Source: Phnomibacter ginsenosidimutans (GTDB lineage Bacteria; Bacteroidota; Bacteroidia; Chitinophagales; Chitinophagaceae). From it: a stretch of DNA of 32,000 bases. A program made the position numbers and the translations under genes. The stretch spans positions 3,044,658 through 3,076,657 of the forward strand of contig NZ_CP046566.1 of NCBI RefSeq assembly GCF_009740285.1. Direction: 5' to 3'. This document shows positions 1 through 32,000 of this stretch, in pieces; within the stretch, counting starts at the first letter, position 1; each line of letters starts with the position of its first letter. The notes below the pieces were generated by a model. The model worked only from the letters and a program-made list of their open reading frames with translations, made no database searches and was not told where the DNA came from.

Positions 1-1831
1 GAAATTTCTTATGGCTATTAATAAGACCCAACCAGTCCTTTTCTATGTTGTATGGTTTTGAAACGATTTGCTCAATATTTAAACGCTGCCTGATTATCGT
101 TTTTAATTCTGCCAAACGCTGCAATTTGAGAAACAGTGTTGGGTTGGATTTACTGGGTTGAATAGAAGTGATCTCCTTTATAAAAAAATCTTCTTCTGAT
201 TGAGTAGTTAAAATGTCTTCATCAATAGGAAAACTTTCATCCATCGCTTTTGCCTTCATACGTTCCAACACTTCCTCAAATGGCAGTAAAGAATGTCCCT
301 CCATTGCCGCTTCTTCTAAAATAAATACTGAAAAGGCTCTTACTCGTTTCTCATCCAGATTATCTGTTAAGGCCGATTCTGCTGGCAAGGGGAACGCTGT
401 TTGAATTTTTTCAGGTGGCAACAGTGCTTTATCTACTTGACGAAAAGATATACCGAAGGCTTCAAATCTTGTCTTTTCATAAAGCAGGAAGAGGTTTTCT
501 GAAATCTCCTGCGTTGAACCAATTAAATCAACATGGTTTTCAATTATAAATTTTGCCTGGTCGTTATTTAATTGGCAACGGCTTATCAGTTTAAAAAACT
601 CTCTTTTTTTTGTAGGCTTTCCTTTCCAAATCCGCTGTGCAGTTGCATTGAATAATTTAGCTCCTCTCGTCTTTATATATTTTTCAGGATCTGCAATACT
701 TTCCTCAAAAATTGACCAAGGATTTGTTTGCAAAAGGTCTCCGTCTTTTTGAAGAATATATTTCTCAATTTCCCATGCAATTGTGTTGCCATCTTCTATG
801 TTCAATGCACTTAGCACGGGGCCCATTCCGGGAAAGGCTCCACGCATATCCCAGATAGCTGAAATTTCAGCATCAATCCAATCCAGTTCTTTCCTGAACG
901 ATTTTTCTAACAAAACCTCAGCTTTTTTCAAACTCTCAGCCATGTTCAACAATGAATCAATAGCCGTGTCGTGTTCAACCAATTCAGAGGCAAAAGAAAA
1001 TTGCTTATAATCCGATGCGAAGGCAGCATATTCTTTTAACTCAACTTCAATGCTGTTCTTCTTTATATACTCCAGAATATCGTGGTAAGGCAAGAGAAAT
1101 CCGTCAGGATTGTTGGCGGTCAATGTGTGTTCAACACATCTGTCCCAAGGATGGCTTTTGTGGCCGGTGTATCCCTTATCAAAATTGTAATCCAAAATTG
1201 CTCCGGGTTCATTTTTAACTTTGGCTACGCCAACTATTACTCTTTCGTTTGGTTCGGAAAATGGAGTGTCCTTACAATAAAAGAATATTAATGACTGACG
1301 CTTTTTAAGGCAACCGAAGAATGCATCCAGTAATATTTTCTGATTAGCAGGGTGCTGAACCCAAATATTTCCTTCAAAACCCAGTTTTTCGTCAACTTCC
1401 TGCTCTAAGTCCGCATCATAATCTAACTCAAAAACATGGGCCTTTTCAGAGAAATGTGGATTATCATCACTACCCTTATTCTTCATCATCCATAAAAATG
1501 GAACTGCATTAAAAGAATAAGGCTTGTGAAAGTATATGCCCGGCTTGAAATCCTTAAACATAGGATTGATCTTAGTCCAGGCATGTGTTAATTCTCTTGT
1601 GTAGCTATTTGGTGAAAGAAATGTGCCCTTCTCTGAAATGCAGGGTGGAAAGTTCTCTTCAGTTATTGTTGCATCGGATGGCTCAGTATCCGGGTTCTTT
1701 GTAGCATCTACACGAGGCAAAATTCTGCAAAATGAATTATCTAAAACACTACAACATGTTTTCCCGTTCCATTTATTATCATGCCAAGGTACTCTTGCTG
1801 ATAGGTGTTTTATTGGCAAACTTTTACTCAT
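1..1831 (-). CDS. Putative RecD-like SF1 helicase, N-terminal ~610 codons only (gene continues past the left edge of the window)
   Basis: Absent from the ORF track because no stop codon lies in the window. My manual minus-strand translation from ATG 1831..1829 (MSKSLPIKHLSARVPWHDNKWNGKTCCSVLDNSFC...) stays open to position 1. It begins with a Cys-containing N-terminal module. Further on, ...ISENLFLLYEKTRFEAFGISFRQVDKALL resembles the NPYxL...GIGFxxAD segment that precedes the ATPase core in RecD2/TraA-type helicases (recollection, not a search). It lies 18 nt downstream of the macrodomain gene on the same strand. Confidence 0.6.
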   Translation of the reverse strand, partial: MSKSLPIKHLSARVPWHDNKWNGKTCCSVLDNSFCRILPRVDATKNPDTEPSDATITEENFPPCISEKGTFLSPNSYTRELTHAWTKINPMFKDFKPGIYFHKPYSFNAVPFLWMMKNKGSDDNPHFSEKAHVFELDYDADLEQEVDEKLGFEGNIWVQHPANQKILLDAFFGCLKKRQSLIFFYCKDTPFSEPNERVIVGVAKVKNEPGAILDYNFDKGYTGHKSHPWDRCVEHTLTANNPDGFLLPYHDILEYIKKNSIEVELKEYAAFASDYKQFSFASELVEHDTAIDSLLNMAESLKKAEVLLEKSFRKELDWIDAEISAIWDMRGAFPGMGPVLSALNIEDGNTIAWEIEKYILQKDGDLLQTNPWSIFEESIADPEKYIKTRGAKLFNATAQRIWKGKPTKKREFFKLISRCQLNNDQAKFIIENHVDLIGSTQEISENLFLLYEKTRFEAFGISFRQVDKALLPPEKIQTAFPLPAESALTDNLDEKRVRAFSVFILEEAAMEGHSLLPFEEVLERMKAKAMDESFPIDEDILTTQSEEDFFIKEITSIQPSKSNPTLFLKLQRLAELKTIIRQRLNIEQIVSKPYNIEKDWLGLINSHKKF

Positions 1832-1849
1832 TATTTTAACATTTACATT

Positions 1850-2545
1850 TTAACTTTTATCGAATAACGATGTTTGAGCTTCCCCTCTCATTATAAAGGA
1901 AAAGCACTTCTCCATAGTTACTAAACCAATACCAGGCTCATTTATCAGGTTGATCATTGACTTGATAGACTTATTTTCAATAACGGTGGTTATTGTATTT
2001 ATCCTGTCCTTCCTTATACCTGTAACCTTTTGAATTTGGGCAGAACTAAATGAGCCCCATTTAACAGCAAATGATTCAAATAAATCATCCGGTGCTAATG
2101 GATCATACTCAAATATTTCGACCGGAATTTCACATTTTGATAAATAGCTTGACATAAGCTGATATACCTCATCTCTATCTAAGCCACCATTATGAGCTCC
2201 AAGTAAAGGAAAGGCAATTGATTCAATGCCTTGAACCTTGTATGTATCAAGAAATTTTTGAAGCCCTTTTTCAACGTATTCTAATTTGCTGGGATATTTC
2301 CAATGGAATTTTGTAGGAAAATTGAGAACCCAGGGTGCATCCGGCTCACCTTTATATAACCATAACTTACCAATTCCAATGAGTTTTGACTTGCAATGCT
2401 CTTTATACAAATCAAACATTTTCGGATACCTTAGCTTGTAAACCAAAGCTATTCCTTTCCCCATTACCCCAACGCAGTTAACGGTATTAACCACTACCTG
2501 TGCCTTTGTATTAAATATATTTCCTTTTACTAACTCTATTGCCAT
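1850..2545 (-). CDS. DarG-like macrodomain protein (putative DNA ADP-ribosyl glycohydrolase / antitoxin), short form with a C-terminal HhH-like tail
   Basis: 231 aa. GNIFNTKAQVVVNTVNCVGVMGKGIALVYKLRYPKMF and NFPTKFHWKYPSKLEYVEKGL closely match the DarG macrodomain signature as I recall it (NTVNCVGVMGKGIAL...; FPTKxHWxxPSKL). The start lies 1 nt after the stop of the DarT-domain gene. Confidence 0.8.
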   Translation of the reverse strand: MAIELVKGNIFNTKAQVVVNTVNCVGVMGKGIALVYKLRYPKMFDLYKEHCKSKLIGIGKLWLYKGEPDAPWVLNFPTKFHWKYPSKLEYVEKGLQKFLDTYKVQGIESIAFPLLGAHNGGLDRDEVYQLMSSYLSKCEIPVEIFEYDPLAPDDLFESFAVKWGSFSSAQIQKVTGIRKDRINTITTVIENKSIKSMINLINEPGIGLVTMEKCFSFIMRGEAQTSLFDKS

Positions 2546-2546
2546 T

Positions 2547-5500
2547 TCAATTCAGATTATATAGCTCCCATTTTGTATTTTTAATTTCATCCTGAAAGTA
2601 AACTTTCAAAGAAGTGTGGTTTTCAAATTTGATATTCAAACTTGGATATGCACATATCATTGATTCAGTTGCATTGATAACATTCCCACTTATCATTTCA
2701 TATTTTGTGCCGGATGGGAATTGAACGATAAACATTCCAGATTTGTACCCATTACCACTGTAATCCGTTGAAATATTCAATATGCCATCACGGTATTCAC
2801 ATTCAATATCTTTGTTCTGATTGTGGTAAATATCATCACTATAAGAAGATACTTTGATTCTATTGGCGTATTGACTTTTTTCACCAATCCTTCTTATCAA
2901 TTCATCCTTATCATTCTCGCTTCTTACTATAATATCAATATTTATGAAGCTGGTAAAATCAAACTCATCTTTTATTAAAAATTCTTGTTGTGAATAATTA
3001 ATATAAGTTCTATAGTCGCCATCAGATGTATTGAATATAGTGCTATACACATCACTAAAATTAAACTTAGATAACATTTGCAAGACAGGTTTTACTACCG
3101 CCCAATTCGTTTGCATATTACCATTGCTCATATAGCATTTACCACGCAACTTCAATAAAACTTCCTGTAAATTAAATCGAAAAAAAACAGGAATGGGACA
3201 TTTAGGCAATCCTAATCTTAACGCACTTTCATAATATTTATTGGTTATATCTAACCCCAAACATTCATTATAAAACTGAGTAGGTGTTTGTGGCCTGAAA
3301 TAGAATCTTGCAAATTCATGAGCTGTATGTCGCCTGCCAACTACAGCACCTGCTGCATCTGCAAAACCAATAGCCTTATTACGGCTGAGTATCTTTTTAT
3401 TCTTAATTATTTCAATTGCGTTTGTAAGGTGTGTAAAATGATAAATGTAACCTGACCAACTTGATTGCTTTGATTTTAGATTTAAATAAAGTTCTAATTC
3501 AGGAATACTGTTCACTATTTGAATTATATGCTCTCTTATGGATAAGGGAATTGAAATGTTTTCTTGCAGATAGAAGTAATCCCAATACATCATGAACTCA
3601 TCAACCATTTCAACTGTGAAATTGATTGATGTATTTTGAGAAATATATTCCCAATCCAAAAAGTCTTTAAATAGCCGCAACCCATTTATGTCAAAAACTA
3701 ACATACCTGAAATGATCTTCCAGTTTAAAAACTCCTTGAATTTTAGGAGTATTTCAGGGGATGGGGAGAATTTTTCTGATTCGCAAAGCAAATTCCATTC
3801 TATTAAATCTTGATAAGTAGTTAGTATGGTTATGTCATTAAAATCCAGCTTCCAATTTTTGATAAAAGACATCCAATCCCATTTGCTTTTATATTCTAAT
3901 AATAATTCTGGATGCTGTTGAAAGTCTAAATTTTGATGACTTGAAAGAGTAGCCCACAGATCGTTATTCAAAACATTATTTGAAACAAATAATTTAATAA
4001 CATCGGGTGTAATATGTATGGAATCACTATTCAATATGGCATGCCAATTTGAATCAGTGTGCTGTACAAACAGACTTAACAAATTAAGATCAAAGAGTAA
4101 ATTTTTACTACTGCTCAAAAGCGACCAATTCCATTGTTTATCTGAAAGTGTAAGCAATGTATCATTGTCAATCCAACTTGCCTTTGAAAGCAAATTGTAA
4201 TCCCAGTCTTTATCCTGAAGTTGTAATAAAAGCTCTTTGTCTACTTTTAAGAAACTATGAGAAGATAAGGCGTGGTAATCCCAGGGTTTTGAGCCATTTT
4301 CTAAAACAAATTCTTTTGTCAACTCAAAACGTGGGTGAGAAGATAGTTTTTCCCAATCCCAAGGATAGTTGATAAACTTGCTAACTAAAGCTGGATATAA
4401 TGTTACTTCATAACGAACTGATAATGCACCCCAATCTATTAGGCTTGAAAACCTATTTAAGCGTCTTGAATCAAATTCAGTAATTCTTTTTTCTTTATTT
4501 GAATTTGTAAGTAATGCACTTGCTGATGATAGTATATGCCAATCCCATTTATCCTCAAATTCTGAAATAATTCGTTCATTCCAAGTAATATTATTTATCG
4601 AGCTAAGAGCAGTAAAATCCCATTCATCCTTATATGCATAAAGATATTCAAGCGTTCTATCCAGCCATTGTCTTGTGTCTCTATAAACTACTTTACTGAA
4701 TTGAAAAAAAGAAGAAAGAGTACTATTGCTTGAAAGTACCTTCCAATTTATTTTATCTGAATATGTTGATAGAAAACTATGGTCAATTGGGATAACTTTT
4801 GAAGAGCTGATATAATTCCAGTCCCAGGTGAAAATATCAAACTGAATAGTTTCTTGAATAAATTTCCAAAGGTCGTTAGGCAATATTTTTTTTGTTATAA
4901 CAGACCATGACTCATTTATAACAGATTCTGGTGACTGTGAAATCAAAACTGCCAGCGATTGTAATTTATTTGTTGGGGTCAAGTCGATTGCCGAAACGAA
5001 TTTATCAATTAGATAAGGCCAATGAATGTATGAAGCATATTCAACTTGAAAATCATCATCCAATAATAGCTCAGAGCTTATTCTATTTTTAGTTACCAAA
5101 CTCCAATCCCAGAAAAGGTCAGGATTATCAAGGATGAAATCCAGCTCACATTTTTCTGATAAATAATTCCTTAGACCTTCAGCAGATGGCAATTGTAATA
5201 ATTCATTCTCATCCGATAATACAATTTCATTAAGAGATTCTACCGATGCCTCTCTAAGAACTGAAACCCAATTAATGGCTATGTTATGAGAATTAAGGAG
5301 TTCCCGATTTAATAGTATTTGTTCAAAAGTAAATTCAGTCGATACATGCTTTGATATTATCACCAGCATCTCTTTTTCAACTGCCCATTGAATAAAGAAG
5401 GCCAAATTATCAGCCACAAGTTCCGATGGAACACTATTGATTAAAATATTTAATGCTAATTTATCTTGGTGCTTGCGAATAAATTCAGAAGACCATTTTA

Positions 5501-5804
5501 AGTCTTTACGATTACAAATAGCACTAAAGTTCCAAGGAAATGTTTCATTTAACTCAACTATAGAGATATTATCAATAGAATGGGATACATTTTCATAGCC
5601 GGCTTGATTTTTAACTAAGTTGTTAAATTTTTCAAATAGGACTGATGACCACTTGAGATTTTGATTTGCTTCAATTCCCGGAATCTTTTCATTGCCCCAA
5701 AACAATAAGTCATTGTCAGATAGAAACTCAAATATTTCTGAATTTAAAATTACATCCTGATCCCTTCCAATTTTGAAGTTGGTTCTTTTGAGAGAATTAA
5801 TCAA
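2547..5804 (-). CDS. Large repeat protein with a DarT-like (DUF4433) ADP-ribosyltransferase domain near the C-terminus
   Basis: 1085 aa with a TTG start in the track. Residues ~35-770 carry about 20 repeats with the core W-[DN]-[WYF]-x-x-[LI]-S (FWDWSLV, TWDWNYIS, KWDWHILSS, PWDWEKLSS, PWDYHALSS, DWDYNLLS, QWNWSLLSS and others). Residues ~783-965 (nt ~2910-3458) match DarT motifs: IYHFTHLTNAIEIIKNKKILS (YHxTH), HEFARFYFRPQTP (VPFYF-like) and QQEFLIKDEFDF...IDIIVRS (catalytic-Glu AEFLV-like). A ~120-aa C-terminal extension (nt ~2550-2909) has no motif I recognise. The true 5' end is uncertain (see finding at 5805-6071). Confidence 0.8.
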   Translation of the reverse strand: MINSLKRTNFKIGRDQDVILNSEIFEFLSDNDLLFWGNEKIPGIEANQNLKWSSVLFEKFNNLVKNQAGYENVSHSIDNISIVELNETFPWNFSAICNRKDLKWSSEFIRKHQDKLALNILINSVPSELVADNLAFFIQWAVEKEMLVIISKHVSTEFTFEQILLNRELLNSHNIAINWVSVLREASVESLNEIVLSDENELLQLPSAEGLRNYLSEKCELDFILDNPDLFWDWSLVTKNRISSELLLDDDFQVEYASYIHWPYLIDKFVSAIDLTPTNKLQSLAVLISQSPESVINESWSVITKKILPNDLWKFIQETIQFDIFTWDWNYISSSKVIPIDHSFLSTYSDKINWKVLSSNSTLSSFFQFSKVVYRDTRQWLDRTLEYLYAYKDEWDFTALSSINNITWNERIISEFEDKWDWHILSSASALLTNSNKEKRITEFDSRRLNRFSSLIDWGALSVRYEVTLYPALVSKFINYPWDWEKLSSHPRFELTKEFVLENGSKPWDYHALSSHSFLKVDKELLLQLQDKDWDYNLLSKASWIDNDTLLTLSDKQWNWSLLSSSKNLLFDLNLLSLFVQHTDSNWHAILNSDSIHITPDVIKLFVSNNVLNNDLWATLSSHQNLDFQQHPELLLEYKSKWDWMSFIKNWKLDFNDITILTTYQDLIEWNLLCESEKFSPSPEILLKFKEFLNWKIISGMLVFDINGLRLFKDFLDWEYISQNTSINFTVEMVDEFMMYWDYFYLQENISIPLSIREHIIQIVNSIPELELYLNLKSKQSSWSGYIYHFTHLTNAIEIIKNKKILSRNKAIGFADAAGAVVGRRHTAHEFARFYFRPQTPTQFYNECLGLDITNKYYESALRLGLPKCPIPVFFRFNLQEVLLKLRGKCYMSNGNMQTNWAVVKPVLQMLSKFNFSDVYSTIFNTSDGDYRTYINYSQQEFLIKDEFDFTSFINIDIIVRSENDKDELIRRIGEKSQYANRIKVSSYSDDIYHNQNKDIECEYRDGILNISTDYSGNGYKSGMFIVQFPSGTKYEMISGNVINATESMICAYPSLNIKFENHTSLKVYFQDEIKNTKWELYNLN

Positions 5805-6022
5805 ATAAGAACCGAATTTAGGGTCGTTGAATGATAATTTAAAATCAGACTCATTTTTAAGTAACCTGTTAACTACTGCAATAGTGTCAATGTATGGAAA
5901 TAGAGCTTCAATATTTAGAATGAAATAATTTATTGAATACGTAGAGCAGATAAGTGACCAATCCCAGCTTAGCTGGGGGTTATTAAGAATTAAATTGCCT
6001 GACTGTATTTCTCCAAAAGATA

Positions 6023-7264
6023 TTAGCGTGTGAAGGTCAAAGGTAATGTTTGAATTTCCCTTTCGATAAATTCAAATGAAACTCTATTTGTAACTTTTTT
6101 CCAATCTTCAATTGCATAAACATCAATAATGGTTGTTAATAACTGTTCCAGTTCTTTTTGGTCAATTCTTTCCAAAAACACATCAATATCCCAAGGAAAT
6201 TGATTGATGGTATTTATAATGTATGGTATTTCAACTTTCTTTGAAAGGCGAGACCAGTCCCAGTAATCCGCATAAGCTTCGATATTCAATATCAATACTT
6301 CATCAGGACAATTCTGTATTACCTGATACCATACTGCGTTACTTGTAACTTCTTCACTTGATAACAATTCAAACCAATTGTTATCCCATACTACTCTTGA
6401 ATCACACAGCACTGTTTGCCAATTGACATGTTTGGTGAATTGGGAAATATCTGCCGCATGTATTTCTTTAATATCTCTAAGATATAACTGATAACGGAGC
6501 AACAGAAGCCAATCAGCAAACAATTTTGAATTTGCTTCTTTTAAAATTATTTCATCTAATTCAGGCGAAGGTTTGTCATTTAAAACTACTTCTATTCTGT
6601 AAACTTCATCCTCTTTTATTAAGGAAAGGGATATGTGTGAAATACTTTTTTCATAATTAAGCACCGCCTCATTTACCCATTGAATTTCAATATTCTTATT
6701 CTCTTCCAGTTCTGAATTAAAATTTAGAAGTGCCTTGTGAAGAAATACATTTTCATGCTGGTCTTCAGGACTAAAATAGTAAGGCTTTATTTCCTTCGAA
6801 TTATATATTTCAGAAAAAAGGCCATACTTAGAAAAATGAAATAGATTGTCAAAATTTTCCCAGTCAAAGAGAAGATAATGCTCATTAAAACTGATAACAC
6901 CTTCGTAAAACAAGTGCTTAACTCCTTTTTGTCTTGCTTCTAACCCCCAATGGGTTGTAGAAATAATCAGATTACCATCTTCATTTTTATGAGTTGATAT
7001 CAAATGATATTCTGTAAGTGTATCAAGTAATGAAGAGAATATTCCAGCTTCAGCTATGTCAAAATACACCTGCTCCTCTTCATTGGCTTCAACAGCAAAA
7101 CCTAAAATGGAGCCTAATTCATTATAACCAATTGTATCATTATACAAGTACAAAAATGAAAGAATAATATTGTCAAACTCAGTGAGAGGATATGCCTTTC
7201 TAAAAAGCACCTTATGCTTTGCAACCCTAATTGGCCAGTCCTCTTTTATCGTTATAAGATTCAT
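6023..7264 (-). CDS. Hypothetical protein with the same W-D-W/LS repeats in its C-terminal third
   Basis: 413 aa. The C-terminal part carries HVNWQTVLC, NNWFELLSS, DYWDWSRLS, FPWDIDVF and IEDWKKVT, the same repeat core as the downstream DarT-domain protein. Its ATG overlaps the helicase stop (ATGA at 7261-7264), implying translational coupling. Confidence 0.75.
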   Translation of the reverse strand: MNLITIKEDWPIRVAKHKVLFRKAYPLTEFDNIILSFLYLYNDTIGYNELGSILGFAVEANEEEQVYFDIAEAGIFSSLLDTLTEYHLISTHKNEDGNLIISTTHWGLEARQKGVKHLFYEGVISFNEHYLLFDWENFDNLFHFSKYGLFSEIYNSKEIKPYYFSPEDQHENVFLHKALLNFNSELEENKNIEIQWVNEAVLNYEKSISHISLSLIKEDEVYRIEVVLNDKPSPELDEIILKEANSKLFADWLLLLRYQLYLRDIKEIHAADISQFTKHVNWQTVLCDSRVVWDNNWFELLSSEEVTSNAVWYQVIQNCPDEVLILNIEAYADYWDWSRLSKKVEIPYIINTINQFPWDIDVFLERIDQKELEQLLTTIIDVYAIEDWKKVTNRVSFEFIEREIQTLPLTFTR

Positions 7265-10200
7265 TGTTTTAAGGATTTGGCATCAAATGATTTTACAGCA
7301 CCATTAGGATGTTGCTGAATTGTTTCATAAACCCTGTTATAAATGGCATGTTTTCTAAAATGCTGAGAATTGCCAACAATTATTAGTAGCCTTTTTGCCC
7401 TGGACAATGCCACATTCAGACGATTGGGAAATTCTGCAAACCCTAAACTTTCTTGGGATGGATAACCATTCTCTGGGTACGCTTCCATATTAGGAGCCTG
7501 ATTTGGAAATTCAGCTATGGAATTGCTTCTAACCAATGATACTACTACAATATTCCTCTCCATGCCTTGAAAACGGTCAACTGGCGAGATTCTTAGCGGA
7601 ACTTCGGGATACTTATCCTTCAACTTATTTAGTAACCCAGCTTGAGCACCGTAGAAAGTAATTATGCCAATTTGCTTCTGCTCTATATCACCTGATGGCC
7701 AATAATCCACAAAGTTTTTATATCCGGGTGATTTCTTGAAATAACTTAAAAGCCAATCAATCGCCTGAACTTCTCCATAGTTAACTCTGGATGTACCGCT
7801 TTTTATTTCCGGTGATACTACATCAAGCCAAATAACATGTGTTTGTTTGTTGGCTGTAACACCATGATAGCGATTCAGCGGATGTGACATATCTTCCGAA
7901 TTGGCTATCTCATCTGGAATACCACATTCTAAACCTCCGTCAGCAATATAAAACTGTTTTATAGTTTCATTTATCGCTGGATGCATTCTGTATTGGACAT
8001 TAAATGAGGACTTTAAGTTTTTATCAATTCCAACAAATAACTTTTCAAAATGGGATACTGAAAATTCCTCTTTGTTTTTCTTAATATAACTTATAAGGTC
8101 ACTGATTTCCCTTCTGTTTTTTTCATCTTTCGTTTTTTTCGACATCATTTTAAGATTATCGATAAACTCAGCAGTATCGACCATTGGAGGCAACTGTCTA
8201 TGATCGCCAATTACAACAGCCTTTTTTCCGTAGAGGCATGGTAATGCTAATTCAGGAGGTGAGGCTTTACTCGCCTCATCCTGTACAACAAGATCAAACT
8301 CAATGTTTCTTTTCTTTAATGCAGCAATAGTGTTCTTATTTATAGAATGACGAAAAGCATCATATTCTTTGGTGTGTAATACATTGCAATAGTCTGAGAA
8401 GAATCTTGTAAATTTCTGTTCTGAATTTTCTTTACCAATTGAACTACAAGTTGCTCCTATTACATTAGCATTTTGTATGTAGTTATTAAAAAATAACGAC
8501 CGTAATTGCTCATTTGCCTTTGTCAGATAGGTTATCCACTTTTCAGATAAATCGCTGTTAAATGTGGTTTGTTTTCTCCTTGCCCTATTACCGATTAAAG
8601 TAATCCAGTCTTGTAAAATATTAGTAGCTGATTTATCTTCAGTCAACTCCTTATTGCCAAATAGAACCCATTGTTTGAGGGATTCCAATGAAAATCTTCT
8701 TCCTTCTTTATCCAATTTGTCATCAGAGCCAAACCTAATTGGTTTAATTAATAAATGTGTTTGGGCCCGGAGTTTATCTAATGCGTTATCAACAGCAAGG
8801 TTAGTCTCTGATGTGACAAGAATCCTATATGGCTCTTTCTTAACAGAAATATTAGAACGGATGTGTTGCCATATCAACTCCGCAATTGCTGTAGATTTTC
8901 CAGTACCGGGAGGACCTTGTATTAGAAAAAAGTCATTTGCCAATAGGCACTTTGCAATCGATTCTTTTTGCCGGTCATTAATGTTTTTCGAAAGCAATGA
9001 AGCATCAATTTCATTGATTGTTTTTTCGTATTCAGCAGTACGTAAAATATCACCAGGGAAACTTCTGGCCTTTGATGAATCCACTAATATATCCCGGAGG
9101 CTTTCATTTAATATCTTCTGCTTAGTAATTGAAAATATAATGTCAATTGTATTTGATAGTCTTTTTATTTTATCCCTTTCGCCCTTTAAAGTGCAGCAAA
9201 CTTTAGTCAAAGTATCTGGAACACAAATTGTATCCCTCATTGATTCCATTTCAATCACAATATTGGGATAGCTAATCTTTATAATATTCCCGAAAGGGAC
9301 AGGCTTTTTATCATCCCACAAAGAAATTTCCTCACCTCTTATGTAATTAAATTTGCTATTGATTTCAGCCTCAAATTCTTCTTGTTTAAAGTTTAGAAAA
9401 TATTTTAGTTTGCCTTCTTGCAGTTCTTCAAATACATACTGCATATTATCATTCAATAGCGGATCAATTGAATCTTTTATTTTTGCAACAAGTAATTGCA
9501 ACAAGTCATGATTGTCAAAAAAGCAGAAGAATGATAGTTTTAAACCATTGTTAGACAATTTAGTTTTGATGGCCGGTATTTGCTGTAATTCCTCCTGTAT
9601 TTCCAATAAAGGTGAGGCATATTGTAACTTTATCTTAAAACCATGCTCAGCTCCCTTGTTGTCAATATCTGCAATCTGTAATGCTGATAAATATTCAATT
9701 CCAGAAGTTAATTCATCTTCATTAGTGAAGTCAAATGAAACTGTTTCCTTCTCAACGCTAATATTAAAGCGTTCATCCTGAACAGAATTTTGGAAATGTT
9801 CCAAAAATAAACTTCTATCAATTTGAAATATGTGTTGGTGCTTTATAGTAAAAGAATCGGGACCAAAATATCGTTCAAATACTTTCTTGTAATGAAATAT
9901 CTCAAAACGAAAATCTGATAAAGTAATATCTGATTCAAATGTTAGGTGAAATTCATTATTTATTGGTGTTGGGAGAATCACACCCATTTTATCGTTCTTC
10001 TTATCTTCAGAAGAAAAGAATATCTTTTTAGATTTTCTTGTATCCAAAAAATTCTGAAATAAATCTTCCTTTATTGTGAATATTAAGCGATGGTGAGATT
10101 TGTGATAAGCAGTGTTTTCTTTTATAAAGTTTAGTGCAGGTTCCCTTAAAAATATATCCTGAATAATCAGATTGGCAAAATGACCGTGACAAGAGACAGA

Positions 10201-10770
10201 TTGAATACCTAATGTCTGAATTAAATATGAACTTGCGATTTCATATTGCTTTTGTATATAGTATTTAGAAGGCTGGATTTTAAAGATGCCTCCAATAACA
10301 GCTGAACGGGTAAAGCCATTTAGACTTTGTATTTTATCATCAATTCGCTTTATGTCTGAAAGAGTGGCAACTATTTGACCTTCCTTGTTAGGCTGTTGCT
10401 CATTTATGTCAGCTAACCATTTGTATGGATTTTCTTTTAAACTTACATGACCTGAAAAACATGGCTTATAATCAAACTCAAAATAATTTGCATCCGCTAC
10501 TTCTTTTAATTCATCTGTATGCTGTGGACTTCTGGATGAGTTATACAGTAAATAGCCATCCTTAATATTTATATCGTTTTGTAAAATCCCAGGAAAGGAT
10601 TTTTCTAATGAATGAATAATACTTGAGAGGGGATTTCTTTGTTCGATTGTGAAGTGAGCCAATCCAGTTTTATCCGTCTTTTTAAACTCAATTGCAAATG
10701 GTTCTGAATACTGATTAACGAATATTTCTTGAGCTTTAATAAATGCTTTCCAGCTGTTGATTGTTGACAT
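7261..10770 (-). CDS. Superfamily 1 helicase, Upf1/DNA2-like (AAA_11/AAA_12 class), with a ~580-aa uncharacterised N-terminal region
   Basis: 1169 aa. Motifs seen: Walker A LIQGPPGTGKST, motif II VVQDEASKA, motif III VIGDHRQLPPMV, then NVQYRMHPAI, IGIITFYGAQ, VDRFQGMERNIVVVSLVRSN and NVALSRAKRLLIIVGN. Confidence 0.9.
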   Translation of the reverse strand: MSTINSWKAFIKAQEIFVNQYSEPFAIEFKKTDKTGLAHFTIEQRNPLSSIIHSLEKSFPGILQNDINIKDGYLLYNSSRSPQHTDELKEVADANYFEFDYKPCFSGHVSLKENPYKWLADINEQQPNKEGQIVATLSDIKRIDDKIQSLNGFTRSAVIGGIFKIQPSKYYIQKQYEIASSYLIQTLGIQSVSCHGHFANLIIQDIFLREPALNFIKENTAYHKSHHRLIFTIKEDLFQNFLDTRKSKKIFFSSEDKKNDKMGVILPTPINNEFHLTFESDITLSDFRFEIFHYKKVFERYFGPDSFTIKHQHIFQIDRSLFLEHFQNSVQDERFNISVEKETVSFDFTNEDELTSGIEYLSALQIADIDNKGAEHGFKIKLQYASPLLEIQEELQQIPAIKTKLSNNGLKLSFFCFFDNHDLLQLLVAKIKDSIDPLLNDNMQYVFEELQEGKLKYFLNFKQEEFEAEINSKFNYIRGEEISLWDDKKPVPFGNIIKISYPNIVIEMESMRDTICVPDTLTKVCCTLKGERDKIKRLSNTIDIIFSITKQKILNESLRDILVDSSKARSFPGDILRTAEYEKTINEIDASLLSKNINDRQKESIAKCLLANDFFLIQGPPGTGKSTAIAELIWQHIRSNISVKKEPYRILVTSETNLAVDNALDKLRAQTHLLIKPIRFGSDDKLDKEGRRFSLESLKQWVLFGNKELTEDKSATNILQDWITLIGNRARRKQTTFNSDLSEKWITYLTKANEQLRSLFFNNYIQNANVIGATCSSIGKENSEQKFTRFFSDYCNVLHTKEYDAFRHSINKNTIAALKKRNIEFDLVVQDEASKASPPELALPCLYGKKAVVIGDHRQLPPMVDTAEFIDNLKMMSKKTKDEKNRREISDLISYIKKNKEEFSVSHFEKLFVGIDKNLKSSFNVQYRMHPAINETIKQFYIADGGLECGIPDEIANSEDMSHPLNRYHGVTANKQTHVIWLDVVSPEIKSGTSRVNYGEVQAIDWLLSYFKKSPGYKNFVDYWPSGDIEQKQIGIITFYGAQAGLLNKLKDKYPEVPLRISPVDRFQGMERNIVVVSLVRSNSIAEFPNQAPNMEAYPENGYPSQESLGFAEFPNRLNVALSRAKRLLIIVGNSQHFRKHAIYNRVYETIQQHPNGAVKSFDAKSLKQ

Positions 10771-10801
10771 AAGCCTTTTGTTTTTTCTTGATTTATCACT
10801 T

Positions 10802-10936
10802 TATAAAAACCAAAGGATCTCTTTACCGTGGTCGGGTAGTTTGTCGTGGGTGAAGTATGGGAATATCTCGGCCACCATTTCGGGGTACTTGATGGTAACG
10901 GGCAGGTTCTGCTGGCTTACGTCTTTCCAATAGATG
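10802..10936 (-). pseudogene. Possible 3'-terminal remnant of a truncated gene
   Basis: A short GC-richer patch sits between two AT-rich segments. The minus frame reads ...WKDVSQQNLPVTIKYPEMVAEIFPYFTHDKLPDHGKEILWFL*, which looks protein-like, but an in-frame stop lies just upstream and there is no start codon. Its identity is unknown. Confidence 0.3.
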
Positions 10937-11437
10937 CTTCATAAATAATTTATTAATAGTATTTTATACTTAGCAAAATGCATACAAATAAGTATTTTAA
11001 ATTGTAGTTGTATTACCAAATACAATTCCGAGAAATTTTTCTTAAACCAGTTAATGCGAAAGCATCCTTTTACAATGAAATAATAAATATTATACCCTTT
11101 CAATTATACTTAGATAATCGCATCTGCCAATTAAAAATAAATAGATAAAGCAATTCATACAGACTATTACAACTATCACCAAAACAAAACTTGTTGCGAT
11201 TTCAAACAATAATTGTCAGAAAAATATGGTTAACTATTTTAATACACTGCCGGTGAGCTGACACCAGTATTGGGTGAAAGCAAAAAGTGTCAGGCCAAAA
11301 CATCACAAATCGAATGATAGCAGGGATAATGAGGTTTGTCAAACGCAATTTAAGTGTATCAGGCTGAAGAATTATCAGAAAAGCTATTTTTTACCGCGGA
11401 TACTTGGCCAGGGTATTTTCAACGTTTTCGCATCATC

Positions 11438-12835
11438 TTACTCCCCCTCAGCCAGCATTGCGTCGCCCAATTGTTTCTTTGCACTAGCCCCCATTTTCTT
11501 CAGCTCCTCCACACGGCGAACCAAATTGCCTTTGCCGGTGCTGAGTTGTTTGAAAGCGATGTCGTAAGCCGATTGCGCATCGCCTATTTTCTTGCCCACA
11601 TCTTGCAGGGTATCGGTGAAGCCCACAAACTTGTCGTAGAGGTCCCCGGCTTTTTCTGCAATGGCGATGGCGTTTTGGCTTTGCTGTTCTACACGCCAGA
11701 GGTCGGCAATGATTTTGAGCACCGCCAGTAAGTTGGTGGGGCTTACTAACAGAATGCGTTTGTCATAAGCATATTTCCATAACTGGGTATCCTCTTTCAT
11801 GGCCTCCAGGAATGCCGCTTCAATGGGCATAAACATAATCACGTAGTCGAGTGCCAGTGCGTACTTGGGGTAGTTTTTCCGGCTCAACCCATTGACATGG
11901 TTATAGATGCTTTGAATATGCTCTTGCATGGCCTGCTTTTGTTCAGCAAGGTCATCCGCAGACACATAGCGATCCCAGGCAAGCAATGATACCTTGGAAT
12001 CTACGATTACCTTTCGTCCATCCGGGTAATGGAGGGTAACATCCGGCTGCAACCCTTTGCCGTGCTCATCCTTTATGATGTTGCCTGCAGCATCTTTGAT
12101 AAACTCCTGCGTAAAATATTCCCGCCCTTTGGTAAGTCCGCTATGATCGAGGATGCTCTCTAATAGCATTTCGCCCCAATTACCTTGTTGCTTCTTGTTG
12201 CCTTTGAGGGCAGTGGTTAGGTTGTTTGCCTCTTGCCCTATCATTTGCGTGGCATCCACCAGACGTTTTACTTCGGCAGACAATGAAAAACGCTCCTTGC
12301 TTTCTTTATCGTAGGTGTCCTCCACTTTCTTCTTAAACTCAGTCATTTCATTTTTCAGCGGCTGCAGTATTTCTGTGATGCGCCTGTCGTTTGTTTCGGC
12401 AAACTTCCTGGAGTTGGTTTCTAAAATGTCGTTGGCCAAATTTTGAAACTGAATACGCATGCTGGCACCCATTTCCTGCATTTCCCGTTGCTTGTCTTCA
12501 AGCGCTTTGTTGGCTGCAGCTAGCTGCGTTTGCAGCATGGTTGTTTGATTTTGTGCAGCAGCATACGCTGTTTGTAAATCGAAATACTTCTGCTGTTCGG
12601 CTTCCAGCAATTGCAGTTTACCCTGAGCCAGGTTAGTACTGGCCAGGTATTCGTCACGTTCCATCCGTAGCAAAACATTGTTTTTTTCGAGCTCCTCTTT
12701 TTGGGTTGTTACCTGCGAGAGCATCTGCTCAACGCTGGTAAGCTTTTGCTTCATCAGCATCTTGCTGATCAACCAAGCGGCAGCAGCGCCTGCCATAAGG
12801 GCTAATAAGGCAGTCGTCAACAGTTCGTTCGTCAT
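11438..12835 (-). CDS. rmuC: DNA recombination protein RmuC
   Basis: 465 aa. It has an N-terminal TM helix, a long coiled coil, then QGNWGEMLLESILDHSGLTKGREYFTQEF...LQPDVTLHYPDGRKVIVDSKVSL, which is typical of the RmuC family. Confidence 0.9.
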   Translation of the reverse strand: MTNELLTTALLALMAGAAAAWLISKMLMKQKLTSVEQMLSQVTTQKEELEKNNVLLRMERDEYLASTNLAQGKLQLLEAEQQKYFDLQTAYAAAQNQTTMLQTQLAAANKALEDKQREMQEMGASMRIQFQNLANDILETNSRKFAETNDRRITEILQPLKNEMTEFKKKVEDTYDKESKERFSLSAEVKRLVDATQMIGQEANNLTTALKGNKKQQGNWGEMLLESILDHSGLTKGREYFTQEFIKDAAGNIIKDEHGKGLQPDVTLHYPDGRKVIVDSKVSLLAWDRYVSADDLAEQKQAMQEHIQSIYNHVNGLSRKNYPKYALALDYVIMFMPIEAAFLEAMKEDTQLWKYAYDKRILLVSPTNLLAVLKIIADLWRVEQQSQNAIAIAEKAGDLYDKFVGFTDTLQDVGKKIGDAQSAYDIAFKQLSTGKGNLVRRVEELKKMGASAKKQLGDAMLAEGE

Positions 12836-13063
12836 AAGTTAGTATTTGAGAATAGCACAAACTTATTCGGGAAGAATGCAACCTATCTGCGATCTGAGAG
12901 ATGTATAAGATTAACAGTTTCATCTCTCAGTTTTGAGGTAGCAAAACATAATAAACACCAGCATTGGCATTCCCTTAATTCATAATGAAGATCAACCCAA
13001 AGTAGCTTTCGATATTTAATGGCCAAAATGCATGAAGCCATATTGAATTCTCCTATTGCTTAT

Positions 13064-13393
13064 TCATCCAAATACGATCAAAAGTTTCACAAGCCTTTTT
13101 TCAACCTGAAGAATTAGCCTGTTGAATACCTTGTCCTTTCCATCCCAAAAAATGGCGGCCCCATTGGCATTTTTAAGTAATAGTTGCATCGATCTCAATG
13201 ATTTTATTGGATAGCCCCGCCTACAAGCATAACGTAATATCAAACCATTGGGGTCGGTTTTGGGACAAATGAGTACTTGAATCCCGCTATAACCAGATTC
13301 TAAGCTGTGAAGAGCTACCCATTCATCAACGGTAGCTGACAGAAATGCGTAATCGTGAAAGCTCTCAGAAGTAGCAATGATCAGTCTAAACAT
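13064..13393 (-). CDS. Small SLOG/DUF2493-like protein (tentative)
   Basis: 109 aa. IQVLICPKTDPNGLILRYACRRGYPIK...AAIFWDGKDKVFNRLI resembles the C-terminal half of DUF2493/SLOG proteins (..aFWDGkSkGT..). The match is weak and motif-level only. Confidence 0.35.
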   Translation of the reverse strand: MFRLIIATSESFHDYAFLSATVDEWVALHSLESGYSGIQVLICPKTDPNGLILRYACRRGYPIKSLRSMQLLLKNANGAAIFWDGKDKVFNRLILQVEKRLVKLLIVFG

Positions 13394-13444
13394 TCGATGG
13401 CTGATGTTTTGATAGAATGGTATACCTCGAAATTCTAATTGGCG

Positions 13445-13463
13445 ATTGTAATGAGATTACAAT
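13445..13463. promoter_or_regulatory. Perfect palindrome ATTGTAATGAGATTACAAT, candidate operator (copy 1)
   Basis: 8-bp inverted arms with a 3-bp spacer, located in the divergent region between the 13393(-) and 13502(+) starts. A near-identical copy lies at 16098-16116. Confidence 0.6.
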
Positions 13464-13501
13464 GCAGCGCTACACTTTTACATTCTCAAAAAATTAGACC
13501 T

Positions 13502-14197
13502 ATGCCTCAAAATGAAGTAGAATCTCATCCTTATTTGGATATCCAAATGTCTAAAGCAAATTTTCATCATGGAAGTTTCACTACCCTTCTACTGGGCACT
13601 TTTCCCATTTATGAGCTCACCAAATCTGAGCCAATTGAAGCAGCAGGTGTAACCAAACGAACAGAATGGACACAACAAGCAAATTTCAAATTCTTCTACG
13701 GCAGCAAGGGTAATTCCTTCTGGAAAATACTGGCCAATATTGCAGGAACTGAATTCCCCTCCAGTACAGAATCGTGTCTGAAGATACTTGCACAACAAAA
13801 TATATTCATAGGAGACGTCATCGCATCTGCCTCAAGAATTGGTTACAGTTCCAAAGACCAAGATTTGACTATTAATAGCCTGAACCGGGCTCTACAAAAC
13901 ACACTTGACTCGCTTACTTCAATTCAACAGATTGTATTTACAAGTGATGTAGCAAAAAGAGTATTCACTGAAATCATAGGAATTCCGAACGCAAGAAGAA
14001 TTCAGACAATGAACCTGAATAATCGCAACATTAGCATGTATACATTACCCACACCTGCGGGCAACGGTAGATCGGTCCGTAGATTTTTTAAAGATTTCCC
14101 TCCAACTGCAGAAGAAATAGTCTTGATTGAAAAAAAGCTCCCTTATGCTTTGGCATATCGTGAAAGACTGTATCGTCAGTTTCTGCAGGTAATCTAA
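13502..14197 (+). CDS. Uracil-DNA glycosylase superfamily protein (family-6 / deoxyinosine-glycosylase-like)
   Basis: LLLGTFP...FFYGSKGNSFWKILANI and the C-terminal YTLPTPAGNG resemble UDG-superfamily motifs A and B (GSfPs...YYg...NxFW; lPStSpAN). I placed the start at ATG 13502. The track start 13439 is a non-ATG codon upstream of the palindrome, so an ORF from there would read through it. Confidence 0.55.
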   Translation: MPQNEVESHPYLDIQMSKANFHHGSFTTLLLGTFPIYELTKSEPIEAAGVTKRTEWTQQANFKFFYGSKGNSFWKILANIAGTEFPSSTESCLKILAQQNIFIGDVIASASRIGYSSKDQDLTINSLNRALQNTLDSLTSIQQIVFTSDVAKRVFTEIIGIPNARRIQTMNLNNRNISMYTLPTPAGNGRSVRRFFKDFPPTAEEIVLIEKKLPYALAYRERLYRQFLQVI

Positions 14198-15216
14198 CCG
14201 TTTATTTTATTGCCATATAGTGTCAAGACAGCCTTGGCCGATGATATCATTTTTTCAGCTAGCCAGGCAGGCTTTAAAACCTTTACTGCAGGCCCGTAGC
14301 TGAGAATCAGCATTTCCAATTCTGGACTCGTATAAACATACAAGTCGATTAGTAGCGATTTGCCATCGTTGGTTAAAGTGGCCTTTTGGCTATGATGGAG
14401 CGGATTGGCTTGTATTTGTGCTATAAAATCATTGAATTCCAATTGGATCAGCTCGGGGGCTTTTTCATGCCAGTGCCAAACACCTATACTGTATTTGAAA
14501 TAGTCAGTTGGTGAGAAGTCGGGATCCACAAAATACGGTTCATCACAAGTCTCCACATTTCGGATGGAACTCAGTGAAAAAACAAGTGTTTTATGAGGTG
14601 AACTCGATTGGTGAGCATATGCGACTAGATACCAGCGATCATGAAACTGTTTGAGCAAATATGGTGAAACAACCCGTTTCCTTTCTTCCGTATCCCGCAT
14701 GCTTTTATAGGTCATCAAAAGTGTGCGGCCCTCAATAATAGCGGTCAATAAAGGATGAATCCAAATTGCACCACTATCGTTTTGTGCAGCATTAAAAGCA
14801 ACAATTTGTTCCGTCACCTTTCGTAAGCTACCAGAAGCATTTTCGTTCAGCACTTTTTGAACAGTCTGAGAAAATTTCTCCTGCAATGGCGACCCTGCGA
14901 AAAGGCCAAAAACACTAGCCGCAATAGTGAAGAGCTGTTTGTCTTCGTCGGAAATAAAATCTTCGAATACTTTGTACCCCTTTTGGGTATAATGATACCC
15001 ATCTGAAACGGTGAACTTAACTGTTACATTATCAACATCGGCCAATTCATTAAGTGACTTGATGTATTTGCTCAACATGTCCTCACCTATTTCATCTCCA
15101 CCCTTCGCAGTCACCAAATCATTGAGCAACGAAACGAATTCCTTTCGGCTATTGATCTTCCTGCCACTGGACAAGAGATAATCCATAACACGCAAACGGT
15201 AGTCGCTGAAGTTCAT
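14194..15216 (-). CDS. WYL-domain transcriptional regulator (HTH-WYL-WCX architecture)
   Basis: VVSPYLLKQFHDRWYLVAYAH...LVFSLSSIRNVE is a classic WYL domain. The C-terminal LILSYGPAVKVLKPAWLAEKM looks like a WCX domain. I placed the start at ATG 15216 (MNFSDYRLRV); the track begins at TTG 15258. Confidence 0.8.
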   Translation of the reverse strand: MNFSDYRLRVMDYLLSSGRKINSRKEFVSLLNDLVTAKGGDEIGEDMLSKYIKSLNELADVDNVTVKFTVSDGYHYTQKGYKVFEDFISDEDKQLFTIAASVFGLFAGSPLQEKFSQTVQKVLNENASGSLRKVTEQIVAFNAAQNDSGAIWIHPLLTAIIEGRTLLMTYKSMRDTEERKRVVSPYLLKQFHDRWYLVAYAHQSSSPHKTLVFSLSSIRNVETCDEPYFVDPDFSPTDYFKYSIGVWHWHEKAPELIQLEFNDFIAQIQANPLHHSQKATLTNDGKSLLIDLYVYTSPELEMLILSYGPAVKVLKPAWLAEKMISSAKAVLTLYGNKING

Positions 15217-15370
15217 AATAGACAGTTGTTTGGCTTTTCGAAAAAATTGATACAACAAAGTGATTAAATCAAATATACAGATGTGCCGGTATACGATTCA
15301 TTTGAGACTCAACACGCATTACATCAATTCCAAAAACATTATACCACAATTTTTTGAAAAGCTTTCTAAA

Positions 15371-16060
15371 CTAATGAGAAGGTGTTTTATCCGCTTTATA
15401 CCTCGATTCAAACAACCTGGTATAATTAAGTTCATTCAGGCACCTTACATACACAAAGCCTTCTGAAGTAAACACAGCCTCCATGCTTTTGGCTAGCATA
15501 TCATTGGTTTCCTCTACCCTTTTATGCTGAAACAACAGCCTGGACAAACTGAGATAGCTCTTAGATGAACCTATCAAGAAATGCATGTTTGTGCTATCTG
15601 AAGCAGTAATCACTTCGATTAGTCGCTGCTTTTGCAGATTGCTTTTTGCCAGCAGTAAATCAACGAAATCATCTATCACAACAAAAAATGGAGTAAATAT
15701 TGTATTCGGCTGTTTTGACAACTGACTCCTACGATCTTTAGCCACATTGGTTATTTGCTTGATGAAACTGTCTCTGGAAATGCTCAAATCGCCTTCTGCA
15801 GAACGCCACATGCAAATGGCGCCATTGCGTTGAATGACATCTTCACCGACCGATTGCAACACCTTATTGGATGAACAAATGGCTAAGTTACTCCCAGGAA
15901 TATGAGTAGCTATTTGATGTACTGTAGAGGTAATAATCCGAATCTGAATTTCTGGATTACTGAAAGACAAAAACAGCCTTTCGTTTTCATGGAGGCCAAC
16001 TGCAAAAGGCTCACCGGTACTTTTTAATCCTATTTCTAAGAATACTTTCACTTGCTGCAA
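15371..16060 (-). CDS. Hypothetical protein resembling an FtsK/HerA-type motor domain but lacking Walker A
   Basis: 229 aa with a TTG start. LEIGLKSTGEPFAVGL..., TPFFVVIDDFVDLLL (Walker-B-like, compare vvviDEfADLm) and NMHFLIGSSKS (compare GIHLilATQRPS) follow the order of FtsK motor motifs. I see no GxxxxGK[ST]. This rests on recollection and needs a profile search. Confidence 0.4.
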   Translation of the reverse strand: MQQVKVFLEIGLKSTGEPFAVGLHENERLFLSFSNPEIQIRIITSTVHQIATHIPGSNLAICSSNKVLQSVGEDVIQRNGAICMWRSAEGDLSISRDSFIKQITNVAKDRRSQLSKQPNTIFTPFFVVIDDFVDLLLAKSNLQKQRLIEVITASDSTNMHFLIGSSKSYLSLSRLLFQHKRVEETNDMLAKSMEAVFTSEGFVYVRCLNELNYTRLFESRYKADKTPSH

Positions 16061-16097
16061 GTTACGTGTGTACTGGCGAATTACTACCGGATTATTG

Positions 16098-16116
16098 ATT
16101 GTAATGACATTACAAT
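16098..16116. promoter_or_regulatory. Perfect palindrome ATTGTAATGACATTACAAT, candidate operator (copy 2)
   Basis: Same 8-bp arms and 3-bp spacer as copy 1. It lies 38 nt upstream of the 16060(-) start and 45 nt upstream of ATG 16161(+). Confidence 0.6.
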
Positions 16117-16160
16117 CCCGTCATATATTCTTGCATTAACCGATTCAAACACACTTGACT

Positions 16161-16856
16161 ATGACGTATGACCAATTGCCAATAGTAGAGCGAATATTCA
16201 ATCTCACTGAGATGAACGCTTTTCATAAAAAATATAATTTGAATTTCAATTACCCTGAGTACCCTGATTATTTATATTTCATTGTTTACATTGATGGTCA
16301 TAAGCCAACTATATTATTCTTTCGTTCGGGCACCGAAAATCGGATTGGTTGGATTTGCCCTAAAGGAATGAATGCGGCTGAAGGTCTATCTCTATTGCCG
16401 TCACATGATTACCATTCGATGCTTCTATTCGCTTCCTTTTATTTAAGCGAAAGTGCTGATAAGTTTTATACCATCCTCAGAAAAAGCAGTGAGTTATATC
16501 AAGGTACTTATTATGATTATGTGTTTGCTCCTACCTATGGCTTTATGGCGTTTGCTGAGCAATTTTCTGAATTATATAGAATTTTCACGGGTGCAAAAAA
16601 AGCAGATGCCGATCAAGTTGTTGTGGATTGGAATTTGAATAGATATGATACAAGAGCAACTATAAGAAATACAGCTGATGAAAATGGCGTCCTATTTAGG
16701 GACGTGATACAAAATAGATTCTTTGATGGCGCCCATTACGTTTTCAGACCCAACTACAAAGCAGCCCATCAACTATTAGCTTTACTTCATGAGTATAGGC
16801 TATTAAAACCATCAATATTGTCAGATACAAAAAGCCGCTACTTCTGGGCATCTTGA
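16161..16856 (+). CDS. Hypothetical protein with apparent similarity to the palm/fingers segment of DNA polymerase III alpha (DnaE)
   Basis: FFRSGTENRIGWICPKGMNAAEGLSLLPSHDYHSMLLFASFY and APTYGFMAFAEQFSELYRIFTGAKKADAD...HYVFRPNYKAAHQLLALL line up, from my memory of E. coli DnaE, with [38 protein letters not shown] and [29 protein letters not shown]...YGFNKSHSAAYALVSY. The protein is only ~230 aa, the size of a single domain. The track starts at TTG 16155. Confidence 0.35.
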   Translation: MTYDQLPIVERIFNLTEMNAFHKKYNLNFNYPEYPDYLYFIVYIDGHKPTILFFRSGTENRIGWICPKGMNAAEGLSLLPSHDYHSMLLFASFYLSESADKFYTILRKSSELYQGTYYDYVFAPTYGFMAFAEQFSELYRIFTGAKKADADQVVVDWNLNRYDTRATIRNTADENGVLFRDVIQNRFFDGAHYVFRPNYKAAHQLLALLHEYRLLKPSILSDTKSRYFWAS

Positions 16857-16893
16857 TTTACATTTTTTGTCCTGAACCATCCAATCAACTGTT

Positions 16894-17175
16894 ATGTATT
16901 TAAGAATATACCAGCTTACAATGATTATCGCCTTTTTAGGCTACCATTTTCTGCCAGAATGGACAATACAATCGGGGGGGATTGGCGGACAACAATTGAC
17001 CACAAAGCACTTGTTTTTTTTGTATATCACTGTAAGTGGATTTTGGTTTATATATAAAATGAGAAAGCACCCACCTTATGACATCATGTGGAACATCTTG
17101 CTGATTTTTATAATCGTGCTGACTGGCAGACTTTTAACAGGTTACGTTAAGTACAAATTCAAAGAGAAAGATTAG
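16894..17175 (+). CDS. Small integral membrane protein (hypothetical)
   Basis: 93 aa with 2-3 hydrophobic helices (IIAFLGYHFL, LFFLYITVSGFWFIY, ILLIFIIVLTG). No recognisable family. Confidence 0.45.
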   Translation: MYLRIYQLTMIIAFLGYHFLPEWTIQSGGIGGQQLTTKHLFFLYITVSGFWFIYKMRKHPPYDIMWNILLIFIIVLTGRLLTGYVKYKFKEKD

Positions 17176-17203
17176 AAGAAGTTGAAAGATTTTATCACAA
17201 ATA

Positions 17204-17330
17204 GCTGGGGTGGTGAAAACAAGTCGACGGACTGGATAGACACACCCGAAAGGGCGGGCCAATGTTGAATGCTGTGTGGTGCACTACCTCTTACAATAAG
17301 CTCATGCAGGTTCGATTCCTGCCCCCAGCA
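17204..17330 (+). ncRNA. tRNA-like element: acceptor-like stem plus canonical T-arm, non-canonical length
   Basis: GCAGG-TTCGATT-CCTGC (17306-17322) is a textbook T-arm. It is followed by CCCCAGC-A (17323-17330), which is perfectly complementary to GCTGGGG at 17204-17210. The 127-nt span is too long for a tRNA, and I cannot fold a D-arm or an anticodon arm. Confidence 0.4.
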
Positions 17331-17388
17331 CTCATATACTTAGAAGACACCGATAAAAGCTATAGCCGTTCACCACAAAAACAAACGT

Positions 17389-19290
17389 ATGCCAATAGAA
17401 AAAAAGCTTCCAATGCTCTCGAAATCCGATTATCAACTTGCCTCTGGTTGTGCTAAGAAACTGGTATATAAAAAAGAGGGTTATCCAACGACTAATGACA
17501 CGAATGAATACATGGAAATGCTTGCACAAGGGGGCTACATTGTCGGAAAGATGGCCACTTTATATTATGAAGATGGAATAGAGATTGAAGGAACTACAAA
17601 AGAATGCGTTCAGCAAACACTCGAACTATTGAAACAGGATCATGTAACACTTTTTGAAGCGGCTATTCAAAGCGGTCAAAAAATTGTCCGAATTGATATC
17701 CTCATTAAAAGGGGTCAGGAGTTGCAATTGATTGAAGTAAAGTCAAAGTCCTATGCTTCAAACGATCCCAAGTCGATCAAGCAGTTGGATACATACATTG
17801 AAGATGTCGCCTACCAATATCACGTACTGTCAGAACAGTATCCAAATCACAATATTTCCAGTTTTCTTTTCTTACCCGACAAATGTTTGTATACCGAAAT
17901 TGATGGGTTAGCAGGATGGTTTTCAATTGAACCGAACATATCTGAAATAGAAGATGAAAACCCAGATATCATCACGCAACAGCAAACAAGATTTAAAAAA
18001 CCTGTTGTACGTTTCAAATACGAGCATCACCAAGTTAAGGAGTACTATGTAGCATTTTTGAAACGTCATAGAATACTGACACAACTCAACATAACAGATC
18101 AAGTTAAAGCCTTGCAACCAGTTGTCGAACAAAAGGCTGCTAGATACTTGAGGATTCTGAACCAGGGAATAGCCAATGAGGACTTTAAGATTTCGAAGGA
18201 TTGTAAAGCATGTGAGTTCAACACACCTAACGAATCTCAGAATGGATATGCTGAATGCTGGGGAAACATAGCTTATCAGGACCATCATATTTTCGACTTG
18301 TTTTTTGGCGGCGCTGTAAAAAATACACAGAAAGAATACTACTGGAATGAATTAATCAATCAGGAAAAAACACATCTGTTTGATATCGATACAGCTGTTT
18401 TGCGTGGAGACAAAGACGAATTGGGCAAAAGGGCTCATAGGCAGCTTTTACAAATACAAAAGACAAAAGAGAATACAGAATGGAAATCGGAAGCTTTACA
18501 CTCCTTTATTGATTCACTGAAGTATCCATTACATTTTATTGATTTCGAAACGTATACTGGCTCAGTTCCCTTTCACAAGAACATGCGTCCTTATGAAATA
18601 ATCGCATTTCAATGGAGTTGTCACACGATTCCATACAAAGGCGCAACTCCAATACACAAAGAATGGATACACACTGGTTCGCAATTTCCTGATTCAAATG
18701 CTTTTCCCAATATTGAATTTGCCAGAGCATTGATGAAACATATTGGATATACGGGCACAGCTTTTATGTGGGCAACACATGAAAACACTGTTTTGTCAGC
18801 AATACTTAACCAAATAGTTAACAGCGACAATAAGGATCCTGAATTAGAGAAATGGCTAACAGACATCACCAGTGATAAAGCCAGCAAACGCAAAGGCCGC
18901 CTGATTGATATGAATCAACTCACCATCCAATATTATTTCCACCCATACATGAAGGGTCGGACTTCAATTAAAAAAGTACTGCCGGCAATATGGAGCCATT
19001 TCCCATACCTGCATCAGGTTCCTCATTTTTCTAAATATTCACCTGACAACTGGAATACTGGGATTATAGATCCTTACGACAACTTGAAAGCGTTAAACAA
19101 CGTAGAAGATATAGATAGCGATGATGTTGTGGCTGGAGGAACTGATGCCATGCGAGCCTATCAAAGAATCCGTTTTGACAGCAACCTTTCTCAAACCCAG
19201 AGAGCCTCCATCAGAAATCAACTTCTCGAATATTGTAAGCTAGACACCATGGCGATGGTAATAATTGCGTATCACTGGGGAATCAGATAA
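17389..19290 (+). CDS. DUF2779-family protein with an N-terminal PD-(D/E)XK (Cas4/RecB-like) nuclease motif
   Basis: 633 aa. MLSKSDYQLASGCAKKL..., RIDILIKRG...LQLIEVKSKSY (D...E-x-K) and YPLHFIDFETY...PFHKNMRPYEIIAFQWSCH match my recollection of DUF2779 proteins. Confidence 0.65.
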   Translation: MPIEKKLPMLSKSDYQLASGCAKKLVYKKEGYPTTNDTNEYMEMLAQGGYIVGKMATLYYEDGIEIEGTTKECVQQTLELLKQDHVTLFEAAIQSGQKIVRIDILIKRGQELQLIEVKSKSYASNDPKSIKQLDTYIEDVAYQYHVLSEQYPNHNISSFLFLPDKCLYTEIDGLAGWFSIEPNISEIEDENPDIITQQQTRFKKPVVRFKYEHHQVKEYYVAFLKRHRILTQLNITDQVKALQPVVEQKAARYLRILNQGIANEDFKISKDCKACEFNTPNESQNGYAECWGNIAYQDHHIFDLFFGGAVKNTQKEYYWNELINQEKTHLFDIDTAVLRGDKDELGKRAHRQLLQIQKTKENTEWKSEALHSFIDSLKYPLHFIDFETYTGSVPFHKNMRPYEIIAFQWSCHTIPYKGATPIHKEWIHTGSQFPDSNAFPNIEFARALMKHIGYTGTAFMWATHENTVLSAILNQIVNSDNKDPELEKWLTDITSDKASKRKGRLIDMNQLTIQYYFHPYMKGRTSIKKVLPAIWSHFPYLHQVPHFSKYSPDNWNTGIIDPYDNLKALNNVEDIDSDDVVAGGTDAMRAYQRIRFDSNLSQTQRASIRNQLLEYCKLDTMAMVIIAYHWGIR

Positions 19291-19892
19291 GTCCCCAAGA
19301 CAAAAGCAACTCAATAAAACTCTGAGCTGTGTCAGCAGAGCGACTGCCTGAAAGCCGGAGCGTACAGGCCCGCAGCTGAGGGTGGCCAGCCGGCGGCGCA
19401 CAAAAAAGCGGTGGAGGCCCGATGGCTGTAGCCGTGCCTATCCTGCAGTGCAGCGACCGCTGACTGCAGCTGTAGTGAGAGTGGAGCCAACGAAGCCTGG
19501 CCAATGGATGGGTATTGTGCGGTGGGCTTGGCAGGCGCAGTGCAGCGAAACGGAACGGAAGCGAAAGGAAGTAAGGGGGCCAACCAAGGTAGGCTGGGCT
19601 GCAGCCAGAAAGGGCCGGACGGCGGCGACCTGAGGGCTGCCAAAAACCATGACAGCCTTCGGAGCTTGCGGAGCACCCGCAGGGCAGCATGGCTCTGCTG
19701 CACAAAGCTGCGTGTGTTGGCCTGCAAAAGTGCCATGCCGGGCTGGCGAGGTTTTTGTTGGCCGACCGATGAAAGACCGCCGACCTTTTGTAAGGACACA
19801 CTCCTGCCCACACTATCCCAGCAGCATAGAGCGACGAAATGTTTGGGTAAGAAAAAGGAAAGATTTGGTAAAGTAAAAAACGATGGGGACTT
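19291..19892. other. GC-rich, apparently non-coding block (candidate large structured RNA or degraded foreign DNA)
   Basis: G+C rises sharply by eye. ORFs overlap on both strands in several frames, and none has protein-like composition. Local hairpins: CTGCAGT-N13-ACTGCAG (19443-19469) and GCAGCA-tggctc-TGCTGC (19684-19701). Direct repeat GCAGTGCAGCGA at 19445 and 19537. AAGTCCCCA (19289-19297) is complementary to TGGGGACTT (19884-19892). Confidence 0.4.
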
Positions 19893-20020
19893 TTATAGCA
19901 ACGTATTTGTATTATCGAAAGATTTAATAGCTGAAAACTTTCAGCTATTATGATTTGTACACCAACTTTGGTGACAGTACAAAATGATAAATTGTAAATT
20001 GAAAAAAACGAACAAATTTT

Positions 20021-20479
20021 ATGAGAGTTCTTTTGTTTATAGTAGTTATCATCACTTCTATTTCTTGCAACAATTCAAGTAGTGAAAAACAAATACCAAA
20101 CAAAACTAATCGAGAATCAATACGACAGGATATAATAGGCATTTGGGAGCTTTTTAAAAGAAGCTACAAACCAACCGAGGAGCCAAAACTTGTAGAGCCA
20201 AATGATAAAGAATATTTAGAAATAAAAAATGACGGGACTTGCCAGCATGGAAGATATGAAGCAAAATGGTTTTTATCCTATACTGACGACTTTATTATTG
20301 ACTCAACTTCAAAAGTATTTTTTACCGAGTTGACTTATCTCAGTCCTAATTCATGGGGTGAATACGACAGAACAATTAAACCATACCAAATCAAGGTGAC
20401 CACTGAAAACAACATTAAATATCTTTATATAACATCACTTAAATCGTCAGACACTAGAGTTTATATAAGAAAAAACTAA
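20021..20479 (+). CDS. Hypothetical lipoprotein
   Basis: 152 aa. Signal peptide plus lipobox: MRVLLFIVVIITSISC. Confidence 0.6.
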   Translation: MRVLLFIVVIITSISCNNSSSEKQIPNKTNRESIRQDIIGIWELFKRSYKPTEEPKLVEPNDKEYLEIKNDGTCQHGRYEAKWFLSYTDDFIIDSTSKVFFTELTYLSPNSWGEYDRTIKPYQIKVTTENNIKYLYITSLKSSDTRVYIRKN

Positions 20480-20679
20480 GCCAGTGTACAACTGACGGTT
20501 TTGCGACAGCAAGTCCGATGGGAAGAAGCCATAACTTTTGCACTACTATGGGCTACAAATCGGGCTTGTACCTAAACTGATGAAAAGCAAAATATGTTCT
20601 TATCTTTTGAAACTTTTAACAGCAATAGAAGCAGGCAGGACATTTTTCAAATGCTTTTCAAAATGTAAAATTATGACTG

Positions 20680-20979
20680 TTATAAAGTCACAGAAAATCT
20701 AATTTGATTCTTTTCAAATTTCAGATTTACAATAAACCCATCCGTTTCACCCATTAACAGGTATTTGCCAACGGGTATACGGTGCCTGGCTTCTCTGCTG
20801 TAGTTACAATCAATGATACCGGAGGCTTGAAAGCGAAGTGAATCTGTGGGGTGTTCTACTATTCGGTAGATGGTGTATTTCACAAAGCATTTTTCAGAGG
20901 TGATGATGAGTTCATCGGAGGCGGTAAGAGTTGGTTTGCTGCAGGAAAGCAGCAAACCAATGACGAAGATGTATTTCAT
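20680..20979 (-). CDS. Hypothetical small lipoprotein
   Basis: 99 aa. MKYIFVIGLLLSCSK is a lipobox-type signal peptide. Confidence 0.5.
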   Translation of the reverse strand: MKYIFVIGLLLSCSKPTLTASDELIITSEKCFVKYTIYRIVEHPTDSLRFQASGIIDCNYSREARHRIPVGKYLLMGETDGFIVNLKFEKNQIRFSVTL

Positions 20980-20991
20980 GTGTGGGTGTGA

Positions 20992-21216
20992 TTATTGATG
21001 AAAACGGATGGTGTCGGGCATGGGGCGTTTGACGATGCCCAAATCGAGTTGCTTGCCCATGAAACTGCACCGCATGATGAGTTTGCCTTTGGGCAAGAGA
21101 AAGGTTAAGGAATCGGGGCTGGCCACACCAGCAATGAGCATGGGCAATCTCCTACCCTGTTCATCAAAAAATGTGAAGCTGAAAGGCGGATGGTTTTGAT
21201 TGAGGTACACCCGCAT
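20992..21216 (-). CDS. Hypothetical small protein, possibly the mature part of a frameshifted secreted protein
   Basis: MRVYLNQNHPPFSFTFFDEQGRRLPMLIAGVASPDSLTFLLPKGKLIMRCSFMGKQLDLGIVKRPMPDTIRFHQ looks protein-like. A good signal peptide (MKNVACSCIFLLLAFACSAQ, ATG at 21296) lies just upstream in a different frame. Confidence 0.35.
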   Translation of the reverse strand: MRVYLNQNHPPFSFTFFDEQGRRLPMLIAGVASPDSLTFLLPKGKLIMRCSFMGKQLDLGIVKRPMPDTIRFHQ

Positions 21217-21358
21217 GGATACACATTTGTTTTGGGTTGTGCTGAGCAGGCGAAAGCCAGCAGCAGAAAAATGCAAGAGCATGCAACGTTTTTCATAGTT
21301 TGTAATTGTGTGATGAGAGAATAGCAACAGTGCCGCAGCCATGCGGCGCTGTTTTTTT

Positions 21359-21871
21359 TTACCAGTAAATGCGGCATTCGAGGGCCGTAACACTCACGTA
21401 CATGGTTGGCTCCCGGGTTTGGATAATGAGTTGATCTCTCAACGCCACCCGCTGATACTGCACACTAATGAGAGAATAATCAACCAAGCTGAAAGCATCC
21501 CAGGCATGGTGAACTATATCATCCTGTAAACGGGCCAGCTCACTCGGGCAGCTGATTGGCCGCGGCGAAGCCGCAAAGCCAGCAAACAAGCCATTGTATT
21601 GCCAGGTGGCCGAACGGCCAGCATCGGCACAGGTAGCGTTGAGTTCGGCCAGAAAGCCATTGGCATTGCGGTAATACAGCCCGTAGCCATCTTGGTAGTA
21701 GCTGTACACAATGGGCAGCTTGATGGTGTAGAAACCAACAGCCGGCACTTGCCTCTCGCAGCTTTGTAAGGAAAATAACAGGCATAAAAAAGCCAGCATA
21801 TAGCTGGCGTAAATGAATTGGGCAAAGCGTTGCCCGGTGCCGCTTAGGGCACTGGATTGAGTGTGTTGCAT
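21359..21871 (-). CDS. Hypothetical lipoprotein
   Basis: 170 aa. A hydrophobic N-terminal region ends in the lipobox LFSLQSC. Confidence 0.5.
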   Translation of the reverse strand: MQHTQSSALSGTGQRFAQFIYASYMLAFLCLLFSLQSCERQVPAVGFYTIKLPIVYSYYQDGYGLYYRNANGFLAELNATCADAGRSATWQYNGLFAGFAASPRPISCPSELARLQDDIVHHAWDAFSLVDYSLISVQYQRVALRDQLIIQTREPTMYVSVTALECRIYW

Positions 21872-21987
21872 AACTGTGGTTTTATGGAATAAAGAAAAAA
21901 GACAGTGAACTAAGCCCTACCAAAACAAGTAAGGGATTGGTAAATGGATGGTAAGGTGTATTTTAGGAGTCTTAAATAGGTTTTTCA

Positions 21988-22017
21988 TTTTTAGCGCAAT
22001 CCAGATTGCGCTAAAAA
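21988..22017. promoter_or_regulatory. Perfect 13-bp inverted repeat TTTTTAGCGCAAT-ccag-ATTGCGCTAAAAA
   Basis: The stem AGCGCAAT/ATTGCGCT is flanked by T5 and A5, the shape of a bidirectional intrinsic terminator. However, it sits between divergently oriented genes at a composition junction, about 80 nt upstream of the ATPase gene. Confidence 0.45.
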
Positions 22018-22099
22018 TGGAATTGATTTTCAATGAATTTGGATTGTTGAATTTCCCCTATTTCTGAGTTGTGGCAATGCTTTTGGAACACTCTAAACT

Positions 22100-23698
22100 A
22101 TGACGAGAAATATGAAGACATATATACGTGGAATTGGTGTTCAAAATTTTAAAACTTATTCCAAATATCAATTTTGTAAATTTTCCTCCATTTCATTCCT
22201 TATTGGGAAAAATGGTGTCGGAAAATCCTCTTTTCTACAAGCAGCTCAATTCATCTTTAAATATCTTAAAAACCCAACGGCATTTAGATACTTTCCTGAC
22301 GATGATTTTCAGATGATTAAAAATGAAAAAGTTGTAAATGATGAGGTTTTCTCAGACAATTTTACTCATCTTACTCAATTCATAAACGATACGTCTAAAC
22401 CTTTGATAATTGACCTATTGATAGATTTTGGATTTGAAAACGACAAGTTTGTAATTAGCCAATTAAAGTATCGGTTCGTCTTTATCGTTATGACACTAGA
22501 CGATGAACAATATTTATTCCTTGATGAATTAAATCTATTTGATACTGAAACAAATGACCTTTTGTTTACAAACAATTACAAGCAACATAATGAAAGCTAT
22601 AATATAAACCTTACAAAAGAAGGCAGAGTTTTTTTATTGACATCGTTCTTAAAATATATCAACAAAGAAGATTTGCCAAAGCCAACCAGAGGCAACTTAA
22701 ATGTGCTATTGGGAAAAGAAACTATAAATGATAATAAGAACTCATTAAAGACAAAGTTTGGTCACCTTGAAAAGCAATTTCTATATGAAATTGATGAAAT
22801 TGAATTTTCATCTCCAAAACAGAGGTTTATGCCTGAACATGGGTTGGAGCCAGGCGCTATTCTTACAGAGGTTAATCTTTTTAATGATGAAATCACAAGT
22901 TATTTCTCAAACTGCTCTCACGAATTAAAGGAAGTGCTAAATCTAACTTATCAAGGTATAAAAGACAGCTTCCAATTAAACTCAAAAAAGTTGCAAGAAA
23001 TTGAAACAATTAAAATATCAGAAATCAGTAGTAGGAAAAGGACTTTAAACAAAGATGAAGTGTATTTAAAATGCTTTTCTAACCCTAATTCAATAGAAGA
23101 CGAGTTCTTAATTAATAATCTCAAACGCTTTCATTTTAAAGGGGTCCCTGAGATATTGCTGATTTCTAAGGACGACAAAAAATATAAAGCTGTATTAACT
23201 TCTGACCAAGCAACGAAAATAAACTTGATTGATGAGGGAAGCGGTTATTGGACGCTAACCTACTTAATACTTATATTAGGAAACAAGGTGAACAAGAATA
23301 AAATTATACTTATTGAAGAACCAGAAACATTTCTTCATCCAAATTTTCAAGCGAATTTAGCAGACTTGTTTATTGAAGCAACAGAAAAATTTGGTTTACA
23401 ACTTATCATAGAAACCCATAGTGAATACTTAGTCAAAAGGTTGCAAAGACGTATTTCACAAACACATAGAAAAGACAAGCTAAAAACTAATCTAATTGAA
23501 GAACAAGAACCCATTCCATATGATATATTTCCTTCTGACATTTCAATAAACTACATCCATGATGAGAAATCATCAAATGATATAATAAACATTCAGATTG
23601 ATAAAGACGGCGATTTGGATAGACCTTTCCCTACTGACTTTATGGACGTTTCAATCAATGAAGATTTATTGTTCTTCAAACTAAAGAATTTAAACTGA
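22100..23698 (+). CDS. ABC/OLD-like AAA ATPase (AAA_15/AAA_21 class)
   Basis: 532 aa. Motifs seen: Walker A LIGKNGVGKSS, Walker B / D-loop IILIEEPETFLHP, and His-switch IIETHSEYLVKRLQ. The C-terminal tail (~70 aa) is uncharacterised. Confidence 0.8.
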   Translation: MTRNMKTYIRGIGVQNFKTYSKYQFCKFSSISFLIGKNGVGKSSFLQAAQFIFKYLKNPTAFRYFPDDDFQMIKNEKVVNDEVFSDNFTHLTQFINDTSKPLIIDLLIDFGFENDKFVISQLKYRFVFIVMTLDDEQYLFLDELNLFDTETNDLLFTNNYKQHNESYNINLTKEGRVFLLTSFLKYINKEDLPKPTRGNLNVLLGKETINDNKNSLKTKFGHLEKQFLYEIDEIEFSSPKQRFMPEHGLEPGAILTEVNLFNDEITSYFSNCSHELKEVLNLTYQGIKDSFQLNSKKLQEIETIKISEISSRKRTLNKDEVYLKCFSNPNSIEDEFLINNLKRFHFKGVPEILLISKDDKKYKAVLTSDQATKINLIDEGSGYWTLTYLILILGNKVNKNKIILIEEPETFLHPNFQANLADLFIEATEKFGLQLIIETHSEYLVKRLQRRISQTHRKDKLKTNLIEEQEPIPYDIFPSDISINYIHDEKSSNDIINIQIDKDGDLDRPFPTDFMDVSINEDLLFFKLKNLN

Positions 23699-23699
23699 A

Positions 23700-24536
23700 A
23701 TGGAAGCACATTGCATCAAGGTGGCCATAGACAAAGAATGCATCACCAACGAACTTACTAAAAATGGAAATATAGGATTAAATGATATAACCGACCTATT
23801 CGTGGGAAAAAAGGTTAAGTATTATACAACTTTTACTAATCAATCAGAACATTACAGAATTTTAAGTTCGCTTACAAAGTCATTATCAAATGAAGAACAA
23901 TTCCTTCAATTAAAACTCAGAAATTTCAGTAATGGCCAAGAAATAATTGAAATGATACTGAACGGTATTGTAAGTAAAGAAAATATTGAATTATTACCTG
24001 ACATCATTATTTCAAATGATGAGAAACTCCAAAAATCTTCAAACAAGTTTGGTGTTTTTTTTATAAATCATTTGTCTTTAAAGTATCCAGACAAAGCAAA
24101 ACTGTCCATTAGAAAAATAGGCGAATATTTCAACATGACAGAGCAGTTGCCTTTTTGGAAAATTAGAATTGAAGACAGATACCTCATAAGAAACATTTGC
24201 ACTATCCGTGATGCAGAATTACTATTTGACACTTTAAATATTGGTGATAAACATTGCTTAATCGAATTCTATTATTCAGGTAACGATTATGACTACAAAG
24301 GTTCAAACCATAGTGAGTTTATTGATAAAACCGAAAGAAATAAACGTATTGAATTTCTAAAAACTATTGGTAAGAAACATATATTGAAATTTTACCCAAA
24401 AGCAGGGCATGACAGATATCTCTGTACTAATAGCTCACTTTATATTTTTGGCAACTCTATTACGTCGGACAAAGAGACACACATTACTTATTATCCACTA
24501 ATTGAGTATTACAATGAGTATTTCAATATACAATAG
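23700..24536 (+). CDS. Hypothetical protein coupled to the ATPase; C-terminal H-D-R-Y motif reminiscent of PLD-like/MIT_C-type modules
   Basis: 278 aa, starting 1 nt after the ATPase stop. The C-terminal KFYPKAGHDRYLCTNSSLYIFGNSI resembles the hHDR[FY]... motif seen at the C-termini of several defence-associated proteins. This assignment is weak. Confidence 0.6.
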   Translation: MEAHCIKVAIDKECITNELTKNGNIGLNDITDLFVGKKVKYYTTFTNQSEHYRILSSLTKSLSNEEQFLQLKLRNFSNGQEIIEMILNGIVSKENIELLPDIIISNDEKLQKSSNKFGVFFINHLSLKYPDKAKLSIRKIGEYFNMTEQLPFWKIRIEDRYLIRNICTIRDAELLFDTLNIGDKHCLIEFYYSGNDYDYKGSNHSEFIDKTERNKRIEFLKTIGKKHILKFYPKAGHDRYLCTNSSLYIFGNSITSDKETHITYYPLIEYYNEYFNIQ

Positions 24537-24737
24537 CACATGCCACCAACAAAAGGTTTGCCGCAAGGCTGGCGGACGGAATAACAATCGGCAGTTATAC
24601 TACTATCAACTAATATCGGGCTTGACCGAATGCTATTTGGCTTTTAGTTGTTAACTTCATCAACAGTTTTTTAATCGGCTTCAGTTACCGGGCAGACACA
24701 GCAATAAACCCAGCCCTGCGGCAAGCCTCGAACGTTA

Positions 24738-25034
24738 TTATTCTCTCCAACTAACATACCCACTCACCATTTGCAGCTTTCGGACATGCAGTTGGTGATG
24801 TAAATAACTGAGCCTTGCTTGCAAGGCTTTTTTATTGTTGTACGGTGGTTTGAGTTGTTGTAAAGATGTGCGGAGTTTGGCAATGGTACTGGTGGCTTGT
24901 TCTTTGGTGGCGAGGTCGGGGCTGCTGAGGTTTTGGGTGGCGGCAGTGAGTAGGGTTTGTAAAGCCTGTTGCTGGTTCAGGTAGGCCGCTTGCTCCTGGT
25001 TGGCTTTGGCAATTTCCAGCTGTAGCAATGCCAT
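24738..25034 (-). CDS. Possible small coiled-coil protein (low confidence)
   Basis: 98 aa, Q/L/A-rich with a heptad-like pattern. It has no recognisable family and an overlapping alternative ORF. Confidence 0.25.
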   Translation of the reverse strand: MALLQLEIAKANQEQAAYLNQQQALQTLLTAATQNLSSPDLATKEQATSTIAKLRTSLQQLKPPYNNKKALQARLSYLHHQLHVRKLQMVSGYVSWRE

Positions 25035-25176
25035 GTCCTTTTACACCAGCATCAATGCTGTCTACATTGCTAAACGTAAACACCAGACCGAATATATGTT
25101 CTACTTCTACTAAATTTTAATTGCACAACTGCGAAAGCAAAAGCCCTGATTACCTAGAATAACGCATGGCAGTAAT

Positions 25177-26064
25177 TTATTTAAATAACAATGCCTTCGG
25201 CCTTGTAAAAATATCATCATCGGTCAGCTTTACTCTCCAGGTAGCACAGTTGAGCACCCCACCCTTCTTGGCTAATTCCGGACAAACAATGCCAATAATT
25301 TGTCGGCCGCCGAAGACATCCTGATAAGAAATATCTGCTTCCATATCCTCGAAAGTGCCAAACAGGGGCATGAAGATGTATGGCCCTACTTCCAGATAGT
25401 TGAGGTAGCAGCCGGTGGCATCATAAGCGTCTTTGTTTTTCCAGGCGTAGTAAGGAAAAGTGCGGCAATGCAAGCCTGCGTTGTGCAGGCTCCACCGCAA
25501 GGCAAGGCCAAAATCACGGTACGGTGCTGTGTTGGGATAATGGTTGACCAACACGGTGTTTTCGTCGAGAAATCGCACCATGCTATCGGCATGACCAATA
25601 GGATCGTTCGGTTCTTGTGGAATGACGATGAGTTGGTCCACTTTGAGCTGTGCTTTGATTTCTTGCTTCAAAGCATATTCGTGCCATCCTTCGTTTTCCT
25701 TGAATATTTTGGTGGTTACAATCGCTTTGTTGCCGCAGGAAACCACATTCCCTCCATCCAGTTTTATGGTGAGTGGCGTAGCCCGCAATTCAATGGCTTC
25801 ACAAATCGCTTTGGTATTCGAAATGGTCTTTTGCCACTTTTTTGCTTGCAGGTAATCCGGATTGTATTTGTAATGCACAAAATAATCGTCCTTGGTCTGC
25901 AACGGCATAAAGTCGGTTACCCAAATATCCTTGCAACCAGGAATCAATCCGTGATGTATACCATACCTCTCGAATTGAAACACCAATCGTCGGTAGATAT
26001 CCGGAAATTGCACAGAAAAAAGATCGGCCAAAAAAACGGCATTGCATTCTGCGTTCGCAATCAT
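25177..26064 (-). CDS. Agmatine deiminase / Porphyromonas-type peptidyl-arginine deiminase family protein
   Basis: 295 aa. IWVTDFMPL, LDGGNV, GHADSMVRF, NYLEVGPYIFMPLFG and KGGVLNCATW occur in the order of the guanidino-modifying-enzyme motifs (DxWxRD, GGN, GHxD, GGxxHC). Confidence 0.7.
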   Translation of the reverse strand: MIANAECNAVFLADLFSVQFPDIYRRLVFQFERYGIHHGLIPGCKDIWVTDFMPLQTKDDYFVHYKYNPDYLQAKKWQKTISNTKAICEAIELRATPLTIKLDGGNVVSCGNKAIVTTKIFKENEGWHEYALKQEIKAQLKVDQLIVIPQEPNDPIGHADSMVRFLDENTVLVNHYPNTAPYRDFGLALRWSLHNAGLHCRTFPYYAWKNKDAYDATGCYLNYLEVGPYIFMPLFGTFEDMEADISYQDVFGGRQIIGIVCPELAKKGGVLNCATWRVKLTDDDIFTRPKALLFK

Positions 26065-26190
26065 ACTAAAAGCGTTTTACAGCAGCTTCTTATCGATACG
26101 CACAAATGGAAAAACCACGACCACTAAAACTGCATACACCAAAGATCCTCGCACAGATAGCAATGTATTTGCAATGTGATTCAATCTGCT

Positions 26191-27114
26191 TTAAAGCGCT
26201 TTCTGATAGGATAGTTTCATGACAGGTTGTTGGTCCATGACGTCAACACTGCAGCAAACGAGATATCCGTGTTTTGCCACGCTGTAATCAAGACAAATAG
26301 CAACATTGTTTTCAATAGACGGCTTTCCTTTCAGCCAATAGTGTCCGAAAAATACAGGCACATGATCTGTGTATGAAAAAGGTTCGACATCATCCGGTAA
26401 GCTTTCATTCGCCAATTCAGGAGGACAATCCATCAGATAGTGATTGAAATCGATTGGAGCTGCTTTTGGCGTCCACCATTTTATTCTGCTTTCATTGCGC
26501 ACCACTCCTCCTTTATCTACGAAAAAATGCCCCGCAGGCAACGTGTATTCCTTGCCCTTCAGTGTTTCGTTGATGACGGTAAATACTTCGCCCCGATTGC
26601 TTTTATCATTGGCCAATCGAAGGATATCGGTATTGATACCTGTATAGTTTTCCTTCAGCCATTGAATGTACTTTGCATCCCAACAAGCATGCACCACTCG
26701 TATGTAGCCAAGATCGAGAAACAACGGCAGCGTTTTGAACCAATCAAGAAAATAAAGCCATTCCTGCTCTACGTGTTTAAACTGTTTGAGCGTATCGATG
26801 TGTTGCTCAATTTCCGTAAGCGAATGATCCCGGAAAAATCCGCCTTTCTCGATGTGTGGCGTATGAAAACTAATGGCGTTGAATTCATGGTTGCCCATCA
26901 CCGCCAAAGCGTTGCCCGCATCGCACATGTCTTTGATGAGATGCAATGTCTCCCGTATCATCGGACCTCTGTCAATGTAATCTCCCACAAAAACAGCTTG
27001 TCTTCCCAGCGGGTGTGCGTACACCCCTCCTTTCCTTTCGTATCCCAATTGCTGCAACAGTATTTCCAACTCCTGCGCATACCCGTGTATATCGCCGAAA
27101 ACGTCGTATTTCAT
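26191..27114 (-). CDS. Metallophosphoesterase (PPP-family Ser/Thr phosphatase / ApaH-like)
   Basis: 307 aa. Motifs seen: DVFGDIHG, FVGDYIDRGP, GNHE. Confidence 0.85.
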   Translation of the reverse strand: MKYDVFGDIHGYAQELEILLQQLGYERKGGVYAHPLGRQAVFVGDYIDRGPMIRETLHLIKDMCDAGNALAVMGNHEFNAISFHTPHIEKGGFFRDHSLTEIEQHIDTLKQFKHVEQEWLYFLDWFKTLPLFLDLGYIRVVHACWDAKYIQWLKENYTGINTDILRLANDKSNRGEVFTVINETLKGKEYTLPAGHFFVDKGGVVRNESRIKWWTPKAAPIDFNHYLMDCPPELANESLPDDVEPFSYTDHVPVFFGHYWLKGKPSIENNVAICLDYSVAKHGYLVCCSVDVMDQQPVMKLSYQKAL

Positions 27115-27398
27115 GATACAAGTTTACTATGTAAAATACCAACCTATTTGCGAAGCGGATTTTGCCGTTAGCCGAATAGCAGGACTAATCGGCTCATAGC
27201 AATAAAAAAATAGCGATCACCTTTATGGCATAACCTGCAAAGGATTTGCAACAGCTATTGGAAATTGGCGCCTTTATACCAGCCGGAAACGCAGACGGAA
27301 GAAGTACCAGCTATTTGTTGAATAGGTGAGGATACTTTGCAAATAGACTGCAATCATTTGCAGGGAACTTTGTTCCCTTTCAATAAATCCAACCCGGT

Positions 27399-27812
27399 AT
27401 GCTTTTCAACCCGCCACAATGTTCCATACAAACAGAAACCGAAGTACAGGTAGATGAAGCCACCCGTTTGGCCCTCTCGGCTCAACATGCCGAAGAAGGA
27501 CAGGTTATTTTGCATGTTACTTATAACAGCACTGATGTAATGGAATGGATTCGAATTTGGCCCACTACCTATTTGGTGCCAATTCCAGCAAGCGAAAAAG
27601 TGCAACTGATACACGCATACAATATTGGCATTTACCCCAATTGGCTGACAATTCCAGCCAATAAACCACACATCTTCACTCTGGTGTTTGGTGCTCTTCC
27701 TAAATCCTGCACAAGCTTCGATTTGTGGGAAAAGATACCTGAACCGGGTGGGTTCTTGATCCGCGATATTCAACGGAATAAGTCAGATGTGTACCACCTC
27801 ACGATGCATTAA
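27399..27812 (+). CDS. Hypothetical protein
   Basis: 137 aa with globular-looking composition. I preferred it over the overlapping antisense ORF 27354..27773. Confidence 0.4.
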   Translation: MLFNPPQCSIQTETEVQVDEATRLALSAQHAEEGQVILHVTYNSTDVMEWIRIWPTTYLVPIPASEKVQLIHAYNIGIYPNWLTIPANKPHIFTLVFGALPKSCTSFDLWEKIPEPGGFLIRDIQRNKSDVYHLTMH

Positions 27813-27905
27813 TTGCATCTCAATGTACTTTTTTTAAATTACTCCAACGATGTTCTTTCAGTGGTGTTTCTTGTTATGTAATTTATTTTTATAACTGTTT
27901 ACTAC

Positions 27906-29126
27906 CTACCGGTACAACCCCATAATCTTCGACATATCATCTTTGATTTTCGAGGCTACTACTTTGGCGTAATGCTGCGTTTGTTTAATGGTAGCATGCC
28001 CCAGCATTTTACTCACCGACTCAATAGGAACACCATTGCTCAACGTAACGGTTGTAGCAAATGTGTGCCGGGCAAGGTGCATGTGCAACGGCTTTTCAAT
28101 CCCTGCCATTACGCCGAGTATTTTGATGCCCTCATTCATTTTTTGGTTGGAGGAAACATACCACATGAAATCTCTGATATCGCCTGTAGGGCTGTAAGAT
28201 TGGAGAATGCGGGCTGCAGCAGGCAGCAAGGGAATAATACTTTGTTCACCTGTTTTTTGCCTTGCTTTGATGATGTAATACGTGCCATCCTTTTCCTGAA
28301 AAATATGCTCACCTTTCAAACCCTTTAAGTCTACATAGGCAAGACCAGTATAACAGGCAAACAAAAAGATATCCCGCTTACGGGCCATGTTTCTGTCTCG
28401 TAATTCTAATGCCACCAGCTTATCAATTTCTTCCTGATTGAGAAAGCCGGGATACACCGGTTTCAAGCGGAGTTTCAATTCCCGAAAGGGATCATTTTTT
28501 ATCACACCAGCTCTTATAGCGGGCAGCAGTACAGTTTTTACAAACGACAAATGTTTGACTGCCGTATTGTGTTGCAGATTGCGGGTGGTGCGCAGGTATC
28601 GAAAATACTTTTCGAGAAAATGCGTGTTCAAGCGGTTGATGCTATAGTTCCGCACTTTGAATTCTTTCATCAGAAATTCTTCCATGTGCAACACACTGCG
28701 CCTGTATTTTTCATACGTGGCTTTGGTAACGTCCACCCCTGCACGAAGCTTTACTTTTTCGGCTCCTTCCCGCAAATAGTCAATAAGTAATTGCGGACGT
28801 TCTTCTTTGCCCTTGATTTTATCAATCAATTCTTCCAGGCTAAACACGTCGCCATTGAACCGCAGCTGATCAAATGCATTGGCGGCTTTCCGGTGCAGCA
28901 TTTCCAGATTGCGGTTGCCTTCGGAAGCCATTTTTGATTTGCGGTCAAATTTTCCCGCGGATACGTTCCAGTCTTTGCGGCTGCAATACAATCCTGTAAA
29001 AAGATCCCTTCGCTCATTGCGAAAAGTGATTCTTAAAATGATGGGATATTGTCCCTGTTTGTTTGGCGAGCTGTTCCTCAGCATGTAGCCAAATCGAATG
29101 TCCATGAAATCCAACATAACGGTCAA
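27906..29126 (-). CDS. Tyrosine-type site-specific integrase (Bacteroidota-style, N-terminal arm-binding plus SAM-like plus catalytic domains)
   Basis: 406 aa. YPIILRITFRNERRDLFTG (N-terminal domain), LARHTFATT and MLGHATIKQTQHYAKV (catalytic R...HxxR...Y). The start is uncertain: TTG 29126, or ATG 29117 or 29105. It lies adjacent to the 3' end of tRNA-Ser. Confidence 0.9.
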   Translation of the reverse strand: MTVMLDFMDIRFGYMLRNSSPNKQGQYPIILRITFRNERRDLFTGLYCSRKDWNVSAGKFDRKSKMASEGNRNLEMLHRKAANAFDQLRFNGDVFSLEELIDKIKGKEERPQLLIDYLREGAEKVKLRAGVDVTKATYEKYRRSVLHMEEFLMKEFKVRNYSINRLNTHFLEKYFRYLRTTRNLQHNTAVKHLSFVKTVLLPAIRAGVIKNDPFRELKLRLKPVYPGFLNQEEIDKLVALELRDRNMARKRDIFLFACYTGLAYVDLKGLKGEHIFQEKDGTYYIIKARQKTGEQSIIPLLPAAARILQSYSPTGDIRDFMWYVSSNQKMNEGIKILGVMAGIEKPLHMHLARHTFATTVTLSNGVPIESVSKMLGHATIKQTQHYAKVVASKIKDDMSKIMGLYR

Positions 29127-29205
29127 TCATTTTGATAATTAAAATTGACGTGTTGGTGGAACTTAGAAACATGCAAAATGAAGCATAACGCAGCAGTCTA
29201 AAATG

Positions 29206-29262
29206 CCCAAAAAAAATGTCTCTAAAATCACACCAAAACGTGGTGTGATTTTAGAGACATTT
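29206..29262 (-). terminator. Intrinsic terminator candidate downstream of tRNA-Ser
   Basis: Perfect 22-bp stem (29214-29235 / 29241-29262) with a 5-nt loop. On the minus strand it is followed by a run of 8 T, the complement of the A-run 29209-29216, whose last three positions fall inside the stem. Confidence 0.55.
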
Positions 29263-29339
29263 GCACTTTTCCAGAAACTCAAATAATGTATAAAACGTTG
29301 ATTTGCAGCGTTTTGCAGCGTTTTTCGCAGTGTAAAAAG

Positions 29340-29426
29340 CAGAGAGGAAGGGATTCGAACCCTCGATACAGTTTCCCGTATACCCGCTTTCCAGGCGAGC
29401 CCCTTCAACCACTCGGGCACCTCTCT
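29340..29426 (-). tRNA. tRNA-Ser (anticodon GGA)
   Basis: The minus strand reads AGAGAGG-TG-CCCGAGTGGTTGAAGGGG-CTCGC-CTGGAAA-GCGGG-long variable arm-GAGGG-TTCGAAT-CCCTT-CCTCTCT-G. It is a class II tRNA with cloverleaf pairing checked by hand. No CCA is encoded. Confidence 0.9.
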
Positions 29427-29551
29427 GTATGGGGCGGCAAAGCTAAGGTTTGAGAGCCAGTGCACAAAACAACAGAAAATCATCATTATCCTTTTACCTG
29501 CCCTATAACTCGTTTTGTGTTTTGCTTTTATCAATATCTTGTCCGCCAACT

Positions 29552-31006
29552 ATGCGATTCGTTTTGTCAAAAAATGGCTGGCTCCAGTTGGGTAGTCTGG
29601 CCCTGTTTATTTTCCTGTGGGCTGCCAATCCATTTCAGCTGCAGCCGCTGGCACAAAAGGCCGTAGCCTGCGCCGGGCTCATGGTAGCACTGTGGGTTAC
29701 CGAAGCATTGCCCATGGCCGTTGTGTCCTTATTGCCCATTGTGTTGTTTCCGCTGTTGGGTATTTGCAGCACCGCCGATGCTGCAGCCCCCTACGCCAAC
29801 CCTGCCATTTTTTTATTCATGGGTGGGTTTATGATTGGCCTCGCCATCGAAAAATGGGACCTGCATCGTCGCATTGCACTCAATGTAGTGCGGTTTACAG
29901 GCACCAGTGGCAACCATATTATTCTCGGTTTTATTTTGGCCACCGGTTTTTTAAGCATGTGGCTCAGCAATACCGCCACTACCATGATGATGTACCCCAT
30001 AGCCATGAGTGTAGTGCAGGTACTCGAACGCAATCGTGAAAATGACGCAGCCATTCGCAACATGGGCATTTGCCTGCTCTTAAGCATTGCCTACGCCAGC
30101 AACTTTGGCGGCATTGCCACCATTATTGGTACGCCGCCCAATGTATCGTACACTGCATTTCTGAAAAAAACCTATGGCTACACTTTTCAGTTTGCCGATT
30201 GGATGATTATTGGCGTACCCATTTCCATCATCCTCATGTTTACCCTGTATTGGGTGATGACCCGTGTGCTGTACCGCAACCAAATTAAAAGCAATGCCGC
30301 TGCACGGCAAGTAATACAACACGAACTTCAACAATTGGGCCGCATGAGTGTACCCGAAAAAAGAGTGCTCGTTATTTTTTGCCTCACCGCATTTCTCTGG
30401 ATTTTCAAAGACCTCATTAATGCCAAACTGCATACCAGTTTCGATGACAACCTGATAGCCGTAATGGGTGCCATACTGCTGTTTGCCATGCCCAGTGGCG
30501 ATACCAAAGGCATTGGCCGACAGCTACTCGAGTGGACCGACACCCACAAAATGGCATGGGGCATTTTGCTGCTGTTTGGCGGCGGCATTTCGCTGGCCAA
30601 CCAGCTCGATGAAGTAGGCATTATTGACAGCCTGGGTAAATGGATGGCTGCCAGTGCCGGCAGTAACCTGTTTGTATTGGTGCTGGTGATAACGTTGGTG
30701 TCCATTTTCGTTTCCGAAATACTGAGCAACGTAGCACAGGTCATTGTATTTGCACCCGTGCTAGCCGGTATGGCCGATGCCATGCAGCTCGATCCATTGC
30801 TATTGGCCACGCCCATGGTGCTGGCCGCCAGTTGCGCCAGCATGCTGCCCATGGGTACTCCGCCCAATGCCATTGTGTTTGCCAGCGGCCGCCTCCGCTT
30901 GTCCGACATGATTAAAACGGGCCTGGTGATGAACCTCATAGCCGTTATCCTCATTACCCTGTTTTGTTATTACCTGCTGCCCTATGCCGTAGCACACATC
31001 CGTTAG
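29552..31006 (+). CDS. DASS/SLC13-family anion (di/tricarboxylate or sulfate) transporter
   Basis: Polytopic membrane protein with the SNTATTMMMYPI and GTPPN motifs typical of DASS transporters. I placed the start at ATG 29552 (MRFVLSKNG...), because the track start 29450 lies only 24 nt from the 5' end of the tRNA gene (29426) and adds a non-protein-like leader. Confidence 0.8.
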   Translation: MRFVLSKNGWLQLGSLALFIFLWAANPFQLQPLAQKAVACAGLMVALWVTEALPMAVVSLLPIVLFPLLGICSTADAAAPYANPAIFLFMGGFMIGLAIEKWDLHRRIALNVVRFTGTSGNHIILGFILATGFLSMWLSNTATTMMMYPIAMSVVQVLERNRENDAAIRNMGICLLLSIAYASNFGGIATIIGTPPNVSYTAFLKKTYGYTFQFADWMIIGVPISIILMFTLYWVMTRVLYRNQIKSNAAARQVIQHELQQLGRMSVPEKRVLVIFCLTAFLWIFKDLINAKLHTSFDDNLIAVMGAILLFAMPSGDTKGIGRQLLEWTDTHKMAWGILLLFGGGISLANQLDEVGIIDSLGKWMAASAGSNLFVLVLVITLVSIFVSEILSNVAQVIVFAPVLAGMADAMQLDPLLLATPMVLAASCASMLPMGTPPNAIVFASGRLRLSDMIKTGLVMNLIAVILITLFCYYLLPYAVAHIR

Positions 31007-31356
31007 CGTTATGTTTTTATTGGGGCTGTCAGCTGTAGTGCAATCAGCAGCTGCAGTTGGGGCTATCACTTGTAGTGGCCTTCGTGCCTCAGGCCAGCTA
31101 CCCGTTCTATCCCCCAGCCCTTCAGCGGTGTGCTGCTATGTTGCTTACCACCCAAAAATCAACCAGCCCACGGATGTTGCCGTGAGCTGAATGGTTGGTA
31201 CTAAAATTCTGGGAGAGTAGTTCTGAACAGAAAAATACTACCCTTTTTGTAAGCAGTTGGTTTTGCTTGTACACAGGATGTGAAATAAGAAATAGCGAAT
31301 AAGGAATAAGAAATAAGGCAGTAGGCAACTTGACTCACCTCGAACACAATCTTCTT

Positions 31357-31509
31357 TGTGCTCCTTCGTGCTCAAAATAATAGTTTGCAGTAGTCAATTT
31401 GGTGCCCTGTAAATTGTATACTGCCAACTGCCACCTCTTGGTGCTCTTTCGTGGTTCAAAGAAACTCCGTGCTCCTTCGTGCCTCCTTAGCGTCTTCGTG
31501 GTTTCAAAA
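31357..31509. repeat. Cluster of short REP-like repeats with the core CTTCGTG
   Basis: GTGCTCCTTCGTGCTCAAAA (31358), GTGCTCTTTCGTGGTTCAAAG (31441), GTGCTCCTTCGTGCCTCC (31469) and GCGTCTTCGTGGTTTCAAAA (31490). A further CCTTCGTGCC lies at about 31080. Confidence 0.6.
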
Positions 31510-31513
31510 TCCC

Positions 31514-32000
31514 TCAAATCTTATACTCAATAAACCCCTTATTAATCGTTGCTATTTTTCTTGTCCGGCGAAATACGCCCACGCCTTCGCGGCTGCCGCC
31601 ATCATTGGTATTGCCTTCTATCACGGTAATGAATCCACCCTGCACACTTTCTACAATGCCGGTATGGCCCAATCCACCACCAAAACTCATGATGAATATT
31701 TGCCCCGGTTTTATCAGTGCCGGATTGTTCACCGCTTCTTCCGCCGTTATTTTTTTGCCGGTGGTTTTATTCCAATGTGCCAGTACGCCGCCGGTTTTTA
31801 CCAACGGGTTGGGCTTTTCTGCCGCCAGTGCTGTTTCTTCAAAACACCAATACACAAATGCAGCACACCATGCCGCCGGAAAGTTGATATTGACGGTTTG
31901 CAAATACTTTTTAATGCGTGGCCCCCAGTTGCTGCCGCTGGGTTGCTCCAGCACCCCAATTTCGCCACGGGCCGTTTGCAATACGGCTTCTATCCACTTG
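31514..32000 (-). CDS. CHAP / NlpC-P60-like cell-wall peptidase domain protein (5' end probably beyond the window)
   Basis: PAAWCAAFVYWCF (catalytic Cys context), GLGHTGIVESV (His) and VIEGNTNDGG are typical of CHAP domains. The frame stays open upstream of the TTG at 31981 to the window edge. Confidence 0.6.
   Translation of the reverse strand, partial: KWIEAVLQTARGEIGVLEQPSGSNWGPRIKKYLQTVNINFPAAWCAAFVYWCFEETALAAEKPNPLVKTGGVLAHWNKTTGKKITAEEAVNNPALIKPGQIFIMSFGGGLGHTGIVESVQGGFITVIEGNTNDGGSREGVGVFRRTRKIATINKGFIEYKI

Follow-up and report, generated by a model that had tools for sequence, protein, structure and literature searches.

A frameshifted copy of a candidate three-gene defence cassette built from a Upf1-like helicase, a giant DarT protein and a DarG-type macro protein

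The window analysed here, a 32,000-nucleotide stretch of the Phnomibacter ginsenosidimutans genome, begins with a block of genes in which a DarT/DarG-like ADP-ribosylation pair is encoded. A sequence-only reading had described this block as a five-gene operon with the pair bracketed by two helicases, and had proposed a helicase-coupled defence function. This raises the question of which of the genes form a unit and what this unit does. On balance, we think it probable that positions 1850-10770 hold a frameshifted copy of a conserved three-gene defence cassette that confers helicase-dependent, self-gated DNA ADP-ribosylation.

Gene structure of the locus

Scanning the window for ORFs yielded, on the minus strand, a helicase of 1169 aa (7261-10770), two frames of 413 aa (6023-7264) and 1085 aa (2547-5804), a macro protein of 231 aa (1850-2545), and an open frame of 610 codons that starts at 1831 and exits the left window edge (1..1831). 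The strand and spacing claimed in the sequence-only reading follow from these coordinates: helicase and DarT genes share a 4-nt ATGA overlap (7261-7264), an arrangement that couples their translation, a 1-nt gap at 2546 precedes the macro gene, and an 18-nt gap (1832-1849) separates the latter from the leftmost frame. The block is also AT-rich as described, with a GC content of 0.31-0.37 over positions 1-11000 compared with 0.30-0.51 (mostly 0.36-0.51) in the remaining window.

The count of five genes did not survive. Comparison with homologues indicates that the frames of 413 aa and 1085 aa are the N-terminal and C-terminal parts of one giant DarT gene, split by a missing T, with an intact equivalent of 1572 aa at 2547..7264 (minus strand). 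Giant DarT homologues are 1555-1610 aa long and align over 100% of the query. Alignment to L010, L015 and L094 located the frameshift at 6039..6041 (minus strand), where the window has a run of three T and the relatives have four (CCTTTGACC vs CCTTTTGACC on the minus strand). Insertion of one T into this run restored the 1572-aa ORF; as sequenced, the frame upstream of the site hits a stop at 6023-6025. Contig L094 is 99.2% identical to the window over 10.7 kb and has an intact giant DarT ORF, and the T at 6039-6041 is the sole indel in 10,672 aligned bases. Among 67 assessable relatives the ORF is intact in 64 and split or lost in three. The separate 413-aa repeat protein of the sequence-only reading is thus a frameshift artefact. 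Likewise, the apparently intergenic 218 nt at 5805-6022 belong to the coding sequence, and the ORF caller produced an artefactual TTG start at 5804. For the annotation of this genome, the practical upshot is that a single gene has been entered as two, QGW28906 and QGW28907, each representing one half. Full-length giant DarT cannot be made from the window copy as sequenced, and due to this single-base frameshift the cassette in the window is probably inactive.

Upstream of the helicase, the last 44 codons and the stop of a pAgo gene remain at 10801..10935 (minus strand). Their translation matches the C-terminus of a 684-aa ORF in L012, which has a Pfam Piwi match (6e-16). Both L012 and L094 carry an intact Piwi-domain Argonaute gene immediately upstream of the helicase, and homology of the window to either contig ends at 10935. 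The region is part of an island adjoining an integrase and a tRNA-Ser gene.

Domain architecture of the proteins

Profile searches recovered the domains expected from the sequence-only reading, with AAA_11 (2.8e-33) and AAA_12 (4.4e-33) in the 1169-aa helicase, DarT (2.6e-19) and Macro (8.4e-16). The UvrD models of Pfam matched the helicase at 6e-4 or weaker, the IGHMBP2 family model TIGR00376 at 1.1e-57, and the closest solved chains are those of Upf1/Nam7, IGHMBP2, DNA2, Sen1 and ZNFX1. Read off the sequence, the core motifs are Walker A GPPGTGKS, Walker B DEAS, GDHRQLPP and VALSRAK; they are invariant in a three-sequence alignment (A6) and conserved among 57 family helicases. We conclude that gene 1 is a predicted Upf1-like SF1B helicase with intact ATPase motifs. 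An N-terminal extension of ~590 aa precedes the core. Because its N-terminal 580 aa gave zero matches in PADLOC, the match to PADLOC MkoA (3.8e-97) is restricted to the helicase core. Judged by eye, some family helicases have an N-terminal domain that looks S1-type.

The second protein is predicted to consist of a winged helix, an alpha-solenoid of ~1000 aa, the DarT domain and a beta-sandwich, in this order. We modelled aa 1-1190 of P0001, which is 92% identical to the window protein, with AF2 (mean pLDDT 90.6). In this model the N-terminal domain (aa 1-240; 6545..7264, minus strand) is a winged helix set within long beta-hairpins, and Foldseek matched it to MarR-type and F93 winged-helix proteins with a probability of ~1.0 over 80-90 columns, at weak E-values of 0.1-1. 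The solenoid (3516..6544, minus strand) was delimited by repeat positions and the AF2 model. It is built of ~24-27-residue repeats with a W-D-W-x-x-L-S core, the Trp ladder being invariant in alignments, and was modelled as an all-alpha array of short helices. It has no family match in Pfam or PADLOC, and Foldseek returned only generic HEAT/ARM-like matches (TM ~0.1).

The DarT domain (2850..3443, minus strand) carries the motifs YHFTH, GRRHTAH, ARFYFRP and QQEFLI and was identified with Foldseek and with Pfam PF14487, which matched aa 788-985 of the 1085-aa piece. A profile of the domain aligned with Thermus DarT 7OMV (E 0.0024), placing RR on R51, and in a weak second stretch QQE came to lie next to the Q-A-A of the E160A construct that was crystallised; R51 and the catalytic E160 have known roles in the Thermus enzyme (PMC11543638). 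QQE is present in 81/81 giant DarT family sequences. The RR motif equivalent to R51 is kept in the window protein and absent from about half of the family. Foldseek matched the domain to the DarTs of Thermus and M. tuberculosis at 5e-9 to 7e-7, the Thermus protein scoring 5e-9, and among the matches listed thymidine-specific DarTs were present and the guanine-specific DarT1 was absent. The NCBIfam model toxin_DarT scored only 20.2 bits (cut-off 150), and a single-sequence phmmer search of the domain against the PDB gave no match. Since the domain is this divergent, its substrate and base specificity are extrapolated. The C-terminal beta-sandwich of ~100 aa (2550..2849, minus strand) was delimited by AF2 strands (model residues 233-317; pLDDT of the block ~70-93) and had only weak Ig/CBM-like Foldseek matches. 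Some relatives have extra C-terminal parts, either an HD domain (~20/80) or an extension of ~430 aa.

Gene 3 (1850..2545, minus strand) encodes a DarG-type macro hydrolase of 231 aa, as indicated by PADLOC, NCBIfam and PDB matches. Its macro domain spans 2108-2545 and a short helix-hairpin-helix-like C-terminus spans 1853-2107, both on the minus strand. PADLOC DarG matched at 4.6e-55, at model positions 2-144 of 329 only, and NCBIfam antitoxin_DarG at 184.8 bits (cut-off 250) over positions 1-155 of 338. The DarG macrodomains 5M3I (2e-33) and 5M31 (3e-32) were matched as well. K79-x-H81-W82 (NFPTK79-F-H-W) corresponds to K80/H82/W83 of TaqDarG and the catalytic Lys is kept. PADLOC found no match in the C-terminal 85 aa, and sub-threshold HHH_3 matches came up in 5/10 homologues, the window protein giving none. 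The macro protein is therefore predicted to lack the C-terminal DarT-binding domain of DarG and to have an HhH-like tail of ~85 aa instead. Compared with the window, L010 has 97% identity in the helicase and 92% in DarT, but only 57% in the macro protein; cassettes that are otherwise almost identical thus seem to have exchanged this gene. Such a pattern fits enzymatic neutralisation better than specific protein contact.

The leftmost gene matched the PADLOC candidate PDC-S68 (1.9e-159) over aa 5-607 of the 610-aa N-terminal fragment (1..1831, minus strand). It had been read as a RecD-like helicase. A Pfam search found no helicase domain within the 610 aa that the window covers; however, the 1268-aa orthologue in L012 has AAA_30 (3.5e-25) and UvrD_C_2 matches at aa 630-1090. 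The helicase type thus held, and the RecD-like SF1 core is predicted to fall past the window edge.

Gene neighbourhoods and alternative readings

Synteny is reciprocal. Counted from the DarT side, every species-level genome locus assessed (61/61) has the helicase gene upstream and in the same orientation, and a macro gene is present downstream in 69/71. Counted from the helicase side in metagenome loci, giant DarT is the next gene in 36/37 and the macro gene follows in 23/24. Two relatives (L062 and L085) have no macro gene and retain QQE. The cassette stays together down to ~24% DarT identity and across differing neighbourhoods, and the genes around it belong to defence systems (BREX, type I RM, pAgo, GmrSD and NERD). 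We conclude that the predicted conserved unit has three genes, which encode the Upf1-like SF1B helicase, giant DarT and the short macro protein of DarG type, and that gene order makes the helicase-DarT linkage obligate from both sides. The cassette occurs mainly in Bacteroidota. Gut genera that carry it are Bacteroides, Parabacteroides, Phocaeicola and Alloprevotella. Examples of strains or species with an intact copy are Bacteroides gallinarum DSM 18171, Zeaxanthinibacter enoshimensis DSM 18435 and Chitinophaga silvatica. The sequence-only reading was therefore right to link DarT, macro and Upf1-like helicase genes, and its helicase-coupled defence function gains from the obligate linkage and the defence-gene neighbours, but not from the window copy, which is probably non-functional.

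Two alternatives draw the boundaries of the system differently. The PDC-S68 gene could be a functional part of the system, as the fourth member of the operon first counted as five genes, its RecD-like helicase and the Upf1-like one together feeding the DarT/macro pair. The common strand and 18-nt spacing in the window would suit this, as would the identical layout in the close relatives L012 and L094 and the presence of PDC-S68 near the cassette in L025, L043, L060, L096 and L097. However, PDC-S68 was found within 8 kb of the cassette in only 4/80 species-level loci, at varying positions and strands, its occurrences follow pAgo (6/8) more than the cassette, and PADLOC lists it as a single-gene candidate system. 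Of all readings considered here this is the least probable; neither the five-gene unit nor the bracketing by two helicases is conserved, and PDC-S68 is best classed as a neighbour outside the cassette. We also regard as improbable a mere juxtaposition of two unrelated systems, a Mokosh-like orphan helicase and an atypical DarTG toxin-antitoxin pair. PADLOC does call MkoA (3.8e-97), DarT and DarG separately, and clustering of defence genes is common. Yet the two genes adjoin almost without exception, counted from either side (61/61 and 36/37), the helicase stop and DarT start codons overlap, the MkoA match is limited to the generic helicase core and a PLD nuclease (MkoB/MkoC) is absent from the cassette.

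The other alternatives concern target and purpose. Helicases of the Upf1-like and MkoA-like kinds often work on RNA, and thus the target could be RNA, with the helicase tracking phage transcripts and the divergent DarT ADP-ribosylating them. CmdT, an unrelated toxin, does ADP-ribosylate RNA, the closest characterised helicases mostly act on RNA (Upf1, IGHMBP2, Sen1, ZNFX1 and the MkoA core), and the S1-type-looking domain seen by eye in some family helicases and the distance of the DarT domain from the NCBIfam equivalog are consistent with this. We nevertheless consider an RNA target unlikely, although it is the strongest of the rivals: the partner is specifically a DarG-type macro protein, i.e. 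a DNA-thymidine ADP-ribosyl glycohydrolase, ssDNA-thymidine DarTs are the best structural matches, the winged-helix and HhH-like modules suggest DNA binding, and DNA2, IGHMBP2 and Upf1 act on ssDNA, too. There is only a small chance that the cassette is the effector module of an upstream pAgo whose guide-directed recognition activates helicase and DarT. A co-directional Piwi-domain pAgo of ~690 aa lies upstream in 12/81 loci, abutting the helicase in nine of these, and the window retains its remnant at 10801-10935; but ~85% of cassettes have no pAgo, sequence identities are uncoupled (helicase 70% and pAgo 38% in L016, 47% and 47% in L036), and defence-island clustering would explain the adjacency. 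Finally, DarTG entered the literature as a toxin-antitoxin system controlling replication and the island in the window adjoins an integrase and tRNA-Ser, which would suit an addiction or stability module of an integrative island, or growth control of the M. tuberculosis DarTG type. For such a role the helicase and solenoid apparatus of ~2700 aa seems excessive, the neighbours are consistently defence systems, and the recurrent splits and losses (3/67 relatives and the window) fit defence-gene turnover, making this very improbable.

Proposed mechanism and comparison with known systems

For the preferred reading, a defence cassette acting on DNA, we infer an anti-phage phenotype together with substrate, trigger and helicase role, as follows. 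The DarT domain would move ADP-ribose from NAD+ onto ssDNA bases, most likely thymidine, and thereby halt the replication of phage in the manner of DarTG. The macro enzyme would constantly remove stray marks from host DNA, neutralising through catalysis rather than toxin binding. Solenoid and winged helix may restrain the transferase and serve as sensor or scaffold. The ATP-driven helicase would be an obligate partner that binds to the nucleic acid of the phage and supplies the transferase with ssDNA; alternatively, it may turn the transferase on.

More tentatively, with somewhat less than even confidence, we propose that the cassette represents a distinct tripartite immune family, widespread in Bacteroidota, in which a solenoid sensor and a Upf1-like motor gate a DNA ADP-ribosyltransferase, ~15% of loci being directly downstream of pAgo. 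If so, Bacteroidota, among them gut genera that crAss-like phages infect, would have an added defence system. Its effector would be an autoinhibited nucleic-acid-modifying enzyme with an N-terminal region of ~1250 aa, made up of winged helix and solenoid, as possible sensor and brake, and its antitoxin would be purely enzymatic and interchangeable, without a DarT-binding domain. The pAgo-linked loci would raise the possibility of guide-directed DNA ADP-ribosylation. Helicase dependence of DarT would recur in a second, unrelated set of components beyond DarHTG, the helicase being SF1B rather than SF1A and the hydrolase a macro protein rather than ARH. Annotation tools currently report just "DarTG" and an orphan "MkoA" for the cassette. 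PADLOC v2 called MkoA, DarT, DarG and PDC-S68 in the window and had no model covering the solenoid region or the helicase N-terminus.

The sequence-only reading had not recognised the architecture as a described system. A literature search likewise found no published description of the helicase/giant DarT/macro architecture, but a helicase-dependent DarTG has a precedent in DarHTG. The cassette has several features of DarTG2 (Thermus, M. tuberculosis, EPEC): a DarT-fold ADP-ribosyltransferase bearing the H-x-T, Arg and catalytic Glu motifs, a neighbouring DarG-type macrodomain that keeps its catalytic Lys, and placement in a defence island. In contrast, DarT of DarTG2 is a stand-alone toxin of ~210 aa, whereas the DarT domain of the cassette forms the C-terminal ~20% of a 1572-aa protein and scores below the NCBIfam equivalog cut-off required of canonical DarTG. 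DarG of DarTG2 has a C-domain that binds DarT and inhibits it, where the macro protein has its ~85-aa HhH-like tail, and the cassette has a helicase as obligate third gene.

As for Mokosh types I and II (MkoA/MkoB and MkoC), the helicase core strongly matches the PADLOC MkoA models (3.8e-97). However, the Mokosh models do not match the N-terminal 580 aa of the helicase, and Mokosh has a PLD nuclease as partner (MkoB) or fusion (MkoC), whereas no cassette protein contains a PLD domain and the effector is an ADP-ribosyltransferase. The window gene at 1-1831 is a clear member of PDC-S68, a neighbouring single-gene candidate outside the conserved cassette.

The closest validated precedent is DarHTG (Liu-DS3), which was verified experimentally in 2026 (NAR, PMC13069673). 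Its immunity to phage requires the ATPase of the helicase as well as the active site of DarT, and the system shares with the cassette the logic of helicase, DarT and ADP-ribose hydrolase. The survey described there used a DarT-HMM and PSI-BLAST pipeline and reported ~2.6% in Bacteroidota; it could conceivably include the giant DarT family. The components differ: DarH is described as a UvrD-like SF1A helicase without a 2B domain, while that of the cassette is Upf1-like SF1B (AAA_11/AAA_12) and extended N-terminally by 590 aa; the hydrolase DarG3 adopts an ARH fold instead of a DarG-type macrodomain; and the text mentions no N-terminal extension of its DarT (PMC13069673).

Reconstruction of the giant DarT gene

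The sequence-only reading had described a five-gene minus-strand operon in which a 413-aa repeat protein, a 1085-aa repeat-DarT fusion and a macrodomain protein lay between two helicases. Its ORF coordinates, the AT-rich composition of the block and all three junctions (ATGA overlap at 7261-7264, 1-nt gap at 2546, 18-nt gap at 1832-1849) were reproduced, and Pfam recovered AAA_11/AAA_12 in the 1169-aa helicase, DarT at aa 788-985 of the 1085-aa ORF and Macro in the 231-aa protein. PADLOC matched the helicase to MkoA (3.8e-97), the next two domains to DarT (8.5e-10) and DarG (4.6e-55), and the leftmost, truncated gene to the candidate defence protein PDC-S68 (1.9e-159). The four window proteins are identical to proteins of Phnomibacter ginsenosidimutans (Chitinophagaceae, Bacteroidota), whose genome is a complete 4.37-Mb sequence; its deposited annotation lists a macro domain protein (QGW28905), a "DarT ssDNA thymidine ADP-ribosyltransferase family protein" of 1085 aa (QGW28906), a hypothetical protein of 413 aa (QGW28907) and a DEAD/DEAH-box helicase (QGW28908).

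The gene count had to be corrected. Homologues of the fusion measure 1555-1610 aa, compared with 1085 aa in the window; the 413-aa ORF and a 218-nt "gap" account for the shortfall. The minus-strand sequence at 6035-6043 is CCTTTGACC in the window and CCTTTTGACC in three relatives' loci (L010, L015 and L094); with one T added, the two frames join into a 1572-aa ORF, so that repeat protein and fusion are one gene (2547-7264). The metagenome contig L094, which encodes the giant DarT intact, is 99.2% identical to the window over 10,672 bases with exactly one gap, the T. The gene was intact in 64 of 67 assessable species-level relatives and split elsewhere in the remaining three; one further split copy occurred within the protein cluster. 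We rejected recoding at 6039-6041, whether by a programmed frameshift or by slippage in transcription: the site has no slippery heptamer, its T run is just 3-4 bases long, the reading frame is kept in 64/67 relatives, and L094, at 99.2% identity, has T4.

Given the lone-T difference from L094 and the intact relatives, the window copy would be a pseudogene of recent origin or else reflect a sequencing error in the homopolymer. True decay is somewhat more likely, because the adjoining Argonaute gene has suffered a real deletion. Directly upstream of the helicase, 10801-10935 (minus strand) holds what is left of a Piwi-domain Argonaute (pAgo) gene of ~684 aa, its final 44 codons; the gene is intact in L012 (2410-4464) and L094 (4916-6970), and window homology to both loci stops sharply at 10935.

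A conserved three-gene unit and its surroundings

We measured linkage both ways, from the giant DarT and from the helicase. Scanning one genome per species for the giant DarT gave 80 loci, nearly all from Bacteroidota, with a few in metagenome-assembled genomes labelled Clostridia, Gammaproteobacteria, Desulfosporosinus and Puniceicoccaceae. The helicase lay directly upstream on the same strand in every locus with enough flank (61/61), and a macro gene followed in 69/71. A homology search with the helicase N-terminal region returned three matches owing to a word-index limit; in its place, metagenomes were scanned with motifs of this domain. Among 37 metagenome loci having at least 1.5 kb downstream, 36 carried the giant DarT after the helicase, and the macro gene came next in 23/24. 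The trio was kept together down to ~24% DarT identity, with varying neighbours (BREX, type I RM, pAgo, GmrSD, NERD and a PIN protein). The expected co-occurrence across genomes held for helicase, giant DarT and macro gene, and failed for the PDC-S68 gene. We conclude that the cassette is real, strongly conserved and uncharacterised, and that its correct description is that of a DarT system with three genes and a probable dependence on the helicase, frameshifted in the window.

Phage records contained no homologue, and plasmid records a single distant cassette (25% identity), on the 190-kb plasmid NZ_CP043645.1 of Hymenobacter sp. NBH84. Here an AAA-domain protein and a 1691-aa DarT-family protein are followed by a 98-aa hypothetical protein at the macro position, with a transposase gene close by. 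For the cassettes of Nibrella (L062) and Spirosoma (L085), the flank on the downstream side lacked a macro gene; an inactivated DarT was ruled out for both, as the catalytic QQE is kept.

PDC-S68, of which window positions 1-1831 (minus strand) encode the N-terminal 610 aa, had been read as a RecD-like second helicase of the operon. This membership was dismissed: a PDC-S68 gene stood within 8 kb in no more than 4/80 loci, with position and strand changing from one to the next. The RecD-like core of PDC-S68 (AAA_30 and UvrD_C_2) falls at aa 630-1090 of 1268, beyond the window. A pAgo gene was upstream of and co-directional with the cassette in 12/81 loci, abutting the helicase in nine of these, and pAgo identity did not track helicase identity. 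PDC-S68 and pAgo occurred together at six of eight PDC-S68 occurrences (window counted), which hints at a link between these two. The PDC-S68 gene comes after the macro gene in three cases (window, L012 and L094) and between pAgo and helicase in three more (L043, L096 and L097); its occurrences also include L025 and L060.

Just upstream of the deletion scar, 11438-12835 (minus strand) encodes an RmuC-family protein (Pfam 1e-99; PADLOC DRT-associated RmuC model 4e-107). A WYL/WCX-domain regulator is encoded at 14197-15258 (minus strand); such regulators are frequent controllers of defence islands. The lowest GC of the window (0.30) is found at 22100-24536 (plus strand), a stretch with an AAA_15/AAA_21 ATPase gene (PADLOC NsnB 7e-28, AriA 9e-25) whose stop abuts a gene for a 278-aa protein without a family match, and the two form a candidate two-gene defence system. 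A tyrosine integrase gene (27906-29426; Arm-DNA-bind_5, Phage_int_SAM_5, Phage_integrase) adjoins tRNA-Ser(GGA); to the left of the integrase there is probably an island that inserted at this tRNA. The window showed no att repeat of tRNA-Ser, Rfam detected tRNA only, and a promoter/terminator scan was uninformative (58 promoter-like sites, 51.4 expected).

Anatomy of the three proteins

The helicase (7261-10770) is Upf1-like SF1B, with a TIGR00376 match and all ATPase motifs conserved. Its nearest solved chains are Upf1/Nam7, IGHMBP2, DNA2, Sen1 and ZNFX1, and the N-terminal 590 aa are specific to the family and show little conservation. In some relatives (loci L065, 3602-7810, and L086) the helicase is a ~1400-aa variant that, judged by eye, seems to carry an S1/OB-type domain at the N-terminus and a Ppx/GppA (ASKHA)-like extension at the C-terminus.

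For the giant DarT, aa 1-1190 of P0001, a protein 92% identical to that of the window, were modelled with AF2 (mean pLDDT 90.6). Residues 1-240 form a winged helix within long beta-hairpins, and Foldseek matched them to MarR-like and F93 winged-helix proteins with probability ~1.0 at weak E-values of 0.1-1. An unbroken array of short helices follows, built of repeats of ~24-27 residues that share a W-D-W-x-x-L-S core and an invariant Trp ladder; it gave generic HEAT/ARM-type Foldseek matches only and was covered by no Pfam or PADLOC model. The repeat motif is also present in shorter, otherwise unrelated proteins. We searched a representative library of 1.84 billion proteins for this solenoid. 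Of the matches sampled, 24 were at least ~1440 aa long and all 24 DarT matches fell among them; effector swapping on the solenoid was discarded because every sampled long match bears DarT. Five shorter proteins (1174-1325 aa) with UvrD, Ank, HIRAN or kinase domains served as out-group and are taken to share nothing but the repeat motif with the giant DarT.

A second model, covering the C-terminal 318 aa (pLDDT 78), contained a DarT core matching the DarT proteins of Thermus (5e-9) and M. tuberculosis, and beside it an ~85-aa beta-sandwich with no informative match. The family profile aligned to Thermus DarT 7OMV (E 0.0024), with RR opposite R51 in the main stretch and, in a weak second stretch, QQE adjacent to the Q-A-A that the E160A construct carries (residue roles from PMC11543638). 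QQE was present in 81/81 family sequences, the RR motif in about half only. An added C-terminal HD domain occurred in ~20/80 relatives and a ~430-aa extension in some. L018 (7962-13088) exemplifies the HD sub-family, whose giant DarT of ~1700-1880 aa ends in an HD phosphohydrolase domain with an HDIGK motif; in P0199 (1998 aa) the ~430-aa extension had no Pfam match.

The macrodomain is nearest to the DarG macrodomains of M. tuberculosis (2e-33) and T. aquaticus (3e-32) and keeps the NFPTK-x-HW motif, within which lies the catalytic Lys of TaqDarG, K80 (PMC5179494). The DarG C-terminal, DarT-binding domain is missing: models match only through positions 144 (PADLOC) and 155 (NCBIfam), and the protein scores under the NCBIfam cut-off for DarG. 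In its place is an ~85-aa tail with a conserved G-I-G hairpin, to which HHH_3 matched weakly in 5/10 homologues, the window protein not being among them. Between L010 (10762-11433) and the window (1850-2545) the macro protein is 57% identical, compared with 97% for the helicase and 92% for DarT. Cassettes seem to have swapped macro genes by recombination, which we take to favour neutralisation by catalysis over neutralisation by toxin binding.

Proposed mechanism and known systems

Putting these features together, we propose that the DarT domain would ADP-ribosylate ssDNA, probably on thymidine, and that the macro enzyme would clear background marks from host DNA. The winged helix and solenoid may act as a restraint on the transferase and as a sensor, and the helicase would be needed, either to make or follow the ssDNA substrate or to switch the transferase on. 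We regard this mechanism as a whole as reasonably probable. The best experimental analogy is DarHTG (Liu-DS3), a helicase, DarT and hydrolase system in which neither the helicase ATPase nor the active site of DarT is dispensable for phage defence (PMC13069673).

Four other readings were weighed, each with a low probability. The cassette may target RNA. The genes may be independent systems merely lying side by side, a view to be read against the linkage found from both the DarT and the helicase side. The cassette may be an effector module of pAgo, which abuts the helicase in some loci and is one of several kinds of neighbour, or it may be an addiction module. Membership of Mokosh was rejected, as no PLD nuclease was found. 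We prefer the helicase-dependent DarT mechanism.

The sequence-only reading had not recognised the architecture as a described defence system, and our literature search likewise found no paper on the combination of helicase, giant DarT and macro gene. The phylum survey of DarHTG, which used a DarT HMM and PSI-BLAST with the helicase, gives a figure of ~2.6% of Bacteroidota (PMC13069673); this count may have taken in the giant DarT family without remark on the differences. Unlike canonical DarTG, the cassette is not a two-gene system, its DarT is not a stand-alone equivalog and its macro protein is without the DarG C-terminal domain. From DarHTG it differs in helicase family and in hydrolase fold. 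Of the known systems, it would work most like DarTG or DarHTG.

Follow-up and report, generated by a model that had tools for sequence, protein, structure and literature searches.

DarTG systems, which are toxin-antitoxin (type II/IV) and phage-defence systems, pair DarT, which acts on single-stranded DNA (ssDNA), with the macrodomain protein DarG, which reverses the ADP-ribosylation of thymidine (PMC11543638). Their usual layout is two genes with a free-standing DarT of ~200 aa. Mokosh type I systems combine a helicase (MkoA), the gene of which also encodes a kinase domain, with a separate effector, the PLD nuclease MkoB. Among tandem repeats, generic alpha-solenoids (ARM/HEAT, PPR and the leucine-rich repeat variant) are built from two-helix units with a hydrophobic core, while entomopoxviruses encode a 'tryptophan repeat gene family' (MSV027, MSV029, MSV205, AMV029, AMV254 and others), the original description of which is said to be that of Afonso et al. 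1999. Its proteins consist of Trp-anchored tandem units and belong to multigene families. One member, AMV254, carries an F-box, a substrate-adaptor arrangement (PMC7728225).

We analysed a 32 000-nt stretch of the Phnomibacter ginsenosidimutans genome (GCF_009740285.1 NZ_CP046566.1:3044658-3076657; hereafter the window). The locus is a conserved Bacteroidota module of three genes, running from a Upf1/MkoA-like helicase through a solenoid-DarT protein to a DarG-like macrodomain protein, and its placement within a low-GC integrative defence island in the window is supported. The genes are as follows.

7261..10770, minus strand: Upf1-like SF1 helicase, 1169 aa (AAA_11, E 2.8e-33; AAA_12, 4.4e-33; PADLOC MkoA, 3.8e-97)
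2547..7264, minus strand: solenoid-DarT gene, 1572 aa when restored (frame analysis and homologues)
1850..2545, minus strand: DarG-like macrodomain protein, 231 aa (Pfam Macro, 8.4e-16; PADLOC DarG, 4.6e-55; NCBIfam DarG, 2.5e-54)

As in DarTG2, DarT is followed by a gene for a DarG-type macrodomain, but here the DarT domain sits within a protein of 1572 aa, of which it forms the C-terminal 13%, and unlike DarTG2 the module has an obligate helicase neighbour, found directly upstream in 66/67 related loci. The helicase gene overlaps the repeat-DarT gene by the 4 nt ATGA, through which the two are translationally coupled. The ATG of the macrodomain gene lies 1 nt past the toxin stop codon, and a DarG-like macrodomain is encoded directly downstream in 71/75 loci. 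This protein, the presumed antidote, covers only the macro half of DarG (PADLOC positions 2–144 of 329; NCBIfam positions 1–155 of 338, under the cut-off); the C-terminal DarT-binding domain of DarG is unmatched and a different tail of 85 aa is present instead. The module is organized on the same principle as Mokosh type I, with the helicase and the effector as separate proteins. The window helicase is of the Upf1-like COG1112 type, with its best MkoA stretch at profile positions 784–1103 of 1112 and no Pkinase match in Pfam. No PLD nuclease gene (MkoB) is found in the cluster and, in contrast to Mokosh type I, DarT serves as the effector, paired with a macrodomain protein as antidote.

The restored gene and its domains

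The array had been described as common to two adjacent proteins. All 22 of the peptides listed as examples are indeed found in two minus-strand ORFs, but these are one gene broken by a 1-nt deletion.

6023-7264, minus strand: ORF 1 of the split gene, 413 aa
2547-5804, minus strand: ORF 2 of the split gene, 1085 aa
6039..6041, minus strand: position of the frameshift, T3 against T4 in the homologue (comparison with L001)

The junction reads CCTTTGACC in the window and CCTTTTGACC in the homologous locus L001, which places the deletion at 6039–6041. With one T put back, frame analysis gives a single ORF of 1572 aa, and the 72-codon gap that separates the two ORFs is itself conserved as coding sequence, in the other frame. 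Homologues P0001 and P0004 run uninterrupted over the junction, a single intact ORF is present in 69/72 related genomes and the full lengths of orthologues are 1443–1876 aa. No canonical slippery heptamer was read at the frameshift site. Either the assembly is in error here or a mutation has inactivated the gene. Because the window copy and the three loci closest to it are all disrupted, at a different site in each, the gene may be non-functional in this genome.

Four parts make up the protein: an N-terminal domain, a repeat array of ~1000 aa, DarT and a small domain at the C terminus.

6425..7264, minus strand: N-terminal non-repeat domain, aa 1–280, conserved across orthologues
3471..6424, minus strand: Trp-anchored repeat array, restored aa ~281–1265 (motif statistics, self-alignment, unit HMM and conserved W columns)
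2850..3443, minus strand: DarT ADP-ribosyltransferase domain (Pfam PF14487, E 2.6e-19; PADLOC DarT, 8.5e-10)
2547..2849, minus strand: C-terminal domain of ~100 aa after DarT, plus the stop codon, conserved in closer orthologues

The N-terminal domain has no Pfam match and its PDB profile search was empty; a family search with the C-terminal domain likewise gave no match. The DarT domain scores 70.2 bits against PF14487 (cut-off 22.5) and 20.2 bits against the NCBIfam equivalog, which is under the cut-off of 150; it is present in 29/30 and 27/32 of the scanned orthologues (1.4–1.9 kaa). The catalytic residues sought were the NAD-binding His and the equivalents of R51 (Arg) and E160 (Glu). The segments YH.TH, VV.RR and QQEFL show little or no variation across the family. 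An alignment of the family profile with Thermus DarT (7OMV) takes in YH.TH, the R51 region and QQEFL; the N-terminal half aligns, and the stretch around the catalytic glutamate does so weakly (−1.3 bits), with a possible offset of one residue. By analogy with DarTG, the chemistry of the system is expected to be reversible ADP-ribosylation of thymidine in ssDNA.

The tryptophan-anchored repeat

The W-[DN]-[WYF]-x-x-[LI]-S array on which the original prediction rested is real. The strict motif occurs eight times versus 0.02 expected (2000 shuffles), [DNE]Wxx[LIVF][STC] 13 times versus 0.55 and the loose motif 18 times versus 1.44. The tryptophan content is 3.6% and 3.1% in the two ORFs compared with 0.9% in the adjacent helicase, and ~25 Trp anchors are kept across the family, as judged from W columns in orthologue alignments. 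Self-comparison with hhalign gives an off-diagonal match (p1 326–707 versus 394–755, E 1.8e-7). When only unrelated proteins were used to build an HMM of the canonical 25-aa unit, the protein still reached 39.0 bits and 14 positive units; in shuffles the maximum was 8.0 bits and the mean 0.13 units. The array is degenerate in its first half and regular over the last 430 aa.

The unit itself needs some redefinition. It opens with a conserved h-[DN]-W-x-x-[LI]-S, in which the hydrophobic place of the first W in 'WDW' also accommodates I, L, Y or F, and the anchor is the second aromatic residue. The predicted spacing of 25–40 aa resolves into a basic unit of 24–26 aa, with spacings of 23–26 aa dominating, and units carrying insertions, which account for the spacings of 30–40 aa. 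The canonical consensus from 257 units in unrelated proteins, WDWxxLSxNxxLPWSxELIExFxDK, conserves the positions of a hydrophobic core (W, L, I, F) and has no recurring basic residue; the window array is a degenerate, diverged copy of this widespread 24–25-aa repeat. The repeat region carries a net charge of −58 with a pI of 4.4–4.9, whereas the pI of the DarT domain is 9.25.

One section was modelled with AlphaFold2 from 58 sequences.

3450..4949, minus strand: high-confidence modelled section, aa 286–785 of the 1085-aa ORF (AlphaFold2)

The model (pLDDT 95.7, pTM 0.77) contains 16 two-helix units, with the pattern W-x-x-L-S in helix A and x-E-L-I-x-x in helix B. Helix starts have a median spacing of 13 aa and the mean helix length is 6.2 aa; within the 25-aa unit these helices are much shorter than those of generic alpha-solenoids. 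Each unit would consist of two very short helices, W-x-x-L-S and x-E-L-I-x-x-F, that are connected through loops and have a core packed by Trp, Leu and Ile; a superhelical geometry is inferred from the secondary structure, pTM and fold matches of the model. The expectation of a solenoid-like array fused to a toxin domain is thus borne out by regular alpha-helical repeats fused to DarT. Of the two outcomes named beforehand as refuting it, a confident assignment to a well-known family of known function and a structure prediction lacking a regular solenoid, neither was seen.

The claim that the array belongs to no named repeat family holds in part. It lies outside Pfam, where hmmscan found no repeat family (LRR, ARM/HEAT, TPR, Ank, WD40 and PPR included) in the window protein at E <= 0.1 or in ~110 other repeat carriers, and NCBIfam has no model for it. 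A Foldseek search of the PDB gave no match at E <= 1e-3 (best E 0.038, TM <= 0.24); HEAT, ARM and PPR proteins, including PPR10 and mitoribosomal PPR proteins, head the list, in which alpha-solenoids are the sole kind of structure, and none is significant. In BFVD, however, 37 matches were obtained at E <= 1e-3, five of which carry the annotation 'tryptophan repeat gene family' (probability 1.00), and the array also matches phrog_3532 by sequence (E 4.9e-9). The matches to viral Trp-repeat proteins range from E 3.6e-15 to 1e-7 (Mythimna separata EPV, 3.7e-13; MSV205, 6.8e-11; MSV027, 1.5e-7), and an Adoxophyes honmai EPV protein superimposes on the array model with a TM score of 0.77 and an r.m.s.d. 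of 2.7 Å over 141 columns. The entomopoxvirus proteins thus have a predicted fold like that of the window array, as do, similarly, proteins of giant viruses (Megaviridae, Marseillevirus, Pithovirus and Orpheovirus) and of jumbo phages. The probable link to the entomopoxvirus family is drawn from fold comparison and family name. Viral Trp-repeat proteins are 140–630 aa long and mostly repeat-only, and none is reported with DarT.

At the sequence level, the array resembles jumbo-phage proteins (Listeria phage LPJP1, Bacillus phages G gp558-563 and vB_BpuM-BpSp), which are short tandem paralogues without an effector domain, all annotated as hypothetical. Their 24-aa unit, KVDWxYISxxQKLSEEFIEKFQD, has the flavour of INWKVLS, LDWEYIS and LNWKIIS in the window. 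The match of the LPJP1 protein (tblastn E 5e-18) is to P0103, a canonical repeat protein, and not to the window protein, and word-indexed sequence searches for repeat carriers returned no viral members. The repeat region matches 968 proteins at E <= 1e-3, of which ~60 are orthologues of 1.4–1.9 kaa; relatives occur in 127 species genomes, mostly of Bacteroidota. A survey of effector fusions, as had been suggested, finds the repeat joined to HD, PLDc_2, HNH, kinases, ankyrin, UvrD, PIF1-like and NOV_C, and also standing alone; the short repeat-only proteins have heterogeneous gene neighbourhoods. The repeat type is common in bacteria and large viruses and uncharacterized to date.

Role of the array

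In view of its strong acidity, we interpret the array as a sensor or scaffold that binds protein and thereby would control DarT. We consider it probable that this central ~1000-residue solenoid of the 1572-aa protein in the three-gene module is such an acidic protein-binding platform; the fusion partners, the gene neighbourhood and the acidic charge make a sensing or scaffolding role plausible. Counting against it are the mixed gene neighbourhoods of the short repeat-only proteins, the disruption of the window copy and of its three closest loci, and the weak alignment at the DarT glutamate. That the repeat is instead a well known family (LRR, ARM/HEAT, TPR, ankyrin or WD40) diverged beyond recognition by eye is very improbable: HEAT, ARM and PPR proteins do top the Foldseek list, but without significance and despite the confidence of the model, hmmscan and NCBIfam recognize no such family in the window protein or (hmmscan) the other carriers, and the viral Trp-repeat proteins match at 1e-15 to 1e-7. 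An array that binds nucleic acid in the manner of PPR, PUF, TALE or mTERF-like proteins, positioning DarT on ssDNA or reading sequence with one unit per nucleotide, would suit a fusion to a DNA-modifying enzyme and the helicases that are partners here or fused elsewhere, and PPR10 and mitoribosomal PPR proteins are among its best, non-significant PDB folds. We judge it improbable given the negative charge of the region, a consensus that conserves a hydrophobic core and no recurring basic residue, and PPR matches at E >= 0.04 with TM <= 0.24. Slightly better placed, but still unlikely, is an intramolecular DNA mimic that acts as an auto-inhibitor only, its acidic surface filling the basic DNA groove of DarT without external sensing and activation coming via the helicase or loss of the macrodomain. 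The charges of array and DarT are complementary, and in canonical DarTG control lies with the antitoxin and not with a sensor domain (PMC11543638), yet ~1000 residues are far beyond the need for auto-inhibition and the repeat occurs with many unrelated effectors and alone. An auto-inhibitory role is compatible with a protein-binding platform and does not exclude it.

A dead pseudogene, in which the split ORF reflects decay of a toxic gene and the array has no present function in this genome, deserves more weight than the other alternatives to the platform, although we hold it to be the lesser chance. The frameshift speaks for it, as does the damage in the closest relatives, with a nonsense codon in locus L002 and, in L001, two 1-nt indels within the stretch encoding DarT. 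The L001 lesions, however, alter the length of homopolymers, as errors in long-read assemblies typically do, and the single lesion in the window also lies in a homopolymer, in a 4.7-kb reading frame that is otherwise open and 80% identical to homologues; the gene is, moreover, intact in nearly all related genomes. Pseudogene or not, the nature of the array is unchanged.

The role as a protein-binding platform is proposed because the acidic array faces a basic DarT, because other effectors, and helicases too, occur in fusion with the repeat and because AMV254 carries an F-box. The acidic solenoid would be a platform for protein binding that restrains the activity of the basic DarT domain and links this domain to the helicase, a phage-derived trigger or both. 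Upon infection, the helicase may supply ssDNA, which DarT would ADP-ribosylate, and the macrodomain would strip stray modification from host DNA.

One repeat–toxin gene between a helicase and a macrodomain gene

The locus encodes one large protein in which an N-terminal domain is followed by an acidic Trp-repeat solenoid, then DarT, then a small C-terminal domain. Helicase and macrodomain genes sit on either side of its gene as obligate neighbours. In the window the repeat gene is read as two ORFs, and the cluster is composed as follows.

1850–2545, minus strand: macrodomain protein, 231 aa (Pfam Macro, E = 8.4e-16; PADLOC DarG, 4.6e-55)
2547–5804, minus strand: C-terminal part of the repeat gene, 1085 aa (DarT at residues 788–985; PF14487, E = 2.6e-19; PADLOC DarT, 8.5e-10)
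6023–7264, minus strand: N-terminal part of the repeat gene, 413 aa (no convincing match in family scans)
7261–10770, minus strand: SF1 helicase, 1169 aa (AAA_11, 2.8e-33; AAA_12, 4.4e-33; PADLOC MkoA, 3.8e-97)

The end of the helicase gene, with its stop codon, and the start of the repeat gene share 4 nt (ATGA), and the ATG of the macrodomain gene lies 1 nt past the toxin stop codon. Family scans of the four ORFs reported no repeat family. The N-terminal domain gave no match in a Pfam scan and no relative in a profile search against the PDB; a phmmer search of the PDB with the DarT part gave no matches, and a profile was required instead.

The original prediction described a repeat common to two adjacent proteins. 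The two ORFs are instead one frameshifted gene. The closest homologous proteins (P0001 and P0004) span the counterparts of the 413-aa and 1085-aa ORFs without a break, and when 5700–6120 was translated in three frames, the 72 codons separating the ORFs proved to be conserved coding sequence read in a different frame. The sequence is CCTTTGACC in the window and CCTTTTGACC in the related locus L001, and the addition of one T at 6039–6041 gives a single ORF of 1572 aa. An intact single ORF is present in 69 of 72 full-length loci from species-representative genomes, and the orthologues found by exhaustive search are 1443–1876 aa long, with the repeat region starting at about residue 487. Programmed frameshifting at 6039–6041 was rejected, since the slippery heptamer (X XXY YYZ) that a −1 shift would need is absent from this site and related genomes encode a continuous ORF. 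A genuine two-gene form was rejected on the grounds of the 72 conserved inter-ORF codons and of the related locus L002, which is split elsewhere by a nonsense codon (a Q-to-stop change). Taken together, the continuous homologues, the conserved inter-ORF codons, the restoration by one T, the 69 intact loci and the missing heptamer identify the lesion as the loss of 1 nt from a homopolymer (a T4 run), which is either genuine or an artefact of assembly. In L001 the DarT part carries two 1-nt homopolymer indels. Damage is present in all four of the closest loci, at a different site in each, and 69 of the 72 more distant genomes are intact.

Residues 1–590 of the helicase (ORF 7261–10770) match no family and are kept in 44 of 67 related loci; in locus L005 the N-terminal part is a separate 544-aa gene followed by a helicase core of 686 aa. 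The C-terminal 80 aa of the macrodomain protein (1850–2095) differ from the canonical DarG C-terminal domain and are kept downstream in 63 of 75 loci. Within this tail, LINEPGIGLVTMEKC looks by eye like a helix-hairpin-helix DNA-binding motif.

Repeat array and predicted fold

The array is real, standing far above chance by motif counts, self-comparison and unit HMM, and every example peptide quoted in the original prediction is present in the two ORFs. The strict motif W[DN][WYF]xx[LI]S occurs eight times (0.02 in shuffled sequences), the core motif [DNE]Wxx[LIVF][STC] 13 times (0.55) and a wider version 18 times (1.44). Profile self-comparison of the family alignment gave an off-diagonal match with an E value of 1.8e-7. 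A canonical-unit HMM trained only on unrelated proteins gave the window protein 39.0 bits and 14 positive units, compared with at most 8.0 bits and a mean of 0.13 units for shuffled sequences. In orthologue alignments Trp is almost invariant in about 25 columns, from restored residue 292 to 1227. The spacing of about 25–40 aa proposed earlier needs revision: it is mostly 23–26 residues, and the longer spacings that do exist are units with insertions. The array (residues 281–1270) is strongly acidic, with a net charge of −58 and a pI of 4.4–4.9; the DarT domain is basic (pI 9.25).

Residues 286–785 of the 1085-aa ORF were modeled using AlphaFold with 58 orthologues (pLDDT 95.7, pTM 0.77). A run with five sequences was poor (pLDDT 62) and Foldseek on that model was uninformative. 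The high-confidence model consists of very short helices in regular succession (mean length 6.2 residues, starts a median of 13 residues apart) that alternate between 'W-x-x-L-S' and 'x-E-L-I-x-x' to form 16 two-helix units over residues 326–750, together with a small number of insertions and two longer capping helices. This model and the DarT match agree with the proposal of a regular solenoid-like array fused to a toxin domain. Compared with the PDB, the model showed no significant fold match (best E value 0.038, TM score at most 0.24), and the entries listed were only generic PPR, ARM and HEAT solenoids. Against predicted viral structures it gave 37 matches at E ≤ 1e-3. These include members of the entomopoxvirus (EPV) 'tryptophan repeat gene family' (a Mythimna separata EPV protein, 3.7e-13; MSV205, 6.8e-11; MSV027, 1.5e-7), an Adoxophyes honmai EPV protein (TM score 0.77, r.m.s.d. 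2.7 Å), proteins of Megaviridae, Marseillevirus, Pithovirus and Orpheovirus, and gp558–563 of Bacillus phage G.

Relatives in bacteria and viruses

The repeat-region profile matches 968 cluster representatives at E ≤ 1e-3; exhaustive HMMER was needed for these, a word-indexed homologue search having returned only four relatives. The long matches are orthologues, with DarT in 29 of 30 and 27 of 32 scanned and an HD domain in a few; one cluster contains a Roseivirga pacifica NCBI entry named 'DarT family protein'. Shorter matches (300–1000 aa) carry the repeat in clean form as a 25-residue unit with the consensus W-D-W-x-x-L-S-x-N-x-x-L-P-W-S-x-E-L-I-E-[RK]-[FY]-x-D-[KR], derived from 257 units. 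Most of them contain no Pfam domain, and the occasional partners are PLDc_2, HNH, DUF1963, WGR, protein kinase, ankyrin repeats, UvrD and PIF1-like helicases and NOV_C. No common theme was found in the neighbourhoods of the short repeat-only proteins.

The original prediction could not assign the repeat to a named family. This holds for sequence models, as no repeat model of Pfam or NCBIfam matches any of about 110 repeat carriers; it needs qualifying for structure, where the fold matches the named entomopoxvirus family. The same carriers gave no sequence match in the PDB, and searches with a 100-aa four-unit profile and a 40-protein profile returned 'hypothetical' proteins only, with neither a repeat name nor a viral member. 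On the basis of fold and family name, the window repeat is probably identical with the entomopoxvirus repeat, and would belong to a family that was noticed long ago in those genomes and has neither a family model nor a solved structural relative.

By sequence, the phage protein family phrog_3532 matches the window array (4.9e-9), and a canonical bacterial repeat protein (P0103, not the window protein) matches Listeria jumbo phage LPJP1 at 5e-18. The LPJP1 unit is a 24-aa 'KVDWxYISxxQKLSEEFIEKFQD', a flavour also seen in the window (INWKVLS, LDWEYIS and LNWKIIS). Under the bacterial 25-aa HMM the LPJP1 proteins receive only negative scores; neither the first W nor the 'PW' is present in the phage variant. 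Seven matching places by tblastn suggest a tandem multigene family of the repeat in LPJP1. The region 25589–38629 of this phage contains at least seven adjacent Trp-rich 'hypothetical' genes (3.4–5.0% W), and the best-matching ORF is apparently interrupted by stop codons beyond residue 280.

Genomic setting and proposed function

Relatives were found in 127 of 185,579 species genomes scanned, and 80 loci were fetched, about 73 of them from Bacteroidota. Of the 67 loci with enough flank, 66 have the helicase core immediately upstream on the same strand, and the macrodomain gene follows immediately downstream in 71 of 75; individual loci that were inspected have the same gene order. The window cluster has a GC content of about 0.32, compared with 0.42–0.50 elsewhere in the window, and it lies in a stretch that holds the following features.

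11438–12835: RmuC family protein, 465 aa
14194–15258: WYL + WCX protein, a regulator type often found beside defence systems
17389–19290: DUF2779 protein, 633 aa; it and the RmuC protein lie between the DarT cluster and the remainder of the island
22100–24536: AAA_15/AAA_21 ATPase, 532 aa, followed at once by a 278-aa ORF with no family match (GC about 0.30)
27906–29426: tyrosine integrase (Arm-DNA-bind_5, Phage_int_SAM_5 and Phage_integrase), adjoining tRNA-Ser(GGA)

This stretch resembles an integrative defence island, of which the low-GC DarT cluster would be part, with the integrase and tRNA-Ser(GGA) likely to mark its end. The ATPase and the 278-aa ORF look like a separate candidate two-gene defence system. 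The ORFs flanking the WYL/WCX gene (13439–14197, 15371–16060 and 16155–16856) have no Pfam match. Downstream of the macrodomain gene (1–1850; GC about 0.37) there is no ORF longer than 76 aa, and 19001–22000 contains only short overlapping ORFs on both strands, with no tRNA or Rfam match. In the latter region the GC content jumps to 0.50 (19–20 kb) and 0.48 (21–22 kb) amid low-GC stretches. In a related locus, L003, an integrase likewise lies just upstream of the helicase.

Macrodomain-associated DarT ADP-ribosylates thymidine in single-stranded DNA in phage defence, and DarG reverses the modification (PMC11543638). The helicases of Mokosh, also Upf1-like, are believed to sense phage nucleic acid. 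DarTG is a compact two-gene toxin–antitoxin defence system, whereas here the toxin is embedded in a 1572-aa protein beside an Upf1-like helicase and DarG is represented by its macro half alone. The locus also falls outside Mokosh, having neither the PLD nuclease nor the kinase domain. The window system would work like DarTG2, with a helicase and a sensor-like body added. The solenoid may be a protein-binding scaffold or sensor that holds DarT off and couples it to the helicase, to a phage trigger or to both; the helicase would supply the single-stranded substrate and the macrodomain would protect host DNA. We infer that the solenoid binds protein rather than nucleic acid because the array is acidic, because the same repeat joins many different effectors and helicases, and because one viral member, the entomopoxvirus protein AMV254, carries an F-box (PMC7728225).

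We raise a wider reading tentatively, as possible but rather doubtful: that the 24–25-aa Trp-anchored unit defines an alpha-solenoid class, with no family model or solved structure, which a Bacteroidota immune module shares with multigene families in entomopoxviruses, giant viruses and jumbo phages. The bacterial solenoid would then be an infection sensor licensing ADP-ribosylation of helicase-unwound DNA, and the viral copies would be adaptors or decoys in the same arms race.

No description of the three-gene helicase, solenoid–DarT and macrodomain module was found in the literature searched. With its DarT toxin embedded in a 1572-aa protein and tied to an Upf1-like helicase in at least 127 species, the module suggests DNA ADP-ribosylation immunity that is regulated and assisted by a helicase. 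Copies of the repeat occur in about a thousand protein clusters, as well as in large DNA viruses that infect insects, protists and bacteria, yet the repeat has no Pfam model and no structural relative in the PDB; a family model would annotate many 'hypothetical' proteins and would offer a testable handle on the role of the viral tryptophan-repeat families.

Follow-up and report, generated by a model that had tools for sequence, protein, structure and literature searches.

A conserved palindrome, the probable operator of a neighbouring WYL regulator, points to a previously undescribed gene switch, probably of the DNA-damage type, in Chitinophagaceae

For the sensing of DNA damage and phage attack, WYL regulators increasingly stand out as the chief alternative to LexA; all characterised examples in the papers searched come from Proteobacteria, Actinobacteria and Firmicutes. 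DriD of Caulobacter crescentus is a wHTH-WYL-WCX activator of an SOS-independent DNA-damage response. Its operator, CGAC-N7-GTCG (PMC12392091), overlaps the -35-equivalent position of sigma-73 promoters that have no upstream element, and only the target side of the divergent driD promoter is activated (PMC13004042). In mycobacteria, the WYL proteins SiwR and PafBC activate transcription by sigma adaptation from the -26 region (PMC10693628), and their binding element is fused to the promoter box downstream of it with a constant spacing (PMC10693628, PMC11804915); PafBC, which forms a heterodimer or fusion, uses an asymmetric site. DdaA, an activator of DNA-damage and anti-phage genes in Moraxellaceae, recognises CGWCA-N5-TGWCG (PMC12392091). 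It has taken the place of LexA, and its targets include recA, uvrA and similar genes together with Cas and RM genes. In contrast, BrxR and CapW repress BREX, CBASS and other defence systems. The Bacteroidetes, including Chitinophagaceae, possess LexA-like SOS repressors that combine a phage CI-like HTH with an S24 peptidase and bind the palindromes CTAA-N5-TTAG and GGA-N5-TCC (Sanchez-Osuna et al., 2021; PMC8565304).

The window, a 32-kb stretch of DNA, contains ATTGTAAT-N3-ATTACAAT exactly twice. Copy 1 (13445-13463) reads ATTGTAATGAGATTACAAT, which is ATTGTAAT-GAG-ATTACAAT, and copy 2 (16098-16116) reads ATTGTAATGACATTACAAT, which is ATTGTAAT-GAC-ATTACAAT. Both consist of perfect 8-bp arms around a 3-nt spacer, as the original prediction had described them, and both are located in divergent intergenic regions. 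The conserved core, TTGTAA-N5-TTACAA, spans 13446-13462 and 16099-16115; these two occurrences of a 12-base core compare with 0.003 expected from 1000 dinucleotide shuffles of the window. No further match to the palindrome with two or fewer mismatches is present elsewhere in the 32 kb, and the two matches with three mismatches lie at 3826 and 11001. Copy 1 lies in a 108-bp gap, 51 nt from the start codon of a 109-aa gene (13064-13393, minus strand) and 38 nt from the ATG (13502) of a UDG-like gene on the plus strand. Copy 2 lies 37 nt from the TTG start of a 229-aa gene, gene E (15371-16060, minus strand), and 44 nt from the ATG (16161) of a 231-aa gene, gene F, on the plus strand, so that the proposed position about 40-50 nt upstream of both genes of each pair is borne out. 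Copy 1 is identical in one sister-strain contig (L001) and copy 2 in another contig of the sister strain (L143), and the flanking bases vary. Two degenerate candidate sites are assigned with low confidence. One (27337-27353, plus strand, TTGCAAATAGACTGCAA) has 3 of 12 core mismatches and lies 45 nt upstream of an ORF (27399-27812) whose homologue in L127 carries a perfect composite of operator and -7 box. The other (11002-11018, minus strand; 2 of 12 core mismatches) lies about 230 nt upstream of an MkoA-like helicase operon, with its TTTG displaced by 1 nt and out of phase.

The regulator gene (14194-15216, minus strand, 340 aa) lies between the UDG-like gene and gene E and encodes the predicted operator-binding protein. 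The WYL domain (PF13280) matches residues 169-236 of the 354-aa ORF with an E-value of 6.8e-13 (48.9 bits against a cutoff of 21.8), and residues W195-Y196-L197 align with N191-Y192-L193 of DriD. The WCX extension (PF25583) is matched with an E-value of 1e-9 (39 bits against 23.9). No Pfam HTH domain matches the N-terminus, for which the AlphaFold2 model (overall pLDDT 82) predicts three helices (residues 3-16, 24-37 and 45-62) and a β-hairpin (66-76) at a pLDDT of 82-92. Foldseek aligns about 343 columns of the model to full-length DNA-bound DriD. The protein is thus predicted to have the wHTH-WYL-WCX (class A) architecture. The best full-length structural matches are DriD (8tp8, E = 1.7e-13) and PafBC (9fnd, E = 8e-12), followed by BrxR and CapW at about 1e-7; the sequence profile ranks these relatives alike, with 6sj9 (2e-12) and PafB (8e-12) ahead of BrxR and CapW (2.7e-4 and 1.7e-3), and over both comparisons DriD and PafBC fall between 1e-13 and 1e-11. 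By the E-values of sequence and modelled fold, the protein appears nearer to DriD and PafBC than to the repressors, which makes the comparison with these activators apt, and the promoter geometry agrees (PMC13004042). Identity to DriD is about 17-18%. Among the residues with which DriD contacts ssDNA (PMC10853764), R176/R178 correspond to R179/R181, Y192 to Y196, W206 to F213 and Y240/H241 to W247/H248, whereas R204, R207, R288 and S172 have no equivalent. Because only part of these contacts is kept, the ligand may differ. The single WYL gene and the symmetric palindrome imply a homodimer, unlike the PafBC arrangement.

To follow the motif beyond the window, 16 non-redundant loci encoding WYL homologues (numbered with the prefix L) were compared. 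Their 205,954 bp contain 25 exact copies of TTGTAA-N5-TTACAA, where 200 shuffles gave a mean of 0.055 and never more than 1. Allowing one mismatch gives 41 unique sites; almost all of them lie between genes, as a rule 20-60 nt away from a start codon, and the core accompanies WYL homologues down to about 28-40% identity in Chitinophagaceae contigs. The same gene families stand next to operators in different loci with the gene order shuffled. They comprise the DnaE-like gene F (in four loci), the gene G membrane protein, SLOG, DUF2779 and gene E families, a 560-aa AAA ATPase, a UvrD-PD-(D/E)XK helicase-nuclease, an ADP-ribosylglycohydrolase and an ATE_C-like protein. The footprinting proposed as a check of the motif thus yielded the same intergenic core before F, G, SLOG, DUF2779 and E homologues. 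A scan of metagenome contigs for the exact composite of operator and promoter box recovered at least 120 loci; among the matches listed, about 20 contain either these families, in most cases immediately downstream of the site, or the WYL homologue itself. In one locus (L022), the WYL gene and the G-like gene are each preceded by the same variant element, ACGTAATTATATTGCG, a hint that the operator co-varies with the protein. No canonical SOS, Cas or RM genes were seen behind the motif in the examined loci, in contrast to the DdaA regulon. The loci also contain no S24/CI-like gene, and their motif is neither of the two that mark LexA-like regulons. RecBCD genes are found further down one regulated operon (L010). 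Motif-like arrays in two metagenome contigs (L072, L123) look like tandem repeats without a relation to the regulon. These comparisons predict TTGTAA-N5-TTACAA to be the operator conserved across a small subfamily of wHTH-WYL-WCX proteins that is confined to Chitinophagaceae. The proposal that the palindromes serve a dimeric regulator, with the adjacent WYL protein as by far the best candidate, is supported as a prediction, since the motif follows WYL homologues and the same gene families. The idea of a private two-site mini-regulon does not hold; the window carries a local piece of a variable, family-wide regulon with up to 13 sites in 17 kb elsewhere. As for DdaA, a lineage-specific regulon is found through motif conservation, repair genes are tied to defence-rich islands (PMC12392091), and the palindrome has a 5-N5-5 form (TGTAA-N5-TTACA).

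The distance between operator and promoter box is fixed. Across the family the composite reads TTACAA-N10-TAnnTTTG, in which TAnnTTTG is the Bacteroidetes -7 box; the consensus at offsets 11-18 after the core is T (61%), A (86%), n, n, T (72%), T (94%), T (75%) and G (69%), and TTG begins at offset 16 in 20 of 36 sides. A -7 box score of at least 4/6 is reached by 31 of 34 gene-facing sides, compared with 4.6% at control offsets. This phase would place the operator centre near -31, the geometry reported for DriD and PafBC, with a span of roughly -39 to -23 under assumed TSS positions. Three sides in the window are in phase, each with an imperfect candidate box. For copy 1, these boxes precede the UDG-like gene (13471-13480, plus strand; CACTTTTA at offsets 11-18, 4/6) and the SLOG-like 109-aa gene (13428-13437, minus strand; GAATTTCG, 4/6). 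For copy 2, the box precedes the F-G operon (16126-16133, plus strand; TATTCTTG, 5/6). On the opposite side of copy 2, towards gene E and the WYL gene, an in-phase -7 box is missing. The original proposal that both genes of a divergent pair are regulated is therefore supported at copy 1; at copy 2 it is supported for the plus side and unsupported for gene E. The WYL gene has a perfect -7 box of its own (15270-15277, minus strand; TATATTTG) about 54 nt upstream of its ATG with no operator upstream of that box, and its promoter is thus probably operator-independent. Autoregulation, the most economical arrangement in the original prediction, is accordingly not supported in the window. Some Bacteroidetes have a -33 element that is weak or cannot be detected (PMC7366714), so little can be concluded from the lack of one here.

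Copy 1 is predicted to serve the 109-aa gene and the UDG-like gene. The 109-aa protein itself has no Pfam match. Its SLOG/YAcAr-like label follows by transitivity from an L002 protein with a Pfam YAcAr match, to which it is 28% identical (E = 2.7e-13) and whose gene likewise lies 38 nt from an operator. The 231-aa product of the second gene (13502-14197, plus strand) has matches below the curated cutoffs to Pfam UDG (E = 0.0026) and to the hypoxanthine-DNA glycosylase family TIGR04274 (E = 5.8e-11), which gives weak to moderate support for a UDG-superfamily label; homologues are present in L001 and L004. Gene E adjoins copy 2, and its regulation by this copy is uncertain because an in-phase -7 box is missing. 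Its FtsK/EssC-like label is weak (EssC, E = 0.0011), and members of its family lie within operons of regulated genes in L002, L014 and L015. Gene F (16161-16856, plus strand), the predicted target of copy 2, encodes a stand-alone protein whose family profile matches locally the fingers region of DnaE (Pol III alpha residues 669-770; E = 7e-5 and 1.8e-5), and its homologues lie directly downstream of operators in six loci (L005, L008, L014, L040, L082, L085). Gene G (16894-17175, plus strand), probably co-transcribed with gene F, encodes a 93-aa membrane protein with three hydrophobic segments as read from its sequence. Its family is the most widespread in the regulon, with 10 members in 8 loci, mostly directly behind an operator. 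A 633-aa DUF2779 protein (Pfam; 17389-19290, plus strand) follows after a 213-bp gap without a site of its own and is a possible downstream member of the F-G operon; its L015 homologue (57% identical), encoded divergently from the WYL gene, does have an in-phase operator. Among the labels given earlier, WYL is thus firm and SLOG-like stands by transitivity, whereas the UDG-like, FtsK-like and DnaE-like labels carry the limits given above. The window lies in a defence island with DarT/DarG-like, MkoA-like and AAA_15 genes, the DarT-like toxin being encoded 8 kb away. A link to these surrounding genes found no support, since no site with at most one mismatch lies upstream of the DarT/DarG-like, MkoA-like or AAA_15 operons in the window.

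The reading we favour, with a probability of about 0.6, is that a homodimer of the adjacent WYL protein binds both palindromes and most likely activates the flanking genes through the composite promoter TTGTAA-N5-TTACAA-N10-TAnnTTTG in response to ssDNA or a damage signal. In this promoter the operator, at its fixed distance from the sigma-A -7 box, would take the place of the -33 element. The signal would be a nucleic acid, probably ssDNA that arises from DNA damage or from invading DNA; it would be bound between WYL and WCX, and the signal-bound protein would recruit RNA polymerase to promoters without a usable -33 element. Copy 1 would then drive the SLOG-like and UDG-like genes in both directions and copy 2 the F-G operon in the plus direction, possibly reading into DUF2779, while the regulator would be made from its own operator-less promoter. 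The analysis itself shows the motif and its excess over chance, its occurrence together with the WYL subfamily, the target families held in common, the constant phase to the -7 box and the domain architecture. Three elements of the proposal are what we infer here: the WYL protein as the operator binder, activation over repression, and ssDNA or damage as the signal. By analogy with DriD, activation is the most likely role; both systems have a homodimer-type palindrome with an AT-rich centre, which keeps a constant distance from the -10/-7 element and overlaps the -35-equivalent position, target promoters without an upstream element, and divergent promoters at which only the target side is in phase (PMC13004042). 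As in PafBC and SiwR, which resemble the protein in WYL and WCX, a binding element is joined to the promoter box at fixed spacing and the targets are of the DNA-repair type. The operator sequence, the TAnnTTTG promoters and the different, mostly uncharacterised target genes set the system apart from DriD, and its phylum and sigma factor differ from those of PafBC and SiwR.

The foremost alternative, which we regard as unlikely, keeps the same protein and operators and makes the protein a repressor of the BrxR/CapW type: a dimer on -39 to -23 would block RNA polymerase, and ssDNA or another ligand would de-repress the flanking genes. BrxR and CapW share the wHTH-WYL-WCX architecture and act as repressors on palindromes in divergent promoters; ssDNA releases CapW (PMC11662680). 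The defence-island setting resembles theirs, the operator covers part of the region in which sigma would touch a -33 element, and in L014, L015 and L019 only a few to about 25 nt separate the site from the start codon of the WYL gene, on which it would act negatively there. A fixed phase to the -7 box would also suit a repressor that occludes the -33 region, but the rigid spacing seen here, precise to one base in more than 30 unrelated promoters, is known from promoters that depend on DriD and PafBC (PMC13004042) and is not required by a repressor. Sequence and fold are nearer to the activators by 4-6 orders of magnitude in E-value. The two features that mark BrxR and CapW, an operator in the regulator's own promoter and an adjacent recognisable defence operon under the motif, are both missing in the window.

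That a different factor encoded elsewhere, for example of the Crp/Fnr type or phage-repressor-like, binds the palindrome with the WYL gene a mere neighbour or target is improbable. The lack of an operator at the WYL gene in the window and of any site within the examined DNA of two WYL-homologue loci (L013, L018) would fit such a factor. Against it, the WYL gene is the only DNA-binding gene common to the loci, most of which have a site directly beside it; the sites cluster within a few kb of this gene (13 in 17 kb in L014, the highest count); the palindrome geometry fits known WYL operators (PMC12392091); and Bacteroidetes LexA-like motifs differ (PMC8565304). Most improbable of all are non-regulatory copies such as mobile-cassette ends, recombination sites, small hairpin terminators or a chance repeat: the two palindromes do flank a 2.65-kb segment (UDG-like, WYL and E genes) that has, in its interior, a 7-kb indel relative to the sister strain, and the tandem-repeat-like arrays mentioned above exist, but the copies lie between gene starts rather than gene ends, transposases and target-site duplications are absent, the indel junction (15226-15407, between gene E and the WYL gene, where L001 has about 7 kb with 9 genes including a PP2C phosphatase) is away from the palindromes, chance predicts 0.003 per window, and promoter-box phase and kept gene families would be left unexplained. 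A cassette-end or repeat reading is effectively refuted by the motif excess, intergenic placing, fixed phase and shared families.

The favoured activator switch is probably of the DNA-damage type. Because most regulon proteins belong to no recognisable family, this role rests on a minority, namely the UDG-like protein, the UvrD-nuclease, DUF2779, ARH/NADAR and the RecBCD adjacency in L010. The targets, nearly all uncharacterised, include the DnaE-fingers-like protein, gene G, the 560-aa AAA ATPase, the AddA-like helicase-nuclease and the ADP-ribose removers ARH and NADAR. The last two hint that the regulon may answer ADP-ribosylation of DNA by toxins of the DarT type. The DriD regulon also contains a small membrane protein, the division inhibitor DidA of Caulobacter, and by this analogy only, gene G could be a damage-induced division inhibitor. 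In contrast to Moraxellaceae, where DdaA stands in for LexA, Chitinophagaceae keep a LexA-like SOS regulon at CTAA-N5-TTAG, which shares with the present one the dyad-N5-dyad form and UDG-type and repair genes among its targets (PMC8565304). More tentatively, the protein may be a Chitinophagaceae-specific, DriD-like ssDNA-sensing activator, the first of the WYL-type, -35-replacing kind described for a Bacteroidetes sigma-A promoter, with a regulon that would form a second circuit for DNA stress alongside the LexA-like SOS system.

For this Bacteroidota lineage, the locus offers a sequence-defined operator, a promoter grammar and a candidate target list, which make the system directly testable. 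About fifteen protein families without known function gain a regulatory context, among them a free-standing, fragment-like homologue of the fingers domain of the replicative polymerase. If the activator model is true, activation from a fixed -31 site would work with the divergent Bacteroidetes sigma factor.

Two palindromes flank the WYL gene of the window (14194-15216, minus strand), which encodes a 340-aa regulator with WYL and WCX domains. Copy 1 (ATTGTAATGAGATTACAAT, 13445-13463) occupies the 108-bp gap between a 109-aa SLOG/YAcAr-like gene (13064-13393, minus strand) and a UDG-superfamily gene (13502-14197, plus strand). Copy 2 (ATTGTAATGACATTACAAT, 16098-16116) lies between the 229-aa gene E (15371-16060, minus strand) and the 231-aa DnaE-fingers-like gene F (16161-16856, plus strand), which is followed by gene G for a 93-aa membrane protein (16894-17175) and a DUF2779 gene (17389-19290). 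The shared core, TTGTAA-N5-TTACAA, occurs twice in the window versus 0.003 expected from 1000 dinucleotide shuffles, and no further match of the ATTGTAATGAGATTACAAT/ATTGTAATGACATTACAAT type with fewer than three mismatches is present elsewhere in the window. The closest relative of the WYL protein (97% identity) was found in Logan run SRR19851456; both copies are conserved base for base in two contigs of a 97%-related strain, and the neighbouring bases vary. Two degenerate palindromes were also observed, one with two core mismatches (11002-11018), upstream of the MkoA-like operon by about 230 nt, and one with three core mismatches 45 nt upstream of an ORF at 27399-27812 (27337-27353). In L127, a metagenome locus, a homologue of this ORF has a perfect operator together with a -7 box.

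The motif accompanies the regulator. The WYL subfamily is rare (32 clusters in 5.8 billion proteins) and, in the species-representative genome collection, is confined to Chitinophagaceae/Chitinophagales (Chitinophaga, Sediminibacterium, Pollutibacter and unnamed MAGs). We compared 22 loci around WYL homologues, 16 of which are non-redundant (206 kb), with ORF starts called crudely. The exact core occurs 25 times in the non-redundant loci versus 0.055 expected. With at most one mismatch there are 41 unique sites, up to 13 of them within a single 17-kb locus, and these precede recurring gene families. Nearly all sites are intergenic, 20-60 nt from a start codon, and in most loci one site adjoins the WYL gene itself. 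Within the DNA searched around the WYL homologues, no canonical site was found in L013 (Pollutibacter soli), L018 or L022. L013 contains other repeats, and L022, whose WYL homologue shares 41% identity, carries the variant ACGTAATTATATTGCG twice (L022:150-200 and L022:3820-3850); one copy is upstream of its own WYL gene and one upstream of a G-like gene, which may reflect co-variation of operator and regulator.

To characterize the promoters, 36 gene-facing sides were aligned on the palindrome. Offsets 11-18 past TTACAA read T(61%) A(86%) n n T(72%) T(94%) T(75%) G(69%), a Bacteroidetes -7 box in one fixed place that corresponds to the sigma-A(Bfr) consensus TAnnTTTG (PMC7366714, PMC2483708). 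TTG is found at offset 16 in 20 of the 36 sides and in no more than two at any other offset, and the box matches at four or more of six positions in 31 of 34 sides versus 4.6% at control offsets. With the box taken to lie at about -12 to -5, the operator would cover approximately -39 to -23 and be centred near -31. Divergent pairs either share a single site with a box on either side or carry two, some 45 bp from each other, with each one in phase with the side it serves. A side facing the WYL gene is never in phase except in L004, in which the WYL gene lies downstream of a regulated AAA gene. In the window, candidate -7 boxes are in phase from copy 1 towards the UDG-like gene (CACTTTTA, 4/6) and the SLOG-like gene (GAATTTCG, 4/6) and from copy 2 towards F (TATTCTTG, 5/6), and no in-phase box is found from copy 2 towards E and the WYL gene. 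A perfect box of its own (TATATTTG, 15277-15270) precedes the WYL gene, and no operator lies upstream of that box. The proposed autoregulation of the WYL gene is therefore not supported in the window. The broader proposal, that the WYL protein would control the genes on either side, is supported by the association of the motif with WYL homologues, the recurrence of the same families and the fixed phase.

The AF2-predicted structure of the regulator (pLDDT 82) consists of a wHTH, a helical linker and the WYL and WCX domains. Its best structural matches are full-length DriD on ssDNA and DNA (E 1.7e-13) and PafBC on RNA polymerase (8e-12), with BrxR and CapW behind at about 1e-7; a sequence-profile search gives the identical ranking. 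RNA polymerase at the divergent driD promoter faces the target operon only (PMC13004042), and the -26 region is where SiwR and PafBC act from (PMC10693628). By analogy, the promoter pattern here is the DriD/PafBC grammar transposed to Bacteroidetes promoters. We consider it probable (about 0.6) that the WYL protein would be a ligand-activated activator acting at these composite promoters. A repressor that occludes the -33 element is an unlikely alternative, since the order of the fold and sequence matches, together with a fixed-phase grammar as in DriD, SiwR and PafBC, favours activation. A -33 TTG at 19-nt spacing is absent, and we give this little weight as a sign of activator dependence given that some Bacteroidetes have a weak -33 element (PMC7366714). 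Two other readings of the palindromes, as hairpin terminators and as mobile-element ends, were dropped: the copies sit between gene starts, there is no transposase or target-site duplication, the rearrangement junction (15226-15407) lies elsewhere, and neither the promoter-box phase nor the downstream families would be explained. For the putative activator, the DriD residues R176/R178, Y192, W206 and Y240/H241 have the equivalents R179/R181, Y196, F213 and W247/H248, and R204, R207, R288 and S172 have none (residue list from PMC10853764); judged from sequence, the ligand is uncertain.

The gene families behind the sites reappear from locus to locus in varying order. F homologues are present in four loci, each immediately behind a site; the family is seen at window 16161-16856 and also at L005:3776-4435, L008:8623-9291 and L014:3304-3945. 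Its members are stand-alone proteins of about 220 aa that lack PHP and palm domains, and their profile matches the Pol III alpha fingers (E. coli residues 669-770; E 7e-5 and 1.8e-5). A word-index homology search with F retrieved one near-identical protein only; the family is rare, with 23 representatives among 1.84 billion proteins in an exhaustive search. The AF2 model of F was set aside (2-sequence alignment, pLDDT 46). G is the most widespread target family, with ten members of 60-118 aa in eight loci, and we speculate, by analogy with DidA of the DriD regulon, that it might be induced by damage and inhibit division like DidA or SidA. The SLOG/YAcAr gene, the E family, DUF2779, a 560-aa AAA ATPase, a 970-1000-aa UvrD-PD-(D/E)XK helicase-nuclease, an ADP-ribosylglycohydrolase (ARH), NADAR, an ATE_C/GNAT-like protein and several unannotated families also recur behind sites. 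Most regulon proteins have no match in Pfam, NCBIfam, PHROGs or PADLOC; DUF2779 is weakly related to PD-(D/E)XK domains by PADLOC (E 4.6e-4). NADAR/ARH genes were noted at L016:1925-2527, L082:2974-3447, L005:10843-11766 and L008:5669-6616.

An exact scan of metagenome contigs with the 18-base composite TTGTAA-N5-TTACAA-N10-TAnnTTTG returned at least 120 loci. About 20 among the matches listed carry the same families or a WYL homologue, mostly directly downstream: the AAA ATPase (L036, L059, L062, L076), the UvrD-nuclease (L102), ARH with NADAR (L082), F (L085), G (L109, L125), fam190 (L110) and fam207 (L038). Among the matches listed, no site has a canonical SOS gene (recA, uvrA or the like) directly behind it. 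Most of the loci listed come from AT-rich contigs, where the pattern falls within ORFs by chance, and intergenic matches near dapA, a glycosyltransferase and the like were treated as chance. Two loci contain arrays of three to five motif-like palindromes (L072:96-198, with a 43-bp period, and L123:2671-2920, irregular) and no regulon gene family; these are probably tandem repeats unrelated to the regulon, with the core in common by coincidence.

The surroundings resemble an integrated island, with a Bacteroidetes-type integrase (27906-29126) beside a tRNA-Ser (29339-29426) and a cargo that includes an AAA_15 ATPase. A minus-strand run of low GC (0.32) at 1850-10770 encodes a 231-aa DarG-like macro protein, a 1085-aa protein with a C-terminal DarT domain, a 413-aa protein of no assigned family and a 1169-aa MkoA-like SF1 helicase; this apparent composite defence cluster has no good WYL operator. 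A rearrangement junction lies between E and the WYL gene (window 15226-15407 versus L001:118-7203): the sister-strain contig L001, 95.5% identical in DNA on both flanks, contains nine genes there in about 7 kb, a PP2C phosphatase among them, versus only 182 bp in the window. Identity to L001 also stops within the SLOG gene, at 13204. Immediately past the DUF2779 stop codon, about 480 nt are GC-rich (19310-19810; ~60% versus 38% around); this stretch has no credible ORF and no Rfam match, and its RNA fold z-score of just -1.8 (plus strand) is not convincing. A near-perfect palindrome with 13-bp arms (TTTTTAGCGCAAT-CCAG-ATTGCGCTAAAAA, 21986-22019) lies about 80 nt upstream of the AAA_15 ATPase gene (22100) and may be a bidirectional terminator or a further operator.

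The recognisable regulon members point to DNA transactions, as indicated by the UDG-like glycosylase, the AddA-like helicase-nuclease, DUF2779, the regulated operon of L010, which runs on into recD, recC and recB, and the ADP-ribose-removing enzymes. Given the recurrence of NADAR and ARH and the DarT-domain gene in the window, the regulon may be tied to undoing DNA ADP-ribosylation. There are precedents for the protein family, palindromic operators and fixed-phase activation; the lineage, motif, sigma context and targets are new within the literature searched, of incomplete coverage, in which we found neither the motif nor a Bacteroidota WYL regulon described. The motif is distinct from those of DriD (CGAC-N7-GTCG) and DdaA (CGWCA-N5-TGWCG; PMC12392091), and from those of the Bacteroidetes LexA-like repressors (CTAA-N5-TTAG in Chitinophagaceae and GGA-N5-TCC; PMC8565304), so the WYL regulon would constitute a second circuit beside the SOS-like one.
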